From an uncultured Bacteroidia bacterium (GTDB lineage Bacteria; UBA4055): 64,000 nucleotides of DNA. Both the position numbers and the translations under genes were made by a program. The DNA lies in assembly GCA_964648295.1 (NCBI GenBank), contig CAZYNH010000001.1, positions 197,180 to 261,179 of the forward strand, in the 5' to 3' direction. This document shows positions 1 through 64,000 of this stretch, piece by piece; within the stretch, counting starts at the first letter, position 1, and every line of letters starts with the position of its first letter. The notes beneath the pieces are model-generated. The model searched no databases. It had not been told where the DNA came from and was given only the letters and a program-made list of their open reading frames with translations.

Positions 1-141
1 ACCCTCATTAAAGCTGTCAGGAAAAGCGCGGAAGTTCATTAAGGAAAACTCGATCGAAAGAACGCATGTTTCGGTTTCGCATCTAAAGGGCATGGCGTCG
101 GCTTTTGTGGTTCTTGAGAAAAAGGAATAAACGGAGAAAGA

Positions 142-1250
142 GATGCTTGACGAGATAAAGGAAGAACTTAACGGAATAAATGCGAAATTCGAACACATCC
201 GGGGGCATCTTTGATCTCGATAAATTCAGAAAAGAGGTCACGGAACTTGAGCAGCAGACCCTCAAAGACGGCTTTTACAACGATAAGGCTAAAGCCCAGT
301 CCGTGTTCGCCGATATCAGCCGCAAAAAATACTGGATCGAGACAATAGGAAAGGCATCAGCTTTAAAAAAAGATATTGAAGACCTTTTCGATATGCTTTC
401 CGACGACGAAAGCGAGAACAACGAGATAGCCGGCGAGATAAATTCATCTTTCACGGCATACAAGAATATGGTAGATGAACTTGAGCTCAGAGGAATGCTT
501 TCCGCGCCGGAGGATAAAAAGGACTGCCTTTTTACAATTCACGCCGGATCAGGCGGAACCGAGGCTTCCGACTGGGCGAATATGCTGCTTAGGATGTACA
601 CGAGGTTCTTTGACATCATGGGGTTCAAGTGGGAGCAGGTGGATTTTATACCCGGCGATACCGTTGGAATAAAATCCGTGACCGTCGAGGTCAGAGGCGA
701 ATTCGCCTACGGATATTTAAAATCCGAATCCGGCGTGCACAGGCTTATAAGGATATCCCCGTTCGACGCGGCGCACAAAAGGCACACATCTTTTGCGTCG
801 GTCTATGTTCTGCCGGAAGCCGACGACATAGAGATAACGATAGATCCATCGGACCTCAGGATAGACACATACAGGTCGTCCGGAGCCGGCGGCCAGCATG
901 TTAACAAGACCGATTCCGCCGTCAGGATAACCCATATCCCTACAGGCATTGTCGCCGCGTCCCAGAACGAAAGATCGCAGACATTTAACAGGGATACGGC
1001 CATGAAGGTGCTCAAGGCAAAGCTCTACCAGATGAAACTTGACGAGGAAAAGGCGCGGCTTGCCAGCCTTGAGGACGAGAAAAAGGATATCTCGTGGGGC
1101 AGCCAGATAAGAACATACACATTCCAGCCCTACAACCTTGTTAAAGACCACAGGACGGGGATCGAGACAGGCAACACTGGCGCCGTAATGGACGGTGAAC
1201 TGACAAAATTCGTAAGGGGATACCTTATAAAATACGGTAAATTTGAATAA
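142..1250 (+). CDS. prfB: Peptide chain release factor 2 with a programmed +1 frameshift (the long ORF as given is 180..1250; the N-terminal exon ATG is at 142)
   Basis: The ORF translation carries RF2 hallmarks (SPFDAAHKRHTSFASV, GGQHVNKTDSAVRITHIPTGIV). The canonical frameshift cassette GGGGG-CAU-CUU-UGA-U lies at 201-215. The upstream ATG at 142 encodes MLDEIKEELNGIN..., which resembles an RF2 N-terminus. An apparent extra T near 180/181 already places the long ORF in the downstream frame (see findings). Confidence 0.85.
199..215 (+). promoter_or_regulatory. prfB autoregulatory +1 frameshift site (SD-like GGGGG, then CUU UGA)
   Basis: The sequence cgggggcatctttgat resembles the E. coli AGGGGGUAUCUUUGAC frameshift cassette. 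TGA is at 212-214 in the frame of the upstream ATG-142 exon, apart from the 1-nt discrepancy noted in the findings. Confidence 0.7.
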
Positions 1251-1734
1251 AAAAGGAAAAAGCATGCTGAACGAAATGTTTGAAGGAATTATCACCTCGG
1301 TATCAGCGGGGATGATCACAAAAAAGAATGACGGGGTCAAAACAAAAGAGGGAGTATACAGGATCAAGCTCGAATCCAACGATATAGACTATGAATCAAT
1401 GGCGAAATTCAGCCCTTCTGTCAGCTCCACTCTGTTAAATATACAGCCGATGCCTTTCAGGGCCGTCAATTTCGGCGACCAGACTGTCTTTAACCTTGAT
1501 TTGTATCTGTACGGCGCGGAAGAGGAAGACGAGCAGAACAGGGGAACATACAAAGATCTTGAAGCGTCGCCCGACGCTTTGTTCAAAAGGGTAAAAATTA
1601 AGAACCTGACCGTTAGCAACAAGACCAATATCCCTCACTATATCTTCACCCTTGAGATACCCATGGAGTCGGACGGAAAATTCTTATTCTCGCATCTTAA
1701 ATCAAAGATCAATTTCAAATTCGACAGAGCATAA
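1243..1734 (+). CDS. hypothetical protein (more likely start is ATG 1264, MLNEMFEG)
   Basis: Six-frame ORF with good coding continuity. No recognisable motif. Confidence 0.4.
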   Translation: MNKKGKSMLNEMFEGIITSVSAGMITKKNDGVKTKEGVYRIKLESNDIDYESMAKFSPSVSSTLLNIQPMPFRAVNFGDQTVFNLDLYLYGAEEEDEQNRGTYKDLEASPDALFKRVKIKNLTVSNKTNIPHYIFTLEIPMESDGKFLFSHLKSKINFKFDRA

Positions 1735-1735
1735 A

Positions 1736-2614
1736 ATGGAGCTTTTCGAACCTAAATATTTTGAAAAACAGTCCGGAGACAGAATAACCTGCCTTCTGTG
1801 CGACAGGCGTTGCGGCATTGATCCTGGCGGGACAGGATTCTGCGGAGTTAACAAAAACGAAGGGGGCGAGCTGAAGAACCTCGCCTACGGTTTTCCCGCT
1901 GCTGTCAACATTGATCCTGTTGAGAAAAAACCCCTCAAAAGGTTCCTTCAGGGCACAAAAACATATTCTGTGGGAACTCTGGGATGCAATTTCATATGCC
2001 CCTGGTGCCAGAACTTCCGGATAAGCAGGAGCAGATACTCGGGCGATGTGAAAGGTGAGAAGATCCTTCCCGCAGAGATAGTTGAAGGCGCAATAGAAAC
2101 AGGCTGCATGTCCGTTTCGTACACATATAACGAGCCGACAGTATTCTATCCTTACGCGAGAGATACGGGAATGATCGCTAAAGAGAACGGCCTGAAGAAC
2201 ATTTTCGTGACCAACGCCTATCAGTCTGCGGGCATCATTTCAGACATGCTCAGCTGGGTCGGCGCAGTGAACGCTGACCTGAAGTGCATTGACAGTCAGG
2301 CTCACCTTAAATATACGGGCGGGAAACTGGAAACTGTCTTGAATAATCTGCGCGTTCTGGCAGGCTCGGAAGTGCATCTGGAGATCACAACCCTGATAAT
2401 CCCGGGCATAAATGACTCCTTAGCGGAGATCGAAAAAATAGCCGATTTCATATCATGTGAACTCGGCAAAGAGATCCCGTGGCATGTTTCGGCTTTTCAT
2501 CCCGATTACAAGATGACAGACACCCCTGAGACCGCAAAAGAAAAGATCTTCAGCGCCGTTGAAACAGGTTTGAAAAAGGGGCTCAAGTTCGTTTATCCCG
2601 GCAATGTGTGGTGA
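1736..2614 (+). CDS. AmmeMemoRadiSam-system-type radical SAM enzyme (AmrS/PflA-like activase family)
   Basis: N-terminal Cys cluster CLLCDRRCGIDPGGTGFCGV, the DPVEKKPL motif and a GCNFICPWCQN (CxxxCxxC) radical-SAM cluster. The ATG at 1736 immediately follows the upstream stop. Confidence 0.65.
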   Translation: MELFEPKYFEKQSGDRITCLLCDRRCGIDPGGTGFCGVNKNEGGELKNLAYGFPAAVNIDPVEKKPLKRFLQGTKTYSVGTLGCNFICPWCQNFRISRSRYSGDVKGEKILPAEIVEGAIETGCMSVSYTYNEPTVFYPYARDTGMIAKENGLKNIFVTNAYQSAGIISDMLSWVGAVNADLKCIDSQAHLKYTGGKLETVLNNLRVLAGSEVHLEITTLIIPGINDSLAEIEKIADFISCELGKEIPWHVSAFHPDYKMTDTPETAKEKIFSAVETGLKKGLKFVYPGNVW

Positions 2615-3576
2615 AAATGAAGCTCGACAGGAATAAAACTGTCATATTCTCGATAAAACTGGCCGCGGCTGTCATCCTCGGATGGGTAGTCATATACAAC
2701 ATAGAGACCGTTGAGCTGAAATATATTTTTAAAAATGCCGATATCTCGTTCATAATACTCGCCGGAGCGCTCCTTCCCCTCAACCTATTCCTCCAGTACG
2801 CCAAATGGAAATATATTGCCGGCAAGGCTTCTGAAGAAAAAATACCCGACCGGCAGATATGGCTTTCTGTATTTGTCGGAATATCGTTAGGGTTCATCAC
2901 GCCGGGAAGAGTCGGCGAACTGGGAAAACTGTTCGCTATAGCCAAAGTCGACAGACTTAAGCTCCTAAGCCTCGGACTTATCGAAAAGATCTACGATGTA
3001 TTCCCTGTGCTGATATTCGGTTCTCTGTCCCTTCCGTTCCTGCCTCACCTGTTTTTTACGGAATCATCGCTCATGAGGTATAATCTTCTTTTTTTCGCGC
3101 TTCTGATCTCCGTCCTGATATATTTCATAGCTGTACATCCGGGGCTTTTCAAGACGATATTTTTCTATCTGAAGAATACCGTTTTTAAGAACAGCTCCAA
3201 TTTTAAAAGATTCTGCGACGGAGCGAGGGACCTGAGGAAGCGCGATACCGGAATTCTTTTCTTTTTGTCTTCGTTGCTGTTCCTTTTATATACGACCCAG
3301 TTCGCTCTGCTCATCATATCTTTCGGGCAGATCGATGTTCTTCACGCTTTCATTGGCGTCTGGGTAGCCGTTCTGTTAAAAACCTTTCTTCCTTTGAGCC
3401 TGGGGGATATCGGCGTAAGGGAGGGAACGGCCGCTTTCGTGTTCGGCCTGATGAACCTCAGCATAGAAGCCTCTGTTTCGGCCGCATTTCTTCTGTTCGT
3501 TATTAACATTCTTGTGCCTTCGGCCGTTTCGGTGCTTCTGATACCTCTCACTTTTATTTCAAAACGTAGCCGTTAA
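2608..3576 (+). CDS. polytopic membrane protein, flippase-like / lysylphosphatidylglycerol-synthase TM-domain family (UPF0104-like)
   Basis: About 8 predicted TM helices. The start overlaps the stop of the upstream gene (GTGAAAATG). Confidence 0.5.
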   Translation: MVKMKLDRNKTVIFSIKLAAAVILGWVVIYNIETVELKYIFKNADISFIILAGALLPLNLFLQYAKWKYIAGKASEEKIPDRQIWLSVFVGISLGFITPGRVGELGKLFAIAKVDRLKLLSLGLIEKIYDVFPVLIFGSLSLPFLPHLFFTESSLMRYNLLFFALLISVLIYFIAVHPGLFKTIFFYLKNTVFKNSSNFKRFCDGARDLRKRDTGILFFLSSLLFLLYTTQFALLIISFGQIDVLHAFIGVWVAVLLKTFLPLSLGDIGVREGTAAFVFGLMNLSIEASVSAAFLLFVINILVPSAVSVLLIPLTFISKRSR

Positions 3577-5377
3577 TAACCTTAAAATTGAATTCTTTAT
3601 TCATTTTTTCTTCATAAATGGATTTCATTTTTGACGCGAGAGAAGGGTTCTGTTTTATCAGGTTCGTCTTTTCATCGGGGTCTTTAATTATATCGTGAAG
3701 CTCATAGGCCACCTCATCGCTTCCCGGCAGCACGCTAAGCTTGAAATCACCCCTTATCATGGCTCTGTTCAGGCGCGGATATATTTCTTTCTCCGCAAAA
3801 ATATTCTTTGATACATAACCTTCTTCATTTTTAAAATAAACTTCATCGTTGAATTTAATTGGCGTAACATCCGTTATCACAATATCCTGCCTGACAAACT
3901 CCGGATCGAAAAATGATATGCCGTCAAGCGCGGCTCCGGGTGAAACAACTCCGGCGGCGTCAAGAACAGTGGGCAGAATATCTAAAGAGGAATAATCGTT
4001 CTTAACGCTTCTTTCGATTTTAAATTCAGGAGAACTCAACACGAACGGCATCCTGTAGTCAGCCGCTCTGACCGTATTTTTATATGCAGGCAGCCCGAAC
4101 AGGCATATAACTGTATTTTCGTATTTGCCTGATGACTTTAATCTTTGATAAATATCATTTATTTCATCGTTAAGATAATTTAAAAACGCGTCCTCCGTGC
4201 TTTCGAACCTTGATGTCCTGTAATACGGAAAAGGAAGTCGGTCGTTCTGGTCAGAAATAACATAAAGGAACATGAATTTGTTTTTCCCGGATATAAGATC
4301 GGATATCTTGCCCTTCATATAGGTCTTATCCCTGTATCCGTCAAGTATAAGCGCCTCCGGAAAGACTTTTATCATTGTCCTGCTGTTATATACAACAGGC
4401 ATCAGGAAATGGGCGGAAAGAACGCCGGCTTTGTATATTTCCATTTTCGTAGGATATTTTACAAGATATTCGTTATTATCCTCGAATCTGCTGAAGGCAT
4501 ATTTCCTGTCTGTGAATGTTCCCGTGGAATACCCTCTTTCTCCGAGAATAGAAAAAACCGTTCTTCCCTCCAGTCCGTAACTTCTGTAACCGCCGGTATA
4601 ATTACCTTTTTCCGGGTGAACTGATGTGAGTACGGAAAGAAGCGAAACTCTGGGGTGGTTCGACACGCTGAAACAGTTGGAGAACCGGTATGAACTGCCC
4701 GTAAGCTCCTTAAGCGCAGGAAGGGCGTTTATTTTTCTCCCCGAGATCTGTTTGTATGTAAGGTTCTCGACGCCGATAAAAATAATATTCTTCTGCTCTT
4801 TTACCTCAAGCGCGTTAAGGTATCCGAAATTGAATATTAAGGCTATGCCCATGCCTATAGATAATGAATACGATATGATCCGTTTTGCGCCCTGATATAT
4901 TGAAAGATTATACAAAAGATTATGGATGCTCATAAGTATTATGATGAAGAAGAACACCGTAAAATACAGAGGCGAAAATTTATCTCTTAGAAAAGAGAAC
5001 ACATGATAGAACCAGAATGAGCCGCTGAGGAGACTTTCGGAAAACAGTGCGGGATGATTTATAACTTCTCTTGCGGTAAGTGAAAACAAGGCCAGAAACG
5101 ATATGCCCGCGTTCTTTAAAAAGTATTTGTGATACTTATCCTGTTCACTTTCAAAATAAAATGAGTATTTCTTTCTTTTTCTAGCCAGTATTCCTGCGCT
5201 TATCCCGCCCGTTATCAGCCCCAGGGCGGTGTATGAGATAAAAACTTTAAAATGCTGCAAAAAGAACACTTCCGCGCCCGCCTCTCCCTCCTGATCCGAT
5301 ATCAGCATGCCAGTAAAAAAGAATATCCAGACCAGTATCAGAGCGGGAAGAGTATTTTTTATCATCCTTTTGAGCAT
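3554..5377 (-). CDS. membrane-anchored sulfatase / alkaline-phosphatase-superfamily (LtaS-like) hydrolase/transferase
   Basis: N-terminal TM helices followed by a soluble domain with NIIFIGVENLTYKQISG and SNCFSVSNHPRVS motifs. The ORF track extends to 5491, but the ATG (MLKRMIKNT) abutting the AI-2E stop is the more likely start. Confidence 0.5.
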   Translation of the reverse strand: MLKRMIKNTLPALILVWIFFFTGMLISDQEGEAGAEVFFLQHFKVFISYTALGLITGGISAGILARKRKKYSFYFESEQDKYHKYFLKNAGISFLALFSLTAREVINHPALFSESLLSGSFWFYHVFSFLRDKFSPLYFTVFFFIIILMSIHNLLYNLSIYQGAKRIISYSLSIGMGIALIFNFGYLNALEVKEQKNIIFIGVENLTYKQISGRKINALPALKELTGSSYRFSNCFSVSNHPRVSLLSVLTSVHPEKGNYTGGYRSYGLEGRTVFSILGERGYSTGTFTDRKYAFSRFEDNNEYLVKYPTKMEIYKAGVLSAHFLMPVVYNSRTMIKVFPEALILDGYRDKTYMKGKISDLISGKNKFMFLYVISDQNDRLPFPYYRTSRFESTEDAFLNYLNDEINDIYQRLKSSGKYENTVICLFGLPAYKNTVRAADYRMPFVLSSPEFKIERSVKNDYSSLDILPTVLDAAGVVSPGAALDGISFFDPEFVRQDIVITDVTPIKFNDEVYFKNEEGYVSKNIFAEKEIYPRLNRAMIRGDFKLSVLPGSDEVAYELHDIIKDPDEKTNLIKQNPSLASKMKSIYEEKMNKEFNFKVINGYVLK

Positions 5378-6459
5378 CAGATGTCTTCGGCAGGTTTTAT
5401 AGATTTGAATTTCTTCGCGAACAGCTCCCATGAAACGATAGTGAGCGCGGCTATAAGCGGGCCTGACAGAAAACCCGACATTCCGAACCACGCTATTCCG
5501 CCTATTGTGGAGACCAGCATGATCAGCGGATGAAGTCCGCTCCTGTCCCCCGCCAGCTTAGGCTTGATTATGTTCTGGTTGACGACTATCATGCCGCAGC
5601 CCGCTATAAGAAGGATCAGCCCCGAATAATAATCGCCCGAAAGTATCCTTATTATGGCCGCGGGAGCTATTATCGTGTTGGCGCCGACGATCGGTATCAT
5701 GGAAAGTATCACCATGATAACCCCCCAGAAAAAGGGAGATCCTATGCCGAGGAGCGCGAACAGAAGTCCGCCGTAGGTACCCTCGATCACTCCTATCAGA
5801 AAAGTGTAAATTATTATCGTATCAGTTATTTTTACCAGCTCGTCCACGGCTTTATTTTCATCCTCTCTTTCGAACGGGAGGATGCTCCTTATTTTTTTAA
5901 AAAAGTTCTTCCCGTCCAGAAAGAAGAAGAACAGGATGAAGGTCGTGAAGAACAGGTGCATTATGAACCCGGCTATGTTAAAAAAGGCCGACTGTATCAT
6001 CTTGAACATAAAAGTGCTTACTGAAACAAGAATTCCCGAACCGGTTTCCTTTATCCATGTTATATCCATCTCTCCTACCTCAGCCGCCAGATCCTCTCCG
6101 ATAAACGGTATCTTAAGAGCAATATCCTTCAGAAATTCTGTTGTAAGCGATTCCTGTATCTCCGGCAGTTTGGCCATCAGTACCCTGTAATTTTCAGCCG
6201 CTTCGAACGAAACCATGGTGACGACAAAAACAAGAGGTATCCCCACCGCCAGAACTATGAAGAACAGTGTTATTGCCGATGCCTTTTTTTTATTTTTCGT
6301 CTGCTTCAGCACATATGCGAAAGGCTTTCTGAATATTATGAAAAGGACCGCCGCCAGAAAAATATCTATCACGAACGGCCGCAGAAGATTTAAGAAATAA
6401 AAAGTAATGACCGCAAGGAAGCCCAGAAAAAAATAGTCGTTCATTTTAAGATTTTTCAT
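5377..6459 (-). CDS. AI-2E family transporter (PerM/YhhT-like)
   Basis: About 8 TM helices and a conserved GDRSGLHPLIMLVSTIGG motif. Confidence 0.7.
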   Translation of the reverse strand: MKNLKMNDYFFLGFLAVITFYFLNLLRPFVIDIFLAAVLFIIFRKPFAYVLKQTKNKKKASAITLFFIVLAVGIPLVFVVTMVSFEAAENYRVLMAKLPEIQESLTTEFLKDIALKIPFIGEDLAAEVGEMDITWIKETGSGILVSVSTFMFKMIQSAFFNIAGFIMHLFFTTFILFFFFLDGKNFFKKIRSILPFEREDENKAVDELVKITDTIIIYTFLIGVIEGTYGGLLFALLGIGSPFFWGVIMVILSMIPIVGANTIIAPAAIIRILSGDYYSGLILLIAGCGMIVVNQNIIKPKLAGDRSGLHPLIMLVSTIGGIAWFGMSGFLSGPLIAALTIVSWELFAKKFKSIKPAEDI

Positions 6460-6468
6460 AATATACTC

Positions 6469-7995
6469 CTAAATGTATTTTCTGTCCAGGCTCCTGTACT
6501 GAACTGCTTCGGCGATATGCCCGGCGGTTATGCTTTCATTTCCGTTCAGATCAGCTATCGTTCTGGAAACTTTAAGGATCCTGTTGTATGCCCTCGCTGA
6601 CAAAGACAGAGTCTCAATGGCCCGTTTCAGTATTGCCTCCGATGCAGGGTCAAGGGCGCAGTAAGTTTTAAGGTCCTTTTGGCTCATTCCCGAATTGCAG
6701 TATATATTCCTTCCTTTAAACCTGGCCGTCTGTATCTCTCTTGCTCTCCTTACCCGTTCTCTTACAGCTTCACTCTTTTCCGCGTCCTTTTTGGCGGCCA
6801 GCTCGTCATATTTAAGCGCAGGCACCTCTATATGAATATCGATCCTGTCCATAAGCGGGCCCGATATCCTGCCCAGGTAGCTCTTGATCTTATAAGGAGG
6901 ACAGGTGCACTCCCTTCTTGTGTCCCCGTAGTAGCCGCAGGGGCAGGGGTTCATAGCCGCGACCATTATGAAGTTGGCGGGGAATTTCAGCGTTGAAGCG
7001 GCTCTGGCTATCGTAACCTCCCTGTCCTCAAGGGGCTGGCGCATCACTTCAAGCACATTTTTCTTAAATTCGGGAAGTTCGTCAAGGAAAAGAACCCCGT
7101 TATGCGCCAGACTGATCTCGCCCGGCTTCGGGATCCTCCCGCCGCCTACAAGGGCGGAATCGGATATCGAGTGGTGCGGGGACCTGAACGGCCGGGTCGC
7201 TATGATCCCCCTGTTGTGCGGGAGAAGCCCCGCTACAGAATAGATCTTCGTCGTCTCCAGAGCCTCCTCGAGCGTCTGGCTCGGGAGGATCGTTGCGAAC
7301 CTTTTCGACAGCATCGATTTTCCGCTCCCGGGCGGACCGATCATGAGTATGTTATGACCTCCGGCGGCCGCTATCTCGAGCGCTCTTTTTACATGATACT
7401 GGCCTTTGACATCCGAAAAGTCTATTTCCCAGCGGTTCATCTCGTCGAAAAGCTTCCTTACATCCACCTTTCTCTTCACCAGTTCAGTCCGGCCCGAAAA
7501 AAAGTTAACTACATCTGTCAGGCTCCTTACCGGATAAATGTCTATTCCCGGTATGACCGCCGCCTCGTCGGAATTTTCAGACGGAAGTATTATGCCTCTG
7601 TATTTTTTTTCGGCCATCACCGCTATAGGCAGCGCTCCCTTTACAGGCCTGACCGTTCCGTCCAGAGAAAGCTCTCCAAGTATAAGATAATTTTCGGTCT
7701 TTTCAATATCCAGCTGTCCGGTCGCGCCGAGAATTGCCACTGCTATAGGCAGATCGTATGAGGAACCCTCTTTTTTTATATCGGCGGGCGCAAGGTTTAC
7801 TGTTATTTTCTTTAAAGGGAAAATATATCCGGAATTCTTTATTGCCGCGTTTATCCTGTCCTTACTTTCCTTAACAACATTATCGGGAAGCCCTACAAGA
7901 GAAAGTCCGGGCAGCCCCCTTTCAAGATGCGTTTCAACCTCGACCGTGAAGGCGTCTAAACCTATGACCGCGGCCGATAAAACTTTCGCCAGCAT
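6469..7995 (-). CDS. comM: YifB/ComM family Mg-chelatase-like AAA+ ATPase
   Basis: N-terminal Lon-protease-like domain, a Walker A motif (GPPGSGKSMLSKR) and a C-terminal ChlI-like region. Length is typical for the family. Confidence 0.9.
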   Translation of the reverse strand: MLAKVLSAAVIGLDAFTVEVETHLERGLPGLSLVGLPDNVVKESKDRINAAIKNSGYIFPLKKITVNLAPADIKKEGSSYDLPIAVAILGATGQLDIEKTENYLILGELSLDGTVRPVKGALPIAVMAEKKYRGIILPSENSDEAAVIPGIDIYPVRSLTDVVNFFSGRTELVKRKVDVRKLFDEMNRWEIDFSDVKGQYHVKRALEIAAAGGHNILMIGPPGSGKSMLSKRFATILPSQTLEEALETTKIYSVAGLLPHNRGIIATRPFRSPHHSISDSALVGGGRIPKPGEISLAHNGVLFLDELPEFKKNVLEVMRQPLEDREVTIARAASTLKFPANFIMVAAMNPCPCGYYGDTRRECTCPPYKIKSYLGRISGPLMDRIDIHIEVPALKYDELAAKKDAEKSEAVRERVRRAREIQTARFKGRNIYCNSGMSQKDLKTYCALDPASEAILKRAIETLSLSARAYNRILKVSRTIADLNGNESITAGHIAEAVQYRSLDRKYI

Positions 7996-8150
7996 TTTGT
8001 CTCCGTTTTAAAACTCAAGTCAGCGCCGTTAAATTACTTCAAATGTTTTTTAAAGTCAATAATTAATAAATATTTATTGGAATATCTGTCGTTTTTTTAT
8101 TATCTATCCACTGAAAATATAACAGTTAAAAAATACCGGAGAATATTATT

Positions 8151-9182
8151 ATGGCAAAAATGAGAGTCCTGGCAAAATTAAAGCCCGAGAAAGGCTTGTG
8201 GATGACGGAAAAGGAAATCCCCGAAATAGGTATAAACGATGTTCTTATCAAGATCAAAAAAACAGCGATATGCGGGACCGACCTCCACATCTATAAATGG
8301 GACGAATGGTCGCAGAAAACAATAACCGTCGGCCAGACGATCGGCCATGAATATGTAGGTACCGTCGCGGCGATGGGAGAGGGCGTCAGCCACTTCAGGA
8401 TCGGCGAAAGAGTGACCGGCGAGGGCCATCTTGCCTGCGGTCACTGCAGGAACTGCAGAAGGGGTAAAAAACATGTTTGCGAAAATACTGTCGGAATAGG
8501 CGTCAATATTGACGGGGCGTTCGCCGAATATCTCAAGGTGCCGGCGGAAAATGTCATGAAGATAAATCCCGCTATCCCCGACGACTACATCGCCATAATG
8601 GACCCGTTCGGCAACGCGGCCCACACGGCTTTATCTTTCCCCGTCATAGGCGAGGATGTTCTTATTACCGGCGCCGGCCTTATCGGTTCGATGGCCGTAG
8701 CCATCTGCAGATTCGCGGGAGCAAGGCACATCGTTGTGACGGACATCAGCGAATACAGGCTTGATATAGCCAGAAAAATGGGCGCAACGAGGGCGATAAA
8801 CCCTATGAAAACGAAGATAAAAGATGTTATGAAAGAACTCGGCATGGTCGGATTCGATGTGGGACTGGAAATGTCCGGATCGCCGGCGGCTTTCAACGAA
8901 ATGATACCCAGCATGTACAACGGCTCAAAAATCGCACTTCTCGGCATCCTGCCTTCAGATACGAAGGTCAGCTGGAGCGATATAATTTTTAAGGCTCTTA
9001 CGCTCAAAGGCATCTACGGAAGAGAAATGTTCGAGACCTGGTATAAAATGGAGCAGATGCTCATTGCAGGCTTAGACTTAAGTCCGATAATCACGCATCA
9101 TTACAAAGTAGCCGACTTCCAGAAAGGTTTTGATGTCATGGAGACCGGCGAAAGCGGAAAAGTAATTCTCGACTGGGAATAG
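8151..9182 (+). CDS. tdh: L-threonine 3-dehydrogenase
   Basis: Near-identical to the E. coli Tdh N-terminus ([31 protein letters not shown]). Zn-ADH fold. Confidence 0.9.
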
Positions 9183-9185
9183 AAC

Positions 9186-10283
9186 TTGGCTTTAATAGTT
9201 CAAAAATACGGGGGGAGCAGTCTTGCGACCCCCGAAAAGATAAGAGCGCTCGCGGAAAGGATAGTCGCCCGCTACGATAAAGGGGACAGGCTCGTCATCG
9301 TGGTCTCGGCGATGGGGAACACGACCAATCAGCTCGAAGCGAAAGCTAATGCATTATCAAAAGATCCCGACCCGAGGGAGGTTGACATGCTCATTTCCAT
9401 CGGGGAGAGGGAATCGATCTCGCTTGTGGCTATCGCCATAAACAGCATCCGCCCCGGACTTGCGATATCATTTACGGGATCTCAGATCGGGCTTATTACG
9501 GATAATAATCACAGGAACGCCCGCATCCTCGAGATCAAGGGCGACAGGCTCGTTGACGCGCTCGGTAAGGGCAAAATACCTATCATAGCCGGTTTTCAGG
9601 GCGTCAGCATAGACAAGCAGATCACTACGCTCGGCAGAGGCGGCTCCGACACTACGGCCGTGGCCGTAACGGCGGCTATAAAGGCCGACGCCTGCGAGAT
9701 CTACTCCGATGTCATCGGTGTTTACAGCGCAGACCCGAAGATCTGCGACGCGCCCGTACTCATAAAAGAACTCGATTACGAGACCATGCTCACCATCTCA
9801 TCGTTGGGCGCGAAAGTCCTGAAAGACGCCGCAGTCGAATACGCCCACAGACTCGGCGTAAAGATCACCACCGGCCTCACCTGGACCGGCGAAACGGGCA
9901 CGACCGTCTCGGCTGTCACTTCGCTCGACAGAAACAAGTTCTTCTCGCTCGTTCAGAACGACAAACTCAGCTATTCACATACGCAGCAGTCAGCCTTCCC
10001 CGCCGACCTCAACGGCATCCGCTTCTTCCAAAGCTCGCCTTCCGGCTCGAACACGATCTACTCCACTCCGCCCAAAGACGGTCAGGCTCAAAGCTGCTCA
10101 TCTCTCGCCATCGTCGGTTCCGGCCTAAAAAGCGAAAGCACCAAGCTCAACCAGATGCTCTCCATGCTCTCGGAAAATAACAGCATAATCGCCATTGACC
10201 TCTCCGAGATCAAATTTGAAGTTTACACAAAAGACCCGCCGACCAAAGAACTCTTCAACTCCATCCACAAAATTTTCTTTTAA
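9186..10283 (+). CDS. lysC: aspartate kinase (monofunctional), TTG start
   Basis: The IVQKYGGSSLATPEKI start, VVSAMGNTTNQL and amino-acid-kinase fold motifs. The C-terminal region is ACT-like. Confidence 0.8.
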   Translation: MALIVQKYGGSSLATPEKIRALAERIVARYDKGDRLVIVVSAMGNTTNQLEAKANALSKDPDPREVDMLISIGERESISLVAIAINSIRPGLAISFTGSQIGLITDNNHRNARILEIKGDRLVDALGKGKIPIIAGFQGVSIDKQITTLGRGGSDTTAVAVTAAIKADACEIYSDVIGVYSADPKICDAPVLIKELDYETMLTISSLGAKVLKDAAVEYAHRLGVKITTGLTWTGETGTTVSAVTSLDRNKFFSLVQNDKLSYSHTQQSAFPADLNGIRFFQSSPSGSNTIYSTPPKDGQAQSCSSLAIVGSGLKSESTKLNQMLSMLSENNSIIAIDLSEIKFEVYTKDPPTKELFNSIHKIFF

Positions 10284-10284
10284 G

Positions 10285-10303
10285 TGTACGAAAAAATCGT
10301 ACA
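10285..10303. promoter_or_regulatory. perfect palindrome TGTACGA-N5-TCGTACA (candidate operator) 81 nt upstream of the ATPase/Toprim operon
   Basis: The sequence tgtacga aaaaa tcgtaca is read directly from the window. An identical-arm copy lies at 19438-19456. Confidence 0.6.
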
Positions 10304-10377
10304 GTTATTATAAATTCATTTGTCACTTTTATTTAAATTAGTTATATTTCGGATGTTGCGTCAGGAATTGAAATTCA

Positions 10378-11487
10378 TTGGAAATGACAATGATCGAAAA
10401 ACTTAAAATATTTAATTACAGAAGCCTTGAAAAGCTGGAATTGAATTCCCTGCTTAAAGTTAACCTGATAACCGGCAAGAACAACACCGGGAAATCAACA
10501 ATTCTCGAAGCCCTTGCTTCTTTTGCCGCAAAGGGTGATCTGAAGGTTTTATTCGAACTGCTCGAGGAGAGAGGCGAAGTTTATAAGCAAAATGAAATTG
10601 ATAGTAATCCAATAGAATACAATATTAAAACATTTGCATCGTTATTTACGAAAAGAGATGATAAGAGAAAAATAGATATTAAAGTCAGCGATGAGAATAA
10701 AGAGACTACATTATCCTTAAGGATAGTAAAGTATAGAGAAGAAAAAATACAGGGTGCAAATTCTGATGTGCCGAGAAAGAAAATCATTCTTGAAAATGGC
10801 AGCGGTGAAAATATTCTCGACTATCTTATGGGATTAGAAATCAAGAACGGCGGCGGCAGCTATATTTTACCATTGGATGAAGAAAAAATAAACAGGTTTG
10901 GTTTTAAAGGATTTAGTGAGCCTAAAAATTTTCAGTTTATCAGGCCGCGCGGATTAGAAACAAATATAAATCTGTCGTTATGGGATAGTATTGTTCTTAC
11001 TTACAAAGAGCAGTCCGTAATTGAAGCTTTAAGAATTATCGAGCCGGAAATTCATAAAATAACCTTCAAAGAAGACGGCGCGAACAACAGAAAAGCCGTA
11101 ATCAAATTATTGAACGATCCGGTTCTTATTCCTTTGCAAAGTATGGGTGACGGTATAAACAGGATACTTACGATTATTCTTGCAATGGTGAACTCCGATA
11201 ACGGTTATTTGCTTATAGACGAATTTGAAAACGGTCTGCATTATTCGGTTCAGGAAAAATTGTGGGAAATAATTTTCAGCTTATCTGAAAAATTAAATGT
11301 ACAGGTTTTTGCCACCACTCACAGCGAAGACTGCATTTCCGGTTTTGAAAAAATTATAAATAAGCCCGGCTTGGAATACAAAGGTAAATTGATCCGGCTT
11401 GAAAATGACGGCGGTTTTATAAAACAGGTGGAATTCGACAAAAACGAACTAAAAATTGCTTTTGAAAATAATATCGAAGTCAGATAA
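10378..11487 (+). CDS. AAA_21-type ABC ATPase (OLD/PARIS AriA-like). Likely true start is ATG 10384 or 10390
   Basis: Walker A motif (GKNNTGKST), Walker B/D-loop (LLIDEFENGLH) and an H-loop (ATTHSED). The stop TAA overlaps the ATG of the next gene. Confidence 0.8.
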   Translation: MEMTMIEKLKIFNYRSLEKLELNSLLKVNLITGKNNTGKSTILEALASFAAKGDLKVLFELLEERGEVYKQNEIDSNPIEYNIKTFASLFTKRDDKRKIDIKVSDENKETTLSLRIVKYREEKIQGANSDVPRKKIILENGSGENILDYLMGLEIKNGGGSYILPLDEEKINRFGFKGFSEPKNFQFIRPRGLETNINLSLWDSIVLTYKEQSVIEALRIIEPEIHKITFKEDGANNRKAVIKLLNDPVLIPLQSMGDGINRILTIILAMVNSDNGYLLIDEFENGLHYSVQEKLWEIIFSLSEKLNVQVFATTHSEDCISGFEKIINKPGLEYKGKLIRLENDGGFIKQVEFDKNELKIAFENNIEVR

Positions 11488-12113
11488 TGGGATCGAAAAA
11501 AGGATTAAGCAAAATACTACTCGTAGAAGGTAAAAATGATCAGCATGTTGTATGGTCGCTCTGCAGCAAGTTTAATATTCCGGAAAATTTTGATGTAGTT
11601 GATTGCGAAGGAATTGATAAACTAATTGAACAGATCCCTGTAAGATTTAAACAATCCGGCATCGAAACTATAGGTGTGATAATTGATGCAGACACCGATC
11701 TAAATGCTGCATGGCAAAAAATCAGATCGGTCTTTTTAGCTCAGAGCTGTCCGGTTCCCGAAAACATCCCCTCTGACGGTCTGATATGTGAAAATTCCGG
11801 CGGAATAAAAACCGGAGCTTGGATCATGCCTGATAATAATTTGAACGGAATGATCGAGGATTTCATTTCGTTTCTTATTCCCGAAAACGACAGCCTTTTG
11901 CCTATTGCAGAATCAACTCTTCAAAGTATTGAGCTTAACAATCTTAATAAATATCCTTTAAACCATAAATCAAAAGCGAAAATTCATACATGGCTTTCGT
12001 GGCAGGAAGTACCGGGCACACCTTTGGGGCTCGCAATCACAAAAAGATATCTCACGACCGACAACGATGCCTGTTTAAAGTTTATTACCTGGCTAAAAGA
12101 TCTTTACAAGTAA
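11487..12113 (+). CDS. Toprim-like nuclease-domain protein (DUF4435/DUF3226-like, OLD-family Toprim)
   Basis: Motifs ILLVEGKND and IIDADTD match a Toprim E...DxD signature. Translationally coupled to the upstream ATPase gene. Confidence 0.6.
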   Translation: MGSKKGLSKILLVEGKNDQHVVWSLCSKFNIPENFDVVDCEGIDKLIEQIPVRFKQSGIETIGVIIDADTDLNAAWQKIRSVFLAQSCPVPENIPSDGLICENSGGIKTGAWIMPDNNLNGMIEDFISFLIPENDSLLPIAESTLQSIELNNLNKYPLNHKSKAKIHTWLSWQEVPGTPLGLAITKRYLTTDNDACLKFITWLKDLYK

Positions 12114-12281
12114 CTTTCTTATTTACTCCACAGAAAAAGCAAAATAATTTATTTGATAACCAAGATTTTCGGATTATATTTCTTCCATATAATTTTCGAG
12201 CTTTGAAACAAGAGTAATTTAAGCATAAGAGGAAAAGTTGGTAACACTTTACAAATCAAACCGCACATTTAGGAGATCGAT

Positions 12282-13127
12282 ATGAAAAATTTTTTAATCA
12301 TTTTATTCTTCAGTATTTTATTCACTGCCACATATTCAAAGACCATTTACGGTGAATACACTTATTCTTACGGTGACGATGAAACATTGACAACGGCTAA
12401 GCAGAAATGCCAGACATTAGCTAAAAGGGATGCTGTCGAGAAATTCGCTACATTCCTAAAAAGCGAGACTGTGGTAAGAAATTATCAGACTGAAAATGAC
12501 GAGATAATCGCCAACGCCGAAGCAATGGTGACGGATGTCAATATCATAGAAGAGAAAATAGACAAACTGAATACGAACATTTATTATAAGATCAGCGCAG
12601 AGGTTGATGAGAAAAAAATACTCGGCGTTTATGAAGCAAAAGAAAAGCTGAAACTCGAAAAGATCGAAGCCGAACGCAAAGCTCAGGAAGAAAGATCTGA
12701 AGCAGAGCGAAAAGCCGAAGCCGAAAGACTCGAGGCTGAACGGGAAGCGCAGGAATTAAAGCTCAAGGCGGATAAAGAGGCTCTTGAAGCAAAGCTAAAA
12801 CACGAAAAAGAACTTGCTGCGATAGAGCAGGAAACGGAAAAAATAAAGCTTTCCCGCGAGATCAACGAAAAAGACAGAAGGTTTTGGAGAACTCAGAAGT
12901 GGATAGCTCTCGGAGCATTTGCAGGTTCAGCAGGTCTGGGTACATATTTCAACGCTCAAGGATCATCTTACTATGACGACTATAAAAGCGCTACTTCAAC
13001 ATCATCTGCTGACGATCTTTACGATAAGGCCGACAGCAATTATCTATACAGAGATGTCACATTTTCAGTTTCACTCGTACCGCTGGGATATTTTTTCTAC
13101 GCATGGTATAAAGAAAGCCAGTATTAA
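12282..13127 (+). CDS. secreted coiled-coil protein with a C-terminal TM anchor
   Basis: Signal peptide MKNFLIILFFSILFTATYS. A low-complexity ERKAEAERLEAEREAQELK coiled coil and a C-terminal hydrophobic segment. Confidence 0.5.
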   Translation: MKNFLIILFFSILFTATYSKTIYGEYTYSYGDDETLTTAKQKCQTLAKRDAVEKFATFLKSETVVRNYQTENDEIIANAEAMVTDVNIIEEKIDKLNTNIYYKISAEVDEKKILGVYEAKEKLKLEKIEAERKAQEERSEAERKAEAERLEAEREAQELKLKADKEALEAKLKHEKELAAIEQETEKIKLSREINEKDRRFWRTQKWIALGAFAGSAGLGTYFNAQGSSYYDDYKSATSTSSADDLYDKADSNYLYRDVTFSVSLVPLGYFFYAWYKESQY

Positions 13128-13148
13128 ACTAAAGCCAAGGGAAAGTCT

Positions 13149-16100
13149 ATGAAGAAATTTATTATCTCTCTAACAATAACAGCCTCTTTACTTATAATAT
13201 GGGCATGTACCGATCTGGAACACTCAAATCCGTTCGATTCCAGCTACGGTGATCCAGATCCGTTAAAAAAACTCGATCTGACAATCGAAAAAATTGACAG
13301 GATTAAACTAGTCTGGGACGATGATTATTACAGCAAAGACTCGAATTATACTTTTAAAATTGATAGAAAGCTGGGTGAAGACGGTTTGTGGGAAGAAGAT
13401 TATAAAATTTTCAAAAGCAAATACACTTCATTTACCGACTCTTCAGCCGGTATTGATCAGCTTAATTTTTATAGAGTCAAAGTAGCTTTTGATGGAAATA
13501 TTTCTGATCCTATTGAAGCATCGGTTCACAGCCCGTTTAATCCTCCGTCGAGTATTATTTTAAACAGAAAAGATATAAAAACAATTCAGATCAGCTGGAA
13601 TGACAATTCCAACGGAGAGGACGGCTTTAAAATTGACAGATATTCTAACGGCGCATGGGCAACAGGCTTTAAAACGCTTGGTCAGAACGCTACTACTTGG
13701 ACGGATTCCGCAGCCGTTCTTAACGATTCTATCAGATACAGGATCTACGGCTTCAGAAAGTCATATAACTCGCAAATGGCTATGACGAACCTGATAGACA
13801 ACACAATCCCGGCACCGTCTAATCTTTCTGTTCAGCAGAATGATGTAAGCACTTTCGAGCTTAACTGGACTGACAACAGCACCGGAGAACAGGGTTTTAT
13901 AGTAGAAAGAAGCATTGACGGCGGCTCTTTCTCAGTTTTAAGCACTTTACCTGCGAATACAACATCGTATATAGACACTTCAGTCAGCAAAGGAAAAAGT
14001 TTATCCGATGTATCGTACAGAGTTGTATCTTATTACGGCACATTTAAATCAGCTTATACCGAGACTTCATCCGGAATAGAATTTCCCGCACCGGGTTCGT
14101 TGTCTTATGAAAAGCTTACAATTTCTTCCATTAAGCTTAACTGGGCAGACAACAGCCTGTCTGAAGACGGCTTTAAAATTGAGAAAAAGGTAGGCGGCGG
14201 TTCATGGACTGCTTACGCAACTGTAGCTAAAAATACAATTACATGGACAGATACGTCAGTTGAGATAAATCAGACCGTTCAGTACAGGATCTATGCTTAT
14301 AAAGGAATTAACACTTCTTCAATTACCGAAAGTTCTGTCATTGATAATACTTTCCCGGCACCGACAGGCATTACTTTCACGAAAGTTTCGGTCAGCTCAA
14401 TTAAGATAGACTGGCTTGATAATTCAAACGGAGAAGATGGGTTTAAAATTGACAGATCAGTCAACGGCACTTGGACAAATTCTTATGCTTCTTTAGCTGG
14501 AAATATTAAAACATATACAGATGCAAGCGCACCCATCAATTCTACGGTCATATACCGTGTTTATGCGTATAAATCAACAAGCGTATCTGCATCTGTTTCG
14601 ACAACATCAATAGTTAATACTTTTCCCGCTCCCACAAATCCGACAATTACTCAGCTTGCGGTAAATTCCGTCAAAATTGACTGGGTGGATAATTCCACCG
14701 GAGAGGACGGATTCAAGATTGATAAGAAGAATGATACCGGCGTCTGGACGACAGCCTTTGCATCTGTCGGCTCGAACATTACAACTTATACCGATAACGC
14801 AGCCGCGATATCCGACAGCCTTCAATACAGAGTTTACGGTTACAAAGGAACAGCATATTCAGCTTACGCTTATACAAGCGCATCCGACCTGACATTTCCG
14901 CCGCCTACAAATGTAACTTACACCAGACCGTCAATTATTTCAATAAAATTGGACTGGTTTGACAACAGTACAGGCGAAACAGGATTTAAAATTGACCGAT
15001 CGGTTGACGGCGGCGCTTGGGTTATTGCTTACGGCACTGTAAGCGCAGATGTTGTTACTTGGACTGATGCCAATGCGCCGATAAATAAAAATATTCAGTA
15101 CAGAATTTACGGTTATACAACCACAGACGCCTCCAGTTATGCCACTTCGGCAGTAATAACAAATACATTTCCTGCGCCTGTTCTTAATACTGTCACTCAG
15201 CAGACAGTAAGTTCATTTAAGCTTGACTGGTCTGATAATTCCACCGGAGAGGAAGGCTTTAAAATAGAAAGAAAGATTGACGCCGAAGCTTATGTTCAAA
15301 TAGCTTCAGTCGGTGCAAATATTATAACATATACGGACTCCTCGATAAATAAAAAAGGATATACAACTGTTTACTATAGGGTCAGAGCATTTAAAGGAAC
15401 CGATTATTCAACATACAGCGAAAAAACACAGACAATATCATTCCCTGCACCTTCAAATGTAGGTTATGTAAAAACCTCAGTAAGTTCAATTACAGTAAAC
15501 TGGTCTGATAATTCAAACGGCGAAGACGGTTTTAAGATTGATAAAAAAGTTGGATCATCAGAATGGGTATTAACCTACGGAACCACAGCCGCAAACGCAG
15601 TTTCGTGGCTTGATTCAAATGCGGAACCGAACACATCTATTCAGTACAGAGTCTATGCGTACAAAGGAAGCAATTCATCAACAGCGAGTTACAGCGCGAC
15701 AATTGACAACACATTTCCTGCTCCGCTTAATATTTCAACAGAAAAGCTGACAATATCTTCGATAAAAGTAAACTGGACTGACAATTCAACAGGCGAATCA
15801 GGCTTTATTATCGACCGGAAAGTAGGAGTTGAGGCATGGGCAGCTTATGACACAACGGCGGCTAACGCTGTAACTTGGTCAGATAACAGCGCAGTCATAA
15901 ACGCTAATTTACAATACAGGGTCAAAGGATATAAAAGCAGCTATTATTCTAATTATCTTGAATCTTCTCAGATCAGCAATATTTTTCCTGCTCCTACAAA
16001 TCTGATCCTGACTCAAGTCAAGAAACTTCAGAAGGCCGTAACCATCAGGCTTGACTGGACTGATAATTCAACAGGTGAAGACGGTTTTAAAATCTTTAAG

Positions 16101-17858
16101 AAGAACGATGTCGGGAACTGGAACGAAGCCGGTACTGTCGCGAGCAACACCAAAACATGGTCAGACGCCTCCGCAGTAATCAATGACAGCCTCGCTTACA
16201 GAGTTCTCGGATACAAAGGAACATATACTTCAACATACTCACAGGCAGATGTAAGCTCATTAACATTCCCGCCGCCCACAAACCTGACATTCACAAAACT
16301 CGACCTGAATTCCATCAGACTGAACTGGACGGATAATTCAAACATGGAAGACGGCTTCAAAATTGATAAAAAAGTCGGTGACAATGCATGGGTGACCGCT
16401 TATGCAACTACCGCAGCAAACGCTGTAACATGGACAGACGATAACGCAGATGTCAATCAGACCTTACAATACAGAGTTTATACATATTCAGGCAGTTTCG
16501 TATCCAATTATGTAGAAACAACAGCAATAGATAACACTTTCCCCGCACCGACAAATCTAACAACAACACAGATCAGCATAACAAGTGCAAATATAGCTTG
16601 GAATGACAACAGCACGGGAGAAGAAAAATTTGAAATTGAACGAAAACTCTCAGCCGATGCAACATATATCAAGATCGGTGAAGTAACAGGCAGCACCGCT
16701 ACAACAAAAGCATACACAGACACAACCGTAGTCCCTTCAAGCACTTATGATTACAGAGTAAAAGGAGTTTTTGGAACAAACTCTTCAGCTTACATAACAA
16801 AAACCGGATATGAAAACACATTCGCAGCGCCAACTAACCTAACAGCTTCAGTCGAATCTGAAACATCTATAAAACTAACTTGGACTGATAATTCAGTAGG
16901 TGAAGATGGCTTTAAGATTGATCGAAAAATTGGAGCAGCTGGCACATGGGTAACAGATTACGCATCAGTAGCATCGAATGTTTCAACATGGACAGATAAC
17001 GGATTATCTATTGGCATAACATATTATTATAGAGCCCGAGCATATAACTTAACATATAACAGTAACAACACAAGTGAAATCTATGCTGAAATCGCACCTG
17101 CTGGTTTTGTTTCAATTCCAATTGGCAGTTTTGATATGGGTCAAACTGGTGTAGAAATACCCGTTCATAATGTAAGTATAACAAGACCTTATTATCTTGG
17201 GAAATATGAAATAACTCAAAAAGAGTGGTTAACGATAATGGAGACAAATCCTGCCCACAATTATGGTGTAGGGGATAACTATCCCGTTTATTATGTTAGT
17301 TGGAATGCTATACTTGTATATTGTAACAAGCGAAGTATAACGGAAGGCTTAACACCGTGCTATAGCATAAACGGTAGTACAGATCCAACAACTTGGGGAA
17401 ACATTCCAACATCGAGTAGCTCAACATGGGACGGGGTTATCTGCAACTGGGAAGCAGATGGATACAGGCTACCTACGGAAGCTGAATGGGAATACGCAGC
17501 TCAGTATAATGACGAAAGAACATACCCTTGGGGCGAAACAATACCTTCAAGCGACTTATGTAACTATAACTCAAATGTCGGTTCAACTTCTATTATTGGC
17601 AGCTACCCATTAGGTAAAAGTAAGCTCGGTTTGTATGACTTGTCAGGTAATGTTAGAGAATGGGTCTGGGACTGGTTTAGCAGTTATACGAGTGATTCTC
17701 AAATTGATCCTACTGGGCCTGTCATTGTAGATGGAAATAGAATACAAAGAGGAGGTAGCTTCCCTTATGAAGGTGTGGTAACATGTTCAGAACGTACTGG
17801 TGCAAGTCCTTACATGGGTTACTATGATTATGGATTTAGAGTTGCTAGAACTAAATAG
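13149..17858 (+). CDS. giant lipoprotein: about 14 tandem Fn3-like repeats plus a C-terminal formylglycine-generating-enzyme (FGE/SUMF1) domain
   Basis: Lipobox LLIIWAC. About 95-aa units repeat the pattern TFPAPTNLT..SIKLDWTDNSTGEDGFKIDRKV..W...QYRVYAYKG. The C-terminus (about 17020-17858) has FGE-sulfatase motifs (YYLGKYEITQKEW, VSWNAILVYCN, GYRLPTEAEWEYAA, GNVREWVWDW, RIQRGGSF). Confidence 0.85.
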   Translation: MKKFIISLTITASLLIIWACTDLEHSNPFDSSYGDPDPLKKLDLTIEKIDRIKLVWDDDYYSKDSNYTFKIDRKLGEDGLWEEDYKIFKSKYTSFTDSSAGIDQLNFYRVKVAFDGNISDPIEASVHSPFNPPSSIILNRKDIKTIQISWNDNSNGEDGFKIDRYSNGAWATGFKTLGQNATTWTDSAAVLNDSIRYRIYGFRKSYNSQMAMTNLIDNTIPAPSNLSVQQNDVSTFELNWTDNSTGEQGFIVERSIDGGSFSVLSTLPANTTSYIDTSVSKGKSLSDVSYRVVSYYGTFKSAYTETSSGIEFPAPGSLSYEKLTISSIKLNWADNSLSEDGFKIEKKVGGGSWTAYATVAKNTITWTDTSVEINQTVQYRIYAYKGINTSSITESSVIDNTFPAPTGITFTKVSVSSIKIDWLDNSNGEDGFKIDRSVNGTWTNSYASLAGNIKTYTDASAPINSTVIYRVYAYKSTSVSASVSTTSIVNTFPAPTNPTITQLAVNSVKIDWVDNSTGEDGFKIDKKNDTGVWTTAFASVGSNITTYTDNAAAISDSLQYRVYGYKGTAYSAYAYTSASDLTFPPPTNVTYTRPSIISIKLDWFDNSTGETGFKIDRSVDGGAWVIAYGTVSADVVTWTDANAPINKNIQYRIYGYTTTDASSYATSAVITNTFPAPVLNTVTQQTVSSFKLDWSDNSTGEEGFKIERKIDAEAYVQIASVGANIITYTDSSINKKGYTTVYYRVRAFKGTDYSTYSEKTQTISFPAPSNVGYVKTSVSSITVNWSDNSNGEDGFKIDKKVGSSEWVLTYGTTAANAVSWLDSNAEPNTSIQYRVYAYKGSNSSTASYSATIDNTFPAPLNISTEKLTISSIKVNWTDNSTGESGFIIDRKVGVEAWAAYDTTAANAVTWSDNSAVINANLQYRVKGYKSSYYSNYLESSQISNIFPAPTNLILTQVKKLQKAVTIRLDWTDNSTGEDGFKIFKKNDVGNWNEAGTVASNTKTWSDASAVINDSLAYRVLGYKGTYTSTYSQADVSSLTFPPPTNLTFTKLDLNSIRLNWTDNSNMEDGFKIDKKVGDNAWVTAYATTAANAVTWTDDNADVNQTLQYRVYTYSGSFVSNYVETTAIDNTFPAPTNLTTTQISITSANIAWNDNSTGEEKFEIERKLSADATYIKIGEVTGSTATTKAYTDTTVVPSSTYDYRVKGVFGTNSSAYITKTGYENTFAAPTNLTASVESETSIKLTWTDNSVGEDGFKIDRKIGAAGTWVTDYASVASNVSTWTDNGLSIGITYYYRARAYNLTYNSNNTSEIYAEIAPAGFVSIPIGSFDMGQTGVEIPVHNVSITRPYYLGKYEITQKEWLTIMETNPAHNYGVGDNYPVYYVSWNAILVYCNKRSITEGLTPCYSINGSTDPTTWGNIPTSSSSTWDGVICNWEADGYRLPTEAEWEYAAQYNDERTYPWGETIPSSDLCNYNSNVGSTSIIGSYPLGKSKLGLYDLSGNVREWVWDWFSSYTSDSQIDPTGPVIVDGNRIQRGGSFPYEGVVTCSERTGASPYMGYYDYGFRVARTK

Positions 17859-17895
17859 GAAAATTTGAATCTAATAAAACAAAGGCTACACTTAT

Positions 17896-18705
17896 ATGGA
17901 TATTTCAGAATTAATTCAAACAGTAGATAATGAATTCACCACAATTTTTTCATTCCCATTATTTTCCCAAATACCTGCTTCTAATATATCAGAATTGAAT
18001 AATCCTGTAAATGATAAAGATTCGTTTATTACAAGGCTGACTCAGTATAGTACGATTTTCGACAATTTCAATAAAAAAGAAATGGATACTATTACTGGAG
18101 GAAAAACACAAGGAACAAGAGAATGTTTAGAAAATTTTTTAAAAAGTAAACTAAAAAATGAACAAATATTTATTGATGACAAAATAATCAATCCGATGAA
18201 ATTATTTTGTCTTTTAAGAGATTACGTTGTTCATGGGAGAAATCGAAATAAAGGAAAAGCAATAAGCTATTTTAAGTTAAGTGATCCAATAGAAGACTTT
18301 GAGAGTTCTTGGAAAAGTGCCGTGTCAGTTTATCAAAGTATATTTCTCTCAATTTCATTTTTATTAAAATCTGTAAACCTAGAAACGATAAAATCATCAA
18401 AATTAAATAAAGAAACAGAAGATTTGCTAGTAAGACAGTTTATAGCTGATTGCTCTTATTATTTTGAAGATCGTAGAACAAATGCCTTGTTTAGAGAAAT
18501 AATAGAAAAAGGGCCTGTCTCAGATGTTGAATTGGCTAAGATTTTTAATATTAATGTAATTGAATTGCGGAGAATTCTTTATCCGTTTGTAGACAAACTC
18601 ATTTTAACGCAATACAAAGCTTACAATGAAACTTTAATCTCATTAAAACCCTACTTTTACGATTATAAAGATATTATTACTAAAGAAATGGCTGGTAATC
18701 CATGA
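17896..18705 (+). CDS. hypothetical protein with a HEPN-like R-x4-HG motif (putative Abi/toxin-type RNase)
   Basis: LRDYVVHGRNRN matches the R[DN]x[LV]xHG HEPN active-site pattern, which is also seen in this window's HepT (RNRLIHGY) and the MAE_28990-like protein (RNRLAHGE). AT-rich gene. Confidence 0.45.
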   Translation: MDISELIQTVDNEFTTIFSFPLFSQIPASNISELNNPVNDKDSFITRLTQYSTIFDNFNKKEMDTITGGKTQGTRECLENFLKSKLKNEQIFIDDKIINPMKLFCLLRDYVVHGRNRNKGKAISYFKLSDPIEDFESSWKSAVSVYQSIFLSISFLLKSVNLETIKSSKLNKETEDLLVRQFIADCSYYFEDRRTNALFREIIEKGPVSDVELAKIFNINVIELRRILYPFVDKLILTQYKAYNETLISLKPYFYDYKDIITKEMAGNP

Positions 18706-19328
18706 GAACAAAATTTCTCAAGGTAACGGATTCTTGTACTGAATTGTTTTATCTTATAATACAGTTTCAAGAATCAGATAAAGAATATCTGGATAAATGT
18801 GGACAGTCTTGCAGGTTAAAGATTATCATAAATTTATCAGATAAACCAGTATCATGTTTTTCTGGATACGATTTAGATGATAGGCGTGGGAATACAATTG
18901 CGAACCTTACGAAATTGATGGAAACGAATGGGACAATAAACGGATTAAAAGAAATAATACATAATACAGTAGATATAAGCCATTTACCTGACGAATTAGA
19001 TGTGGAAGAGGCACGGTGGGCATATATACACACAAACCTGAATCAAGATATAGATGATTCTTTAAATGAAATCATTGAGAATGTATGTAGCGATCGCAAC
19101 TATGGAATTACACTTAACAAATATATCTTTAAACGAATTGATCATGAATATACAATTCTTATTGTAGAAAAAGAATCTAATAAAGTAATTTACGAAAATA
19201 CATTTATTTCAGCAAATCCAAGTAAGATTTATAATAAATATTTATGGATTCCAATAGAAGAGATTTCAGATATAGATTTTATAAAATTTTATGAAGGAAA
19301 TAAAGGTGTTCAAAAAATTGAAGTATAG
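18702..19328 (+). CDS. hypothetical protein, translationally coupled to the upstream HEPN-like gene
   Basis: Start and stop overlap (ATGA). No recognisable domain. AT-rich. Confidence 0.45.
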   Translation: MRTKFLKVTDSCTELFYLIIQFQESDKEYLDKCGQSCRLKIIINLSDKPVSCFSGYDLDDRRGNTIANLTKLMETNGTINGLKEIIHNTVDISHLPDELDVEEARWAYIHTNLNQDIDDSLNEIIENVCSDRNYGITLNKYIFKRIDHEYTILIVEKESNKVIYENTFISANPSKIYNKYLWIPIEEISDIDFIKFYEGNKGVQKIEV

Positions 19329-19437
19329 CAAAAATATATTGTTTTAAAAATTGACAGTAAATTTTACCCTTATGCAGGATTAACAATGAGAAACACAAAC
19401 TCAATAAAACTATTAAATCAAAAACAAATTTGTGATG

Positions 19438-19456
19438 TGTACGAAGAAATCGTACA
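19438..19456. promoter_or_regulatory. second copy of the palindrome TGTACGA-N5-TCGTACA, about 80 nt upstream of the AlbA_2/HATPase_c_4 gene
   Basis: The sequence tgtacga agaaa tcgtaca is read directly. Spacing to the start codon matches the first site. Confidence 0.6.
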
Positions 19457-19534
19457 TTTGAACTTGCTGAATTTTATTTCTGAACAAAGTTTTAAATTTC
19501 AAATAGAATTTGAAAATTAACAACGGAATCGTGT

Positions 19535-21184
19535 ATGCCTGATAAAAAAATGATAGATTTATTGCGTAGCCTCATCCAGACTTGGGAAAACGAGGTTATT
19601 GAGTTCAAGGAAGCGAATGATAATTTTCCGACTTCAGATATCGGGAAGTATTTTTCTGCTCTGTCGAACGAGGCTAACTTGAGAGGTAAAGATCGTGCGT
19701 GGCTTGTGTTCGGTGTTCATAATAAAACCCGAAAGATTGTCGGTACTGATTATAGGATGGAACCGGAAAGGCTTCAGAGTCTTAAGATGCAGATTTCGCA
19801 GAATACTGAACCTACTGTTACTTTTCGTAATATTCATGAAGTATTTACGGACAGTTTGAGGGTGATTTTGTTTGAAATTCCTTCTGCGCCGATTGGTATT
19901 CCTATTTCATGGAACGGGCATTATTATTCTCGCTCCGGTGAAAGCTTGGTTTCTCTCGGCTTGAATAAGCTCGATGAGATCAGAAAGCAGACTTCGGCAT
20001 CTGATTGGACGGCAAAGATAATTGATGAAGCTACGGTTGAGCATCTTGACCCTGATGCTATTGAAAAGGCTCGTGAGGCTTACGGAGAAAAATATTCAAA
20101 CCGCTTTACAGAATCAGAAATAAAAAAATGGTCTGTGCCTGTTTTTCTCGACAGGGCAAGGCTGACTATATCGGGTAAGATCACAAGGACTACTTTGATC
20201 CTTCTCGGTAAAAAAGAATCGTCGCATTTTCTTCTTCCCTATCCGTCTCAGATCACATGGAAACTTGAAGATAAAGAAAGAGCTTACGAACATTTCGCGC
20301 CGCCTTTTTTATTGAGTACTTCCGAGCTTTATCAAAAAATAAGAAATTATCAGATCAGAATTCTGCCTGAAAACAGCCTGATCCCCGTTGAAGTTTCCAA
20401 ATATAAACAGAGAGTTATTCTTGAAGCTCTGCATAACTGTATAGCTCATCAGGATTATACAAAAAATTCCAGAATTATCGTAACTGAATATGCGGATAAA
20501 CTTTCTTTTGAGAATGTAGGCAGTTTTTATGAGGGCTACCCTGAAGATTATATCGCCGGGACAAAAACACCGCACAGTTATAGAAATTCTTTTCTTGCTC
20601 AGGCGATGGCCGAGTTAAAAATGATAGACACTTTAGGCTATGGCATTCATGAAATGAATACGGAACAAGCGAAAAGATTTTTTCCGTTGCCTGATTATGA
20701 TCTTTCGGAGCCGGGAGTTGTCAAAGTTTCAATATACGGAAAAGTATTCGATCCTGCTTACAGCAACCTGCTCATACAGAATCCCGATCTTGCGTTAGAG
20801 GATATTATAGCTCTTGACAGAGTTCAGAAAAAGCTTCCTTTGACGGATGAAATGATAAAAAGGTTGAGGAACGCACAGCTTATAGAAGGCCGGAAGCCGA
20901 ACTTTCACATTTCGCTAAAAGTCGCGAAAGTGACAGACAAGAAAGTTGACTATATAAAAACCAAAGGCTTTGATGATTCATACTGTAAAGACTTGATACT
21001 TGAGTTCATAAAAAAATGGGGTGAAATATCCCGCAAACAAGCTGAAGATCTTCTTTGGGATAAATTGCCTGATATTTTAGATGATAAAGCTAAATTCAAT
21101 AAGGTTACTTATATTTTGCAGAGTCTGAAAAAAGATAACTTCATATTTTTAGGAAAAGCTAAAAAATGGAAAATAAATTTATAA
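19535..21184 (+). CDS. Schlafen/AlbA_2 DNA-binding domain + HATPase_c_4 domain protein (putative ATP-dependent transcriptional regulator)
   Basis: N-terminal 'divergent AAA/AlbA_2' motifs (EFKEANDNFP..., AWLVFGVHNKT). The C-terminal HATPase_c_4 N-box is EALHNCIAHQDY. Confidence 0.75.
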   Translation: MPDKKMIDLLRSLIQTWENEVIEFKEANDNFPTSDIGKYFSALSNEANLRGKDRAWLVFGVHNKTRKIVGTDYRMEPERLQSLKMQISQNTEPTVTFRNIHEVFTDSLRVILFEIPSAPIGIPISWNGHYYSRSGESLVSLGLNKLDEIRKQTSASDWTAKIIDEATVEHLDPDAIEKAREAYGEKYSNRFTESEIKKWSVPVFLDRARLTISGKITRTTLILLGKKESSHFLLPYPSQITWKLEDKERAYEHFAPPFLLSTSELYQKIRNYQIRILPENSLIPVEVSKYKQRVILEALHNCIAHQDYTKNSRIIVTEYADKLSFENVGSFYEGYPEDYIAGTKTPHSYRNSFLAQAMAELKMIDTLGYGIHEMNTEQAKRFFPLPDYDLSEPGVVKVSIYGKVFDPAYSNLLIQNPDLALEDIIALDRVQKKLPLTDEMIKRLRNAQLIEGRKPNFHISLKVAKVTDKKVDYIKTKGFDDSYCKDLILEFIKKWGEISRKQAEDLLWDKLPDILDDKAKFNKVTYILQSLKKDNFIFLGKAKKWKINL

Positions 21185-21290
21185 GAACTTATAAGAACTT
21201 TCATGCGTACATTTTCGCTTCTCATGCAGTTTTATAGCTGATTTTTATAAGAAGTTTATGAGAACTTATGTGAACTTTATGAGAAATAAA
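21178..21290. repeat. iteron-like direct repeats of TTATRWGAAC(T)
   Basis: ataagaactt appears twice in perfect tandem at 21181-21200. Four imperfect copies follow (tataagaagtt, tatgagaactt, atgtgaactt, tatgagaaat) at 21246-21290, overlapping the stop codon of the 19535 gene. Confidence 0.6.
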
Positions 21291-21358
21291 GTTATAGTTT
21301 TGGAAATTTGGGATTTTATTCGTATATTATCGTTTGGAAATTATAAAGGGTTTCGGTT

Positions 21359-21667
21359 ATGATGTCGAAAGCAGATATAGTAAAAAAAATCAGGTCGAAA
21401 AAACGATTAATGAGATCTTTGGGCATTTTAAAGCTGTCACTTTTCGGTTCTGCTCTTAACGATACTCAGGATGAAAACAGCGATATTGATCTTTTGGTTC
21501 AGTTCGAAGGCAGTCAAAGTCTTTTTCGCATAATAAAAGCTCAGGAAGAGTTAAAAAAATATTTAGGTAAAGAGGTTGATCTCGTCACGGAAGATTCTCT
21601 TTCGGTATATTTTAGAGATAAAGTTATGAGCGAGATGGAGACTATTATAGATGAAAAATCCCGATAA
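21359..21667 (+). CDS. mntA: nucleotidyltransferase-family antitoxin (MNT/MntA-like)
   Basis: LSLFGSALNDTQDENSDIDLLVQFEG is the minimal-NTase GS...DxD motif. It overlaps the downstream HepT gene. Confidence 0.85.
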   Translation: MMSKADIVKKIRSKKRLMRSLGILKLSLFGSALNDTQDENSDIDLLVQFEGSQSLFRIIKAQEELKKYLGKEVDLVTEDSLSVYFRDKVMSEMETIIDEKSR

Positions 21668-21980
21668 TAAAAAGCTTGTTTTACATATCAAAGATGCCTG
21701 CGAGAGTATTTTCAAATTCATAGAAGGTAAAAATTACGACGATTTTTCCAAAAATGACATGCTTTTAAGCGCGGTTATAAGGAAACTTGAAGTAATAGGA
21801 GAAGCTTCCTCGAAAACAACGGATGAGTATCGTAATGAGAACAAAGAAGTGCCGTGGTCAATTATGATCGGCATGAGAAACCGGCTCATTCACGGTTATT
21901 TCGGTGTTAACAGTAAGACGGTCTGGGATACAGTTAAAGAAGATATTCCGATTCTTTACGATAAAATCTTAAACCTTTAA
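21651..21980 (+). CDS. hepT: HepT/DUF86 HEPN toxin
   Basis: The RNRLIHGY (Rx4HxY) motif. Its size and gene overlap with the MNT partner fit a type VII toxin-antitoxin pair. Confidence 0.85.
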   Translation: MKNPDNKKLVLHIKDACESIFKFIEGKNYDDFSKNDMLLSAVIRKLEVIGEASSKTTDEYRNENKEVPWSIMIGMRNRLIHGYFGVNSKTVWDTVKEDIPILYDKILNL

Positions 21981-22095
21981 AATTCAACTCCGGTTTTTGC
22001 GATAAAATGCACTAAGTTTTTGTTTGCAATAGTATAATCTTTATTTATATTACTTACCTAATTTATTATAAGTAAATAACAGGCAGGATTTCGCC

Positions 22096-23472
22096 ATGAA
22101 TGACATGAACAGGATAGAAACTCAGTTTAAAGATAAAATCAAAAGTTTTCTAAACCAGAATTCGTTCAACACATGGATCAAACCGGTAAAGATCGTCAAT
22201 ATTGACGGAGAGAACATTTCTTTTCAGGTGCCGTCAAAGGTGCATATCGACTATATCAAAGGACAGTACAGGTCGGTTTTCGAAAAAACGCTTAAGGAGA
22301 TACTCTCAAGCGAGAATATCAATATTAAATTTTTGATCGACTCTGATACCGACTTTAATTTTGAGACTAAAACAGGGACGGAAGTCGCAGTAAAAAAACC
22401 AAAAGAGATATCAAAGGGAAGAATAGCCCCGTACAAGGAAACTTCTTTAAACCCGAAATACACTTTTGAGAATTTTGTCATGGGTAACGGCAATGAAACG
22501 GCCTATGTGTCCTCTCTTCAGGTCGCCCAGAATATAAAAAAGACCCAGTACAATCCGCTTTTGATCTTCGGAGGAGTGGGCCTCGGAAAAACGCATCTTG
22601 TTTCCGCGATCGGGAACCATGTTTTTAATCATGATCCCAATATGAAAATACTCTATATGACATCGGATATATTCGTGTTCCAGATAATCAACCACATAAA
22701 AAACAAAACTATTGATGATTACAAAGCTTACCTGAGAACGAAAGACCTTATCATAATCGACGATATCCAGTTCTTCGCCAAAAAAGACAAGAGCATGGAA
22801 GAGCTTTTCCATATCTTCAATTACATTTATAACAGCGGGGGCCAGATAGTCCTTACTTCAGATTTCCATCCCAATGAGATACACGAGCTTGACGACAGGC
22901 TTAAATCAAGGTTTAAAATGGGTTTAATAACAGATGTTAGGGCTCCGGATCTTGAGACGAGGGCGGCTATAATCCGACTCAAGGCGGAAGAAATAAGTTT
23001 CAACCTCGATGATGATATCGTTATGTTCATTGCCAATAATATAAACACGAATGTCAGAGATCTGGAGGGTGCGGTAAAGAAACTGTATTTCCACCATTCG
23101 CATTTTAACAAAGAGATAAGTATCGGTAAGGCGAAAGAAATATTAAAAGAACTTATCACATCAAAAAAATCGACCCTTAATATTGATAAGATACAGGATA
23201 TAGTCTCTGAATTTTTCTCCATCCCTAAAGATCTTTTAATGAAAAAAACAAGAACGAAAGAAGTGGCAGAAGCAAGGGCTGTCGCAATGTATCTCTGCAC
23301 AACTCAGCTTAAAGCTACTACCACAAGTATAGGCGTGCATTTCGGCGGAAGGGAGCACAGCACAGTATCACATGCCGCGGCCAAAATACAGAAAAAACTG
23401 AGCGCGAAGGATCCTGAAACTGTCAAAATGATAGACGAGATACTTAATGTGATTAACTTATCAACATGTTAA
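22096..23472 (+). CDS. dnaA: chromosomal replication initiator DnaA
   Basis: AAA+ Walker A (GGVGLGKTHL), sensor and box VII motifs, and a C-terminal DNA-binding domain (KEVAEARAVAMYL...). Followed by dnaN. Confidence 0.95.
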   Translation: MNDMNRIETQFKDKIKSFLNQNSFNTWIKPVKIVNIDGENISFQVPSKVHIDYIKGQYRSVFEKTLKEILSSENINIKFLIDSDTDFNFETKTGTEVAVKKPKEISKGRIAPYKETSLNPKYTFENFVMGNGNETAYVSSLQVAQNIKKTQYNPLLIFGGVGLGKTHLVSAIGNHVFNHDPNMKILYMTSDIFVFQIINHIKNKTIDDYKAYLRTKDLIIIDDIQFFAKKDKSMEELFHIFNYIYNSGGQIVLTSDFHPNEIHELDDRLKSRFKMGLITDVRAPDLETRAAIIRLKAEEISFNLDDDIVMFIANNINTNVRDLEGAVKKLYFHHSHFNKEISIGKAKEILKELITSKKSTLNIDKIQDIVSEFFSIPKDLLMKKTRTKEVAEARAVAMYLCTTQLKATTTSIGVHFGGREHSTVSHAAAKIQKKLSAKDPETVKMIDEILNVINLSTC

Positions 23473-23668
23473 CAGGAAGGTTTTGTGAATAATTTTTATG
23501 ACAGGTTATACACCCTGTATTCAAAAGATATAAACACGATCTCTGACAGATCCGGTTTTATATCTTTTTATTATTCCGAGGATTATAGAGTTATTCACTT
23601 ATCGCCGGAGTTAATATTTAACAATAGGATTATTTAAATAAATTAAATTTATAAAAAAGGAGAAAAGA
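23473..23668. promoter_or_regulatory. candidate oriC segment (dnaA-dnaN spacer) with DnaA-box-like 9-mers and an AT-rich DUE
   Basis: tgtgaataa at 23484-23492 is the reverse complement of TTATTCACA. ttatacacc lies at 23506-23514 and ttattcact at 23591-23599. Each is within 1 mismatch of TTATNCACA. The 3' part of the spacer is very AT-rich (ttaatatttaacaataggattatttaaataaattaaatttataaaaaa). Confidence 0.45.
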
Positions 23669-24787
23669 ATGATATTTTCGACCCTTAAATCGAACCTGAT
23701 GGCACAGTTGTCGCTTATAAATCCGATACTGCCGTCTCACAGCGCAAAACCGATAACGGAGTGTGTGATACTGTCTCTTAAAGAGAACGAACTGACCATT
23801 ACCGCCACAGATATTTCCGTTACTCTGGTAAATAAGATAGAGGTCAACGGAGTAGAGAACGGAACGGTCGTAGTACACGGTAAGAAATTTATAAATATAA
23901 TTAAAAGTCTGCCGGATGTTGTACTTACCGTTAAAAAGGACGGCGGTGTTGTGAAGATCATCTCCAATAATATAAAATTCGAGCTGGCGGTTACAGAGGA
24001 TTATGAAGATTTCCCGGCCACCCCGAAAAGCCTTTCGGGTAATTATATGGCAATAGATTCACTCAAACTGAAGAATTATATTGAGAAGACTGTTTTCACT
24101 GTATCTCCCGACCAGTTAAGGGCTGTTCTGACAGGCGTGCTGTTCTCGCTCAAGTTAAATCAGCTTACAATGGTAGCAACGGACAGCGTGAGGCTGGTTA
24201 AGCTGGATGACAAGAGCATCAGATATGAAGGCGAAGATACAGATATGATACTCCCCGCCAAATCACTTCAGATAATTTCGAACGCGATAGACAGAAATGA
24301 GGAAACAATGATTTATTTCGAAGAAAATTATGTTGAGTTCCGGTTTGGCAGCGTAACGATATTCTCGAGACTAATAAACGGAAAATATCCCGCATACCAG
24401 GCAATAATACCCGCTAATAATCAGCTGAAAGCGAAATTCGATAAAAACACAACGATCTCCGCGATAAACAGGGTAGCTCTCGCATGCAACCCGGTCACAA
24501 AACTGATAAAATTCAATCTTGAAGCAGGGCAGCTGCTAATCAACACCGAGGACAGCAATTCGTCATCAAGAGCTGAGGAGAGTATCCCATTAGATTATGC
24601 GGGGGAAAAAATGCTTATCGGGTTCAATGCCGGAAAAATTGTCGAGCTTCTTAAAAATATAAGCACAGAAATGGCGCTTATGGAGATCAATAACGGAAAA
24701 AAACCGGTAATTATAAAACCCTACGAATCGACAGAAAGTTATGAAATCATGATGCTTCTGATGCCGTCATCCGTAGAAAATTCATAG
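23669..24787 (+). CDS. dnaN: DNA polymerase III beta sliding clamp
   Basis: Position after dnaA. Three-domain clamp length of about 370 aa with typical N-terminal sequence. Confidence 0.9.
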   Translation: MIFSTLKSNLMAQLSLINPILPSHSAKPITECVILSLKENELTITATDISVTLVNKIEVNGVENGTVVVHGKKFINIIKSLPDVVLTVKKDGGVVKIISNNIKFELAVTEDYEDFPATPKSLSGNYMAIDSLKLKNYIEKTVFTVSPDQLRAVLTGVLFSLKLNQLTMVATDSVRLVKLDDKSIRYEGEDTDMILPAKSLQIISNAIDRNEETMIYFEENYVEFRFGSVTIFSRLINGKYPAYQAIIPANNQLKAKFDKNTTISAINRVALACNPVTKLIKFNLEAGQLLINTEDSNSSSRAEESIPLDYAGEKMLIGFNAGKIVELLKNISTEMALMEINNGKKPVIIKPYESTESYEIMMLLMPSSVENS

Positions 24788-24802
24788 GATCGCCGGAAAA
24801 GA

Positions 24803-25906
24803 ATGAAACTTAAGAAAATAGAGCTTTCGAATTTCAGGAACTATGAAAAACTGGAGCTGGAGTTTAAAAAGAACATAATATGCTTAACCGGGCTCAACGG
24901 ACAGGGAAAGACCAATATTGCGGAAGCTGTATCTGTTTTGGGTCTGCTCAACAGTTTCAGGACATGCAGTTATTCGGAAATGGTCAGGTTCGGAGGCGAC
25001 TGTTTTTTTATTAAAGGGGAATTTACGAATACGGACAAAAGAGATATAGAGGTCAGTATAAGCTTTGACGGCGCTACGAAAAAGATCATGTATCAGAACA
25101 AAAGGGTATTGAGATTTTCCGAGATATGGGGAAAAATACCGGTGATCTATCTTATACCTGACGAAAGTATAATAACGACAGGCCCGCCCAACGCGAGACG
25201 CGATTTTTGCGACAGGCTTATTTCAATGACAGATCCCGGGTATTTGGCGCTGCTGAACGAGTATTCGGCGGTCGTTAAACACAAGAACAGGGTTATATCC
25301 GATATCCGGTCAGGCGACAGTTCCGCCGCCGACATGATTAGTGTCTATAACACAAAAATAGCAGCCGCGGGATCTGAGATATTTTTGAGAAGAATGAAAT
25401 TTATATCTGATTTTCTGCCCTGTTTTAAAGAGATTCTTCTTTTTATTTCCGACGGTTTGTATGAAGGTAACATAGCCTATGAATCGATAATGGAAAAAGA
25501 CGATTATAAAAATGACCTTTCACGGCTTTTAAACGAACAAAAAACGCAGGAGATCAGACGGGGCGTATCTTTCCTCGGGCCTCACAAAGATGATCTTGAA
25601 TTCGAAATAAACGGTAAGTCTTTGAGAAAGTTCGGCTCAAAAGGGCAGCATAAACTATTCCTCGTGGCTCTTAAACTGGCGGGAACCGAGTATATAAAAT
25701 CGGTAACTGACGAATATCCGATATTCATACTTGACGATCTCTATTCTGAGATAGACGAGAATAAAAGCCTGAAAGTAGCAAGGATTCTGGACAAGGATAT
25801 CCAGACTTTTATTACAACAAGCAACAGCAGAATAGTCGACCAGCTTGACCCGAATGTTTCGGAGCTGTTCATGGTGGAGAACGGAAAATGCGCGGCGGTG
25901 TTCTAG
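24803..25906 (+). CDS. recF: DNA replication/repair protein RecF
   Basis: SNFRNY and GLNGQGKTN Walker A motifs, an SMC-like signature and a C-terminal FILDDLYSEID Walker B. Confidence 0.9.
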   Translation: MKLKKIELSNFRNYEKLELEFKKNIICLTGLNGQGKTNIAEAVSVLGLLNSFRTCSYSEMVRFGGDCFFIKGEFTNTDKRDIEVSISFDGATKKIMYQNKRVLRFSEIWGKIPVIYLIPDESIITTGPPNARRDFCDRLISMTDPGYLALLNEYSAVVKHKNRVISDIRSGDSSAADMISVYNTKIAAAGSEIFLRRMKFISDFLPCFKEILLFISDGLYEGNIAYESIMEKDDYKNDLSRLLNEQKTQEIRRGVSFLGPHKDDLEFEINGKSLRKFGSKGQHKLFLVALKLAGTEYIKSVTDEYPIFILDDLYSEIDENKSLKVARILDKDIQTFITTSNSRIVDQLDPNVSELFMVENGKCAAVF

Positions 25907-25907
25907 A

Positions 25908-26228
25908 TTGAAAAAAAGAAAAGATCATATATACAACACTCCCCGAAAGATACCCGCGCTGAACGCGGTCTTCGAAACGGTGATCGCATCCTCTCCGGAG
26001 TTCTCAAGGCTGAAAACCATAATGAGAATACTGAGGGCCTGGGATGAAACCGTCGGGGAAAAATTACGGAGAGTGACACGGGTGATCAAATATGAGAACA
26101 GCGTGCTTTTCATTCGTGTGACCAGCTCAGTATGGCGCAATGAATTCTTTCACATCGAGGATGAGATAAAAAACAGGCTCAGGGGAAAACTGGGCGATAT
26201 AAAAATAACCAAGATCGTTTTTTTATAG
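25908..26228 (+). CDS. DUF721 (DciA-like) small protein, with a probable TTG start just after the recF stop
   Basis: Conserved position after recF. The W...VG...L...V.......L.I.V.SSVW..EL pattern is present. The ORF track extends further upstream to 25845. Confidence 0.6.
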   Translation: MKKRKDHIYNTPRKIPALNAVFETVIASSPEFSRLKTIMRILRAWDETVGEKLRRVTRVIKYENSVLFIRVTSSVWRNEFFHIEDEIKNRLRGKLGDIKITKIVFL

Positions 26229-26244
26229 ACCGGAGGAAAAATAA

Positions 26245-28260
26245 ATGACAGAAACAGAAATGAACAAAGAAGCTTACTCGGCGGATACGATAACCGTTCT
26301 TAAAGGGCTTGAAGCGGTCAGGATGAGACCGGCGATGTATATCGGAGATATAGGCTCCAGGGGTCTGCATCACCTTGTCAACGAGGTCGTTGACAACTCA
26401 ATAGACGAAGCGCTTGCCGGACACTGTACCAGAGTGGATGTGGTGATAGAGGAGAACGGCGGGATTTCGGTGCTGGACAACGGCAGGGGTATTCCGGTGG
26501 ATATGCATAAAGAGGAGAACAAGCCGGGTGTGGAAGTGGCCATGACAATTCTCCACGCGGGAGGTAAATTCGATAAGGAGAACTATAAGGTCTCCGGCGG
26601 TCTTCACGGCGTCGGCGTTTCCTGCGTAAACGCTCTTTCTACAAAAATGATAACGGAAGTTTACAAAAAGGGAAAGCATTTCAGGATCGAATTCGAGAGA
26701 GGTATAACCTCTAGACCCTTAGAGGTTATAGGTGAAACCACGCACAGAGGTACAAAGCAGACCTTTTATCCCGATCCTGAAATATTCGAAACTACTTTAT
26801 ACAATTACGAAACCATAGCTCACAGACTCAGGGTCCTGGCGTTTTTGAACAAAGGACTGATGATAACCCTAAGGGACGCAAGGCCGGAGTCGGTGCGGGA
26901 GGACGGGACTTATCCAAGCAACGAATTCATGTATCAGGGCGGGCTTGTGGAGTTCGTAAAATATATTGACGAGAACAAAAAAAGCATCTGCGAACCTATT
27001 ATGATCGAAAGAACGATAGACGACTATCCGGTAGAGATAGCTCTTTCGTGGAACGATACATACAGGGAGAACATTGAGTCCTACGTGAACAACATACATA
27101 CCATTGAAGGCGGTACGCATGAGGAGGGCTTTAAATCTGCTCTTACGAGGGTGATAAACAAATACGCTCTCGACACAAAAATATTTAAGAACGACAAGAT
27201 GAAGCTTTCCGGATCAGATGTGAGGGAGGGTCTTACGGCCGTGATCTCGATCAAGGTCATGGAGCCGCAGTTCGAGGGACAGACGAAGACCAAGCTCGGA
27301 AACGGGGAGATCACCGGTCTCGTCCAGTCGGTCGTTTACGAAAAACTTCTTGAATGGATGGACGAGAACCCCAGGCCGGCAAGGATGATAGTTGAGAAGT
27401 GTACCGAGGCGTTAAGGGCAAGAGAAGCCGCGAGGAAAGCAAAGGAACTTATCAGAAGAAAGTCGGCTTTTGAGGGCGGTTCGATGCCGGCCAAGCTGTA
27501 CGACTGCTCGAAAGGCTCCGACCCTATGGACTGCGAGCTGTTCATCGTCGAGGGGGACTCCGCCGGCGGATCAGCTGTTGACGGAAGGGATATAAAATAT
27601 CAGGCCATTCTGCCTTTGAGAGGAAAGATACTGAACGTTGAGAAGGCCAGGCTCGACAAGATGCTGGCGAACGAGGAGGTCAAAAGCCTCATAAACGCGA
27701 TCGGAACAGGCATAGGCGAGAACGAGGCCGACTATCCGTTAAGCGCTAACGGAGATCCGCTTCCGCCGGCCGGGAACGGGGACGGGTTCGCTCTTGAAAA
27801 ACTGCGTTACGGCAAGATAATAATCATGACCGACGCCGATGTTGACGGCTCTCACATAAGCACGCTTCTGCTCACTTTTTTCTTCAGGTATATGCCGGAA
27901 CTGATAAAAAGAGGGCACATCTATCTCGCCATGCCCCCGCTCTACAAGGTCTCCAAGGGTAAGATTTTCCATTATGTATATCCGGGTAACGAGGATATGA
28001 AAAATAAGCTGGTCGCAGAACTCGGCGGAGAGGATGGCAAAGGGGTACAGGTCCAGAGGTATAAAGGTCTCGGCGAGATGAATCCCGAGCAGCTCAAGGA
28101 AACTACCCTGGATCCTGAGAAAAGGGTTATAAAAAGGATAAATATCGAAGACGCTGTGGAAGCCGACAGGATATTTACCATGCTGATGGGTGACGAAGTG
28201 CCTCCGAGGAAGGATTTTATTATTGAAAGGTGCCACTTCGCCCAGAATATTGATGCATGA
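26245..28260 (+). CDS. gyrB: DNA gyrase subunit B (type IIA topoisomerase ATPase/Toprim subunit)
   Basis: GHKL ATPase motifs (LHHLVNEVVDNSIDEALAGHC, GLHGVGVSCVNALS), a Toprim motif (EGDSAGGSA) and PLRGKILNVEKA. Position after recF. Confidence 0.9.
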   Translation: MTETEMNKEAYSADTITVLKGLEAVRMRPAMYIGDIGSRGLHHLVNEVVDNSIDEALAGHCTRVDVVIEENGGISVLDNGRGIPVDMHKEENKPGVEVAMTILHAGGKFDKENYKVSGGLHGVGVSCVNALSTKMITEVYKKGKHFRIEFERGITSRPLEVIGETTHRGTKQTFYPDPEIFETTLYNYETIAHRLRVLAFLNKGLMITLRDARPESVREDGTYPSNEFMYQGGLVEFVKYIDENKKSICEPIMIERTIDDYPVEIALSWNDTYRENIESYVNNIHTIEGGTHEEGFKSALTRVINKYALDTKIFKNDKMKLSGSDVREGLTAVISIKVMEPQFEGQTKTKLGNGEITGLVQSVVYEKLLEWMDENPRPARMIVEKCTEALRAREAARKAKELIRRKSAFEGGSMPAKLYDCSKGSDPMDCELFIVEGDSAGGSAVDGRDIKYQAILPLRGKILNVEKARLDKMLANEEVKSLINAIGTGIGENEADYPLSANGDPLPPAGNGDGFALEKLRYGKIIIMTDADVDGSHISTLLLTFFFRYMPELIKRGHIYLAMPPLYKVSKGKIFHYVYPGNEDMKNKLVAELGGEDGKGVQVQRYKGLGEMNPEQLKETTLDPEKRVIKRINIEDAVEADRIFTMLMGDEVPPRKDFIIERCHFAQNIDA

Positions 28261-28795
28261 CGGTTATTCAATAAAAAAAGCCGGCGTCAGGTGCTTTCAG
28301 GAGATAGCAAGGGTACATGTGGACTGCTGGAGAACGACCTACAAAGGTATAGTTCCGGACGAGAAACTCGACGCTATGAGTTATGTTACGAGCGGGGAAA
28401 AATGGAGAAATTTTTTCTGTAAAACTCAGGGTCCGGGATTAAAGAACACCGTGCTTTTAGCAAAAAAAGATAACATTACCGTCGGTTTCTGCGCCGGAGG
28501 CGAAGTCAGAAAATTTTCTAAAAGGACCGGGGGTTACAAAGGGGAGATAAAAGCGATCTATATTCTGAAAGAGCATCAGAAAAAGGGGATCGGGAGAAAA
28601 TTTTTACAGTATTTTGAAGAAATATTTCGCAAGAAAGAAATTTTTTCGTATATTATTTGGGTATTGAAGGATAACGGTTCGAAAAATTTCTACAGAAAAC
28701 TCGGCGGGAAGCTGATAACGACGAAAACTTACGAGATCGGCGGGAAAAAATTGAAGGGATTATGTTTCGGTTTCAGTATAAAGAACGGAGAATGA
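28190..28795 (+). CDS. GNAT family N-acetyltransferase (GTG 28190 or ATG 28232 start)
   Basis: The acetyl-CoA-binding motif QKKGIGRKFLQYFEE. Confidence 0.75.
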   Translation: MTKCLRGRILLLKGATSPRILMHDGYSIKKAGVRCFQEIARVHVDCWRTTYKGIVPDEKLDAMSYVTSGEKWRNFFCKTQGPGLKNTVLLAKKDNITVGFCAGGEVRKFSKRTGGYKGEIKAIYILKEHQKKGIGRKFLQYFEEIFRKKEIFSYIIWVLKDNGSKNFYRKLGGKLITTKTYEIGGKKLKGLCFGFSIKNGE

Positions 28796-28796
28796 A

Positions 28797-29606
28797 ATGA
28801 ATTTTAAAGAAAAAGTTATAAATACCATCAGAAAAAGAAACTCTGCAGTATGCGTGGGTCTTGACGTGGAGCCGGATAAACTTCCGGATATACTCAAGAA
28901 CGAAAAGGACCCTGTTCTCAAGTTCAATAAAGAGATAATAGAAGCTACAAAAGAGTTCACAGCCGCATACAAACCCAATCTGGCATTCTTTGAGCAGTTC
29001 GGGCCTAAAGGGTTTGAATATTTTGAGAAAACCCTGGGATTTATGGGCAGCGGCGTGCTGAAGATAGCCGACGCAAAAAGGGGCGATATCGGCAATACAT
29101 CTAAAAAATACGCTAAGGCGTTCTTCGATATTTTCGACTGCGACGCAGTCACATTAAGCCCGTATATGGGAGAGGACTCCGTAACGCCGTTTTTAGACAA
29201 AGAGGACAGAGGTGTTTTTATCCTGGCGCTAACATCGAACAAAGGCTCATTTGACTTCCAGATGCAGAAGATGTCGGACGGCCGATTTTTGTATGAGACC
29301 GTCATTGAAAAGATAAATTCGTGGAACATAAAAAAGAACTGCGGTCTGGTGGTGGGAGCGACGCATCCGGAGATGTTCGAAGGCATAAGAAAGCTTGCTC
29401 CCGATCTTCCATACCTTATCCCCGGGATAGGAGCGCAGGGCGGCGATCTGGAGAATACGGTAAAATACGGGTTCGTAAAGGACGATGTTCTTTCGCTCGT
29501 GAACTCTTCCAGAGGCATAATATTCGCCTCGTCAGGCAGCGATTTTGCCGAAAAAGCGAGCGAAGAGGCAAAAAAACTGAGAGACATGATAAACAATTTC
29601 CTGTAG
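28797..29606 (+). CDS. pyrF: orotidine 5'-phosphate decarboxylase
   Basis: VCVGLDVEPDKLP, KPNLAFFEQFG and ADAKRGDIGNT motifs. About 270 aa. Confidence 0.85.
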   Translation: MNFKEKVINTIRKRNSAVCVGLDVEPDKLPDILKNEKDPVLKFNKEIIEATKEFTAAYKPNLAFFEQFGPKGFEYFEKTLGFMGSGVLKIADAKRGDIGNTSKKYAKAFFDIFDCDAVTLSPYMGEDSVTPFLDKEDRGVFILALTSNKGSFDFQMQKMSDGRFLYETVIEKINSWNIKKNCGLVVGATHPEMFEGIRKLAPDLPYLIPGIGAQGGDLENTVKYGFVKDDVLSLVNSSRGIIFASSGSDFAEKASEEAKKLRDMINNFL

Positions 29607-29618
29607 AGAAAAGGCTGT

Positions 29619-31592
29619 ATGAGCAATCTGAAAAAACTTATAGATACCAATTTTCTTGAATACGCCAACTATGTTGTGAAGGAAAGAGCTATTCCCGATC
29701 TCAAGGACGGGCTCAAGCCTGTTCAGCGCAGGGTTCTTTACTCGATGTTCAGAATGGATGACGGCCGCTTCAACAAGGTGGCCAACATTGTGGGTCACAC
29801 GATGCAGTTCCACCCGCACGGCGATGCGTCAATAGGAGACGCGCTTGTAGGTCTGGCGGCAAAGGACCTTTTCATCGAGACCCAGGGTAATTTCGGCAAC
29901 ATTATAACGGGCGACAACGCCGCCGCGCCGAGATATATAGAGGCGCGCCTGACCCCGCTGGCCAGAGAGGTCCTTTTCAACAGAGAGATAACGGTCTTCA
30001 CCGACTCGTACGACAGGAGGAACGAGGAACCCATATATTTTACCGCTAAACTACCAGTACTCCTTCTGCTGGGCGTCGAGGGGATCGCGGTTGGTATGGC
30101 GACGAAGATACTGCCGCACAATTTCAACGAAGTCCTGCAGGCCCAGATCGACTATCTTGAGGGAAGAGAGTTCTCTCTTTACCCGGATTTCATTCAGGGC
30201 GGCATCGTGGACGCGTCGGAATACGCCGACGGAAACGGACGGGTAAGGGTGCGTGCCGTGATCGAAGCGCCAACGGATAAAAAACTGGTAATAAAAGAGA
30301 TCCCGTTCGGAACGACGACGGAATCGCTGATAGCCTCGATAGAAAAGGCGTCGAAGTCCGGCAAGATCAAGATAGCGTCGATAAACGACTATACCACATC
30401 TGAGGTGGAGATAGAGATAAATCTGGCCAGAGGGTACAATTCGGAAGAAGCCATAGCGGCGCTCTACGCGTTCTCGGAATGCGAGAAAAGCATATCTGTT
30501 TCGCTCCTGGTCATAAAAGACAAGGTCCCTGTAATAACAACGGTAACGGATGTTGTTAAACAGACAACTGACGACCTTGTTTCATACCTTAAAAAAGAAC
30601 TCGAGATAAAGCTGGGTCAGCTGAACGAAAAACTTCTGGCCAGAACGCTGGCTCAGATATTTATAGAGCAGAGGATTTATAAAAAGATCGAGGAGCTGAA
30701 TAATTATACCATGATCCTTAATGTTGTAAAAGATTCGTTCCTGCCATATCAGGCTGAGCTTATACGGGAGGTAACTTACGACGATGTCGAAAAACTTCTT
30801 CAGCTTCCGATCAAGAAGATATCGAGATTCGATCTAGAAAAGAACAGAAAAGAGCTCAAAGAGATCGAAAAAGAGATAAAATCGGTCACAAAGAACCTGG
30901 GAAGGATAACAGGGTTCACAATAGACTTTATTAATGATTTGAAAAACAAATACGGCGAAAAACATCAGAGAAAAACCAGGATAGAAAGCATAGAGACGCT
31001 TCTGGCCAAAGACGCAGCTATCGAGAATATCAGACTTTATTATGACAGAGCGAACGGATATCTCGGCACGAACATAAAGTCGGAAGAGTATATAATGGTA
31101 AGCGAGTTCTCCCACGTTCTTCTCATGTTCAAGAACGGGATGCATAAGGTCGTCAAGGTCCACGAAAAGGAGTTTATCGGCAGGGGCCTTCAGTACTTCG
31201 ATGTGGCGGACAGGATACAGGGAGCTACCTTTTCAATAATATACCGCGACAGAAAAACGAACTGGTGCTATATTAAGAGGTTTAACGAGATAAAGTATAT
31301 TCTCGATAAGGAGTACAGGTATTATCCGGAAGGATGCAGGCTGGAGTACTTCACGAAAAGGACGGATCTGCATTTTACCTGCGAACTTGAGGCTACAAAG
31401 AAGATGAGGAATTTTACAGCCGAGTTCGATCTGCAGGAGTACAAGGTGAAAGGATTATCGGCGGGCGGCGTGAGGATAACTAACAGGAATATAATGAAGA
31501 TCCGGGCCGAAAAGAACGGTGGCGAAGAGAAAAACGAGGTGAGGATACAGTCCGACCTTTTTGAACAGACAGATGAAGGGGAATCAAAATAA
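29619..31592 (+). CDS. DNA gyrase / topoisomerase IV subunit A family protein, short form (657 aa)
   Basis: N-terminal breakage-reunion domain motifs (KPVQRRVLYSM, FHPHGDASIGDALV, AAPRYIEARL with the catalytic Tyr). The protein is too short for a canonical beta-pinwheel C-terminal domain. Confidence 0.75.
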   Translation: MSNLKKLIDTNFLEYANYVVKERAIPDLKDGLKPVQRRVLYSMFRMDDGRFNKVANIVGHTMQFHPHGDASIGDALVGLAAKDLFIETQGNFGNIITGDNAAAPRYIEARLTPLAREVLFNREITVFTDSYDRRNEEPIYFTAKLPVLLLLGVEGIAVGMATKILPHNFNEVLQAQIDYLEGREFSLYPDFIQGGIVDASEYADGNGRVRVRAVIEAPTDKKLVIKEIPFGTTTESLIASIEKASKSGKIKIASINDYTTSEVEIEINLARGYNSEEAIAALYAFSECEKSISVSLLVIKDKVPVITTVTDVVKQTTDDLVSYLKKELEIKLGQLNEKLLARTLAQIFIEQRIYKKIEELNNYTMILNVVKDSFLPYQAELIREVTYDDVEKLLQLPIKKISRFDLEKNRKELKEIEKEIKSVTKNLGRITGFTIDFINDLKNKYGEKHQRKTRIESIETLLAKDAAIENIRLYYDRANGYLGTNIKSEEYIMVSEFSHVLLMFKNGMHKVVKVHEKEFIGRGLQYFDVADRIQGATFSIIYRDRKTNWCYIKRFNEIKYILDKEYRYYPEGCRLEYFTKRTDLHFTCELEATKKMRNFTAEFDLQEYKVKGLSAGGVRITNRNIMKIRAEKNGGEEKNEVRIQSDLFEQTDEGESK

Positions 31593-31605
31593 ACGGGGGT
31601 GTTCT

Positions 31606-33111
31606 ATGAAAAAAATATTAATTCCGGCCATACTTGCGGCAGTGTTCTGCGTCTTCGCGCAGTCAGAGTTCGATGAGTTGGATGATTTTGGTTCATCTTC
31701 AGGTCAGCCGGAAATATTTGACGAACAGGACGCGGCGGAGCAGAAAATTTTGACGGATGTAAAAGCCGACGGTCTTTCAGCCAAACTTCCCGGGTTTATG
31801 GAGAACATCTTTGACGGCAGAAATGTTAATGTGGAAGAGATGCTTGGAGGGGACGACCCGGAGATAAAAGGGTATATATCGAACCTGCAGCAGTCCCCTT
31901 TTAATGAAAATATTATCTCATTCGAGGTCGCAACGGCCCAAAGTCCTGCGGTCAGGCTTTTTCTTTATAATATCGAGTCTCAGTTCCTGGTGCAGGTATC
32001 GTCAATTGAAGACTACGAGGATATGATCGGCATGGTGCCCTACCCGGTTAAAGACAAGGGTGTAAGCTGGCATCCGTCAAAAAACTGGTTCGTATTTTAC
32101 TCCAACGGGAACGACAACAGAGAGCAGATATTTATTGCTGAGATAAGAGATCCCTATTTTATGGAGGAATCTCCTGTTACAGTAAGGAAACTTGATTTGC
32201 GGGAGCAGAAGAAGACCGTTAATCACTGTATGTATCCGGATTTCAACTCAAGCGGCGACGATGTTTATTTTACCGTAAGGATAGAAAAGGAGAACAAGAA
32301 AGAGAAGTTCAATAAATATAATAATATCGCTGTGGTCCAGAATGTTTTTCAATACGAGGCGGACGGATTCAAAGGCGTGAAGTATGAAGTGCTGTTCGAC
32401 AGGAAATTCGATCAGATAAGGCCGGTATGTTCTCCCGCAGATCCGGATATGATCGCTTTTATAAGTTTTAAAAAGGATTATAAGGAAAATTTCGGATATG
32501 CCGATTACGCGATCGTTGCACACAACAGAAAATCCGGCGCTACGGCCATAGTGGACAACCTGACAGGTTACAGGGAATATCCTTTCCAGTGGAGCCCGTC
32601 AGGTAAAAGGATCTATTACTGCGCCGCTCTTTCAATATCAAAAACCCCTAGCAGTTTCAAAGAAAAAAGGATGAACATAATAAACCTTCAGGTCGCGGAT
32701 GTTCTCCATTCGGGCGGCAAATTCAGGACAAGGATACTCCAGAACGAAAGTTCCCCTTTCATAATCGGTGATGTGGCCACAAAGGACAGGGGTATCGCTT
32801 TTGTGAACGACGATCTGCTCCTTATGGCAAAGTATGACCCTTATGAATCTATATTCCTTGTCGATATAAATAAATGGCAGAAGAACGACGGATTTTACAT
32901 TAAGCAGCTTCCGATACCTGACGACAACGATTATCCGGTCGTGGGAAAGACATCATTTATCTTTCTGAAATACCAGTATTTCAATATGCCTGATAATACG
33001 ATCAGAACGGTCAGTACGGTAAATAAGATACTGTACGAACCGAAGATAGACGAGGAAGCCCTGAAGGCCAAAAAGGAAAGAAGGGAGAAGAAGAAAAAGG
33101 ACAAAAAATAG
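31606..33111 (+). CDS. secreted hypothetical protein, possibly PD40/WD40-like beta-propeller, with a Lys-rich C-terminus
   Basis: Signal peptide MKKILIPAILAAVFCVFAQS. A long soluble ORF. The function call is weak. Confidence 0.45.
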   Translation: MKKILIPAILAAVFCVFAQSEFDELDDFGSSSGQPEIFDEQDAAEQKILTDVKADGLSAKLPGFMENIFDGRNVNVEEMLGGDDPEIKGYISNLQQSPFNENIISFEVATAQSPAVRLFLYNIESQFLVQVSSIEDYEDMIGMVPYPVKDKGVSWHPSKNWFVFYSNGNDNREQIFIAEIRDPYFMEESPVTVRKLDLREQKKTVNHCMYPDFNSSGDDVYFTVRIEKENKKEKFNKYNNIAVVQNVFQYEADGFKGVKYEVLFDRKFDQIRPVCSPADPDMIAFISFKKDYKENFGYADYAIVAHNRKSGATAIVDNLTGYREYPFQWSPSGKRIYYCAALSISKTPSSFKEKRMNIINLQVADVLHSGGKFRTRILQNESSPFIIGDVATKDRGIAFVNDDLLLMAKYDPYESIFLVDINKWQKNDGFYIKQLPIPDDNDYPVVGKTSFIFLKYQYFNMPDNTIRTVSTVNKILYEPKIDEEALKAKKERREKKKKDKK

Positions 33112-33125
33112 TTTCGGGAAATTTT

Positions 33126-33638
33126 CTAATGTCCTTCGCCGTAAAGCATTTTGAACAGATGATCTATCGTTAAAAGTATTTCGTTCATATATTCCTCGAC
33201 CGCCTTTGTGCTTCCGGGCAGGCAGTATATGACCATTTTCTGCTTTATTGCCGCTACGCTTCTGCTCAAAAGCGCGTTGGGATTAACTGACCCGTATTTG
33301 ATCCTGATGTGATCCATTATTCCCGGAAGAAGTTTATCGGCGAAAGAGGTTACGGCTTCCGGGGTAATGTCCCGCGGTCCGATGCCCGTTCCGCCTGTGG
33401 TGAAGACGGCGTCTGCGCCTTCAGATTCCGCGTTTTTAAGCGCTTTTAAAAGGAGATTCTTATCGTCAGGTATGACCTCTATTGAAATTTCAGGTTTTCT
33501 CTTTGAAAGCGCATAATGTTCCAGAAGCCTTTCTAAGATCAGCGGGCCGCTTTTGTCTTTATAAACGCCCATATATGCCCTGTCGCTTAAAGTGATTATT
33601 TTTATTTTTTCAGGCTTGATCATAATATTTAACCTCAT
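33126..33638 (-). CDS. mog: molybdenum cofactor biosynthesis protein MogA/MoaB (molybdopterin adenylyltransferase family)
   Basis: The TTGGTG motif. Size of about 170 aa. Position in the Moco operon. Confidence 0.85.
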   Translation of the reverse strand: MRLNIMIKPEKIKIITLSDRAYMGVYKDKSGPLILERLLEHYALSKRKPEISIEVIPDDKNLLLKALKNAESEGADAVFTTGGTGIGPRDITPEAVTSFADKLLPGIMDHIRIKYGSVNPNALLSRSVAAIKQKMVIYCLPGSTKAVEEYMNEILLTIDHLFKMLYGEGH

Positions 33639-34059
33639 CCCCTGTCTTTATTTTACCTCCGCTTATCACTTTTGAGAAGAGGCCGATCTTAGGCATAATG
33701 CACTTTCCCACAGCTCTGAATATCGTGCAGCCGTCGCCGTGACACTCTTTGCCTATCTGGGTGATCTCGAGCCCGACATCTCCGATCTTCACTCTTTCGC
33801 CGATCTTCGCGCAGCCCAGGTTTATACCTTCAATAAGAAGGTTCTCGCCGAAAGCACCGTCCTCAATTTTTACATGCGGATTGGCGGTCTTGAATTTAAC
33901 GACCTCGTCATACGACAGAAGGCTGATCTGCCTGTGCCAGTCGCCGGCGTGGGCGTCGCCCTTAATGCCTTTTCCGTCAATTTCCGCGGATAATACGGAG
34001 TGTTTTTCCGTTCCTTTTTTTTCAGAAATACATATAGCTTTTAATTTTCCATTCTGCAT
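33610..34059 (-). CDS. MOSC domain protein (YiiM-like)
   Basis: MOSC-like beta-barrel sequence with conserved Cys. The likely start is MQNGKLKAICIS; the ORF track extends to 34131. Confidence 0.65.
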   Translation of the reverse strand: MQNGKLKAICISEKKGTEKHSVLSAEIDGKGIKGDAHAGDWHRQISLLSYDEVVKFKTANPHVKIEDGAFGENLLIEGINLGCAKIGERVKIGDVGLEITQIGKECHGDGCTIFRAVGKCIMPKIGLFSKVISGGKIKTGDEVKYYDQA

Positions 34060-34508
34060 TGCATTTTTTCCTTTGTTTTTTTTACGAGCCTGACTTCTGA
34101 AATGACCATTTTTTTGTCCACCGCCTTGCACATGTCGTATATGGTCAGAAGAGCGACAGTTACAGCGGTCAGAGCCTCCATTTCGATCCCGGTCTTACCT
34201 ATGCATTTAGCAAAGCTTTTAACGATAACGCCGTCTTTAGTAAGCTCGGTCGTCACATCGAGCTTGGTGATATTTAGAGGATGGCATAGAGGTATGAGTT
34301 CGGAAGTTCTCTTTCCGCCCATAATTCCCGCGATCTGAGCCGCGGTCAGCACATCACCTTTTTTGTTCCTGTTCTCAATGATCAGCTCAAGTGCCAGGGT
34401 GCTCATTTTTATCTTGCCCTTAGCCTCGGCCGTCCTTATCATGTCGGGTTTGTCGCAGACATCGACCATGTTCGCCCTGCCCTGTTCGTCAACATGCGAA
34501 AATTTCAT
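34041..34508 (-). CDS. moaC: cyclic pyranopterin monophosphate synthase accessory protein MoaC
   Basis: MVDVCDKP...TAEA and LTAAQIAGIMGGKRTSELIPLCHPL motifs. Confidence 0.9.
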   Translation of the reverse strand: MKFSHVDEQGRANMVDVCDKPDMIRTAEAKGKIKMSTLALELIIENRNKKGDVLTAAQIAGIMGGKRTSELIPLCHPLNITKLDVTTELTKDGVIVKSFAKCIGKTGIEMEALTAVTVALLTIYDMCKAVDKKMVISEVRLVKKTKEKMQCRMEN

Positions 34509-34510
34509 TT

Positions 34511-35311
34511 CTATCCTCCCACATTGTAAAATTCATGAGACCTGCTTAAAGTGCCTTTCCGCGGCTTTGACTCAACAGCAAGCCTGATCGCTTCGCATGC
34601 GCCGTACTGTCTGACGGAAAATCCGATGTCCGAGAACAGGCAGGGCAGGACATCCCCTTTCGCAGAAAGCCTGATCCTGTTGCAGATAGAGCAGTCGCCG
34701 CCGGTCCCGCCGTCAACTATCCAGAACTCGCCGCCGTCAAGGTCCATTGTGCGTATAAAGCGGACATCAAGTTTTTTCTCCTGTGCATAAGCCGCTACCC
34801 CCTGCGCGTCAGGCTCGTTTCTGTCTTTCTGCACGACGCAGTTGAGCTTGATCCTGTCGAAACCGCACCTTATCGCTTCGTCGATCCCTTCCAGAACGGC
34901 AGGCAGTTCGTCCCTTCTCGTAATCTCTTTAAATCTCTCCCTGTCAACGGAATCCAGGCTTATATTGAGCCTCTGCAGGCCGGCTTCGCGGAGAGGTTTC
35001 GCGAACTGCTTCAAAAGCACGGCGTTAGTCGTCATGGAAAGGTCTTGAACGCCTTCGATATTCCATATCATCCTCATAAGATCGACGATGCCCTTTCTTA
35101 CAAGAGGCTCGCCGCCCGTCAATCTCACTTTGTTTATGCCCATCGAAACCGCGCATTTAACAAAATCGGCGATCTCCTCGAAGCTCAAAAGGTCGGAATG
35201 GTTTAAGCACTCAACCCCGTCTTCCGGCATGCAGTAAGTACATCTTAAGTTGCATCTGTCGGTAACTGAAATTCTAAGGTATGTTATATTGCGGCCGAAC
35301 CTGTCTTTCAT
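34511..35311 (-). CDS. moaA: GTP 3',8-cyclase MoaA (short form)
   Basis: An LRISVTDRCNLRCTYCMPE radical-SAM cluster and a C-terminal auxiliary Cys cluster (CSICNRIRLSAKG). Confidence 0.85.
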   Translation of the reverse strand: MKDRFGRNITYLRISVTDRCNLRCTYCMPEDGVECLNHSDLLSFEEIADFVKCAVSMGINKVRLTGGEPLVRKGIVDLMRMIWNIEGVQDLSMTTNAVLLKQFAKPLREAGLQRLNISLDSVDRERFKEITRRDELPAVLEGIDEAIRCGFDRIKLNCVVQKDRNEPDAQGVAAYAQEKKLDVRFIRTMDLDGGEFWIVDGGTGGDCSICNRIRLSAKGDVLPCLFSDIGFSVRQYGACEAIRLAVESKPRKGTLSRSHEFYNVGG

Positions 35312-35351
35312 GAGTGTAATTTACGAAAAAAAACGCGTTAAAGCAAACCTG

Positions 35352-38300
35352 TTAATCGGTCAAAAATTTTACTCCGATCGTATTGTCGTCCCGTTTTCTG
35401 TCAATTAGAAGGACAGACGGGTCGATCCCGGCTTTTTCGGGTTTTTGATCCGTCATCATCTCGAATGTGGCGGAATCTGTATCTATAAGGTATTTCTTCA
35501 TATATATCGGCTCGTCGTCCTTGTCCAGAAGCCCGATGCTGAAATAATCTTTTTTCGGTATTTTGCTTTCGTTGCCCAGAGAGTCCACCCTGAATTTTTC
35601 AGATGAAACTGTCAGTCTGGTCAGGTATTTTCCGTCCCCGTTTTTTCTGCATTCGGCAGAAAGCGCTTTATTGTCATAGACTATAATGTCTTCGAACATA
35701 TCATTCACAAGGTATCTGAGGCTGTCCGGGGTGACGGAAATGAGATACGGGATAAGCTCGATCGAGACAGGGTATGGTCCGGATGCATAACTTTTGTCCC
35801 TCACGAACCTTTTCAGGGCGGCGGAAAGGCTGTCGGTACTGATATAGTCGTCAAGCGCGGCCATCGCCATTATACCCTTATAATAATGCAGATAGCCCTG
35901 ATTCTCATTCTGCGTGAGGGAGAGTTCTTTTCTGCTTTCGGTCTTTCTGCCGGACAGATAGCTGTCGAGAGCGTATTTCAAGTATGTGCGTATCTCTTTT
36001 GCGGATGATATCCGCTTCAGGACGAGATATGACGAGTACTGGGCCGGCACCTCGGTCAGCAGAGTCGCGCCGCGGGTGTTCGCGCTTATCACCTGATGCG
36101 CCCACCACTGGTGGCCGATCTCGTGCGCGGTAATATCCGCGAGATAATCCACGCCTTTTTCGCTCTTGCCTTTCATGTCTATTATGAACCCGAGGTTTTC
36201 CGAAAAAGGAATGGTCGTCGCGAAAGACTGCGCGAAACCCCCGAGCGGGAATTCGACGATTCGGAGAACGGGGAACTGGAACGGCCCGAAACTTTCGGCG
36301 AAGGTCATAAGGGACAGTTTCATCATTTCGAGTATATGGTCAACATTATAGGCGTGGCCGGGGTGGTAATAGACCTCGAGCCCGATCCCGTTCCATTCGG
36401 TCCTTTTAACATCGTATCTTGCTGAATTGAAGCTGAAGAAGTTCAGTATCTTCCTGTCCGACCTGTATTTAAAATAATTTCTGCCGTTCTCCGTCCATTT
36501 TTCGACAAGCCTTCCCGGAGCGGTCGCCGTCTGGTCCGATGATGTCGAAACCACAGCCTCAAGTTTAGTCCACGAGGCGTTCCCCACATAATTCCTGTTC
36601 ACTTCGTATTCGTCGTTCATAGAAGCCATTCTTTCTTTGTCGGGGAGGCCTTGTTTTTTCCTCTTGTATTCGTCCGCGAGCTCAAGATCCGATGAATAAC
36701 CGATGATCGGGAAATATGAGAAATTGTTGATGAATGTGCCGTTGTAGATAGCGCCCCCGCCCGAAAAACCTCTCGCCGAATGGTCCATGTAAAAATCCAT
36801 TCTGAGGCTGTCGCCCGGAAGCAGAGGGTCGGCTAAAGCGTAAATATAATAGGGAATGTATGCGCAGCTGTCGCTTAAGGATGCCGGAACCGAGAACGAG
36901 AATCTGCGCGGAACCCTTTTTTCTGAAAGAACATGTATCTCTCTGATCTCTTCGGTATTATTGTTCTTAAGGATGTATGCCCCCTCGACCTGCACCGATC
37001 TTTCAGAAGGGAAAATATCGACTTTGACTTTTACATCGCAGACCTGGGGCTGAGGAATTCTTTCGAACCGCTTATAATCTTTTTCGTAATTGACCGAAGC
37101 GATCTCGTCATCGGCGTTCGTCCTGTACTCGTCAAGGATATTCGTGTTATAAAAGATGTATATTCCGAAAAATGCAAAAACTGCAAAAGATCCCGCGAAA
37201 CCGGCCGCCGCAGAGGGAGAGAAATTTTGTTTCAAAGATAACATCCTCGATCTGAAGCCCGTTCCCGCATCTCTCACCCACATCATTTTCGCGAAGATAA
37301 GGAGAATGGCCGTGAAAGAGAAGTAGTATATCGTCATAACGAAAAATTTCCCCGTATATCCGAATCCGTTAATGTCCGAGTATGTGTTGTCGAAACTCCC
37401 GAAGGTGTAGAGCGGATGATGAAGGTCGAACGCACCCATGAACATTTGAACGAGATAGTACAGAATGACCAGCATATAGCCGATGTACTTGTGGTTCGCA
37501 AGAACATGGATGAAGAATGACAGAAATGTTAAAAGCACCAAAAATGCCGCGGAATAAATGAAGAAATAGCTGAAATATACGCCAAGTTCGTAATTGAAGT
37601 AGCCTTTTAAGGTCTGAATGATGATCCCGAAAGCGATGTTCGACGCGAGAAAGAAATATATCATCAGCACAAGAGATGAGAGTTTGGATAAGAACAGCGT
37701 CAGAGTCGAAACCGGATACGAATTTATGATGCCGTCGTATTTCCTGTCCCTTTCGCGCCATATCACCTCTCCCGAATATATTGTGATCACCGCCAGAATG
37801 AAAACCACCGAATTCCCGTAGAGATTTTTCATTACAAGAGATGTGACAGGAAGCACGGTCGTCTCGTACATCTCGCCCATCCATTTCGCGTTGATCAGCG
37901 TCTGCACGAACCAGAAGGCGTAGAGCCCGATGAACGGCCCGCTCTTTATTATATGAATGAAATTATCGTAAGTGAGGCTGAAATATTTAGCAAGTTCCGC
38001 CCTGAAACCTTTCTTTATCACAGGAGTCGGTACCGGGGACGCAGGCACGGCTTTGATATCGGACTGAGCTGTTTTTTTTGAGGAAACCGTCATCACCGAA
38101 AAGCTGAATTTTCTGTATGCGGCCAAAAAGCAGATCACCGCGAGAGAAGAGTAAAGTATCCTGTTATACAGAAATATGCCCGAAAAGGGGATGAGTTTCG
38201 TGTTCTGTTCCGCAATTGTCCAGTATTTCGAGACATGATCAAGTGTGAACATCCCGAACGGGTCAATGAGCGCGACGAGATATTTGTACTCGAGAGGTAC

Positions 38301-38909
38301 TTTGATCTCGGTCATTATCGCGTAGGTCATGATGAGCATGATGGCGGTTATCATCAGGTTGAGGGTGCTCCTGAACCACAGCGAGACCGCGGTCATAAGC
38401 GTCAGCGCGAAAGCCAGATACGGCAGCGTCGAGGTCAGGAACGGATATATATAATTAATGAACGAATTGGGCGCGAACTTCAACGGATCGACCCAGGGAC
38501 ATACGGCGGCGAGGTATGTTCCTAAAAGCGATGCGGACATTATGTAAACCAGCACCGAGAAGCTTCCCGCGAGCCTTCCGAGGATGAACCCGCCTTTTTT
38601 GAGCGGCAGTGTGTAGAACCACTGGTGCGTTCCGTTCTCGTAGTCCCTGTTTATCGACCTCGCGGCGATGGCGGCGACGAAGATGATGCCGATGTACCCG
38701 AACGCGGTGATCACGGAGTGCAGGTAGTACGGGGAGTTTATCATCACTCTGTCTGACGAGTTCGAGAAATGCACGGAAACGCCGGTGAACGTCCCTCCCG
38801 CGCCTAAAGTGGCGAGGAACGCAAGGGCGAACATTATGCCGAAATATATGTGTGTCGATGCGAGCCTGAACTGGTATCTGAGCTCGTACCGGAAGATCTT
38901 ATAGAACAT
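35352..38909 (-). CDS. fused ABC-2-type transporter permease / M1 family (aminopeptidase N-like) metallopeptidase
   Basis: About 12 TM helices in the N-terminal half. The C-terminal part carries a gluzincin HEIGHQWW...TEVPAQY (HExxH + E) motif. Immediately downstream of an ABC ATPase gene. Confidence 0.8.
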   Translation of the reverse strand: MFYKIFRYELRYQFRLASTHIYFGIMFALAFLATLGAGGTFTGVSVHFSNSSDRVMINSPYYLHSVITAFGYIGIIFVAAIAARSINRDYENGTHQWFYTLPLKKGGFILGRLAGSFSVLVYIMSASLLGTYLAAVCPWVDPLKFAPNSFINYIYPFLTSTLPYLAFALTLMTAVSLWFRSTLNLMITAIMLIMTYAIMTEIKVPLEYKYLVALIDPFGMFTLDHVSKYWTIAEQNTKLIPFSGIFLYNRILYSSLAVICFLAAYRKFSFSVMTVSSKKTAQSDIKAVPASPVPTPVIKKGFRAELAKYFSLTYDNFIHIIKSGPFIGLYAFWFVQTLINAKWMGEMYETTVLPVTSLVMKNLYGNSVVFILAVITIYSGEVIWRERDRKYDGIINSYPVSTLTLFLSKLSSLVLMIYFFLASNIAFGIIIQTLKGYFNYELGVYFSYFFIYSAAFLVLLTFLSFFIHVLANHKYIGYMLVILYYLVQMFMGAFDLHHPLYTFGSFDNTYSDINGFGYTGKFFVMTIYYFSFTAILLIFAKMMWVRDAGTGFRSRMLSLKQNFSPSAAAGFAGSFAVFAFFGIYIFYNTNILDEYRTNADDEIASVNYEKDYKRFERIPQPQVCDVKVKVDIFPSERSVQVEGAYILKNNNTEEIREIHVLSEKRVPRRFSFSVPASLSDSCAYIPYYIYALADPLLPGDSLRMDFYMDHSARGFSGGGAIYNGTFINNFSYFPIIGYSSDLELADEYKRKKQGLPDKERMASMNDEYEVNRNYVGNASWTKLEAVVSTSSDQTATAPGRLVEKWTENGRNYFKYRSDRKILNFFSFNSARYDVKRTEWNGIGLEVYYHPGHAYNVDHILEMMKLSLMTFAESFGPFQFPVLRIVEFPLGGFAQSFATTIPFSENLGFIIDMKGKSEKGVDYLADITAHEIGHQWWAHQVISANTRGATLLTEVPAQYSSYLVLKRISSAKEIRTYLKYALDSYLSGRKTESRKELSLTQNENQGYLHYYKGIMAMAALDDYISTDSLSAALKRFVRDKSYASGPYPVSIELIPYLISVTPDSLRYLVNDMFEDIIVYDNKALSAECRKNGDGKYLTRLTVSSEKFRVDSLGNESKIPKKDYFSIGLLDKDDEPIYMKKYLIDTDSATFEMMTDQKPEKAGIDPSVLLIDRKRDDNTIGVKFLTD

Positions 38910-39797
38910 TTACGCCTCCGCCCCGTTTCCGTTCTTGGTGTAGTAGAAATAGACGTCCTCGAGATCGGGCCTGACCGGTACGAACTGTCCGTCCGGATCC
39001 TGGGCCGAATATATTCTGATGTATGTCTTTCCGCCGAACAGTCTCGTTGAAAGGACTTTATGTTTGCTTTTATAGCTGTCGAGGTCTGATTTCTGTATCT
39101 CTTTTTCGTAAACCTTTCCCTCAAGCGTCTTTACGGCGGCGGAAGGATCCGTCTGAAGAAGTACCTCGCCGTTGTGGATGACCGCCATCGCCGAACAGAG
39201 GTCGGACACGTCGTCTACTATGTGGGTGGAAAGGATCACGACGTGCTCTTCGCCGATCTCGGAGAGAAGGTTGTGGAACCTGTTGCGTTCTTCCGGGTCG
39301 AGTCCGGCGGTCGGCTCGTCAACTATCAATAGCGAAGGCTTACCCAATAGCGCCTGCGCGATCCCGAACCTCTGCTTCATACCTCCGGAGAAAGTTCCGA
39401 GCTTTTTCTTCCTGTGCTGCCAGAGGTTCGTCTGGACAAGCAGAGCTTCGACCGTCGCCTTCCTGTTCATGTTGTCCGTCAGTCCCTTCAGGATCGCGAT
39501 GTGGTCTAAAAAATCCTCCGCCGTCACTTTCGGGTCCAGGCTGAACTCCTGCGGAAGGTAGCCGAGCATCTCCCTCACTCTGTCCTTTTCGGTCAGCACG
39601 TCGATGCCGTCTAAAAATACGCTCCCTTCGTCCGCGTCCTGCAGAGTCGCTATAGTTCTCATTAAGGTCGATTTGCCCGCGCCGTTGGGTCCTAAGAGCC
39701 CGAACATGCCGTTGGATATCTCAAGGTCAACGTTCTTAAGCGCCTTCACCCCGTTCGGGTAGGTCTTGGAAAGGTTCTTCACCGTAAGTTTCATCAT
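38910..39797 (-). CDS. ABC transporter ATP-binding protein
   Basis: Walker A (GPNGAGKST), signature LSGGMKQR and Walker B LLIVDEPT motifs. Confidence 0.9.
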   Translation of the reverse strand: MMKLTVKNLSKTYPNGVKALKNVDLEISNGMFGLLGPNGAGKSTLMRTIATLQDADEGSVFLDGIDVLTEKDRVREMLGYLPQEFSLDPKVTAEDFLDHIAILKGLTDNMNRKATVEALLVQTNLWQHRKKKLGTFSGGMKQRFGIAQALLGKPSLLIVDEPTAGLDPEERNRFHNLLSEIGEEHVVILSTHIVDDVSDLCSAMAVIHNGEVLLQTDPSAAVKTLEGKVYEKEIQKSDLDSYKSKHKVLSTRLFGGKTYIRIYSAQDPDGQFVPVRPDLEDVYFYYTKNGNGAEA

Positions 39798-39876
39798 ATC
39801 CTCTAAAATTATTAAATTTCAATACTTAGACAGAGAATTTACGGAAAAGTTGTCATAAAGATGAGTTTGATATCTA

Positions 39877-41040
39877 CTAATAATCAAATACTCTTATTTT
39901 CAGATCTTCCGTATTATCTATAAGGTAAAGCCTATCCCCGATCAGCTTCATTTTGAAATTCATCCCCAGATCCGCATCATCTTCATAAAAATCCAGTTTG
40001 ATCCTATTCAGGTATATGCCATTTTCAAAAATATCAAAATAAAGTGTCCTGTCGTTCGGATCGTTTTTTTTCAAAGAAGTAAGAGCCCATAACCTTCCGT
40101 ATTTGTCCAGCCACAGACCGTTAAGCGCTTTCTTATATGATTCTTTCGTCACATTTTCCGCAACATCGCCGTTTTCATTTCTGACACTGATCTGTCCGCT
40201 CAGATTTTTCAGTTCGTCATCAGTAAGTTTAACTTTGATATAATTCCTGGTAAAATTGTATAAGTTCGACCCGTTAAGATCATAAACTTTGACCCCTACC
40301 TTATCCTCGCTAATATCTCCAATAAATATTTTACCGTTACTATAAGCATAAGCAGCCATAAAATCCATAGGATTCATCTGCGGGTTTGCAGGGTCGAAAT
40401 TCATCCTGATCATGCTGAAATCATTTTTCTTGTTCATAGCGCAGTCATATTTGGATATTGAGCTTACCAGAACAACTTTACCTTCACCTGCCTCGGCATG
40501 AATATCAGTTCCTATAATATCTGAAGAATTACTGTCGCTTAAGGTAAACACGGGTACTTTTTCGGACATTATCTTTGTAGAAATGTGCTTTCCGGAGGGA
40601 TCATACTTTGTCACTTTTGATGATGACGGATCAAAAACAAAAACTGTATCTTTTACGGTACAAATGTCTTTAGCCTGATTGTATTCGCCCGGTCCCGATC
40701 CCTTTCTGCCGAAACTCAACAGGTATTTTCCGTTCTTATCGAATTTTTTTATAGTATTCGACTGCCTATCAACAATGTAGATGCTTTCTTCATGATCAGC
40801 AGTAATATTATCGCAGCTATGGAAGCTACGTTCGCTGTCAGGGTCATTCCCATCCACTCCGATTATACTGAATAATTCAGTAAACTTATAATTAAAATCC
40901 GGATCGGACGGCTCATTTTTATTGATGACTGTTTTTACACCGTTCTTTTCGATCACTTCGTAAGTTGTTACTTTTGTGTCGTTCTGCTTTGAGCAGCCGG
41001 CTAATATAATAAGCACTAAAAAAAGTATCTGCGTTTTCAT
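39877..41040 (-). CDS. lipoprotein, probable 6-bladed beta-propeller (NHL-like) fold
   Basis: Lipobox LAGCSKQND. A repetitive beta-rich sequence. The function call is weak. Confidence 0.4.
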   Translation of the reverse strand: MKTQILFLVLIILAGCSKQNDTKVTTYEVIEKNGVKTVINKNEPSDPDFNYKFTELFSIIGVDGNDPDSERSFHSCDNITADHEESIYIVDRQSNTIKKFDKNGKYLLSFGRKGSGPGEYNQAKDICTVKDTVFVFDPSSSKVTKYDPSGKHISTKIMSEKVPVFTLSDSNSSDIIGTDIHAEAGEGKVVLVSSISKYDCAMNKKNDFSMIRMNFDPANPQMNPMDFMAAYAYSNGKIFIGDISEDKVGVKVYDLNGSNLYNFTRNYIKVKLTDDELKNLSGQISVRNENGDVAENVTKESYKKALNGLWLDKYGRLWALTSLKKNDPNDRTLYFDIFENGIYLNRIKLDFYEDDADLGMNFKMKLIGDRLYLIDNTEDLKIRVFDY

Positions 41041-41119
41041 AATTATCTCCCGTTTTTACAATTTAGACTTTCAATCTAAGAAAAAGTTGTCAGGAAAAAT
41101 TGTAAAAAATCGTACGGGG

Positions 41120-41200
41120 GTAAAATCGGGGAATGAAATCCCCATTTTATCGGTAATTCGGGGAATCGAATCCCCGTTTTAATGGTAATTCGGGGAATTT
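41120..41200 (+). repeat. 2.5 tandem copies of an about 31-nt unit GGTAATTCGGGGAATsrAATCCCCrTTTTA, each forming a hairpin (GGGGA..TCCCC) followed by a T-run
   Basis: Read directly: atcggggaatgaaatccccattttatc / ggtaattcggggaatcgaatccccgttttaat / ggtaattcggggaatttg. Confidence 0.6.
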
Positions 41201-41211
41201 GTGCCTGATCA

Positions 41212-41601
41212 TCATTTAAGATCTTCCGGATCTTTTTCGACCTTCTGACCCGAATTCATCTGCTCAACGGATTCGAATAATCTGTCTGCATTCTTCTTTG
41301 AGCTGAGAATATCCATATTTCCCATTATTGAATTGTACTCGTCAAGAGAGAAAATAGGCTCTTTATGAATTTCAGTTCGCAATTTTTTAATATCCGCGAT
41401 GATCTCTTCCGCAGTCCGATCATCTTCCCACGAACCTGCGAGCTTTAACCATTCTTCAGTTGCTCTGGTGGCTTTAATTTCATTTTCTATATCTTCATTA
41501 CTCAACTTGTTAAGTCCTGTTTTGACAGAATTCTTCTGGATGGAAGTTACAGAATCTATGGCTTTCTGCCTGAGCGAAGTTTTTCCTTTTTCAGACTTCA
41601 T
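41212..41601 (-). CDS. hypothetical protein, directly abutting vapC (third gene of the operon)
   Basis: Its start codon is adjacent to the vapC stop. Charged, helical-looking sequence with no motif recognised. Confidence 0.45.
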   Translation of the reverse strand: MKSEKGKTSLRQKAIDSVTSIQKNSVKTGLNKLSNEDIENEIKATRATEEWLKLAGSWEDDRTAEEIIADIKKLRTEIHKEPIFSLDEYNSIMGNMDILSSKKNADRLFESVEQMNSGQKVEKDPEDLK

Positions 41602-42003
41602 TTATACTGTCCAGTTCTCAATTAATAATCCTTCAACTTTAGAAAATTCTCTTATATTATTAGTAACAAGAATTCCGCCTTGAGCCATTACAGTTGAAGA
41701 AATAATAAGATCGTTAGGACCTATAGGTTCGCCTGCTTTTTCCAGATTTGATCTTGTTATAGAATAATATACAGAAGCTTCATCACCAAATTCGATTATT
41801 TCATAAGGTTCAAGAAAAGCATTTATTTTTTTTAAATTATCTTCGATTAGACTGCTTTTTCTTGCACCGTGTAATAGTTCTGCCTTCACGATAGAAGGTA
41901 TTTTAATTTTATCAGGACTTATTGTTTTAATTTTATTTGCTATCTTTTCGTTTGTACCTTTCAGGAAATATATACAGATATTCGTATCCAGATAATAATT
42001 CAT
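41602..42003 (-). CDS. vapC: type II toxin-antitoxin system VapC-family toxin (PIN domain)
   Basis: PIN acidic residues (YLDTNICIYF..., D...E...D pattern). 133 aa. Overlaps the upstream antitoxin. Confidence 0.85.
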   Translation of the reverse strand: MNYYLDTNICIYFLKGTNEKIANKIKTISPDKIKIPSIVKAELLHGARKSSLIEDNLKKINAFLEPYEIIEFGDEASVYYSITRSNLEKAGEPIGPNDLIISSTVMAQGGILVTNNIREFSKVEGLLIENWTV

Positions 42004-42236
42004 AATTTTTCCCTTTCGCTATCACCGTAGAAATCAGCTGGTCTTTCCGCAACCATTGTTTCGTCTTTGATTGAACCGAAAAGATTGAAATATCCTTTCG
42101 GGTATTCTTTTTCTAATGAACGCTGAATGTTTAATCCCACCCATTTCGAAATGGAAACATGCTCTTTCTTTGCGGCTTTTTCGACCTTTTTGAGCGTTTC
42201 TTCATCAATATAAAGCGATATCTGAGGCATTATCAA
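42000..42236 (-). CDS. vapB: antitoxin (VapB/RHH-like), 78 aa
   Basis: Small ORF overlapping the vapC start by 4 nt. Charged DNA-binding-like N-terminus. Confidence 0.7.
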   Translation of the reverse strand: MIMPQISLYIDEETLKKVEKAAKKEHVSISKWVGLNIQRSLEKEYPKGYFNLFGSIKDETMVAERPADFYGDSEREKL

Positions 42237-42300
42237 ACCTCCTCTATTTGTTGATTATAATATAAAATAAAACAAGTATAATTGCAAGTATAAAATTGTA

Positions 42301-43392
42301 TCAATATCTTCTAAATTCTGCAAAAGCCTGATCGACCCAGCGGTCCCTTATCTCATTAAGTCCGCCCTGATAGATCTTCTGACCTTCCGGATCTCCGTAT
42401 TTTTTCGCAAGTTCCGCGAGATCGAAGTCTGAAATGTCTTTGCTGAAACAGCTTTGCAAAGTACTGAAATTGTCACATGAAAGAGCTTTATCCAATAATA
42501 TAGAAAGGTCATCATTTTTGAAACTACCGTGCAAAGTTGTCAGAAAATTTCCTTTTCCGGTATAAAGGTCGAAATTCCGGTCAGCGACAAGCCAGATATC
42601 ATTCAAATAACGCAGTTTATACTTCTTCTTTTCATCTTCAGATAACGACAGCGCCTGTTTTACCAGCTCAGCTTCAGTAAGAGATATGATCTCCGCCATG
42701 AACTTATCTTTATCAGGCACTTCATCACCGCTGTATTCTGACAGGACAGAACCGATCTTCTCAACATCTTCATAAGTTGCGCGCAACTTTTCGTATCTTC
42801 TTCCTCTGGAAGTGGCATTATACCGCGCGAAACTGATAAGAATATTTTCATGAACACTGTCGGGTGCGATTACATTTTTAATAAGTTCGGGAATTTCACT
42901 GATATTTTCTTTTGTAATAAAAACATTGATCTGAATATCTATCCCTGCAGATCTGATACGCTTTAAAGCGGTAAGTAATTCTTCGAAAGCTCCTTTACGA
43001 CCGACAGCCCTGTCATGAGTCGCGCCAATACCGTGAAAAGAGAGCACCATAAACGGCGCTTCGAGCAGTTTCAGACCATCAAGAACATCTTTCCAGTCCT
43101 CTCTTACCGCCAGAGCTATTCCTGAAGTCGCAACTTCTTCAGGAGGCTGACCGTATTTTCTGAAAAGCTTTATCTGTTCAACAGCGTCCGGATGCGCCAG
43201 CTCCTCGAACATCGGAAAAGGGCATAAATTATATTCAGGCTTATCCTCAAAATATTCCTTAACCCTTATCAATACCTCTTCCACTTCAGAAAGCGGCATA
43301 TTCTTAAAAGGTTTACTCTGCGCCCAGCAGTGCATACAGCTCGTCAGACAACCTGATGTATTCACCTGCAGAAAAACATTTTTTACGGTCAT
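42301..43392 (-). CDS. radical SAM domain protein of unknown function
   Basis: CLTSCMHCW (Cx3Cx2C) near the N-terminus. No SPASM or other recognisable domain. Confidence 0.55.
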   Translation of the reverse strand: MTVKNVFLQVNTSGCLTSCMHCWAQSKPFKNMPLSEVEEVLIRVKEYFEDKPEYNLCPFPMFEELAHPDAVEQIKLFRKYGQPPEEVATSGIALAVREDWKDVLDGLKLLEAPFMVLSFHGIGATHDRAVGRKGAFEELLTALKRIRSAGIDIQINVFITKENISEIPELIKNVIAPDSVHENILISFARYNATSRGRRYEKLRATYEDVEKIGSVLSEYSGDEVPDKDKFMAEIISLTEAELVKQALSLSEDEKKKYKLRYLNDIWLVADRNFDLYTGKGNFLTTLHGSFKNDDLSILLDKALSCDNFSTLQSCFSKDISDFDLAELAKKYGDPEGQKIYQGGLNEIRDRWVDQAFAEFRRY

Positions 43393-44018
43393 TTTAAAAT
43401 ATCCTGAACGACGGGTTTTAGTCCGGCGAAGAAGAATTCGACCGCGATGACCATTACGATCAGTCCCATGAGCCTCATCATCACATTGTTGCCCGTCTCA
43501 CCTATAAAGTTCGTGATCTTCGACGAGTATTTCAGACCCAGGTAGGTGATCAGCATTATCGTGAAAATAGCGGACAGCAGGATGACCTTCTGCACCATAT
43601 CGGCAGCGTCCTCCATAAGAACGATCGCATTCGTAATAGCTCCCGGACCGCAGATCATCGGAATAGCCAGCGGAGTGATGGAGATATCGTTGATGTACGC
43701 TTTAACTTCCGACTTTTTAACTTCCGTCCTTGTCAGCCTTGCCTGAAGCATGTCCATTCCCATAAAGAAGAAGATGATGCCCCCGACGATCCTGAAACTG
43801 TTCACCGAAATGCCGAAGAACTTGAAAAGAAGCTGTCCCGTCACCGCGAAGATAAGAATAGTAAGAAGCGACACGAAAGACGCCTTTTTTGCAGTCCTCA
43901 CCCGGTTCTTTGCATCAAGCTCCGAAGTCATCGCCACGAAAATAGGGATCACACCAAGCGGATTAATAAGCGTGAAGAACGATGTAAAAGCAAGAAGCGC
44001 GAAATTGAAAGTGTCCAT
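43389..44018 (-). CDS. MarC family (UPF0056) integral membrane protein
   Basis: The NPLGVIPIF motif and about 6 TM helices. Confidence 0.85.
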   Translation of the reverse strand: MDTFNFALLAFTSFFTLINPLGVIPIFVAMTSELDAKNRVRTAKKASFVSLLTILIFAVTGQLLFKFFGISVNSFRIVGGIIFFFMGMDMLQARLTRTEVKKSEVKAYINDISITPLAIPMICGPGAITNAIVLMEDAADMVQKVILLSAIFTIMLITYLGLKYSSKITNFIGETGNNVMMRLMGLIVMVIAVEFFFAGLKPVVQDILK

Positions 44019-44155
44019 CTCATCCTCCCGTAAAGTCCGCGGAAATCTAAAGGAAAATCAGGGGATTCGCAAATTGGACTGTATTTACACTTGTAATTTA
44101 CTTTGAAAAGTAATAAACAATAATTATCTTATTTAATAATAAATCTTTCAGAAAA

Positions 44156-44587
44156 ATGGACAAACTGACAAAAGAGCAACGAAGAAAAAACATGCAGGCA
44201 ATTAAATCGAAAGGAACAAAGATTGAAGTTGCGCTTGCGAAAGCATTATGGTCAAAAGGATACAGGTACAGAAAAAATAATAGAACAGTTTTAGGCACAC
44301 CGGATCTTACTTTTAAGAAATTTAAAATTGCGGTTTTTGTTGACAGTGAATTTTGGCACGGAAAAGATTGGAAAGAAAATAAAAATAAGATAAAATCAAA
44401 TCAGGAATTTTGGTACAATAAGATTGAAGCCAATATTAAAAGAGATAAGAAAGTAAATAAAGAACTGAAAAAACAGGGTTGGAAAGTTCTCAGATTTTGG
44501 GGAAAAGAAATTGAGAAACAGCTGGAACAATGTGTTTTAAAAATTATTACAGTTTACAAAAGTAATTCGAAAAGATTTTTAATTTAA
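44156..44587 (+). CDS. vsr: very-short-patch-repair endonuclease
   Basis: GTKIEVALAKALW..GYRYR, TPDLTF and VFVDSEFWHG motifs. Confidence 0.9.
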   Translation: MDKLTKEQRRKNMQAIKSKGTKIEVALAKALWSKGYRYRKNNRTVLGTPDLTFKKFKIAVFVDSEFWHGKDWKENKNKIKSNQEFWYNKIEANIKRDKKVNKELKKQGWKVLRFWGKEIEKQLEQCVLKIITVYKSNSKRFLI

Positions 44588-44628
44588 TACTTGCCTTTGT
44601 TCATAAAAGACCGTAATTTTGGACAATA

Positions 44629-46143
44629 ATGTCAAAAAGTACGGAGTTCATTATGGAGCAGTCTTTAGGAGAGATTATAAAACAACGGAGAATTGAGCTG
44701 GGGTATCCATTAAAAACAGTAGCGTCATCTATAAATGTAGATACCTCATTATTAAGTAAAATTGAAAAAAACGAAAGAAAAATCAATATTGAATGTGTAA
44801 AGCCGTTGGCGGATATATTGTCAATAGACGAAAATACATTGTTAAATTATTATTACTCGACAAGAATTATTGAAGAACTTAAAGAATATCCGAATTATTC
44901 GGATGTGTTGACTATGGTAAGTGAAAGTTTGGCTACATATACTGTAGAACAAAGCCTTTTCAAAGTATCAGACGATTGGAGAAATAAAGAATTTTCAAAT
45001 CCGAATGCGACTATCAGAATCGGATCAATGTTCTCAGGTATTGGGGCAATCGAATATGCTTTTAAACGATTGAATTTAAAAAGTGAAATAGTTTTTGCAA
45101 GTGATATAGATCCTCATGTAAAAAAGAGTTATTTTGCCAATTATAATATCAATGAAGAAAACTGGTATGATGATGTTTGTAATATTGACGGGAACAAATT
45201 TAAATTTAAAATAGATCTTCTCGTTGGCGGTAGCCCATGTCAGTCGTTTTCAATGGTTGGGAAAAGGAAAGGATTTGACGATACAAGAGGAACTTTGTTT
45301 TATGAATTTGCTCGTGTAATAAAAGAAAGTCGGCCAAAAGTATTTATCTATGAAAACGTCAAGGGTTTAGTTACTCACGACAACGGGAATACTTTTGAAA
45401 CAATAAAAAATACTTTTGATGAGCTTGGATATAAGTATTTTTATCAGGTATTAAATTCCAGAGATTATGGAATCCCTCAAAATCGTGAAAGGATATTTGT
45501 TATTGGTTTCCGTGATCCGTCTGTTGAATTTAATTTTCCGATACCAATTGAATTGCAAAGAAAAATGCAGGATTTTTTGGAAGATTTTACTTCAAGCGAA
45601 TACTATCTCCGTGAAAAGGGAGTTAAATTTGTTACGAGTTCAAAAAATAAATTAAAGAGATATACACAAATAAATGGTGATGTAGCATTATGCCAAAAGG
45701 CAAATCAGCAGTTTAACTGGCACGGCGACTTCGTATTTGAAAAATATGATTCTGAAGATTTTGATGAGTTTGTTTTTGACGTAAACAAAGTTGAAGAAAA
45801 ATATTATCTTTCAGAAAAAGTGAGAGATTATGTACTTAAAACCGGAACGAAAACATTCAAGACATCGGTTAAAACGGATCTTGAAGTTGCAAGGCCGATA
45901 CTTCAAACTATGCACAAGATGCATCGTGCAGGAGTAGACAATTATGTGACACATAATAAAGGTAGAATCAGAAAACTGACACCCAGAGAATGTTTAAGAC
46001 TCATGGGATTCAGAGATGATTTTAAAATTGACGTCAGCGATACACAAATGTACAGACAGGCCGGAAACAGTATAGTTGTAGATGTTCTTATAGCATTATT
46101 AAAACAAATGGATATCACAAGATTTGGAGAATGGGTATCATGA
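44629..46143 (+). CDS. DNA (cytosine-5)-methyltransferase with an N-terminal XRE-type HTH domain
   Basis: HTH (LKTVASSINVDTSLLSKIEKNERK). Motif I FSGIGA, motif IV GGSPCQSFS, motif VI ENVKGL and motif X QAGNSIVV. Confidence 0.9.
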   Translation: MSKSTEFIMEQSLGEIIKQRRIELGYPLKTVASSINVDTSLLSKIEKNERKINIECVKPLADILSIDENTLLNYYYSTRIIEELKEYPNYSDVLTMVSESLATYTVEQSLFKVSDDWRNKEFSNPNATIRIGSMFSGIGAIEYAFKRLNLKSEIVFASDIDPHVKKSYFANYNINEENWYDDVCNIDGNKFKFKIDLLVGGSPCQSFSMVGKRKGFDDTRGTLFYEFARVIKESRPKVFIYENVKGLVTHDNGNTFETIKNTFDELGYKYFYQVLNSRDYGIPQNRERIFVIGFRDPSVEFNFPIPIELQRKMQDFLEDFTSSEYYLREKGVKFVTSSKNKLKRYTQINGDVALCQKANQQFNWHGDFVFEKYDSEDFDEFVFDVNKVEEKYYLSEKVRDYVLKTGTKTFKTSVKTDLEVARPILQTMHKMHRAGVDNYVTHNKGRIRKLTPRECLRLMGFRDDFKIDVSDTQMYRQAGNSIVVDVLIALLKQMDITRFGEWVS

Positions 46144-47117
46144 AAATAGAAATTGGAAGAGAAGAGTTAAATGTTATTGACGCTAAAGAAAAAATTACAA
46201 TTGCAGACTCATTTGTTGTAAGACAAAATAAAATAGGCACCGGTAACGGAGAAGCAAAACTTTATGTAGGAAATGATAATGAGAGTTTAAGAAATTTTTT
46301 TGGCAGTACTGGATTTACGGTTAAATGTTTTTTACTCAAAAAAGACCTGCTGAAGTATATGGACGAAACAAAAGCAGAATATCTCAAGCCTGAACAGCCG
46401 TATAATAATAAAGAATTATTACCGGGCCTGTGGCAGACAAGAAAAGAAAAAATTGAAGGATTGCCTGATAAAATTGAATTTGAAATATATGAACAGACAC
46501 AGATTGCGGGACCAAGGATATATGTAAAATCATCTGATAAAGCTTACGGTCTGATTCGAGAACTATCTTTACCAAATATCACTTATATTTCAGTTATAAA
46601 ATTAGTAGACTCCCAATCAGGCGATTTGTATTATTATTTCAGGCTCTTTGCAGATTATTTCGGTGAAATTGAACATCCATATTTATTTGAGAAAGAAAAA
46701 GAGCAAATTGAAGAAAAAGTAGAAGATAAAGTTGAAAGAGTTCAGCTGTATAAAGCTAGAATTGGTCAGGGTGAGTATAGAAAAAAATTACTCGAAATGT
46801 GTCCATTTTGCCCAATTACCATGATTTCAGATGACAGACTTCTGATAGCAAGTCATATAAAACCTTGGGTAGAATCTGATGAAAAGGAAAAGATAGATCC
46901 GTTTAACGGGTTGATGCTGACACCAACTTTTGACAGGTTATTCGACAGAGGTTTTATGTCTTTTACAGATGATAAGAAACTTATTTTATCACCTTTTTTA
47001 TCAAACATGACTTATTCAAAACTGGGAATATCCGACAGCAAGACCTATTCGTTATTACCTATAGAAGGTCGAGAAGAATATATGGAGTATCATAGAAAAG
47101 AGATTTTGAAAAAATAA
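46140..47117 (+). CDS. HNH-family endonuclease (putative restriction endonuclease)
   Basis: CPFCP...ASHIKPW...NGLMLTPTFDRLFDRGFMSF matches the HNH_2-type motif. The start overlaps the MTase stop (ATGA). Confidence 0.7.
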   Translation: MKIEIGREELNVIDAKEKITIADSFVVRQNKIGTGNGEAKLYVGNDNESLRNFFGSTGFTVKCFLLKKDLLKYMDETKAEYLKPEQPYNNKELLPGLWQTRKEKIEGLPDKIEFEIYEQTQIAGPRIYVKSSDKAYGLIRELSLPNITYISVIKLVDSQSGDLYYYFRLFADYFGEIEHPYLFEKEKEQIEEKVEDKVERVQLYKARIGQGEYRKKLLEMCPFCPITMISDDRLLIASHIKPWVESDEKEKIDPFNGLMLTPTFDRLFDRGFMSFTDDKKLILSPFLSNMTYSKLGISDSKTYSLLPIEGREEYMEYHRKEILKK

Positions 47118-47204
47118 TAGAGTAAAATTGCTTTAAAATTGATATGTTATATTAAACAAAATTAATTATATTTAACACTAAGATAATATGATGAATGAGT
47201 TAAA

Positions 47205-48284
47205 ATGAGAGAAAGGACCATAATAAGAGTATCAGCAATTGATTTATTTTGTGGAATTGGTGGGTTGTCATTTGGATTAAAGCAAGCTGGAATAAAAGTC
47301 AAAGCTGGTATTGATATAGATAAGACCTGTAAATATGCTTTCGAAACTAATTGCGATTCAAAATTTATTAATGAGGATGTAACTAAAATTAATGGTAAAG
47401 ATTTACAATTATTATATAAAAAAAATGAAATAAAAGTATTGACAGGTTGTGCTCCATGCCAGCCGTTTTCTTCATATACATATAAAGATGATAAAAAAAT
47501 TGATAAAAGGTGGCAATTGCTTTACGAATTTATTAGATTAATCAAAGAAACTAAACCTGATATTGTATCAATGGAAAATGTACCAACACTTTTAAAATTT
47601 AAAGAGGCACCAATATTTAAAGAATTTCTTGAGAGTCTTGAAATGGAAGGTTTTTATGTGAATTATCAAATCGTTTATGCACCTGATTACGGTATTCCAC
47701 AAAAAAGAAAAAGACTTGTATTGCTTGCCTCAAAATTTAGGAAAATTGAGTTGATTCCGCCGACTCACTTAGCCAATAGTTATTTAACAGTAAGAGACGC
47801 TATTGGGCAACTTGAAAAGATATCTTCTGGAGAATTCTCTCGGAGTGATTTTATACACAGGGCATCAAAATTATCTGAAAAGAATTTGAAGCGAATACAG
47901 CAATCTAAACAAGGCGGGAGTTGGAAAAAGGATTGGGATGAAAAATTGAAATTGAATTGTCATCAACAGGATAAAGGTAAATCTTATGTAAGCATTTATG
48001 GAAGGATGAAGTGGGATGAGCCCTCTCCAACAATGACAACTTTTTGTACGGGAATAGGTAATGGACGTTTTGGTCATCCTGACCAAGACAGAGCTATTTC
48101 TTTAAGAGAAGCAGCGATACTTCAAAGTTTTCCTTATGATTATAAGTTTGTTGATAAAGCTGAAAATTTACATTTTAGGAATGTTTCTAAACACATAGGA
48201 AATGCCGTTCCTCCAAAGCTGGGAGAAGTAATTGGGAAAAGCATTATTAACCATTTAAAGGGAGTTAAACATGGCAAAAAGTAA
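47205..48284 (+). CDS. DNA (cytosine-5)-methyltransferase (second)
   Basis: Motif I LFCGIGG, motif IV CAPCQPFS, motif VI MENVPTL and motif X GNAVPPKL. Confidence 0.9.
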   Translation: MRERTIIRVSAIDLFCGIGGLSFGLKQAGIKVKAGIDIDKTCKYAFETNCDSKFINEDVTKINGKDLQLLYKKNEIKVLTGCAPCQPFSSYTYKDDKKIDKRWQLLYEFIRLIKETKPDIVSMENVPTLLKFKEAPIFKEFLESLEMEGFYVNYQIVYAPDYGIPQKRKRLVLLASKFRKIELIPPTHLANSYLTVRDAIGQLEKISSGEFSRSDFIHRASKLSEKNLKRIQQSKQGGSWKKDWDEKLKLNCHQQDKGKSYVSIYGRMKWDEPSPTMTTFCTGIGNGRFGHPDQDRAISLREAAILQSFPYDYKFVDKAENLHFRNVSKHIGNAVPPKLGEVIGKSIINHLKGVKHGKK

Positions 48285-49350
48285 ATTTACAGAAGAAAAA
48301 ATTGAACAAATTTTAAAACAAGTCAGAGAAAAGTCTAGATTATATGACTATAGAACAAAAGATTATCCATTTGAAGTTATCTCTACAAAATTTGGTGATG
48401 AAAATGATCTAAGTTGTTCGCTTTATGTACCTGATTATCAGAGAGAATTTGTTTGGAAACCAGATCGGCAGTCAAAATTTATTGAGTCTGTTTTGCTTGG
48501 CGTACCATTGACACCTTTTTTAGTTTCAGAAGATACAGAAACTAGTAGGTTGGAAATAATTGACGGTTCTCAAAGAATTAGAACATTGATTGCTTTTTAT
48601 GAAAATAAATTACGTCTTAGAAAGTTGGAAAAATTAACCGAAATAAATTCAGCAAAATTTAAAGATCTACCACAAAAACTGCAGAATTATATAAAAAATA
48701 GGGACTTTAAAGTAATAGTTGTAGAAAACACAGAAAAAGATATAAGGCAAGATATTTTTGAGAGGATAAATACAACTAGTGAAAAATTAACTGATGCAGA
48801 AATACGAAAAGGTTCATATTCTGGAAAATTCTATGATATGGTACTTGAATTGAAGGAGGATTTAGAATTTATAGAAATATGTCCTATAACAGAAGAAAAA
48901 GAAAGAAGAGGTGAGTATGAAGAACTAATACTTAGATTTTTTGCATACAAGGATAGATATTTAGATTTTAAGCATGATGTAGCGATTTTTCTAGATGATT
49001 ATCTTGACGAAATGAATGAATCAGATTTTGATAAAGAAAGTTATATAAATGAATTCAAACGAACTATAAATTTTATAAAAACATATTATCCGTTTGGCAT
49101 ACGTAAAGACAATAACGCCAAAAGCACACCGAGGGTTCGTTTTGAAGCTATAGCAGTTGGCACTTATTTAGCCATAAAAGAACAACTCAATACATTAAAG
49201 CCCAATTTGGAATGGTTAGATTCTGAAGGGTTTAGATTGCAAACCACATCTGATTCAAGCAATAATCCTTCTAGACTTAAAAATAGAATTGAGTTTGTAA
49301 GAGATGGATTGTTAGGAAAACTCAATAATGATAGATTAATAAATGGATAA
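48271..49350 (+). CDS. DUF262 (ParB/GmrS-like NTPase) domain protein
   Basis: IIDGSQRIRT (a variant of DGQQR) and FERINTTSEKLTDAEIRKG motifs. Overlaps the upstream MTase by 14 nt. Confidence 0.8.
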   Translation: MAKSKFTEEKIEQILKQVREKSRLYDYRTKDYPFEVISTKFGDENDLSCSLYVPDYQREFVWKPDRQSKFIESVLLGVPLTPFLVSEDTETSRLEIIDGSQRIRTLIAFYENKLRLRKLEKLTEINSAKFKDLPQKLQNYIKNRDFKVIVVENTEKDIRQDIFERINTTSEKLTDAEIRKGSYSGKFYDMVLELKEDLEFIEICPITEEKERRGEYEELILRFFAYKDRYLDFKHDVAIFLDDYLDEMNESDFDKESYINEFKRTINFIKTYYPFGIRKDNNAKSTPRVRFEAIAVGTYLAIKEQLNTLKPNLEWLDSEGFRLQTTSDSSNNPSRLKNRIEFVRDGLLGKLNNDRLING

Positions 49351-50029
49351 TACAAAACAAGATTTCGAAAATCGAATGGAAGAAATAGAAAATTATTTTT
49401 TGTTCTTAACGATTTTTGATGAAGAAGAAACGAGATTGTATTATAAAATTGAGAATGAGTTTGTGAGGGAAAAAATTCAATTTCAATTTCAAACAACTTT
49501 ATTAGCTAACGGTTTTTTGATTTTATATAATTTAATTGAATCAACAATAAGAAATTCAATAATAGCTATTTATAAAAAAGTAAAGGCAGAAGAACTTAAT
49601 TACAAAGAGTTGTCCAATAATTTACAGAAGCTATGGATAAAACAAACAACAGACAATTTGAAAGAAGGTAATTATAGACCAGATACTCTCCGGCAATGTG
49701 TCTATAATCTTGTTGATGAAGTTTTAAAAAACGAAACAATAATGTTTTCAGAAGATAAAATGGATTTCTCTGGTAATCTTGATGCAGATAAAATCAGAGA
49801 CCTTGCTAATAAAATTGGATTTGAGACATCTCAAAATGGAAGAAATCTTGTAGAGATTAAAAATAAAAGGAATCGTCTTGCTCACGGTGAGCAGACTTTT
49901 TATGATGTTGGTAAAGATTTTTCAGTAAAAGAATTACATGATTTTAAAAAAGAAACTTTCAGTTATCTTTATGATGTTATAGATAAAATTGAGAGATATA
50001 TAAGAGATGAAAATTTTAAAAATAAATGA
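49343..50029 (+). CDS. HEPN-domain protein (MAE_28990/MAE_18760-like)
   Basis: The RNRLAHGE (Rx4HG) motif near the C-terminus. Overlaps the DUF262 stop by 8 nt. Confidence 0.65.
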   Translation: MDNTKQDFENRMEEIENYFLFLTIFDEEETRLYYKIENEFVREKIQFQFQTTLLANGFLILYNLIESTIRNSIIAIYKKVKAEELNYKELSNNLQKLWIKQTTDNLKEGNYRPDTLRQCVYNLVDEVLKNETIMFSEDKMDFSGNLDADKIRDLANKIGFETSQNGRNLVEIKNKRNRLAHGEQTFYDVGKDFSVKELHDFKKETFSYLYDVIDKIERYIRDENFKNK

Positions 50030-50236
50030 TTGTTTTGTATTTTTCTCATAGAAGATAATAATTTGAAATACTATAAAAACACCACCTACGCTCCCATTCG
50101 GGAATTCGGTGGTTCGGTTGTAATTTAAATAGAAAGTTCGTCAAAATCAATATTCAACTTCCCGTTTGACATCTCACTCTCTTTTGAGTAATTTACATCT
50201 GACGGATATTTAAAGTTTTAAAATAAGGAGTCGGCT

Positions 50237-50737
50237 ATGAAGGTCAGGTTTGTTTCTGTTATGCTTCTTGTTCTTTGCGGGGCGGTGCTGGCGCGGATCA
50301 ACGAGTCTTCGGATGATCTCAAGAAAAGGTACGGAGCGATAGTGCTCAAAGATCACGGCAGGGGCGATTATTATTATATGGACGGTTTTCTGGTGAACGC
50401 GATCATGAAGGACGGCAGGTCGGTGTATATCAGCTATCAGATGAAGGCTCCGGGACAGTACGAGGCTATTGTGAAACCGACGGCGTCGGGTGCTTCGACT
50501 ATCAAGACGTTTGTGGGTCTCCCGAACGTTCCTCTGGACGGTATGGACATCGAGGCTCTTCTGCTGATCAATCTGGGCAAGGACTTCGAAAGGGTGAGCG
50601 AAAGGTCGTCGGATACTGTGGATTACTACAGGAGCGGGAACGGTACTCTGGTTGCGGTATATTCCAGGGAGTCGCATATTTTAAGTATAGCGGATATCGT
50701 GAAATACCAGCTCTTTATGGAAAGCAGAAAGTTCTAG
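50237..50737 (+). CDS. secreted hypothetical protein (GC-rich relative to its neighbours)
   Basis: Strong SD (AAGGAG) and a signal peptide (MKVRFVSVMLLVLCGAVLA). The antisense ORF 50210..50677 is rejected. Confidence 0.6.
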   Translation: MKVRFVSVMLLVLCGAVLARINESSDDLKKRYGAIVLKDHGRGDYYYMDGFLVNAIMKDGRSVYISYQMKAPGQYEAIVKPTASGASTIKTFVGLPNVPLDGMDIEALLLINLGKDFERVSERSSDTVDYYRSGNGTLVAVYSRESHILSIADIVKYQLFMESRKF

Positions 50738-50766
50738 AATAAATCAGAAAAAATACCGGAAATGTT

Positions 50767-50793
50767 GAGGCGTGTCACGATATGACACGCCTC
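50767..50793. terminator. perfect 11-bp-arm inverted repeat GAGGCGTGTCA-cgata-TGACACGCCTC (terminator or operator)
   Basis: Read directly. Lies 30 nt after the 50737 stop and just upstream of the ORF6N gene. The following U-tract is weak (tgctgttatatt). Confidence 0.45.
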
Positions 50794-50803
50794 TGCTGTT
50801 ATA

Positions 50804-51724
50804 TTGCAGGAAAAGTGCAATTTGGAGAGCGGTATAATGGAAAAGAAAGAGATCGTTGAGTTTGATGAGAATGTGATCAGGGACAGGATATATTCGATCC
50901 GCGGATTTCAGGTGATGCTGGACAGAGATCTGGCGGAGCTCTACGGGGTGGATACAAGGGTATTAAAACAAGCAGTAAAAAGAAATGCGGATAAGTTCCC
51001 GTCTGATTTCATGTTTAGCCTGAATAATAAGGAAATCAGCTTTATGGTGTCACAAAATGTGATACCATCGAAACGATCGCTAGGAGGATCAATTCCGTTT
51101 GCTTTCACAGAACATGGCGTAGCAATGCTGTCAACTGTTCTTAAATCTTCAAAAGCTACAAAAATCAGTATATTGATTATACGCGCTTTCGTAACTATGC
51201 GTAGGTTTATTCAATCAAATGCTCGATTGTTTAGCAGGATAGACAATCTTGAACTGAAGCAGTCAGATACAGATAAAAAAATTGAAAAAATTCTCGGGGC
51301 AATGGAAAGTGTGGATCTTAAGCCGGTGCAGGGAATTTTCTTTGAAGGTCAGATATTCGATGCATACAATTTCATTTCAGATCTGTTCAGAGACGCGGAA
51401 AAGTCCATCCTTATCGTAGATAATTACATTGACGATTCTGTTCTGATTCATCTGACAAAGGTAAAAGCGGGTGTATCAGTCAGAATATTAACAAGATATG
51501 TGACGGATCAATTCAAGCTTGATGTAATGAAATTCGAGGCTCAGTACTTTCCGGTCGAGGTAAAAGTGTTTCCGCACTCGCACGACAGATTCATAATAAT
51601 TGACAGGCGCGATGTTTATCATGTAGGCGCATCTTTGAAAGATCTCGGCAAGAAGTGGGTCGGATTCTCTAAATTCGGTACGAAAGCCATAGACATTTTA
51701 GGCAGACTGGATGAGATTGATTAA
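50804..51724 (+). CDS. ORF6N (KilA-N-like) domain protein
   Basis: The N-terminal IYSIRGFQVMLDRDLAELYGV...LKQAVKRN...FPSDFMF ORF6N signature. Confidence 0.75.
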   Translation: MQEKCNLESGIMEKKEIVEFDENVIRDRIYSIRGFQVMLDRDLAELYGVDTRVLKQAVKRNADKFPSDFMFSLNNKEISFMVSQNVIPSKRSLGGSIPFAFTEHGVAMLSTVLKSSKATKISILIIRAFVTMRRFIQSNARLFSRIDNLELKQSDTDKKIEKILGAMESVDLKPVQGIFFEGQIFDAYNFISDLFRDAEKSILIVDNYIDDSVLIHLTKVKAGVSVRILTRYVTDQFKLDVMKFEAQYFPVEVKVFPHSHDRFIIIDRRDVYHVGASLKDLGKKWVGFSKFGTKAIDILGRLDEID

Positions 51725-51757
51725 AGTGGTCGATTTCGACCACTTTAATCAAATCGC

Positions 51758-52567
51758 TTATTTGAGCGGGATCTGGATCTCGGTGAGCCAGTCGGCGGGA
51801 TCTTCCTTGTTCCATATCCCGTCAATGAAAGATTCGCGGGGATTTCCGGCTATATCATGTTTATTTGATTCTATCCACTTCATGATCACCGCGTAGGAGT
51901 TCCCCAGCTTTTCATAAGGGCCCCTGTGATAAATGCAGGCGGCTTTCTCTGAACCTCCGATCTTTTTATAGACAAGTCCGTCGGCGTCAGGCAGTTTTTT
52001 GACTACAGCTTCGCAGATCTCGACATCAATGTCCTTTTCCTTATATTCGCCGTCGTGATAGATGTTAAAGCAGTAGGCCGGGACACTGCACACAGCCCCG
52101 TGACTCTCCATTTTCTTCCCCATTTCGGGTGCCATCGTAAAGAGGTAATTGTAGTCAGGTATCACCTTTCTGTATGTGGCGGCTATGATGTCGGGAAGTT
52201 TCTTTATCGTTACTTTTTCCATTTTAAGCTCCTTTTTGAGTTCGTTCTTCCATGTTTCCATCTTCTGGATGCTGCTTTTTTCCGACCGGATGCTTTCTTC
52301 GAGCAGTTTCTGTTTTTCCGAAAGCAGTGTGATGAGCTGGCCCGGAATGAGCCTGTCTTTCATTATCCGCGATATCTCCTCGAGCGAAAATCCCATGTCC
52401 TTTAATGACTGTATCTCCGATACGGCTGCAAGTTTTTCCGGCCGGTAAAATCTGTAACCGTTCTCCCGGCTGATCAGGTCGGGTTTTAAGAGATCTATCT
52501 CGTCATAGTAGCGCAGGGTCTTCACCGTCACTCTGCAGAGTTTTGAGAATTCGCCGATCTTAAGCAT
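51758..52567 (-). CDS. MerR family transcriptional regulator with a GyrI-like effector-binding domain
   Basis: MerR HTH (MLKIGEFSKLCRVTVKTLRYYDEIDLL), a coiled-coil linker and a C-terminal GyrI-like domain. Confidence 0.85.
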   Translation of the reverse strand: MLKIGEFSKLCRVTVKTLRYYDEIDLLKPDLISRENGYRFYRPEKLAAVSEIQSLKDMGFSLEEISRIMKDRLIPGQLITLLSEKQKLLEESIRSEKSSIQKMETWKNELKKELKMEKVTIKKLPDIIAATYRKVIPDYNYLFTMAPEMGKKMESHGAVCSVPAYCFNIYHDGEYKEKDIDVEICEAVVKKLPDADGLVYKKIGGSEKAACIYHRGPYEKLGNSYAVIMKWIESNKHDIAGNPRESFIDGIWNKEDPADWLTEIQIPLK

Positions 52568-52821
52568 TGTCCGTCTCCTTTTTGTAAGCTTACGGGGGTA
52601 AATATAAACATTCCCGCCGCGGGAGGGTCAAGTAAAAAAATAAAATACATCATTTGATCTTAATTCGGAAACTTAACTTCCTTAATTTAGCTAAATTTCG
52701 AATTCAAACTCAACCCGAAAAAGATCAAAGCTCCAAAGTCGTGGTCTGAAAACTATCCCGAAAGTGAATTCCTTAAGGTGAACAAAGATAACTATCTCGG
52801 GTTTTTAACATGAAAAAGAAA

Positions 52822-53598
52822 TTAAGACAGCTCTTTAATCTTCGGATCCTTTCCGCAAAGCGGGCATGAGCCGTTCTTTTCCAGGCTGACCGTATGGAAT
52901 CTCATTGTCATGGCATTGAACATGAGTATCCTGTTTACAAGCAGATCTCCGGTCCCGGCAAGATATTTGACCGCCTCGGTCGCCTGTATTGTGCCTATTA
53001 CCCCCGGCAGCGTATTAAGGACTCCCGCCTGCGAGCATGTGGGTACGGCTCCTTCCGGCGGCGGCTCAGGAAAAAGGCATCTTAAACATGCGGAACCTTT
53101 CGTGTAAGTAAAAGTCTGACCTTCAGCCCGTAAAACTCCGGCATGCGAAAAAGCCTTGCCGGCAAGGACGCATGCGTCATTTATGAGATATTTGGCGGCA
53201 AAATTATCCGTCGCGTCTATTACAAAATCGTATCCTGATATTATATCTGAGGCGTTTGAGGTGTTTAAAAACTCATTGTGCGTGATAATTTTGACATCGG
53301 GATTAATTTTCCTGATCTTTTCCGCCGCGGATTCGAGCTTCGGTCTTTCCAGATCGGGCGTAAAATGGATTATCTGCCGCTGAAGGTTGGTAATATCAAC
53401 TTTATCCGCATCAACAAGCCCGATAGTGCCTATTCCCGCCGCCGCTAGGTACAAAGCGTTCGGAGAACCCAGCCCGCCGCATCCGACGATAAGAACTTTG
53501 CTTTTAAGAAGTTTCATCTGGCCGTCACAGCCGATCTCTTCAAGGATGATATGCCGGCTGTATCTTTTCGCCTGTATTTCAGACAATTCCATGCTCAT
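52822..53598 (-). CDS. moeB: ThiF/MoeB family adenylyltransferase (molybdopterin-synthase adenylyltransferase-like)
   Basis: RYSRHIIL...G..GQ.KL, the GxGxxG motif VGCGGLGSP and a C-terminal CxxC pair. Confidence 0.85.
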   Translation of the reverse strand: MSMELSEIQAKRYSRHIILEEIGCDGQMKLLKSKVLIVGCGGLGSPNALYLAAAGIGTIGLVDADKVDITNLQRQIIHFTPDLERPKLESAAEKIRKINPDVKIITHNEFLNTSNASDIISGYDFVIDATDNFAAKYLINDACVLAGKAFSHAGVLRAEGQTFTYTKGSACLRCLFPEPPPEGAVPTCSQAGVLNTLPGVIGTIQATEAVKYLAGTGDLLVNRILMFNAMTMRFHTVSLEKNGSCPLCGKDPKIKELS

Positions 53599-53704
53599 CC
53601 CCTCTTATTTCCTGTAATATATTTATCAGGCTCCTGTTATGCAATATATTTAAAGTAAAAGGGCGGAAAAATTCCGCCCTCTTACCGTATATTGAACCTG
53701 TGGA

Positions 53705-54067
53705 TTATCTTTTGCAGCCGCCGCATCCGTGCATCATGGTCTTTGTTTTTTCTTTTTCAGGGGCTTTAGGTTCGGTTTTAGCTTCTTTAGATCCGCAGCC
53801 TTTTTTGCCTTCTCCGCAGCATTTGCCGTCCTTACACTCTTTGCAGCATTCGCATTTAGGGTCGCATTTATCGGTGGTTGCGCAGTCCTTGCAGATACAC
53901 TTTTCTTTGTCGCATTTTGCCGCGCAGTCCGCATGCATCTCTGCACATTTAGACTCAACTGTCACAGCGGCTTTTTCAATTTTTGTTTCCTGAGCGTAAA
54001 CTGCCGAAAATCCTGCAGCTGTCAGTATAGCCGCGGTCATTATTATCATAAGGTATTTAGAAGCCAT
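53705..54067 (-). CDS. secreted Cys-rich small protein (putative metal-binding)
   Basis: A signal peptide followed by about 20 Cys in CxxC/CC/CxC arrangements (CAAKC, CICKDC, CDPKCECCKECKDGKCCG, HGCGGCK). Confidence 0.6.
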   Translation of the reverse strand: MASKYLMIIMTAAILTAAGFSAVYAQETKIEKAAVTVESKCAEMHADCAAKCDKEKCICKDCATTDKCDPKCECCKECKDGKCCGEGKKGCGSKEAKTEPKAPEKEKTKTMMHGCGGCKR

Positions 54068-54603
54068 TTTATTTCCTCTTCTTTAGTTTTATTTTTCAGT
54101 AAACGTGTGTTTTTTTTTAAACTAAACTGAAAGGGGCGGAGCCCTGCCGGAAAAGATATCTGATTCAGAAACGAGATAATAAAGGTAAATTTCTTTTTCG
54201 AAGCCGTATTTTTTATCGGGAACTATGCAGAAAGAACATTTTACGGCGGTTTTTTCATAAACGGCATAGGTAAGGTTTATTTTTGTTTCTGTACGGGGAA
54301 CCGGCTCGGCTTCCGTTTTTACGGGGATCTGAAATCTGCAGTTACACGGTTCGATCTTTTGAGCGCTGCAGCACGAAGGCCTTATAGAATTAGCGGTTTC
54401 CGGTCCGACGCTGCGGCAGCAGGCCATTTCGCAGCCGGGCAGAAGGTTCTTTAACCCCAGATCCGCGGCCGAAATGAAAAGAAGTGTTAAAAATATGTAG
54501 AGAATCTTTTTAATTGTATTCTCCGTTTTTCTTTGAAATATATGATCTGCCGGCCGCGGGTGTTATGTTATATGTCATAAACCTGCCGAGGGGAACAAAA
54601 CGG

Positions 54604-55917
54604 TCAATCTTCATCTTCTTCCACAGCCGCCGATATCTCCGGGAACAGCGACCCGCTGCTGTCGTCCGGCGCTTCGAGCAGTGTAACTTCGCGGAGTTTC
54701 CTGTCAATAGCCTTCGAGCGCGTCGTTGATACCACCTCGAGCTGATCCAGGCCGGTCTGAATATTTTTCTTTGCTTTAGCCATCATATCGCCGAACTTGC
54801 CGAATTCTTTCTTTACTTCCGCCAAAGTCTTCCAGACCTCGCTCGAACGCTTTTCGATAGCCAGCGTCTTGAAACCCATCTGCAGGCTGTTCAGAAGCGC
54901 CGCCAGCGTGGAAGGCCCGGTCACGATCACTTTCGCGTCCCTCTGAAGCGTCTCTAAAAGGTTAGCGTTGCTGACCACTTCGGCGTAAATGCTCTCGAAC
55001 GGCAGGAACATGATCGCGAAATCCGTCGTTCCGGGCGGATCTATATATTTGTCGGATATGTCTTTAGCCATTTTCTTTATGGCGGTCTCCATTTCCTTCC
55101 TGGCGGCAAGAAGTTCAGCCGGGTCGGCCTTGTCGTTCGCGTCCACTATCTTCTCGTAAATATCCTTGGGGAACTTGGCGTCGACAGGAAGCCAGATATG
55201 CTTTCCGTCTTTTTCCTTTCCGGGCAGCTTTATCGCGAACTCGACAATGTCCGCGCTCCCGGCCTTCGTCTTCACGTTCGCCTCGTACTGTTCCGGCGCA
55301 AGTATCTGCTCTAAAAGCATCGACAGCTGTATCTCTCCTATGCCGCCTCTCATCTTGACGTTGCTGAGCACTTTCTTTAAACCCCCGACATCGGAAGCGA
55401 TGCTTTTCATTTCCCCGAGGCCCTCCTGGACCGCGATCAGCTGTTTGCCGACCGTTTCGAACGACTGGCTCAGCCTGTCGTTCAAAGTCTTCTGCAGCTT
55501 CTCGTCGACGGTCTTTCTCATCTCATCGAGCTGCTTGTTGTTGTCCGACCTTATATCTGAGAGGTGTTTTTCGATCTTGTCGCGGATGTCTTTAATATTG
55601 TCCGTCGTCTGTTTGGCGATATCGGACTGCAGCTTCGAATGGTCCTCGAACTTCTGTCTGAGCATCTCGTCCGTCCGCTTCGCGTTCGCCGTCAGCTCCT
55701 CCCTGCCGGTCTTGGAGAGCTCATTGAACTCCGCTCTGTTCCTGGCGAACTCGTCCTTTACGGATTTTTCCGTCCGCTCAAGGTCCGACCCGAACTTTAT
55801 CAGCTGTTCTTCGATCTTTTTGAGCCTTTCGCCGTCACCGGCGTTCTTTCTTGTAAGGAGCAGAACTATATTCACGACCGCGAGAACGGTCAGTATCGCA
55901 AGCAGTGTTTCGGTCAT
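54604..55917 (-). CDS. rmuC: DNA recombination protein RmuC
   Basis: An N-terminal TM helix, a long coiled coil and a C-terminal RmuC nuclease-like domain (FAIMFLPFESIYAEV). Confidence 0.85.
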   Translation of the reverse strand: MTETLLAILTVLAVVNIVLLLTRKNAGDGERLKKIEEQLIKFGSDLERTEKSVKDEFARNRAEFNELSKTGREELTANAKRTDEMLRQKFEDHSKLQSDIAKQTTDNIKDIRDKIEKHLSDIRSDNNKQLDEMRKTVDEKLQKTLNDRLSQSFETVGKQLIAVQEGLGEMKSIASDVGGLKKVLSNVKMRGGIGEIQLSMLLEQILAPEQYEANVKTKAGSADIVEFAIKLPGKEKDGKHIWLPVDAKFPKDIYEKIVDANDKADPAELLAARKEMETAIKKMAKDISDKYIDPPGTTDFAIMFLPFESIYAEVVSNANLLETLQRDAKVIVTGPSTLAALLNSLQMGFKTLAIEKRSSEVWKTLAEVKKEFGKFGDMMAKAKKNIQTGLDQLEVVSTTRSKAIDRKLREVTLLEAPDDSSGSLFPEISAAVEEDED

Positions 55918-56059
55918 TTTCAGCCTTCGTTCTTTTTTATGTGAAATTACGATTTATATAGAGCAAAGTCAAACCCATTCGGGGAAAATCGGCAATTAAA
56001 ACACGTGCATTTTCCGGCGAGGTTTCTTATATTTCCGCAACAAAATACGGGAGCTTGTA

Positions 56060-57925
56060 ATGCTGAACTCTATTCCTTATTTTCTGTCCGGCGACAAAAA
56101 GGGCAAAAAGGAGCTGTACGACTTTATCAGAAAACATCCGAACGTTAAGTTCGTTTCGCTTTCCGGCATAGATTTTCTGGGAAACGACGTTGACGAAAGG
56201 ATACCCGTCTCCTATTTTCTGAAGAACTACGACGACATCATGACCGGCGGGGTACAGACCGACGGGTCTTCCGTCAATCTTCCCGGCATAGCCACGATAT
56301 CGGACGCCAAGATAGACTTTATAGTCGATCCCGGCGCGAAATGGTTCATAGACTACAGCTTCGACGAGAGCATGTTCGGTCCGGAGCCTATCGGCACGAT
56401 AAGGATCCCGGTGTTTTTTAAACATCATGATAAGTTCTACTGCTCGAGATCTGTGCTGAAGAACACTCTGTCGCACGTTGAGAAGGATATCAGAAAGCTT
56501 TTGAAGGAAAATCCCGGCCTCCTGAAGAAGATGAAGATAAAATACTCAGACATCGAAAGCGTTTATTTCACGACCGGGACGGAGCTCGAGTTCTGGGTCA
56601 GGACCACCATGGACAAGGTGACCAGGGAGGAGCTCAGTTTGAGCCAGAAGCTGAAGGAGCACTACTGGAAAAGGGCGAAGGGGCAGGTGCGCAAATCTCT
56701 CGAAGAAGCTCTGATCATGCTCGAGAACTACGGGTTCGAGCCGGAAATGGGGCACAAGGAGGTAGGCGGCGTCAAGGGCAAGATAAGCAGGGACGGCAGG
56801 CTGTACGACGTCATGGAGCAGCTGGAGATAGACTGGAGGTTCTCCGACCCGGTTCAGTCCGCCGACAACGAGATATTCGCGCGTTACGTGATAAAGGAGA
56901 TTTTCAGGAAGAACGGGCTTGAGGCCATCTTCGTGGCTAAGCCGGTGGAAGGCGTGGCCGGGTCCGGCAAGCACATCCACGCGGGCATGGGAATAAAGTT
57001 AAAGAACGCGCGCAGGATCAATCTTTTCGCGCCTAACGAAAAACATTCGTTCCTGTCCTCTTGCGGTTACGGAGCGCTGATGGGGCTTCTGAAGAACTGG
57101 CCGGCGGTCAACCCGTTCGTGACAAGTTCCCACTCGGCCATAAAAAGGCTGCAGCCCGGGTTCGAAGCGCCCGTCTCGACCGTCGCGTCGCTGGGGCTTT
57201 CGCCGGATTCCCCGTCGAGGAACCGCACCGTCCTGGCCGGCCTCGTGAGATCGGACGATCCTCTCTCGGTGAGGTTCGAGGTGAGGGCACCCAATCCGCA
57301 TACGAACACATACCTCGCGGTCTCGTCCTTCTTTCTGGCGATGCTAGACGGGATGAGATACTCTATCGGGAAAACCGAGGCGGAGCTTTACAGGGAAATA
57401 ACGAAAAAACCCGGCGAAAGCGCGAAGTACCTTCATAAAGAAAGGCAGTATGTCTCCGAAGATAATATTTTCGACAGCTACACGGAAAAGGAAAGGGAAA
57501 AGCTCTTCGGCAGAACTCCCGGGACTGTCTGGGAGATAATCCAGATACTTAAAGAGAATACAGCTTTGTATAAAAATACCCCCCTCACCCCCGAGATACT
57601 TAATTCCTACTATCTGGGGTCATTGAGAAAATGGCTTATCGAGATAACCCAGAAAGAGTTCGTTTATATAAAGAACGATATCATCAATATGGTCAGATAT
57701 CAGGATAGGGAGAACGCTCTGGACAGGGAAAGATGGGAGAAGGCGGAAAAACTGATCCTGAAGATCGTAAAAGACGACAGGGGCCGCAAAAGCCTTATGA
57801 CGGGCATCGCGGAAAATATTGATTCGGGCGACTATGAGAATGTAAGCTCGGCCTTTCTTGATCTGAAAGAGAAATTCGCAGAGCTTCAGAAGAAGTATTC
57901 CGAGTACAGAAAGAACATTATTTAA
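56060..57925 (+). CDS. glutamine synthetase family protein (type III-like). GC-rich relative to flanking genes
   Basis: The GS ATP-binding signature AKPVEGVAGSGKHIHAGM. Confidence 0.6.
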   Translation: MLNSIPYFLSGDKKGKKELYDFIRKHPNVKFVSLSGIDFLGNDVDERIPVSYFLKNYDDIMTGGVQTDGSSVNLPGIATISDAKIDFIVDPGAKWFIDYSFDESMFGPEPIGTIRIPVFFKHHDKFYCSRSVLKNTLSHVEKDIRKLLKENPGLLKKMKIKYSDIESVYFTTGTELEFWVRTTMDKVTREELSLSQKLKEHYWKRAKGQVRKSLEEALIMLENYGFEPEMGHKEVGGVKGKISRDGRLYDVMEQLEIDWRFSDPVQSADNEIFARYVIKEIFRKNGLEAIFVAKPVEGVAGSGKHIHAGMGIKLKNARRINLFAPNEKHSFLSSCGYGALMGLLKNWPAVNPFVTSSHSAIKRLQPGFEAPVSTVASLGLSPDSPSRNRTVLAGLVRSDDPLSVRFEVRAPNPHTNTYLAVSSFFLAMLDGMRYSIGKTEAELYREITKKPGESAKYLHKERQYVSEDNIFDSYTEKEREKLFGRTPGTVWEIIQILKENTALYKNTPLTPEILNSYYLGSLRKWLIEITQKEFVYIKNDIINMVRYQDRENALDRERWEKAEKLILKIVKDDRGRKSLMTGIAENIDSGDYENVSSAFLDLKEKFAELQKKYSEYRKNII

Positions 57926-58039
57926 AAAAAGTTAAAAAAATTTAAAAAAAGTCTTGCAGGGTCATCATTTGACACGCCCTTTGTGTTATAATACCGTTGA
58001 AAGTTGAAAAAATGGTAAACTAACAAAAGGAGAAACACC

Positions 58040-58555
58040 ATGGAAAGACAACCCGCAAGCAACGCCGAAGTATATTCGGCAAACTTTTCGACCGGCAACA
58101 GAAGCTATTTCGTGAACATGCTGGAAGCAAAGAACAACACGAAGTACGTCAAGATCACCGAAAGCAGAAAAACTGATGACGGCAATTATCAGAAGAACAG
58201 GATAATGCTCTTCCAGGGAGACCTGTATAAGCTCGCCAAAGTTTTGAACAGCGCGATCGGAAAGATAAAAGACGGGAAAGAGCAGTCTGAAACCGCTCCT
58301 GCCGCGGAAGAGGCTGAAACCCCGGCATCAGAGAACTGCGAAACGACGCTCGGGCTGGACGGGGAAAACACTGAAGAACAGGGATCCGATCAGGATGCCT
58401 ATCCCAACTCCGGCAAAAAATGGACAAGAGAGGATGAGGAGAAACTCGAATTCCTCTATAAAGCCGGCAAAACGGTCGAAGACCTCACCGAGATATTCGG
58501 CAGGAAAAAAACAGGTATTGAGTCCCGTCTTCAGAAGCTGGGACTTAAAGACTGA
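58040..58555 (+). CDS. DUF3276 (PUR-alpha-like ssDNA/RNA-binding) family protein
   Basis: YSANFSTGNRSYFVNMLEAKNNTKYVKITE...IMLFQGDL resembles FCB-group DUF3276 proteins. Confidence 0.5.
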   Translation: MERQPASNAEVYSANFSTGNRSYFVNMLEAKNNTKYVKITESRKTDDGNYQKNRIMLFQGDLYKLAKVLNSAIGKIKDGKEQSETAPAAEEAETPASENCETTLGLDGENTEEQGSDQDAYPNSGKKWTREDEEKLEFLYKAGKTVEDLTEIFGRKKTGIESRLQKLGLKD

Positions 58556-58578
58556 AACCGCATTTCCTCTCCTCACAA

Positions 58579-58608
58579 AAAAGACCCCCGCGCGGGTCTT
58601 TTTTTTAT
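58579..58608 (+). terminator. rho-independent terminator
   Basis: aaagaccc-ccgcgc-gggtcttt followed by an 8-T run. Confidence 0.8.
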
Positions 58609-58690
58609 TTGTTTTATACTGTCGAAAAGACTATATTTCACTAACTGTTATATAGTTCCGGTATTCCGCATTAAACGGGGGGCAGGCGGG

Positions 58691-61600
58691 TTGCTAGAGA
58701 AAGGAAAAATAATCGACTCTATCTACAGGGTCGAGGAACATCTGGGCAGCGGGGCCCAGGGCGATATCTATCATGTAAAGACCGCGGCATCCGGTCTGAA
58801 CCTTGCCCTGAAGCTGATCAGCGTCAGCGGCGAAGAGAAGAGCAAACTGGACGACATGATAGAATCCGTTAAGGAAGAGTTCACCATCATCAGGTCGCTC
58901 CACCACAAAAACATTATAAGCGTCTACGATTTCGGGTATGATAAAAAGCTTGGGAAATATTATTACACGATGGATTTTCTTCAGGGCTCAGACCTCAAAA
59001 AATATGTCTCGTCCACCCCGCATGTAATTCATTTTCCCGAAGTGGTCTATCAGATCCTTGACGGGCTCAACTATCTTCATTCGAACAATATTATCCACTT
59101 TGATATCAAACCCGAGAATATATTTATTATCGACACGCCTCAGGGGCCTGTTGTAAAGATACTTGACTTCGGTCTTTCGGAGGTAAAGAAACACAATAAA
59201 CAGAATTTTAATCTTAAAGGAACGCTTTCATACCTTGCGCCGGAATTTTTTCTGAATCCGGAAAAAATAAGTCCGAAGATAGATCTCTACTCGCTTGGAA
59301 TAACTCTGATCCATGTGAATAAGGGTGTTGTTGACGAAGATAATTCGTCAGTTCTGGCAAAAGGGAGCATAATAAAAGCCATCAATGAGCAGTATGAAAA
59401 GAATATGGAGCTTCTGGCGGATTTCAGGGACAAAAAGGTTAGAGCGTTTATTTCCCAGCTCACAGAGAAGAACCCGGGCACCAGGATATCTTCTGCCGTA
59501 GAGGCGATAGTATCACTGAACAGGATATTCAACACCGATTTCAAGATACCGGCCGTCCATCATATCACCTCATTTATAAACAACCCGAAATTCATACTCA
59601 GAGATGATATTTACAGGCATATAAAAACTCTCAGGGACGGGGCGATAAAGAGAAAAGAGGGTAAATGTGTTCTTCTGTCCGGACCTGCGGGCGCCGGCAA
59701 GACAAAAATACTTTCCCAGCTTGTATTTCAGGCCGGGCTGGGTCTGGAAAAAATGCTCAGGATATATCTGAACGACAACACGAGCGAGGATTTTTTCATC
59801 GGCAAGCTGATCTTGAGAAAAATATACAATATGTACAGAGATGAGATCAGTATTGAGGGCGATTTTGAAAAGATCAGCAAAGAAATCGATTCGATAATAG
59901 CCAATGAACAGGATTTTTCCTATGTATATGATGTTATAATCAATTTCATATTCAAATGTTCAGCATCGGGCGAAGTAAAACTCTCCATACTTCTCGACAA
60001 TTACGAGAGGTACGATACGGAATCTATAAAATTCGTCAACAGATTCCTCAGCGCCAACAAGAATTCCGGGAATGTTTTTCTTGTCCTTTCGATAGCCACT
60101 GACAAGATGAATGAGACCGTTAAGCAGAATTACAGGCTTCTTGAGTACGATCCGGATGTTCAGAAGGTTGATGTTCCTCTCTTGACATACGAGGAAACGG
60201 AAAAGGCTGTAGCGATACTTTTGGGTAAAATAGGAAGTCTTCCCGAAGATTTTGTGAAAAAAGTGTACGATCATACAGGCGGGAACTTCAGGAAACTCAT
60301 GACAGTAATAGATGAGTTTTTCCATGAGGGGGTATTGAGTTATGTTTCGGGATTTTTACTTTTCAGGGATCCGGTCAGGTTCAGTTCTATACTCCGCTCC
60401 TCTTCCGGAAGGTCGGCAAAGAATATAATCGACACTCTGGACCCCGACGAGATAAGCATTCTGAGGCTGCTCTGCGTCACGTTCAACAAACTCACTTTTG
60501 AGGAGATAAGGTCTTTAATTAATGTCGCGGACTATGATCTGAAAAAATATCTCAGCAGGCTTTTCGAGCAGGATATAATAACCGGGTATCAGGGCCTGTA
60601 CAAAGCTATAAGAAAGGAGGTAAAGGATTATGTTTTCAGAAAATGTTCGAGAGAGGACCTTGTAAACCTGTACTCCAAGATTATCGAACTTCCCCACGAG
60701 GATAAATTCAGCCAGTATTCGGTACTGCTTATCAAGTCGTTCATAAATCCCGGAAAAAGGCGGAACCTTGATGTGGTCGGTAAATATATAGACAAGATGA
60801 TGAAAGTCGATTCCAACGACAACCTGTATTACCTGCTGCTCAACAGTCTTAAAGTGGCCGAAGACAAAGAATTGAGGTTCAGGCTTGAGGTTAATTACGC
60901 CTATTACCTTACAAAAAAGGATATGGATAAGGCGGTTAAACTTCTTGATAATCTGGACCGTCTGTACAGAAAAAAAGAAAGGCTGATCGAGAATAAAATA
61001 AGCTTTATCAGGCTTAAACTCAGAATGCTCGATTCAGATAAATGTAATTATAATGCTTCGGAATTCGTAAAGAACGCTCTCCCTGTAATGAAAGAGGGAA
61101 TTAAAGACGACGATATGTATACCGAGCTTTTGAATTTTATTAAAAAACTGCTTCAGTCGGGGGAATATTTCAGTCAGGGAGCCGAGATAATTTCAATGCT
61201 CGAAAGAGAATTTGAGATAGACAGGAACATATCGTTTGAATACCCGAACACGGTCAGCGCCATGAAATTCATCTACGGTGTGATCGAATGGAAAGACGAA
61301 TATGAAAGAATACTTGCCGGATATATAAACGAGCATGTAAAGGCTCAGCTTCTGAACGGAAATTATTTCTTCCTTCTCAGGTCGGTAGCCCTCCTTTCCG
61401 AAAAAGGCTACATCAAGAACGATTACAGTGAAAGGCTGAATTACGGGCTTGAAGTCGCGTACAGGCAGAAGCATATTGAGAATGTATTCGAAATGTACAC
61501 GATCCTTTCAAACTACTACTACTACAGAAACGAATATGAAAAATCGCTCTACTGGGACGAGAAAAAAGTGAACCTCAAGCAGAAGCTGAGAAAAGAGCTG

Positions 61601-62485
61601 ACATCGGATGATATCGGCGATATAGCTACGGTCAAGGCTAATCTTTACTATCCGATAGGAGAGGTTTTAGACCTAATGCAGGAAACGAGAAGGCAGGCCA
61701 AGGAGAAGAACGAGCTTTCAACATATATCACATACCTGACCAATGAGTTTATCATCCTGCACAGAAAGGGAGATTTCAGATCCGCGAAATTTACTATAAG
61801 AAAGGCTTATCTTTACTTCAGGGCGATACCGGAAGTCGAGCTCATAAGGCATTACGAAAGGGTCGCAAGGTATTTTCCGGAGGTGTTCTCAAAGGACGAG
61901 TCCATGCAGGATATTGGAAAGCTGAGGTCGGACGGTACGATATCCGAAGAAGCCTCCGTAAAGCTGACAGAACTGGCGGAAAAATATTATGAGTACAATA
62001 TCTGCTACAGATGGTCCCCCGACAGGGTGGATGAGGTTCTCTCAGGCAGCATCGAACTTGAGACACCCATGATGCTCCTTCACTACCTGAAATTAAATAA
62101 AAGGCTTCCTGAAGTTAGCAGGGTGATGGGGAAAATAGAGGGCAGGTTCTTCAATCCGGAGTGCACGGGTGATTACCTTGTGTTCAAGGTAACCAAATTC
62201 ATGCTCACAAAGGAAAAATCTCTTATAGAAACGATCTTTGAATACTCAAGAAAGCTGCATATTGCCGGATATGTGATGATAAACATATACACGATAATAC
62301 CTTTCATGGAATTTTCGCTGATGGTGAACGTTCCCAAGGAATACCTCACAAAATTTATCGATCTTTATGAGGAGATAAGGAATTATCTGTATGAATATAT
62401 GGATGAAACACAGATGAAACTTTTTGAATCCACTTATTTTTTCAGGCGCGGAAAGAAGATCATTGAATATTTCAATAAACTCTGA
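58691..62485 (+). CDS. multidomain Ser/Thr protein kinase, AAA/NB-ARC-like ATPase and TPR-like C-terminal region (TTG start)
   Basis: Kinase motifs (LGSGAQGDIYHV, ALKLI, HFDIKPENIFI, ILDFGLS, YLAPE). Walker A motif LLSGPAGAGKTKIL. The long helical C-terminus is repeat-like. Confidence 0.8.
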   Translation: MLEKGKIIDSIYRVEEHLGSGAQGDIYHVKTAASGLNLALKLISVSGEEKSKLDDMIESVKEEFTIIRSLHHKNIISVYDFGYDKKLGKYYYTMDFLQGSDLKKYVSSTPHVIHFPEVVYQILDGLNYLHSNNIIHFDIKPENIFIIDTPQGPVVKILDFGLSEVKKHNKQNFNLKGTLSYLAPEFFLNPEKISPKIDLYSLGITLIHVNKGVVDEDNSSVLAKGSIIKAINEQYEKNMELLADFRDKKVRAFISQLTEKNPGTRISSAVEAIVSLNRIFNTDFKIPAVHHITSFINNPKFILRDDIYRHIKTLRDGAIKRKEGKCVLLSGPAGAGKTKILSQLVFQAGLGLEKMLRIYLNDNTSEDFFIGKLILRKIYNMYRDEISIEGDFEKISKEIDSIIANEQDFSYVYDVIINFIFKCSASGEVKLSILLDNYERYDTESIKFVNRFLSANKNSGNVFLVLSIATDKMNETVKQNYRLLEYDPDVQKVDVPLLTYEETEKAVAILLGKIGSLPEDFVKKVYDHTGGNFRKLMTVIDEFFHEGVLSYVSGFLLFRDPVRFSSILRSSSGRSAKNIIDTLDPDEISILRLLCVTFNKLTFEEIRSLINVADYDLKKYLSRLFEQDIITGYQGLYKAIRKEVKDYVFRKCSREDLVNLYSKIIELPHEDKFSQYSVLLIKSFINPGKRRNLDVVGKYIDKMMKVDSNDNLYYLLLNSLKVAEDKELRFRLEVNYAYYLTKKDMDKAVKLLDNLDRLYRKKERLIENKISFIRLKLRMLDSDKCNYNASEFVKNALPVMKEGIKDDDMYTELLNFIKKLLQSGEYFSQGAEIISMLEREFEIDRNISFEYPNTVSAMKFIYGVIEWKDEYERILAGYINEHVKAQLLNGNYFFLLRSVALLSEKGYIKNDYSERLNYGLEVAYRQKHIENVFEMYTILSNYYYYRNEYEKSLYWDEKKVNLKQKLRKELTSDDIGDIATVKANLYYPIGEVLDLMQETRRQAKEKNELSTYITYLTNEFIILHRKGDFRSAKFTIRKAYLYFRAIPEVELIRHYERVARYFPEVFSKDESMQDIGKLRSDGTISEEASVKLTELAEKYYEYNICYRWSPDRVDEVLSGSIELETPMMLLHYLKLNKRLPEVSRVMGKIEGRFFNPECTGDYLVFKVTKFMLTKEKSLIETIFEYSRKLHIAGYVMINIYTIIPFMEFSLMVNVPKEYLTKFIDLYEEIRNYLYEYMDETQMKLFESTYFFRRGKKIIEYFNKL

Positions 62486-62486
62486 T

Positions 62487-63029
62487 CTATTTTCTGACCC
62501 ACTCGCCCTTTTTGTTTCTGTAAAATGTTCTGGCGGGAGACTCCGACAGGTTCATATTGAAAAAAGAAGCGTAAACCTCTTCTGGATTAGAGTTGTACCT
62601 AGCATCCGTTTCAATAATTCTTTTCATAATAAGTGAGCGCGCCTTATTTTCTCTCTCAAACACTCTCCACGCGTTTTCCCTGAACACCTTATCGAGTTTT
62701 TCAAGCGCTTTTTTGTCCGATATGTCCAGAAGTCCGTTCAGATCTTCTCCGAATATGCCTTTTATTTTCATTTCGTTCACATCGTCTTTCAGAAATTCCC
62801 TGTCTCTGACGGCCTCCAGCACATCGCGCCTGTCAGCCGTTATCTTAAGATTACCGTCGCCTCTTTCAGACGCGACCATCCATGCGTCCTCCCGGATCTT
62901 CGCGTATTCGCCCATCACCTGATTTTCCAGAGCCGTCTTCTCTCCCGTTATCCTGATGTCGGGTATTTTTACCGTGCATGCGGATAAGATAAAAAGAAAA
63001 ATAGGTATATAACTATATCCTGTCTTCAT
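62487..63029 (-). CDS. lipoprotein, DUF1318/YdbL-like
   Basis: Lipobox FILSAC. The family call is weak. Confidence 0.4.
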   Translation of the reverse strand: MKTGYSYIPIFLFILSACTVKIPDIRITGEKTALENQVMGEYAKIREDAWMVASERGDGNLKITADRRDVLEAVRDREFLKDDVNEMKIKGIFGEDLNGLLDISDKKALEKLDKVFRENAWRVFERENKARSLIMKRIIETDARYNSNPEEVYASFFNMNLSESPARTFYRNKKGEWVRK

Positions 63030-63790
63030 ATTCTGAAAAGATCATCCATACCGTACATTCCGTTCTCAGAACGGCCCACAATAAACTCTACGGCGCGGAA
63101 TACTCCGGCGGCGAAAGTTTTTCTGGAGGTTGCTTTGTGCGTCAGTTCAAGCCGTTCGCCGTTCCCGGCGAATATCACTTTGTGATCACCGACGACATCG
63201 CCGCCCCTCAGCGTGTGGATCGCGATCTCAGACCGGCCGCGCGGTCCGTAAGTTCCCTTTCTGCCGTATATCACGCTGAAGTCCGGGTTCGATCTTAAAA
63301 GAATGTCCCTCAGCTTCAGCGCGGTCCCGCTCGGGGCATCGGCCTTCTGGTTGTGATGCATTTCCAGCATCTCGATATCGTAGTCGTCCCTGGCCAGCTC
63401 TGAAATGGTTCCGAGCATTCTGCCGAGAATATATATACCCAGAGAAAAGTTCGGGGAATAAAAAACCCTTCCCTTACCGGCTATAGCGCTAAGCTCGTTC
63501 ATCTCGTTTTCGTCAAATCCGGTGGTTCCGGTTACGAACGGCTTATTATTCTCAACGCAAATTTTAAGATGTTCCAGCGTGGATTTTTTGGATGTAAAGT
63601 CAACAACTACATCGATATCGTCGTGATCTATCACATCAGCCAGTTTTATTCCCATACCCAGATTTGTCAGCAGGCATTTTTCGGGGGTCTCGATTATATA
63701 TGAGATGTTATAACGGTCCGAACCCCCGCAGAAATCGGTAATGGTCCTGCCCATTCTGCCGTAGCCGCCGCAAAGAGCTATGTTGATCAT
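63026..63790 (-). CDS. dapB: 4-hydroxy-tetrahydrodipicolinate reductase
   Basis: IALCGGYGRMGR NAD(P)-binding motif, VVDFT, and EMHHNQKADAPSGTA. Confidence 0.9.
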   Translation of the reverse strand: MINIALCGGYGRMGRTITDFCGGSDRYNISYIIETPEKCLLTNLGMGIKLADVIDHDDIDVVVDFTSKKSTLEHLKICVENNKPFVTGTTGFDENEMNELSAIAGKGRVFYSPNFSLGIYILGRMLGTISELARDDYDIEMLEMHHNQKADAPSGTALKLRDILLRSNPDFSVIYGRKGTYGPRGRSEIAIHTLRGGDVVGDHKVIFAGNGERLELTHKATSRKTFAAGVFRAVEFIVGRSENGMYGMDDLFRI

Positions 63791-63872
63791 TTATGCCTCC
63801 GGGTTTTCTTTTGCGTAATATATGGATTAGTTCCGTTTTATTCAAGCGGAATGTTTTTTAACATCCGGCGGG

Positions 63873-64000
63873 TCAGAATACATATTTGCCGTATGTTCTG
63901 AGTCTTTTTATCCAGCTCTGATAGAACAGCGTCTCCTTTCTTTCAGGCGGAGAGTTCTCTATTCTGCGGGTAAGTACATCAAGAGCGGAGTCGGCAAAAC
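63873..64000 (-). CDS. 3' end of an unidentified CDS that runs off the window
   Basis: Reverse-strand frame ...FADSALDVLTRRIENSPPERKETLFYQSWIKRLRTYGKYVF* with no internal stop, ending at 63873. Confidence 0.3.
   Translation of the reverse strand, partial: FADSALDVLTRRIENSPPERKETLFYQSWIKRLRTYGKYVF

Follow-up and report, generated by a model that had tools for sequence, protein, structure and literature searches.

An intact PDC-M38 gene pair in an uncultured Bacteroidia bacterium: an ABC ATPase and a DUF3226 protein with predicted resemblance to OLD nucleases

Introduction

Systems that combine an ABC ATPase with a Toprim protein, among them OLD, Gabija, PARIS, AbiL, MADS and HEC-01/04, act in defence (PMC11464382; bioRxiv 10.1101/2024.01.29.577857; PMC12881386). 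In OLD classes 1 and 2 (BpOLD, 6NK8; XccOLD, 6NJV/6NJX; TsOLD, 6P74; P2 Old; GajA) the ATPase and a Toprim/helical region are part of a single polypeptide, and class 2 OLD/Gabija has a UvrD-like helicase partner. The positions of the active-site residues of BpOLD have been described, and its catalytic region spans residues 390–594 (PMC6755086). PARIS (AriA/AriB; OLD class 4) distributes the two functions over two genes, and the helical/coiled-coil insertions IS1 and IS2 of AriA build a hexameric scaffold and take part in trigger recognition (PMC11464382). AbiLii, the effector of AbiL, was reported to superpose on the OLD structure 6NJV (PMC13064643). [quoted passage not shown] For the archaeal OLD-family ATPase Cran1, a role in the cell cycle, not in defence, has been reported (PMC12796447).

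PDC-M38 is one of the candidates that Payne et al. put forward in their 'guilt-by-embedding' set (bioRxiv 10.1101/2024.01.29.577857), and PDC candidates are defined by their embedding inside defence systems (bioRxiv 10.1101/2024.01.29.577857; PMC12881386). Our literature search for DUF3226, PF11536 and PDC-M38 found no papers, and the pair goes unmentioned in a review on small plasmids of Klebsiella.

Here we analyse two adjoining genes, A and B, in a stretch of 64,000 nucleotides from an uncultured Bacteroidia bacterium (contig CAZYNH010000001.1), referred to as the window. A sequence-only reading had described them as an ABC ATPase gene translationally coupled to a gene for a Toprim-like protein, and had suggested a compact or divergent variant of a two-component ATPase-nuclease module.

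Results

Genes A and B are two open reading frames in different frames of the same strand (Table 1). The frames, their coordinates, the stop/start overlap and the five motifs quoted in the sequence-only reading (GKNNTGKST, LLIDEFENGLH and ATTHSED in protein A, ILLVEGKND and IIDADTD in protein B) were all found as described. Since both products match Pfam and PADLOC profiles over their full length, these are not chance open reading frames. The internal ATG is the probable start of gene A, and it is the start used by homologues and by the public gene call. Upstream of gene A a promoter-like site was found, the −10 element of which falls within a block of identical sequence in the window and in L001, the metagenome-assembled genome UBA4055; its match to the consensus suggests that it may serve as promoter of the cassette.

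Table 1. Features of the two-gene cassette (nucleotide positions refer to the window, domain limits to residues of protein B).
Feature	Position	Strand	Remarks
Palindrome TGTACGA-AAAAA-TCGTACA	10285–10303	+	terminator-like; 2 nt downstream of the stop codon for aspartate kinase
Two-gene cassette (promoter region, A and B)	10293–12113	+	limits set by DNA homology to L001
Promoter-like site TTGTCA-17-TATATT	10320–10348	+	consensus scan, 10/12 matches, in conserved leader
Gene A, maximal ORF	10378–11487	+	369 aa from TTG start
Gene A, probable ORF	10390–11487	+	365 aa from ATG; AAA_15/AAA_21, PADLOC PDC-M38A
TAATG stop/start overlap	11485–11489	+	read from sequence; TAA (11485–11487) and ATG (11487–11489) have one base in common; translational coupling junction
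Gene B	11487–12113	+	208 aa; DUF3226, PADLOC PDC-M38B
Protein B, Toprim OLD-type domain	residues ~8–120		predicted model
Protein B, helical domain	residues ~123–206		predicted model

The arrangement of the two genes is a property of the whole family. Gene A is located upstream of gene B in 71 of 71 loci with enough upstream sequence, and in 69 of these it is immediately adjacent. At the 65 junctions compared, a 1-nt overlap is the most frequent form (36/65), ATGA occurs in three, and the remainder are gaps of at most 12 nt. Furthermore, the identity of A to its homologues rises and falls with that of B. These comparisons show that A and B are obligately paired, co-oriented and co-evolving, and they agree with the earlier description of a translationally coupled ABC ATPase and Toprim-type protein. 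The B family comprises 2,617 clusters at 50% identity (E ≤ 1e-3) from several phyla, and homologues retain about 60% identity across distant phyla, which points to horizontal transfer.

Protein A matched AAA_15 (3.8e-25) and AAA_21 (1.6e-19) in Pfam and, end to end, PADLOC PDC-M38A (PDLC04611; 4.2e-96, residues 5–369 versus 1–383 of 383). Residues that are invariant in 52 homologues include the Walker A motif (G29–S36), the signature-like S251xGDG255, D277–E278 of Walker B and, in the H-loop region, T309–T310-x-S312, while H311 is nearly invariant. A predicted model (pLDDT 77.6) gave Foldseek matches to Rad50/SMC-head, PtuA, GajA and retron Eco8 ATPases at about 1e-13 to 1e-10. The insert in this model (residues ~94–250) consists mostly of beta-strands with two short helices, and no long coiled-coil is present. 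By profile matches, conservation and model, protein A is a full-length ABC ATPase of the Rad50/SMC-head fold with intact catalytic motifs.

The sequence-only reading had left the family of the second protein between DUF4435 and DUF3226. The latter is the correct assignment: protein B matched Pfam DUF3226 (PF11536) at 1.3e-69 and 234.6 bits, with a gathering cutoff of 27 bits, over residues 8–207 versus 1–207 of 208, and no DUF4435 match was obtained at E ≤ 1 in Pfam for protein B or for 56 family members. PADLOC PDC-M38B (PDLC04624) was likewise matched nearly end to end (2.4e-68, residues 6–207 versus 11–218 of 220). The match of protein B to OLD-like_TOPRIM (0.024) stays under Pfam's threshold; weak matches to this model were seen for 50 of the 56 members of the family. 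Among the best 150 representative homologues none is longer than 251 aa.

The predicted model of protein B (pLDDT 88, pTM 0.85) found its best Foldseek matches in the C-terminal regions of class 2 OLD proteins (6nk8, 6njx and 6njv; probability 0.94–1.00), with TM scores of 0.46–0.56 over the whole chain and modest E-values of 3e-3. The next matches were 6p74 (class 1 OLD) and 8ux9_A, which is AriB (probability 0.51). The TM score was 0.31 to AriB versus 0.54 to the OLD C-terminal region. Searches of PDB sequences by phmmer and with a profile of 56 sequences returned chance matches only (phycoerythrin, CcmA, L9). As judged from the model, protein B adopts the Toprim plus helical fold of the catalytic region of OLD nucleases, and with 208 aa it is the size of that region in BpOLD. 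This result and the weak matches of family members to OLD-like_TOPRIM bear out the OLD-like Toprim core with a glutamate and a DxD motif that had been read from the letters, and the profile searches gave no assignment to a non-nuclease family.

The residues invariant in the protein B family are E14, G15, D18, D67, A68, D69, E124, D125 and K163. When mapped to BpOLD by order and spacing, not by residue-level superposition, the acidic residue at +4 from the Toprim glutamate corresponds (E14 to D18 versus E400 to E404), the DxD motif follows the glutamate after 53 residues versus 55, the acidic pair at the first helix behind the Toprim domain after 110 versus 108, and a later invariant lysine is present in both (K163 versus K562). 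The catalytic order of OLD (Glu, +4 acidic residue, DxD, helical acidic residues, Lys) thus appears to be retained in B with the same spacing, and protein B may well be a two-metal Toprim nuclease that uses E14/D18, D67-x-D69 and E124/D125, aided by K163.

Considering that both PDC-M38 HMMs are matched end to end by adjoining genes on the same strand, and that we see no structural difference, the pair is by these profile matches an intact instance of the catalogued defence candidate PDC-M38 and not an undescribed variant. Other systems are more distant. Protein A matched PADLOC AbiLi (PDLC02336) over its full length (1e-63, residues 5–369 versus 1–340 of 340), whereas neither protein B nor its 56 homologues matched AbiLii or RloB at E ≤ 1 in Pfam and PADLOC, and AbiL membership was rejected for the effector. 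HEC-01A matched protein A at about 1e-16 to 1e-18 (5.6e-18 for a partial match), and HEC-01B was weakly matched by 42 of 56 B homologues (best 2.7e-4; 0.0058 for protein B itself). PDC-M38 is matched far better than either of these models, which argues for a separate family.

Membership in PARIS was rejected. PARIS has the same two-gene layout of ABC ATPase and Toprim protein, but its effector is a DUF4435 protein, no match of protein B to the AriB HMM was found in PADLOC, and only marginal ones were found for 4 of 56 relatives. The PADLOC AriA models matched protein A at about 1e-24, and phmmer against solved AriA (~1e-6) aligned only some 80 residues in the C-terminal part (250–327). According to the model, the beta-rich insert takes the place of a long coiled-coil, and the AriA-type coiled-coil insertions of the hexameric scaffold are missing. 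It is correct that A and B are shorter than AriA (464 aa) and AriB (306 aa); at 573 aa together, they are about as long as an OLD made of one chain. The pair that seemed compact is, in the light of the models, better read as an OLD split in two. It differs from OLD classes 1 and 2 by the use of two separate, translationally coupled proteins, by the predicted beta-rich insert of A and by a Toprim similarity of B that is under Pfam's threshold. Moreover, no UvrD-like helicase partner adjoining the pair was found among the genes of the window.

The GC content is 0.35–0.37 across A and B versus about 0.50 in the upstream genes. In L001, blastn found 83% identity over the cassette; the match stops exactly at the stop codon of gene B, and the flanking genes are all different, as they are in every other genome examined, so that the pair has no conserved core-genome context. 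At 60 loci with a total of 139 neighbours, no family was seen more than three times, and no recurrent integrase, transposase, replication gene, recombinase or helicase was found. Most family members are chromosomal and in non-mobile contexts; the chromosomal copies are single, with mostly housekeeping genes as neighbours, and do not lie in defence islands. For such a family, an argument from proximity to defence islands carries little weight. The pair was also found on 123 plasmids, including 113 from Klebsiella, and the plasmid homologues fall in the same family as the pair of the window. The Klebsiella carriers are mostly non-mobilizable ColRNAI (ColE1-type) replicons of about 4 kb, and on those of ~4.1 kb the pair is the only cargo. 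One Acinetobacter plasmid copy adjoins BrnT/BrnA; in the Acinetobacter plasmid pAHTJR2 the ATPase gene carries two frameshifts, for which a sequencing error is possible, and gene B is intact. Unlike OLD and PARIS, the A/B pair is essentially absent from phages: no match was found in 50,697 phage records, there is no PHROG for B, and the viral occurrence is confined to one weak IMG/VR locus. The best explanation of these comparisons is that the pair constitutes an accessory, horizontally mobile and self-contained cassette.

In the window, the pair is part of an accessory stretch of low GC content, just upstream of dnaA and close to dnaA-dnaN-recF-gyrB; a bona fide RecF is encoded at 24803–25906. 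The sequence-only reading had regarded the surroundings as accessory and as containing other defence-like genes. Low GC, variable context, an MNT/HepT pair and a Schlafen/AlbA_2 gene are in line with this, but a giant Fn3/FGE protein and a lipoprotein are also encoded nearby. The gene downstream of B (12282–13127) encodes a coiled-coil protein with no Pfam match. Three further candidates were rejected. The segment 21292–21692, common to the window and L001, is not a non-coding RNA: it has no Rfam family and no tRNA/tmRNA, and encodes the MNT/HepT toxin-antitoxin pair. The low-GC gene pair at 17896–19328 (269 and 208 aa) is no diverged second copy, with hhalign probabilities of 0.1–0.2%, and a 181-aa partner of a neighbouring ATPase in another locus (L032), considered as a bridge to B, is without similarity.

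The palindrome noticed upstream of the pair is present at the left edge of the cassette, and its only other copy in the window is at 19438–19456 (chance expectation 0.01–0.05). L001 has kept only the right arm, and in 96 loci of other genomes the palindrome was not found. With two copies, both in this genome, it is probably not a part of the cassette, and we rejected it as an element of the A/B system.

Discussion

We judge it reasonably probable that the cassette encodes an OLD-type ATPase-nuclease in two polypeptides that belongs to the PDC-M38 family and acts in immunity against phages or other mobile genetic elements. A and B would form a complex in which dimers of A, through ATP binding and hydrolysis, sense a cue derived from the invader and gate B. 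Protein B would then cleave nucleic acid at its two-metal Toprim site, leading either to direct cleavage of invader DNA or to abortive infection. Since the predicted structure of B is far closer to the OLD catalytic region than to AriB and the insert of A is beta-rich, we tend to favour a stable holoenzyme of the OLD/Gabija kind that acts on DNA over a tRNase that is sequestered and then released as in PARIS, where the anti-restriction protein Ocr is the trigger and tRNA-Lys is cleaved.

The latter mechanism would make the pair a toxin-antitoxin or abortive infection system: an oligomer of A holds B, a phage protein triggers its ATP-dependent release, and B then stops growth by cleaving tRNA or other RNA of the host. 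We regard this as unlikely, although the two-gene layout is that of AriA/AriB, protein A matches the AriA models, AriB is among the structural hits of B and its HMM is touched by four of the 56 B homologues. Plasmids with the pair as sole cargo are also compatible with a toxic effector and its neutraliser. However, B is no DUF4435 protein, has 208 residues versus 306 and is closer to OLD by TM score, and the insert of A is predicted to be beta-rich. An intact B next to the frameshifted ATPase of pAHTJR2 should not be tolerated if B were a free AriB-like toxin, with the reservation that this is one case in which a sequencing error is possible. The same plasmids could also be seen as a hint of a maintenance or competition module of plasmids and other mobile elements, based on addiction or the exclusion of rivals and not primarily directed against phages. 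The 113 Klebsiella plasmids, mostly of ~4 kb and without other cargo, the BrnT/BrnA neighbour in Acinetobacter, the near absence from phages and the single chromosomal copies among housekeeping genes fit such a role. It is nevertheless improbable in our view: most members are chromosomal, in non-mobile contexts and without recurrent mobility genes, the closest families with known function serve phage defence, and PDC candidates are embedded in defence systems.

A housekeeping pair for repair or recombination, comparable to RecF and RecR, or a Toprim protein that does not cut, appears very improbable. The domain logic does parallel RecF/RecR, the dnaA-dnaN-recF-gyrB genes are close to the pair, and Cran1 provides a reported archaeal precedent (PMC12796447). 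On the other hand, the genome already has RecF, and the distribution of the pair is sporadic, its context variable and its GC content anomalously low. About 60% identity across distant phyla is a sign of horizontal transfer, and the invariance of all putative metal-binding acidic residues argues for catalysis.

The reading as a split OLD-type defence nuclease can be extended, more tentatively, to the whole family. AAA_15/21 plus DUF3226 pairs may represent a distinct and very large fifth branch of OLD-like immunity that is obligately split and has its own trigger and substrate. In this branch a compact A would gate a free B by means of a beta-rich sensor insert without coiled-coil, and the pair would be the selected cargo of a lineage of ~4-kb ColE1-type plasmids from clinical Klebsiella, with a role in phage defence or in conflicts of plasmids with other plasmids or with phages.

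For the window itself the result is a modest one, a clean and intact example of a catalogued candidate. If PDC-M38 works in defence, the ABC ATPase plus Toprim systems of the OLD/PARIS/AbiL group would gain a widespread class, and DUF3226 a function. With a naturally split OLD, one could also dissect by subunit how the ATPase regulates the nuclease. More than 100 small plasmids of Klebsiella have the pair as their only cargo, so that these ideas can be tested directly in a clinically relevant host.

The Gene Pair Is a Member of the Candidate System PDC-M38

Both open reading frames lie where the sequence-only reading had placed them (see the table of features), every motif quoted there was found in the ABC ATPase (A) or the Toprim-type protein (B), and the TAATG at the junction was confirmed, the stop codon of A and the start codon of B having one base in common. 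Homologues of A begin at its alternative start, as does the public gene call for the source contig.

Features of the window from the gene pair to gyrB
Feature	Position	Strand	Remarks
Palindrome, copy 1	10285-10303		2 bases past the aspartate kinase stop codon
Gene A	10378-11487	+	ORF from TTG, 369 aa
Gene A, alternative start	ATG 10390	+	365 aa, begins MIEKLKIFNYRSL
Gene B	11487-12113	+	208 aa ORF
Coiled-coil protein, 281 aa	12282-13127		rich in EAERKA repeats; precedes Fn3/FGE-sulfatase gene
Fn3-repeat/FGE-sulfatase protein, 1,569 aa	13149-17858		secreted or lipoprotein-like
Overlapping gene pair, 269 aa and 208 aa	17896-18705, 18702-19328		lowest GC of the window, 0.28-0.32
Palindrome, copy 2	19438-19456
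Schlafen AlbA_2 (5e-16) and HATPase_c_4 (1e-10) protein, 549 aa	19535-21184		second palindrome copy upstream
MNT-type nucleotidyltransferase and HepT toxin-antitoxin pair	~21362-21980		DNA match to UBA4055 at 21292-21692
dnaA	22096-23472
dnaN	23669-24787
recF	24803-25906
gyrB	26245-28260

In Pfam, A was matched over its full length as an ABC ATPase (AAA_15, 3.8e-25; AAA_21, 1.6e-19), and B over its full length by DUF3226 (PF11536, 1.3e-69). PADLOC matched both proteins end to end to its phage-defence candidate PDC-M38 (A, 4.2e-96; B, 2.4e-68). The earlier observation is confirmed and its interpretation holds in part: the pair is a two-component ATPase-Toprim module, and it is a clean member of a catalogued candidate, not an undescribed variant. 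The PDC set comprises 145 "guilt-by-embedding" candidates (Payne et al., bioRxiv 10.1101/2024.01.29.577857), and our literature search found no paper on DUF3226, PF11536 or PDC-M38. The family is large; its existence would not surprise a specialist.

Among known systems, a PADLOC AbiLi model also covered the whole of A (1e-63), the AriA models gave weak matches to it (~1e-24), and B matched none of the PADLOC models for AbiLii, RloB and AriB; across the B family, matches to HEC-01B, AriB and mad4 were marginal. The pair is not PARIS, since B has no DUF4435 or AriB match and the insert of the ATPase is different. AbiL was rejected by its effector, although A matches AbiLi, and a single-chain OLD because ATPase and Toprim are encoded by two separate ORFs. 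The effector partners listed for AAA15/21 defence ATPases by Burman et al. (TOPRIM-Old, DUF4435, RloB, DUF4276, UvrD, DUF262, DUF3996, HNH and RVT; PMC11464382) do not include DUF3226. The nearest experimentally tested analogue is HEC-01, an ABC ATPase with a TOPRIM protein, which gave no protection in the study of Payne et al. (bioRxiv 10.1101/2024.01.29.577857) and in a later study conferred protection against one or more of T4, T5 and T7 (PMC12881386).

B Has a Predicted OLD-Type Toprim Fold and A Is an Intact ABC ATPase

The confident model of B (pLDDT 88, pTM 0.85) consists of a beta-alpha-beta Toprim-like half (~8-120) and a helical half (~123-206). Its best PDB matches in Foldseek were the catalytic C-terminal regions of class 2 OLD proteins (6nk8, 6njx and 6njv; prob 1.00-0.94, TM 0.46-0.56 over the whole chain), followed by class 1 OLD (6p74) and AriB of PARIS (8ux9_A; prob 0.51, TM 0.31). 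Sequence profiles alone did not lead from B to any solved Toprim structure. The Pfam OLD-like_TOPRIM match of B was below threshold (0.024); a weak signal of this kind occurred in 50 of 56 family members, at best 5.6e-4. Of the Toprim families suggested earlier, the OLD type and DUF3226 are supported; DUF4435 gave no Pfam match in B.

Invariant in B are E14, G15, D18, D67-A68-D69, E124-D125 and K163. The two-metal site of the class 2 protein BpOLD is formed by E400, E404, D455-x-D457, T506/E508 in the first helix of the helical domain, and K562 (PMC6755086), alike in order and spacing: the Glu is followed by the DxD motif at a distance of 53 residues (B) or 55 (BpOLD), and by the acidic residues of the helical domain at 110 or 108. 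By order and spacing, rather than by residue-level superposition, the invariant residues of B may correspond to this site. B and the BpOLD catalytic region (residues 390-594; PMC6755086) are of similar size, and A and B together (573 aa) equal about one OLD chain.

An alignment of 52 homologues of A showed invariant Walker A residues (G29, N31, N32, G34, K35, S36), an invariant signature-like S251-x-G-D-G255, invariant Walker B and D-loop (D277-E278-F-E-N-G-L-H284), and an H-loop with invariant T309, T310 and S312 and nearly invariant H311; A is an intact ABC ATPase. Its AlphaFold model (pLDDT 77.6, pTM 0.79) is of the Rad50/SMC-head type, with Rad50 heads (1e-13), retron PtuA, GajA, retron-Eco8 and SMC heads as top Foldseek matches. 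In this model the region that separates the ATPase lobes (~94-250) consists mostly of beta-strand and has no long coiled-coil. In structural terms, the PDC-M38 family can be read as a naturally split OLD.

The Pair Is Obligate, Mobile and Accessory

Homologues of B form at least 1,806 clusters at 90% identity, and an exhaustive search (E<=1e-3) gave 2,617 clusters at 50% identity. Their length is nearly always 200-230 aa, and the best 150 include no fusion to an ATPase. Homologues of about 60% identity carry the labels Bacteroidota, Planctomycetota and Limnohabitans, which indicates horizontal spread. We fetched 98 loci, 71 of them with enough upstream sequence. An A homologue lies directly upstream of B on the same strand in 69; the other two also have A, one as a truncated copy and one across a gap of ~127 nt. 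Of 65 junctions, 36 are 1-nt overlaps, 3 are ATGA and 22 measure 0-12 nt, and in 4 no ATG start was assigned. The identity of A to its homologues rises and falls with that of B (85% and 83% for MAG UBA4055). The pairing is obligate and co-oriented, with a coupling-type junction.

The UBA4055 locus is 83% identical to the window at the DNA level, from 10293 to the exact stop of B at 12113, and all genes flanking it differ from those in the window. In Foetidibacter, Flavobacterium, a Limnohabitans-labelled MAG and others, the neighbours are unrelated housekeeping genes. The 139 nearest neighbours at 60 non-redundant loci included no recurrent recombinase, and any one Pfam or PADLOC family was seen three times at most. 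The Plesiomonas pair is located after P2-like tail genes. None of 50,697 phage records carried a homologue; a single IMG/VR contig did (33% identity). ATPase-based modules occasionally stand in tandem: at two metagenome loci the pair is directly preceded by another AAA_15/21-type ATPase gene, which in L032 (5024-6765) has its own 181-aa partner unrelated to B and in L051 (37-1158) is an additional PDC-M38A-like copy.

Homologues are present on 123 plasmids, 113 of them from Klebsiella, and these pairs are likewise PDC-M38 in PADLOC. Klebsiella pneumoniae pKpnB4_4 (4119 bp) encodes a 371-aa ATPase and a 210-aa DUF3226 protein; like it, ~110 similar plasmids from clinical Klebsiella are small ColRNAI replicons and non-mobilizable. 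The ~4.1-kb members contain rop, an HTH gene, the ATPase and the DUF3226 gene and no other genes. Through the Klebsiella plasmids the family is readily accessible to testing. Differing contexts, low GC and plasmid carriage bear out the accessory character ascribed to the pair earlier.

Putative Mechanism and Alternatives

A and B would form a complex, and on a cue from the invader A would gate a two-metal nuclease in B through ATP-dependent dimerisation or hydrolysis; the outcome would be immunity against phages or mobile genetic elements. We slightly favour a split OLD that works on DNA as a stable holoenzyme over a PARIS-like toxin that is sequestered and released, because B resembles the catalytic region of OLD much more closely than it resembles AriB, because the model of A lacks the long coiled-coil assigned to AriA assembly (PMC11464382), and because B persists beside a broken A in one plasmid. 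In this Acinetobacter haemolyticus plasmid (pAHTJR2, L016 2014-3858), where the pair adjoins a BrnT/BrnA toxin-antitoxin pair, the ATPase gene has two frameshifts and the DUF3226 gene is intact, which suggests, if this is no sequencing artefact, that the nuclease subunit does not kill the cell when its ATPase is missing.

A role in plasmid maintenance or competition is possible as well. A housekeeping role like that of RecF/RecR is unlikely, since the pair is sporadically distributed and a genuine recF is already present in the window.

Neighbourhood and Upstream Palindrome

Upstream of the pair are housekeeping genes of GC ~0.50 (a ComM/Mg-chelatase-like gene, threonine dehydrogenase and aspartate kinase). 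GC drops to 0.35-0.37 over the pair and remains low until ~25 kb, the low-GC stretch extending to dnaA-dnaN-recF-gyrB (22.1-28.3 kb), genes that place the chromosomal origin region within the window. The 1,569-aa protein has ~14 tandem Fn3-like repeats (motif W.DNS..E.GFKI.R) and a C-terminal FGE-sulfatase domain. For the overlapping 269-aa and 208-aa genes, neither Pfam nor PADLOC gave a match, and profile comparison showed no relationship to A or B. With the Schlafen/AlbA_2 gene and MNT/HepT nearby, an accessory stretch with some defence-like genes is a fair description; "defence island" would be an overstatement.

The shared palindrome noticed earlier (19 nt, TGTACGA-AAAAA-TCGTACA) is real, with exactly two copies that differ by one mismatch in the loop (chance expectation for a further copy 0.01-0.05), each ~80-95 nt upstream of an accessory gene start, that of the pair and that of the Schlafen/AlbA_2 gene. 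It probably does not belong to the system, being found at 0 of 96 loci of other genomes; in UBA4055 its right arm alone is conserved, and the homology of the cassette begins inside it. Most simply, it is a boundary terminator-like hairpin or a genome-specific repeat, and terminator, operator or recombination scar are candidate roles.

The accessory low-GC stretch (10.3-22 kb) adjoins dnaA, with ~115 nt between HepT and dnaA (about 21980-22095). The Schlafen/AlbA_2 protein had a weak partial match to a PADLOC pAgo model. The MNT/HepT DNA is 82% identical to positions 4281-4685 of the UBA4055 locus, where it immediately precedes the PDC-M38 pair; in the window the modules are ~9 kb apart. They seem to be joined in one relative and pushed apart by insertions in the window.

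What the first reader, a model, noticed from the sequence alone, without database searches (positions are those of the whole stretch)
17896..19328. AT-rich, translationally coupled two-gene cassette with a HEPN-like Rx4HG motif: candidate uncharacterised toxin/Abi module
Gene 1 (269 aa) carries LRDYVVHGRN, matching the R[DN]x[LV]xHG catalytic signature of HEPN RNases. That signature also appears in this window's HepT and its MAE_28990-like protein. Gene 2 (208 aa) overlaps gene 1 by ATGA and has no recognisable domain. Both genes are markedly more AT-rich than their neighbours. They sit between the giant Fn3-FGE gene and the palindrome-regulated locus, which suggests horizontal acquisition.
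Basis: partly seen in the sequence, partly recalled or inferred. Interest (0 to 1): 0.6.

Follow-up and report, generated by a model that had tools for sequence, protein, structure and literature searches.

The report
Uncharacterised HEPN-like two-gene module
Two overlapping, unusually AT-rich genes form a rare module that is always inherited as a pair: the first gene probably encodes an RNA-cutting (HEPN-type) enzyme fused to a winged-helix domain, and the second encodes a partner of unknown fold, so the pair is most likely a new toxin/antitoxin-like or anti-phage module, which no experiment has yet tested.

Summary
ORFs 17896-18705 (269 aa, g1) and 18702-19328 (208 aa, g2) overlap by ATGA. 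Their GC is 28%, against 42% for the window. No curated Pfam, NCBIfam or PADLOC family matches either protein.

g1 has two domains. The N-terminal domain is all-helical. Its R108-x4-H113 motif is invariant in about 35 divergent homologue clusters and appears as Rx5-6H in about 40 more distant proteins. In a confident AlphaFold model (pLDDT 83) the motif lies at the end of a long helix, where HEPN RNases carry it. Sub-threshold hits in three libraries repeatedly fall on HEPN models. The only fold-level support is a weak Foldseek hit to HepT, so the fold is not proven. The C-terminal domain is an acidic winged helix.

g2 is an orphan α/β protein. It follows g1, overlapping or within 3 bp, in all 12 lineages where downstream DNA could be read. 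These include a Bacillus thuringiensis megaplasmid. Neighbours vary and are often defence genes.

In three Delongbacteria genomes the pair sits behind the same Fn3-FGE gene, at divergence matching that gene. Here it is therefore an old resident, not a recent import.

Most likely it is a new HEPN-based toxin-antitoxin or abortive-infection-like module. Toxicity and g2's role remain untested.

The parts
17896..18705 (+). g1, 269 aa: an N-terminal HEPN-like helical domain plus a C-terminal winged helix
   Evidence: ORF. AlphaFold model with pLDDT 83. Homologues at 47-56% identity in four close lineages, and about 33 clusters with the same architecture.
17896..18378 (+). g1 N-terminal all-alpha domain, residues 1-161. 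Helices run 3-18, 28-35, 41-55, 60-67, 74-85, 87-113, 119-125 and 135-161.
   Evidence: Model. The family profile finds 79 representative clusters. Conserved polar residues are D42, R47, D56, N59, K60, G73, K83, R108, H113 and W139. Weak hits to HEPN models in three libraries. hhalign to the window's HepT gives P 0.0065 with the motifs in register.
18217..18234 (+). R108-D-Y-V-V-H113, the putative catalytic Rx4H motif
   Evidence: H113 is invariant in 35 of 35 sequences and R108 in 34 of 35. In the 31 full-length family members both are invariant. The motif forms the last six residues of helix 87-113. This matches the HEPN definition of 'end of helix-3' (PMC3710099).
18409..18693 (+). g1 C-terminal winged-helix domain, residues 172-266, acidic
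   Evidence: The family profile hits PDB 2d1h, a wHTH regulator, at E 0.005. Foldseek returns MarR, ArsR, ScpB and TFE-alpha. Weak TFIIE-alpha hits in Pfam and NCBIfam. The pI is 4.6-5.4 in 10 lineages.
18702..18705 (+). ATGA overlap of the g1 stop and the g2 start
   Evidence: Sequence. Eight of the 10 tabulated lineages overlap, six by 4 bp, one by 1 bp and one by 11 bp; two have a 2-3 bp gap. The Bacillus plasmid copy also overlaps by 4 bp.
18702..19328 (+). g2, 208 aa: an orphan alpha/beta partner protein. Invariant residues are D10, T13, G55, G77, T78, L95, P96, V101, R105, K140, W182 and P184.
   Evidence: ORF. Homologues at 27-66% identity are always downstream of g1. No family, PDB or fold match. 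The model is poor, with pLDDT 59.
17859..17895 (+). 37-bp spacer between the Fn3-FGE gene and g1. No promoter or terminator pattern was found, so co-transcription with the upstream gene is possible.
   Evidence: Promoter-like sites occur at the chance level and there are no terminator-like sites in 17600-19700. The spacers are 20-21 bp in L010 and L001.

Best explanation
g1 and g2 form a self-contained, mobile two-gene module of the toxin-antitoxin or abortive-infection type, built around a HEPN-family RNase that has not been described before.

- **g1 (inferred).** It dimerises through its N-terminal helical domain, as HEPN RNases do. R108 and H113 would then form a metal-independent RNA-cleaving site.
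- **g1 winged helix (inferred).** Because the domain is acidic, it is more likely a docking or regulatory module than a classical operator-binding domain. It could bind g2 or a trigger.
- **g2 (inferred).** It is made in fixed ratio with g1 through translational coupling. It keeps the RNase silent or senses the trigger. Release of g1 would cleave cellular or phage RNA and arrest growth.

Shown here: the gene pair, its strict co-occurrence, the domain layout, the invariance and position of Rx4H, and the variable, often defence-type neighbourhoods. Inferred: the RNase activity, which protein is the toxin, and the defence role.
For: 1. Strict pairing. g2 follows g1, from an 11-bp overlap to a 3-bp gap, in all 12 lineages where downstream DNA is readable. 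This holds down to about 22-25% g1 identity and across phyla, from Candidatus Delongbacteria to Bacillus thuringiensis plasmid pMC429.
2. Motif conservation. R108 and H113 are invariant in the 31 full-length family members. H113 is invariant and R108 is present in 34 of 35 when distant members with Rx5-6H are added. This is the Rx4-6H definition of HEPN (PMC3710099).
3. Motif position. In the pLDDT-83 model the motif ends helix 87-113, followed by a loop and a last long helix. This is the position given for HEPN.
4. Sub-threshold hits of family members cluster on HEPN models.
   - Pfam: HEPN_Apea three times, HepT-like, DUF4145 and DUF3644.
   - PADLOC: Cas13d at 1.9e-4, Cas13b, CARF_HEPN and DUF3644.
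   - NCBIfam: HepT_toxin and Cas13b.
   - The same test on g2 gives no HEPN or recurring hit.
5. hhalign of the family against the window's HepT aligns R..H to R..H and W139 to the HepT tryptophan, with P 0.0065. Foldseek finds HepT 7bxo_F with probability 0.84.
6. Context. Neighbours differ between lineages and are often defence-type.
   - AbiGi.
   - HNH plus P-loop pairs.
   - dCTP deaminase.
   - DUF1016/YhcG.
   - AlbA_2 and MNT/HepT in this window.
   - Integrase fragments on the plasmid.
7. Composition. The pair is 26-31% GC in the other lineages checked except L009 (g1 31%, g2 38%). In this window it shares its low GC with the other defence genes.
8. Three family members match the C-terminal part of the PADLOC defence candidate PDC-S49, best E 6e-6.
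Against: - The hhalign match to HepT is no better than the best chance match among 54 window proteins.
- No curated HEPN model reaches its threshold.
- The Ex3[KR] acidic residue of many HEPN families is only half conserved: E79 appears in 16 of 35 sequences.
- g2 is as conserved as g1, or more so. It has several invariant polar residues. This is unlike a typical fast-evolving, partly disordered antitoxin and leaves its role open.
- The gene order, with the putative toxin first, is the reverse of HepT/MntA.
- In three genomes the pair lies 20-37 bp behind a conserved Fn3-FGE gene. This could indicate an operon with a non-defence function.
- No copy was found on phage or viral contigs.
- No experiment exists.
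Confidence: 0.5

Rival explanations
1. The roles are reversed. g2 is the effector or enzyme, possibly a toxin. g1 is its regulator or antitoxin, using the winged helix for autoregulation and the helical domain as a sensor or neutralising domain.
For: g1 carries a winged helix, as many antitoxins and regulators do. It is encoded first, which is the usual antitoxin position. g2 is at least as conserved as g1 and has invariant polar residues suggestive of an active site: D10, T13, R105 and K140.
Against: The winged helix is acidic in every lineage, with pI 4.6-5.4. That is atypical for an operator-binding domain. The strongest constraint in g1 is on R108 and H113, a catalytic-type signature. g2 has no similarity to any toxin or enzyme family.
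Confidence: 0.2
2. The helical domain of g1 is not a nuclease. It is a non-catalytic helical bundle used for ligand binding, nucleotide binding or dimerisation, as in inactive HEPN or other four-helix domains. The pair would then be a regulatory or signalling couple with no toxin.
For: No significant fold or profile match to an active HEPN was found. The acidic Ex3K residue is poorly conserved. HEPN domains that have lost the Rx4-6H catalytic motif and serve in substrate binding are known (PMC3710099).
Against: Inactive HEPN domains typically lose the Rx4-6H motif (PMC3710099). Here it is the best conserved element across at least 70 clusters. HEPN RNase models recur among the weak hits.
Confidence: 0.15
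3. The pair is functionally tied to the upstream giant Fn3-FGE surface protein, for example in its regulation, maturation or export. It would then be part of a three-gene operon rather than an autonomous module.
For: The order Fn3-FGE / g1 / g2, with 20-37 bp spacers, is conserved in the window, L001/L002 and L010, while the outer flanks differ. No promoter or terminator pattern was seen between the genes.
Against: In nine other lineages the pair occurs without any FGE gene. There it sits next to a P-loop ATPase with HNH, a TPR protein, AbiGi, dCTP deaminase or integrase fragments. The FGE C-terminus and the pair have diverged to a similar extent, so shared descent explains the synteny. GC differs sharply between the FGE gene and the pair.
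Confidence: 0.1

Closest known systems
HepT/MntA (HEPN/MNT, type VII toxin-antitoxin; Pfam HepT-like PF01934 with NTP_transf_2)
   Same: Both are two overlapping genes. Both have an RxxxxHG motif at the end of a long helix, followed by a terminal helix carrying a conserved Trp. hhalign puts the two motifs in register. Foldseek finds HepT 7bxo_F. A HepT-like model is a weak hit.
   Different: - No HepT model reaches its threshold.
- The residue two positions after His is Arg, not the adenylylated Tyr of RX4HXY (PMC7641770).
- The partner g2 is not a nucleotidyltransferase and has no conserved GSX10DXD motif.
- The gene order is reversed.
- g1 has an extra 40-residue N-terminal segment, an insert after the motif, and a fused winged helix.
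ApeA / HEPN_Apea (PF18739) and other single-protein HEPN defence proteins, including the PADLOC candidate PDC-S49
   Same: HEPN_Apea is the only Pfam family hit by more than one family member, with 3 of 35. The C-terminal region of PDC-S49 matches three members at up to E 6e-6. About 40 distant relatives carry the domain at the C-terminus of 300-465 aa proteins, an ApeA-like layout.
   Different: All these hits are below the curated thresholds. g1 has the domain at its N-terminus with a winged helix behind it, and it needs a dedicated partner gene. ApeA and PDC-S49 are single-gene systems.
Type IX retron (Retron-Kva2) HEPN-WH effector pair
   Same: A HEPN RNase works together with a winged-helix protein and is held inactive in a complex until triggered (bioRxiv 10.64898/2026.07.14.738597).
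   Different: In the retron, HEPN and WH are separate proteins, the HEPN lacks Rx4-6H, and the system needs a reverse transcriptase and msDNA. Here HEPN and WH are fused, Rx4H is canonical, and no reverse transcriptase or ncRNA lies nearby.
RnlA/RnlB and LsoA/LsoB (HEPN toxin with a dedicated protein antitoxin)
   Same: A multidomain HEPN RNase toxin is encoded first and followed by a small, family-specific protein antitoxin. This description of RnlA/RnlB rests on my own knowledge and on the abstract of PMC8266594 as listed.
   Different: g1 and g2 show no sequence or profile similarity to RnlA or RnlB. At about 205 aa, g2 is larger than RnlB and is well conserved.

Membership tests
HEPN superfamily (Anantharaman et al. 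2013, PMC3710099) | A conserved Rx4-6H motif, usually with a polar residue after the Arg | tested here: met
   R108-x4-H113 is invariant in 31 full-length members. Distant members have Rx5-6H. The residue after Arg is D, N or T in 23 of 31 core members and A or G in 8.
HEPN superfamily (Anantharaman et al. 2013, PMC3710099) | The motif lies at the end of helix-3, at the start of the loop to helix-4, of an all-alpha four-helix core | tested here: met
   In the AlphaFold model (pLDDT 83), residues 108-113 end helix 87-113, followed by a loop, a short helix and the last helix 135-161. The definition is quoted. This is a prediction, not an experimental structure.
HEPN superfamily (Anantharaman et al. 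2013, PMC3710099) | Significant fold or profile similarity to established HEPN domains | tested here: inconclusive
HEPN superfamily (Anantharaman et al. 2013, PMC3710099) | A second conserved acidic residue in helix-2 (the Ex3[KR] motif; present in many families, not all) | tested here: inconclusive
   E79-x3-K83 is present in the window protein. K83 is invariant in the core family, but E79 is found in only 16 of 35 sequences.
HEPN superfamily (Anantharaman et al. 2013, PMC3710099) | Metal-independent RNase activity that depends on the Arg and His | not testable with these tools
   This needs biochemistry.
HepT/MntA class I HEPN/MNT toxin-antitoxin (PMC7641770) | An RX4HXY motif with the adenylylated Tyr | tested here: not met
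   g1 reads RDYVVHGR, so the residue two positions after His is R115.
HepT/MntA class I HEPN/MNT toxin-antitoxin (PMC7641770) | An adjacent MNT partner with the GSX10DXD motif (NTP_transf_2) | tested here: not met
   g2 and its eight homologues have no NTP_transf_2 hit at E up to 10. There is no conserved GS...DxD; positions 57 and 59 vary.
Curated Abi HEPN families (AbiU2, AbiV, AbiD/F Abi_2, AbiJ/Abi_C, RiboL-PSP, MAE_28990, Swt1, LA2681) | A match to the Pfam model at the gathering score | tested here: not met
   g1 matches none of these families at E up to 1. None appears among the families matched by the 35 family members at E up to 10.
Known or candidate anti-phage systems in PADLOC-DB v2 | A match of g1 or g2 to a system protein model | tested here: not met
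   g1 and g2 match no PADLOC family. Only weak partial hits of other family members to PDC-S49 and PDC-M46A were found.
Type II-like toxin-antitoxin module (generic) | Two adjacent, co-oriented, co-conserved small genes with overlapping or abutting reading frames, found in variable genomic contexts | tested here: met
   The genes are paired in 12 of 12 lineages, from an 11-bp overlap to a 3-bp gap, with different neighbours and a copy on a plasmid.
Type II-like toxin-antitoxin module (generic) | One product is toxic and the other neutralises it | not testable with these tools
   This needs expression assays.

The most novel reading that the evidence does not exclude
g1-g2 is a new, experimentally untouched anti-phage or addiction system. 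A new HEPN RNase family is controlled in an unusual way: through a fused acidic winged helix that acts as a protein- or nucleic-acid-sensing module, together with a partner protein of new fold (g2) that has its own conserved catalytic-looking residues. The partner might covalently modify or sense, rather than simply sequester, the RNase.
Probability: 0.3. Interest if true: 0.6.

Novelty: new variant of a known kind. Interest (0 to 1): 0.45.

Why it matters
HEPN RNases are the effectors of many immune and toxin systems, including Cas13, Csm6, HepT, RnlA, ApeA and PrrC. How each one is kept silent is the interesting part. This module pairs what looks like a new HEPN family with a partner that has no relatives and with a fused acidic winged helix, so it could reveal a new control mechanism. 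The family is small and well defined: about 35 clusters with a strictly linked partner. It spans distant phyla and includes a copy on a Bacillus thuringiensis plasmid from a named, sequenced strain, which gives a concrete starting point for experiments. If it proves to be one more HEPN toxin-antitoxin pair, the gain is modest: one more annotated family for defence-island catalogues.

Tried and rejected
- **Curated-family searches.** Pfam, NCBIfam and PADLOC scans of g1 and g2 gave nothing above threshold.
- **Word-indexed homologue search with g1 alone.** It found only g1 itself. The homologues came from g2's neighbours and from a profile search.
- **PDB sequence searches.**
  - The g1 family profile found only the winged helix, 2d1h.
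  - The N-domain profile of 35 sequences found nothing meaningful.
  - The g2 profile found nothing.
  - The window's HepT against PDB by phmmer also found nothing, so no HepT reference profile could be built.
- **Fold searches.**
  - PDB and BFVD Foldseek results for g1 are dominated by the winged helix.
  - The g2 model is too poor (pLDDT 59) and its hits to EndoV, LpoB and the exosome have low probability, so I rejected them.
- **hhalign comparisons.** The MAE_28990 HEPN aligned over only 18 columns around the motif and was not significant. The HepT result was tempered by a control against 54 window proteins.
- **The search for related loci.**
  - With the close family it found one genome, a Delongbacteria MAG, and one extra metagenome contig, and nothing on viral contigs.
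  - HepT on viral contigs found nothing.
- **Conserved third gene.** I tested whether the upstream 621-aa ATPase of L003 is a conserved third component. It has no homology to the upstream gene of L017, which is a TPR protein, or to the plasmid's P-loop protein. Rejected.
- **g2 as a minimal nucleotidyltransferase.** The window copy has an apparent S-x10-DxD, but it is not conserved. Rejected.
- **Signals and RNA genes.** Promoter and terminator scans were at chance level. There are no tRNA or Rfam hits in the window.
Full report
**1. The observation**

The window holds two + strand ORFs, 17896-18705 (269 aa, g1) and 18702-19328 (208 aa, g2). The g1 stop and the g2 start overlap in ATGA at 18702-18705.

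GC is 0.278 for g1 and 0.285 for g2. The upstream Fn3-FGE gene has 0.404, the downstream gene 0.385 and the whole window 0.423. The two genes rank second and third lowest of 56 genes. The other low-GC genes are recognisable defence genes: GmrSD_N with HEPN_MAE_28990, two Dcm methylases with an HNH gene, and MNT/HepT.

The peptide LRDYVVHGRN is residues 106-115 of g1. A loose version of the motif occurs only three times in long ORFs of the window. The other two occurrences are the bona fide HEPN proteins HepT and MAE_28990. One chance hit is still plausible, so the motif alone proves nothing.

**2. No known family**

g1 and g2 have no significant hit in Pfam, NCBIfam or PADLOC. The only hint is a weak TFIIE-alpha/TFE winged-helix match at g1 residues 172-257.

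**3. The pair is a conserved unit**

- g2 has three close homologue clusters. Each is preceded by a 268-269 aa gene that is 47-55% identical to g1.
- A profile of these sequences found a fifth member in a Candidatus Delongbacteria MAG.
- An exhaustive HMM search of 1.84 billion representatives found 79 clusters at E ≤ 1e-3. About 33 of them share g1's length and two-domain layout.
- Wherever the DNA downstream of such a gene could be read, a g2 homologue follows, from an 11-bp overlap to a 3-bp gap. g2 identity ranges from 27 to 66%.

| Lineage |
|---|
| Window |
| L001/L002 |
| L003-L008 |
| L009 |
| L010 |
| L011 |
| L014 |
| L015/L016 |
| L017 |
| L021-L024 |
| L026 |
| B. thuringiensis MC28 plasmid pMC429 (L027) |

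- That makes 12 lineages out of 12 (alignments and gap sizes).
- On the plasmid, the deposited annotation starts the g2 homologue too late; the ORF overlaps the g1 homologue by 4 bp.

**4. Context**

- Neighbours differ between lineages:
  - a giant Big_7/fn3/FGE-sulfatase gene (window, L001, L010);
  - an HNH_2-like gene plus a 621-aa P-loop protein (L003);
  - a TPR protein (L017);
  - AbiGi (L011);
  - a dCTP-deaminase-domain gene (L021);
  - DUF1016/YhcG nucleases (L001, L010);
  - integrase fragments and an HNH plus P-loop pair (plasmid).
- The upstream ATPases and HNH genes are not homologous to one another. The conserved unit is therefore the two genes only.
- No copy was found on viral contigs or in phage genomes.
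- The module is mobile over long distances, crossing phyla and reaching a plasmid.
- In the window's own clade the order Fn3-FGE / g1 / g2 is conserved.
  - The FGE C-terminus has diverged as much as the pair: 47-57% identity against 54-55% for g1 and 65-66% for g2.
  - At this locus the pair is therefore an old resident.
- Its low GC (26-31% in the other lineages checked, except L009 at 31-38%) looks like a property of the module rather than a sign of recent arrival.

**5. What g1 is**

With only five sequences, AlphaFold gives a confident model (pLDDT 83). It shows:

- an all-helical domain, residues 1-161;
- a disordered linker, residues 161-170;
- a winged helix, residues 172-266.

*Winged helix*
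- It is supported by a profile hit to PDB 2d1h (E 0.005).
- Foldseek hits to MarR, ArsR, ScpB and TFE-alpha also support it.
- The domain is acidic in all ten lineages examined, with pI 4.6-5.4.
- This argues for a protein-docking or regulatory role rather than classical operator binding.

*Helical domain*
- It has no sequence relative in the PDB.
- R108 and H113 are invariant in 31 full-length family members.
- In a 35-sequence alignment that includes distant proteins, H113 is the only invariant residue and R108 is present in 34 of 35.
- The distant group comprises about 40 clusters of 300-465 aa proteins that carry the domain at their C-terminus. Their motif reads R-x5-6-H (R..YP.H[GST]D).
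- This is the Rx4-6H definition of the HEPN superfamily.
- In the model the motif forms the last turn of helix 87-113, before the loop to the final helix. [quoted passage not shown]

*Weak profile hits*

Sub-threshold hits of individual family members fall repeatedly on HEPN models.

| Library | HEPN-type hits |
|---|---|
| Pfam | HEPN_Apea (3 members), HepT-like, DUF4145, DUF3644 |
| PADLOC | Cas13d (1.9e-4), Cas13b, CARF_HEPN, DUF3644; also the candidate PDC-S49 (3 members, 6e-6) |
| NCBIfam | HepT_toxin, Cas13b |

- The four Pfam families are all listed as HEPN in PMC3710099.
- The same test on nine g2 homologues gives only scattered, unrelated hits.

*Direct comparisons*
- hhalign of the family against the window's HepT aligns motif to motif and W139 to HepT's conserved Trp, with P 0.0065.
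- A control against 54 window proteins shows that one unrelated protein scores as well.
- Foldseek lists HepT (7bxo_F) only at rank 44, with E 0.34 and probability 0.84.
- I therefore regard HEPN membership as probable, roughly 70%, but not demonstrated.

**6. What g2 is**

- It is an orphan. There are no family, PDB or credible fold matches.
- The model is poor, with pLDDT 59 from four sequences.
- The predicted secondary structure is mixed alpha/beta.
- Nine homologues share the invariant residues D10, T13, G55, G77, T78, L95, P96, V101, R105, K140, W182 and P184.
- It is mostly acidic and at least as conserved as g1.
- It is not a minimal nucleotidyltransferase: there are no NTP_transf_2 hits, and the apparent S-x10-DxD of the window copy is not conserved.
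- The distant single-domain relatives of g1 lack a g2 partner. One example lies among housekeeping genes in L019. g2 therefore goes with the HEPN-like-plus-WH architecture specifically.

**7. Mechanism**

The best-supported reading is a toxin-antitoxin or abortive-infection-type module.

- g1 would be a dimeric HEPN RNase.
- g2 and/or the fused winged helix would restrain it or sense the trigger.
- Translational coupling would fix the stoichiometry of the two proteins.

The shown steps are the pairing, the architecture, the motif conservation and position, and the context. RNase activity, toxicity, the direction of neutralisation and a defence role are all inferred.

Three rivals remain:
- the roles are reversed, with g2 as effector and g1 as regulator;
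- the helical domain is non-catalytic;
- the pair is functionally linked to the Fn3-FGE gene.

Their weights are given in the rivals section.

**8. Comparison with known systems**

- **HepT/MntA.** The module works most like this or like RnlA/RnlB-type HEPN toxin-antitoxin pairs, but it fails HepT/MntA membership. It has no Tyr two residues after the His and no MNT partner (PMC7641770).
- **Curated Abi-HEPN models.** It reaches none of them.
- **PADLOC systems.** It matches none.
- **Nearest weak sequence neighbours.** These are HEPN_Apea and the untested PADLOC candidate PDC-S49.
- **HEPN with a winged helix.** This pairing has a recent parallel in type IX retrons, where the two are separate proteins and depend on reverse transcriptase and msDNA.

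**9. Verdict**

This is a real, co-conserved, uncharacterised two-gene module with a probable new HEPN family and a new partner family. It is a new variant of a well-known kind of system. Interest is moderate. HEPN toxin modules are common and new ones are found regularly. However, the unknown partner, the fused acidic winged helix and the cross-phylum distribution make it a reasonable experimental target.

Noticed in passing
window 19535-21184, with a palindrome at 19492-19520: The gene downstream of the pair encodes a 549-aa Schlafen/AlbA_2 plus HATPase_c_4 protein. It has a weak PADLOC hit to a pAgo model (E 6e-9). A 13-nt inverted repeat, TTAAATTTCAAAT/ATTTGAAAATTAA, lies 15 bp before its start.
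   Followed up: partly
window 21359-21980 and 22096-23472: A canonical overlapping MNT/HepT pair (NTP_transf_2 with HepT-like, motif RNRLIHGY) sits directly upstream of an ORF at 22096-23472 that I read as dnaA. That reading comes from inspecting the translation and was not checked against any family library. If it is right, the g1-g2 / AlbA_2 / MNT-HepT cluster forms a small accessory island next to the replication-origin region.
   Followed up: partly
window 44629-50029: This is a second low-GC defence cluster (GC 0.26-0.33). It holds an HTH-Dcm methylase, an HNH_2 protein, a second Dcm methylase, a GmrSD_N protein (48271-49350) and an overlapping HEPN_MAE_28990 protein (49343-50029).
   Followed up: partly
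window 10378-12113: A DUF3226 protein (11487-12113, Pfam E 1e-69) abuts a 369-aa ORF (10378-11487) that shares its boundary base. The 369-aa ORF has low GC (0.353) and was not identified.
   Followed up: no
window 13149-17858; L001 3511-7173; L010 2033-5953: A giant secreted protein with about 14 Fn3-like repeats and a C-terminal FGE-sulfatase domain is conserved next to the pair in three Delongbacteria-type genomes. Its length varies between them: 1569, 1220 and 1306 aa.
   Followed up: partly
L027 (B. thuringiensis MC28 plasmid pMC429, CP003694.1) 7786-8403: The deposited annotation starts the g2 homologue (MC28_G399) at locus position 7840. The ORF actually begins at 7786 and overlaps the g1 homologue MC28_G400 by 4 bp, as in the other lineages. 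On the opposite strand, about 1.2 kb downstream, lies an overlapping pair of a P-loop protein (706 aa) and an HNH nuclease. I read this pair as Septu-like from memory; it was not tested.
   Followed up: partly
P0044-P0087 (for example L018 980-1894 and L019 4443-5576): About 40 clusters of 300-465 aa proteins carry a C-terminal version of the g1 helical domain. Their motif is R-x5-6-H (R..YP.H[GST]D), and they have an N-terminal region unknown to Pfam and PADLOC. They lack both the winged helix and a g2 partner. One lies among housekeeping genes.
   Followed up: partly
P0031, P0033, P0046, P0074 (L017 1912-3240): A subgroup of g1 homologues has an extra N-terminal extension of about 135-175 aa of unknown nature. 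In P0031 and P0033 the motif reads RTE[YF]xH, whereas P0046 and P0074 have no Rx4H. In the one locus examined (P0031, L017) the g2 partner is still present, with an 11-bp overlap.
   Followed up: partly

Follow-up and report, generated by a model that had tools for sequence, protein, structure and literature searches.

The three-gene cassette at positions 47205-50029 of the window (the whole stretch of DNA that was analyzed, 64,000 nucleotides) represents another instance of a known defense module, one whose trio of genes was described in 2013 and whose two-gene core was reported in 2022 to act against phage T4. The cassette encodes a C5 cytosine DNA methyltransferase (MTase), a DUF262 protein, and a HEPN protein. 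In our reading, MTase/DUF262/HEPN is probably a widespread, horizontally mobile defense cassette that couples restriction-modification (R-M) logic to an RNase output.

Gene content of the cassette

All three genes lie on the + strand, and their reading frames overlap by 14 nt and 8 nt:

47205..48284, + strand, 359 aa: C5 cytosine DNA methyltransferase, cassette gene 1 (Pfam DNA_methylase, PADLOC MTase_II)
48271..48284, + strand: overlap of MTase stop and DUF262 start, 14 nt, read from the sequence itself
48271..49350, + strand, 359 aa: ParB-DUF262 protein with a helical, ParBDB-like C-terminal part (Pfam GmrSD_N)
49343..49350, + strand: overlap of DUF262 stop and HEPN start, ATGGATAA, 8 nt, read from the sequence itself
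49343..50029, + strand, 228 aa: MAE_28990-family HEPN protein, predicted RNase effector (Pfam PF18737, PF18735)

The earlier note had placed the DUF262 gene and the gene that follows it at these same positions, with the same 8-nt overlap, and both placements agree with the sequence. The overlaps suggest that the cassette is co-transcribed. The long start of the HEPN gene is backed by a conserved N terminus, MDNTKQDFENRK, in homologues; the source gene call begins at M12. Judged from the translations, the catalytic motifs of the MTase, DUF262, and HEPN proteins are all intact.

The MTase matches Pfam DNA_methylase (5.3e-68) and PADLOC MTase_II (3.4e-100), and motifs FCGIG, PCQ with its cysteine C85, ENV, and QKRKR are all present. 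No recognized DNA endonuclease domain accompanies these intact MTase motifs in the cassette. The target-recognition region (aa 180 to 290, with boundaries that are approximate for this comparison) is the most conserved part of the protein, at 63.5% versus 55 to 61% for the core, as would be expected if the enzyme had a single, fixed specificity to which the sensor is matched.

The DUF262 protein matches PF03235 GmrSD_N (E = 9.3e-29), while neither it nor the gene downstream has a DUF1524/HNH match in Pfam at E ≤ 0.1, in line with the earlier description of a DUF262 gene that lacks the usual nuclease. The same note had called this a GmrSD-like scaffold, a description that we do not retain, as the protein is not a truncated GmrSD. 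Its best match in the defense databases is PADLOC NsnA (1.3e-52), and since this alignment spans residues 53 to 341, the protein has counterparts of the ParB-DUF262 domain and of the ParBDB DNA-binding domain of NsnA. A second PADLOC model, PD-T4-2_A (PDLC04027), matches residues 54 to 309 (2.3e-40). The motifs QREFVW (position 57), DGSQR (98), and FERIN (163) correspond to QRxxxW, DGxQR, and FxxxN and are invariant or nearly so among 67 orthologues. Foldseek searches with an AF2 model (pLDDT 81) returned ParB/Noc CTPases (probability 0.99), SspE (6jiv), and BrxU as top matches, while BrxU was found only marginally (E = 0.13) in a sequence search of the PDB. DUF262 combined with ParBDB, as in NsnA-type proteins, has been proposed to act as a DNA sensor (PMC12065111), and we predict that the protein of the window is an NTPase and DNA sensor.

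A different role for this protein follows from the multipronged scheme of Anantharaman et al. (2013), in which the MTase and DUF262 proteins would form an R-M pair with DUF262 as the DNase. The HEPN protein would then be a suicide RNase that serves as a second line of defense: the R-M proteins would keep it inactive until phage anti-restriction factors neutralize them and release it, much as for PrrC-EcoprrI. A match to a "Type II restriction enzyme" model of PADLOC that derives from REBASE (REase_II, PDLC03418; 5.7e-15) is consistent with such a DNase, but it matches the DUF262 domain only. In the DUF262 proteins that have been studied, it is DUF1524 that cleaves, with DUF262 serving as NTPase and sensor (PMC10952713), and DUF1524 is absent here. 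Furthermore, no nuclease family matches the C-terminal half of the protein, which instead aligns with the ParBDB DNA-binding domain of NsnA, and DUF262-HEPN pairs that stand alone either work, as in PD-T4-2, or persist without an MTase. We consider this multipronged scheme rather improbable.

The 228-aa protein matches PF18737 HEPN_MAE_28990 over residues 3 to 224 (E = 4e-28; score of 99.5 bits, cutoff 26.8) and PF18735 RiboL-PSP-HEPN (2e-8; 34.8 bits against a cutoff of 28.4). The RNRLAHGE string singled out in the earlier note occupies aa 176 to 183, and within it RNRLAH (aa 176 to 181) is the R-x4-H motif of HEPN proteins. R176, H181, and G182 are invariant among 77 homologues, and N177 is found in 74 of them. 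On the sequence evidence of profile and motif, the suspected membership in the MAE_28990 HEPN family is confirmed. Homologues number 244 and carry the NCBI name "MAE_28990/MAE_18760 family HEPN-like nuclease." No PADLOC model, that for PD-T4-2_B included, matches the protein; Foldseek against the PDB returned nothing significant (best E = 0.34), a PDB sequence search found no solved relative, and the sole good structural match is another MAE_28990 protein, itself predicted. The HEPN gene evolves fastest of the three (mean identity of 45% versus 56 to 59%) and is split now and then (loci L009, L013, and L057), a pattern that fits a costly effector. We infer that this effector targets RNA and brings about abortive infection.

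Conservation and genomic setting

We recovered 80 loci via the HEPN protein alone. A DUF262 ORF lies directly upstream on the same strand in 78 of them, from many phyla, and the HEPN gene of the other 2 sits at a contig edge. Co-conservation of DUF262 and HEPN, whose failure would have spoken against the earlier proposal, is thus near absolute, and the pairing is not due to chance. RefSeq routinely names these pairs.

In 48 of the 78 loci, the gene immediately upstream of DUF262 is an MTase orthologue. Within the clade in which DUF262 is at least 44% identical, this holds for 42 of the 43 loci with room for it, and in the remaining one (L052) a close C5 MTase adjoins downstream. An adjacent C5 MTase (43/43) is therefore obligatory within the close clade, which bears out the suggested link to a modification enzyme. 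The gene junctions are conserved as well: the 8-nt overlap of DUF262 and HEPN recurs in most close relatives and in most MTase-linked loci, and the majority of close cassettes have overlaps of 14 or 8 nt. Sequence identities covary between MTase and DUF262 (r = 0.80) and between DUF262 and HEPN (r = 0.81), so that the three genes codiverge. Among the more distant DUF262-HEPN pairs, about 20 have room upstream but no MTase in the position next to DUF262; since PD-T4-2 also lacks one, the DUF262-HEPN core does not universally need an MTase. In two loci of this distant group, L052 and L078, a C5 MTase adjoins downstream.

These patterns bear on a type IV-like alternative, akin to the GmrSD-like scaffold of the earlier note, in which DUF262 would sense foreign DNA that carries, for example, hmC, glc-hmC, or methylation at other sequences, and would trigger HEPN. 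The MTase would then not be a self-marker; it would be an independent passenger or would have some other function, such as protection from a neighboring restriction enzyme. Such sensing has precedents, as GmrSD recognizes glc-5hmC, BrxU recognizes 5mC, 5hmC, and glc-5hmC, and Dazbog has been linked to methylated DNA (PMC10952713). It would also suit PD-T4-2, which was selected on T4, a phage with glc-hmC DNA, and has no MTase, as well as the many distant DUF262-HEPN pairs that stand alone amid housekeeping genes. However, a passenger would not be kept so tightly across phyla as an MTase that is adjacent in every locus of the clade with room for it, usually overlaps DUF262, covaries with it, and is best conserved in its specificity region. 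Moreover, an effector that senses 5mC beside an enzyme that writes 5mC would risk self-targeting. We consider the type IV-like alternative unlikely for the MTase-linked cassette.

The cassette lies in a low-GC defense island, with a GC content of 28 to 33% over 44 to 50 kb compared with about 43 to 47% in the flanks. Three genes outside the cassette constitute a conventional type II R-M system in the same island:

44156-44587, + strand: Vsr (Pfam/PADLOC/NCBIfam)
44629-46143, + strand: HTH-fused C5 MTase (Pfam/PADLOC/NCBIfam)
46131-47117, + strand: HNH_2 endonuclease (Pfam/PADLOC/NCBIfam)

We considered these genes as part of the cassette and rejected them, as they co-occur only sporadically among the 80 loci. 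A downstream ORF6N/PDC-S05 gene was likewise rejected as a fourth component, being found in 1 of 80 loci and lying outside the low-GC block; this gene, which is not adjacent to the cassette, has a weak NsnC-like match in PADLOC (6.5e-5). A regulatory or antitoxin RNA was dismissed because Rfam gave no match above noise, and a tRNA integration site because no tRNA genes were found. Scans for promoters and terminators gave signals no higher than background, and the search for island-flanking repeats found only a weak 15/18 direct repeat.

The setting also bears on whether the unit is selfish, an addiction or toxin-antitoxin module without a primary role against phages, in which HEPN would be the toxin, DUF262 its antitoxin or regulator, and post-segregational killing the means of persistence. 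HEPN toxins are common (Anantharaman et al. 2013), the gene overlaps are tight and translationally coupled, plasmids and a P2-like phage also carry DUF262-HEPN pairs, and effector genes are broken in some loci. Against this, the homologous PD-T4-2 gives measurable phage defense in its native host, and the cassette of the window sits in a defense island, where an R-M system and PDC-S05 are its neighbors. A purely selfish role would thus be very improbable. Addiction and defense may nonetheless coexist, as they are not mutually exclusive.

Proposed mechanism

The mechanism that we favor would build on the DUF262-HEPN core that the cassette has in common with the anti-T4 system PD-T4-2. The methylase would mark host DNA at one fixed sequence, and DUF262, like GmrSD, BrxU, SspE, and NsnA to which we compare it, would act as an NTP-driven DNA sensor of modification status. 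On meeting non-self DNA, most likely DNA without the 5mC mark of the cassette, it would release or activate a HEPN dimer. The dimer would then cut RNA (tRNA, rRNA, or mRNA) and stop translation, and this stop would lead to growth arrest or abortive infection. Methylase-linked DUF262 proteins have been suggested to target nonmodified DNA (PMC12065111). The characterized GmrSD and BrxU enzymes sense modified rather than unmodified DNA, which counts against this mechanism and favors type IV logic. Our literature search returned no biochemical study of mechanism for the MAE_28990-DUF262 family or for PD-T4-2.

We put forward more tentatively, as a possibility, that the MTase-linked clade is a true R-M system with a non-DNase restriction arm, in which missing 5mC would trigger the HEPN RNase and abortive infection. 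If so, methylation-based discrimination of self from non-self would lead straight to RNA cleavage, and the conserved MTase specificity region and the 43/43 linkage would reflect coadaptation of writer and reader. Since the MTase-linked version is kept as a unit across many phyla, with a methylase apparently of one fixed specificity, it offers a tractable model in which to ask whether a DUF262 sensor can recognize that a methyl mark is missing and respond through an RNase. For annotation, the three genes should be treated as a single system and not as an orphan methylase with two hypothetical proteins.

Comparison with known systems

GmrSD and BrxU share with the DUF262 protein of the window an N-terminal ParB-like NTPase domain with the DGxQR motif. 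They carry a DUF1524 His-Me nuclease, whereas the window has none and its effector is a separate HEPN gene; type IV enzymes also lack the linked methylase that is present here. SspABCD-SspE is similar in that a modification module is combined with a DUF262 sensor NTPase controlling a nuclease effector. However, that system relies on phosphorothioate and a DUF1524 nickase, while the cassette would rely on 5mC from a single MTase and a HEPN effector, and its sensor and effector are separate polypeptides, unlike in SspE. [quoted passage not shown] We rejected membership in Menshen, as there is no NsnB nearby and no adjacent NsnC. PrrC-EcoprrI, in which a HEPN RNase is embedded among DNA modification and restriction genes, provides a conceptual model for an R-M-linked HEPN protein. 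PrrC nevertheless differs from the window cassette in having its own ABC ATPase, pairing with type I R-M, and lacking DUF262.

The remaining comparisons concern the two precedents named at the outset. PD-T4-2, which lies at 338334-339873 on contig QOYX01000002 of E. coli ECOR65 and is listed as "DUF262, HEPN" (Vassallo 2022, Table S1), defends its native host as well as heterologous hosts from T4 (Vassallo 2022). PD-T4-2 A is homologous to the DUF262 protein of the window (PADLOC PD-T4-2_A, 2.3e-40), and PD-T4-2 B, compared by HHpred profile, matches the same two families as the window HEPN protein (PF18735, 97.8%; PF18737, 96.9%). PD-T4-2 differs in lacking a linked methyltransferase and in its shorter operon (1540 bp for both ORFs). 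The arrangement had been described in the earlier note as an unusual effector swap, but DUF262 systems without DUF1524 are already established in PD-T4-2, Menshen, and Dazbog (PMC10952713, PMC12065111), PD-T4-2 is exactly such a DUF262 and HEPN pair, and the full triad is in the 2013 work. That study (Anantharaman, Makarova, Burroughs, Koonin & Aravind 2013, Biol Direct 8:15), the basis of Pfam PF18737, gives a purely computational account with a general "multi-pronged R-M + RNase" proposal as its mechanism. Its Table 1 lists HEPN, ParB-like (DUF262), and DNA methylase genes in one operon, and this MAE_28990 operon has the same HEPN family and the same three genes as the window, with no architectural difference.

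Gene layout of the low-GC island

G+C content falls to 28 to 33% across ~44.1 to 50.0 kb of the window, against about 43 to 47% in the flanks, and this block carries six co-directional genes, all on the + strand. The last three form the cassette considered here.

44156-44587, +, Vsr (TIGR00632, 1e-46)
44629-46143, +, HTH-fused C5 methyltransferase
46131-47117, +, HNH_2 endonuclease
47205-48284, +, second C5 methyltransferase, the cassette MTase (PF00145, 5e-68)
47744-48074, within the cassette MTase, presumed target-recognition region (aa 180-290)
48271-49350, +, DUF262 protein, 359 aa (PF03235, 9e-29, no further match)
49343-50029, +, HEPN protein, 228 aa (PF18737, HEPN_MAE_28990, 4e-28, full length; PF18735, 2e-8)

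Reading frames overlap at both junctions of the cassette, by 14 nt where the MTase ends and DUF262 begins and by 8 nt (ATGGATAA) where DUF262 ends and HEPN begins. The earlier note had described a DUF262 gene lacking DUF1524, an 8-nt overlap, and a 228-aa HEPN protein with an RNRLAHGE string; both the profile matches and the sequence agree with this description. Directly upstream of the cassette, 44156-47117 encodes a conventional type II restriction-modification (R-M) system (Vsr, HTH-fused C5 MTase, and HNH_2 endonuclease), so that the island as a whole holds one Vsr and a pair of C5 methylases. Flanking the island is an imperfect direct repeat of 18 nt (TTGTAATTTACTTTGAAA at 44091-44108 and TTGTAATTTAAATAGAAA at 50118-50135, 15/18 matching), which could be an insertion scar or a chance occurrence in AT-rich DNA.

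Just beyond the low-GC block, an ORF6N-domain protein (50804-51724) matches PADLOC candidate system PDC-S05 (2e-111) and weakly resembles NsnC/MkoC in its C-terminal part (6.5e-5). On the upstream side of the island, at a distance of about 2 kb and past radical-SAM and MarC genes, a PIN-domain gene and its 76-aa upstream partner (41602-42230, - strand) are likely a toxin-antitoxin pair. Further defence genes may be represented by an AAA_15/AAA_21 ATPase-DUF3226 gene pair (10378-12113) and a Schlafen AlbA_2 plus HATPase_c_4 protein (19535-21184) inside a second low-GC stretch (17 to 22 kb). Since dnaA, dnaN, and recF are consecutive at 22096-25906, the window adjoins the chromosomal replication origin.

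Co-conservation of the cassette

For the HEPN protein, 244 homologues can be detected, which NCBI names "MAE_28990/MAE_18760 family HEPN-like nuclease." With each species represented by a single genome, a scan yielded 201 relatives, and 80 loci were retained from Bacteroidota, Ignavibacteriota, Bacillota, Campylobacterota, Gamma- and Deltaproteobacteria, Cyanobacteria, Planctomycetota, Acidobacteriota, and others. When every ORF in these loci was searched by phmmer with the window proteins as queries, a same-strand DUF262 ORF lay immediately 5' of HEPN in 78/80, with HEPN at a contig edge in the other two; the two genes are thus co-conserved, as the pairing proposed in the earlier note requires. 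The 8-nt overlap recurs in most close relatives. An orthologue of the cassette MTase immediately precedes DUF262 in 48 of these 78 loci, usually overlapping it by 14 or 8 nt. Among loci sharing 44% or more DUF262 identity with the window, the MTase is present in 42 of the 43 with sufficient upstream sequence; in L052, the sole exception, a close C5 MTase lies directly downstream. In more distant, largely cyanobacterial loci, the DUF262-HEPN pair mostly stands alone amid housekeeping genes.

Proteins of the 48 complete cassettes are on average 59% (MTase), 56% (DUF262), and 45% (HEPN) identical to those of the window, and these identities covary (MTase-DUF262, r = 0.80; DUF262-HEPN, r = 0.81). 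Vsr, the first MTase, and the HNH gene were rejected as cassette members, showing no co-conservation with it in the 80 loci, as was the ORF6N gene, which shares a locus with it only once (L037).

Predicted sensor, predicted effector, and methyltransferase

The DUF262 motifs QRxxxW, DGxQR, and FxxxN are retained and are invariant or nearly so among 67 orthologues. In an AF2 model (pLDDT 81) the N-domain is alpha/beta and the C-domain helical, and Foldseek searches of the PDB returned ParB/Noc CTPases, SspE, and BrxU. Residues 53 to 341 align with NsnA of Menshen (PADLOC, 1.3e-52), which comprises ParB-DUF262 and a ParBDB DNA-binding domain and for which a DNA-sensor role was proposed (Li et al. 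2025, PMC12065111). Given this alignment and that domain definition, the protein is, as judged from its sequence, a two-domain sensor type like NsnA. It is not a truncated GmrSD, and the GmrSD-like scaffold suggested earlier gives way to the NsnA-like type.

In the HEPN protein, RNRLAHGE occupies residues 176 to 183, and R176, H181, and G182 are retained in 77/77 homologues. The public gene call starts at Met12 (217 aa; window 49343-49375 region). However, the N-terminus MDNTKQDFENRK is conserved in 26 homologues, which favours the 228-aa start overlapping DUF262 by 8 nt. A few genomes carry a split HEPN gene (L009, 10001-10690; L013, 10001-10696; L057, 10001-10693). Along with L003 (9154-10008) and L053 (8528-9040), they belong to a set of related loci in which HEPN or DUF262 is split or truncated beside intact neighbours, which suggests occasional inactivation of effector or sensor.

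The MTase retains motifs I, IV, VI, and VIII. Its best-conserved part is the presumed target-recognition domain between motifs VIII and IX, at 63.5% versus 55 to 61% for the core (48 cassettes; boundaries approximate). Among C5 MTases of differing specificity, the target-recognition region is usually less conserved than the catalytic core, the reverse of what is seen here. Given the strict linkage, overlapping frames, co-divergence, and conserved specificity region, we argue that the MTase cooperates with the sensor and is no mere passenger.

The most economical reading is one of restriction-modification logic. The MTase would mark self, the DUF262/ParBDB NTPase would read DNA modification status, and the HEPN protein would be the effector, most likely an RNase, since to our knowledge all characterised HEPN nucleases are RNases. 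A pure addiction module is an unlikely alternative, although addiction is compatible with defence. With an obligate, specificity-conserved methylase, which is where the remaining interest lies, methylation-gated RNase defence becomes directly testable.

Relation to known systems

The earlier interpretation holds for domain identities and co-conservation. Its novelty was overstated, because the architecture had been published and its core validated. The triad of MAE_28990 HEPN, ParB-like (DUF262) protein, and DNA methylase appears in Table 1 of Anantharaman et al. 2013, who proposed R-M-linked HEPN RNases as a second line of defence, with PrrC as analogy; their model, in which DUF262 would itself be a DNase and HEPN the back-up, is a less likely reading of the cassette. 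Also less likely is a type IV-like mode in which modified DNA of foreign origin would be sensed, for which GmrSD, BrxU, and PD-T4-2 acting on T4 are precedents. Our literature search found no paper on the biochemical characterisation of PD-T4-2 or of an MTase-linked cassette.

DUF262 systems without DUF1524 include PD-T4-2, Menshen, and Dazbog (reviewed in PMC10952713 and PMC12065111). DUF262-MAE_28990 HEPN pairs also occur on RefSeq plasmids of E. coli, Salmonella, and Klebsiella and in a P2-like phage, two of these copies having a C5 MTase nearby. Examples are phage P2_4B2 (L082; NC_049387.1, 30104-31979), with a short C5 MTase gene close to the pair, an E. coli IncF plasmid (L083), and a K. 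pneumoniae plasmid with a convergent C5 MTase (L084). PD-T4-2, annotated "DUF262, HEPN," was selected by Vassallo et al. 2022 and guards E. coli against T4 in its native setting as well as after transplantation. The window DUF262 protein matches PD-T4-2_A (PADLOC, 2.3e-40), and in HHpred PD-T4-2B hits PF18735 (97.8%) and PF18737 (96.9%), the same two families that match the window HEPN protein.
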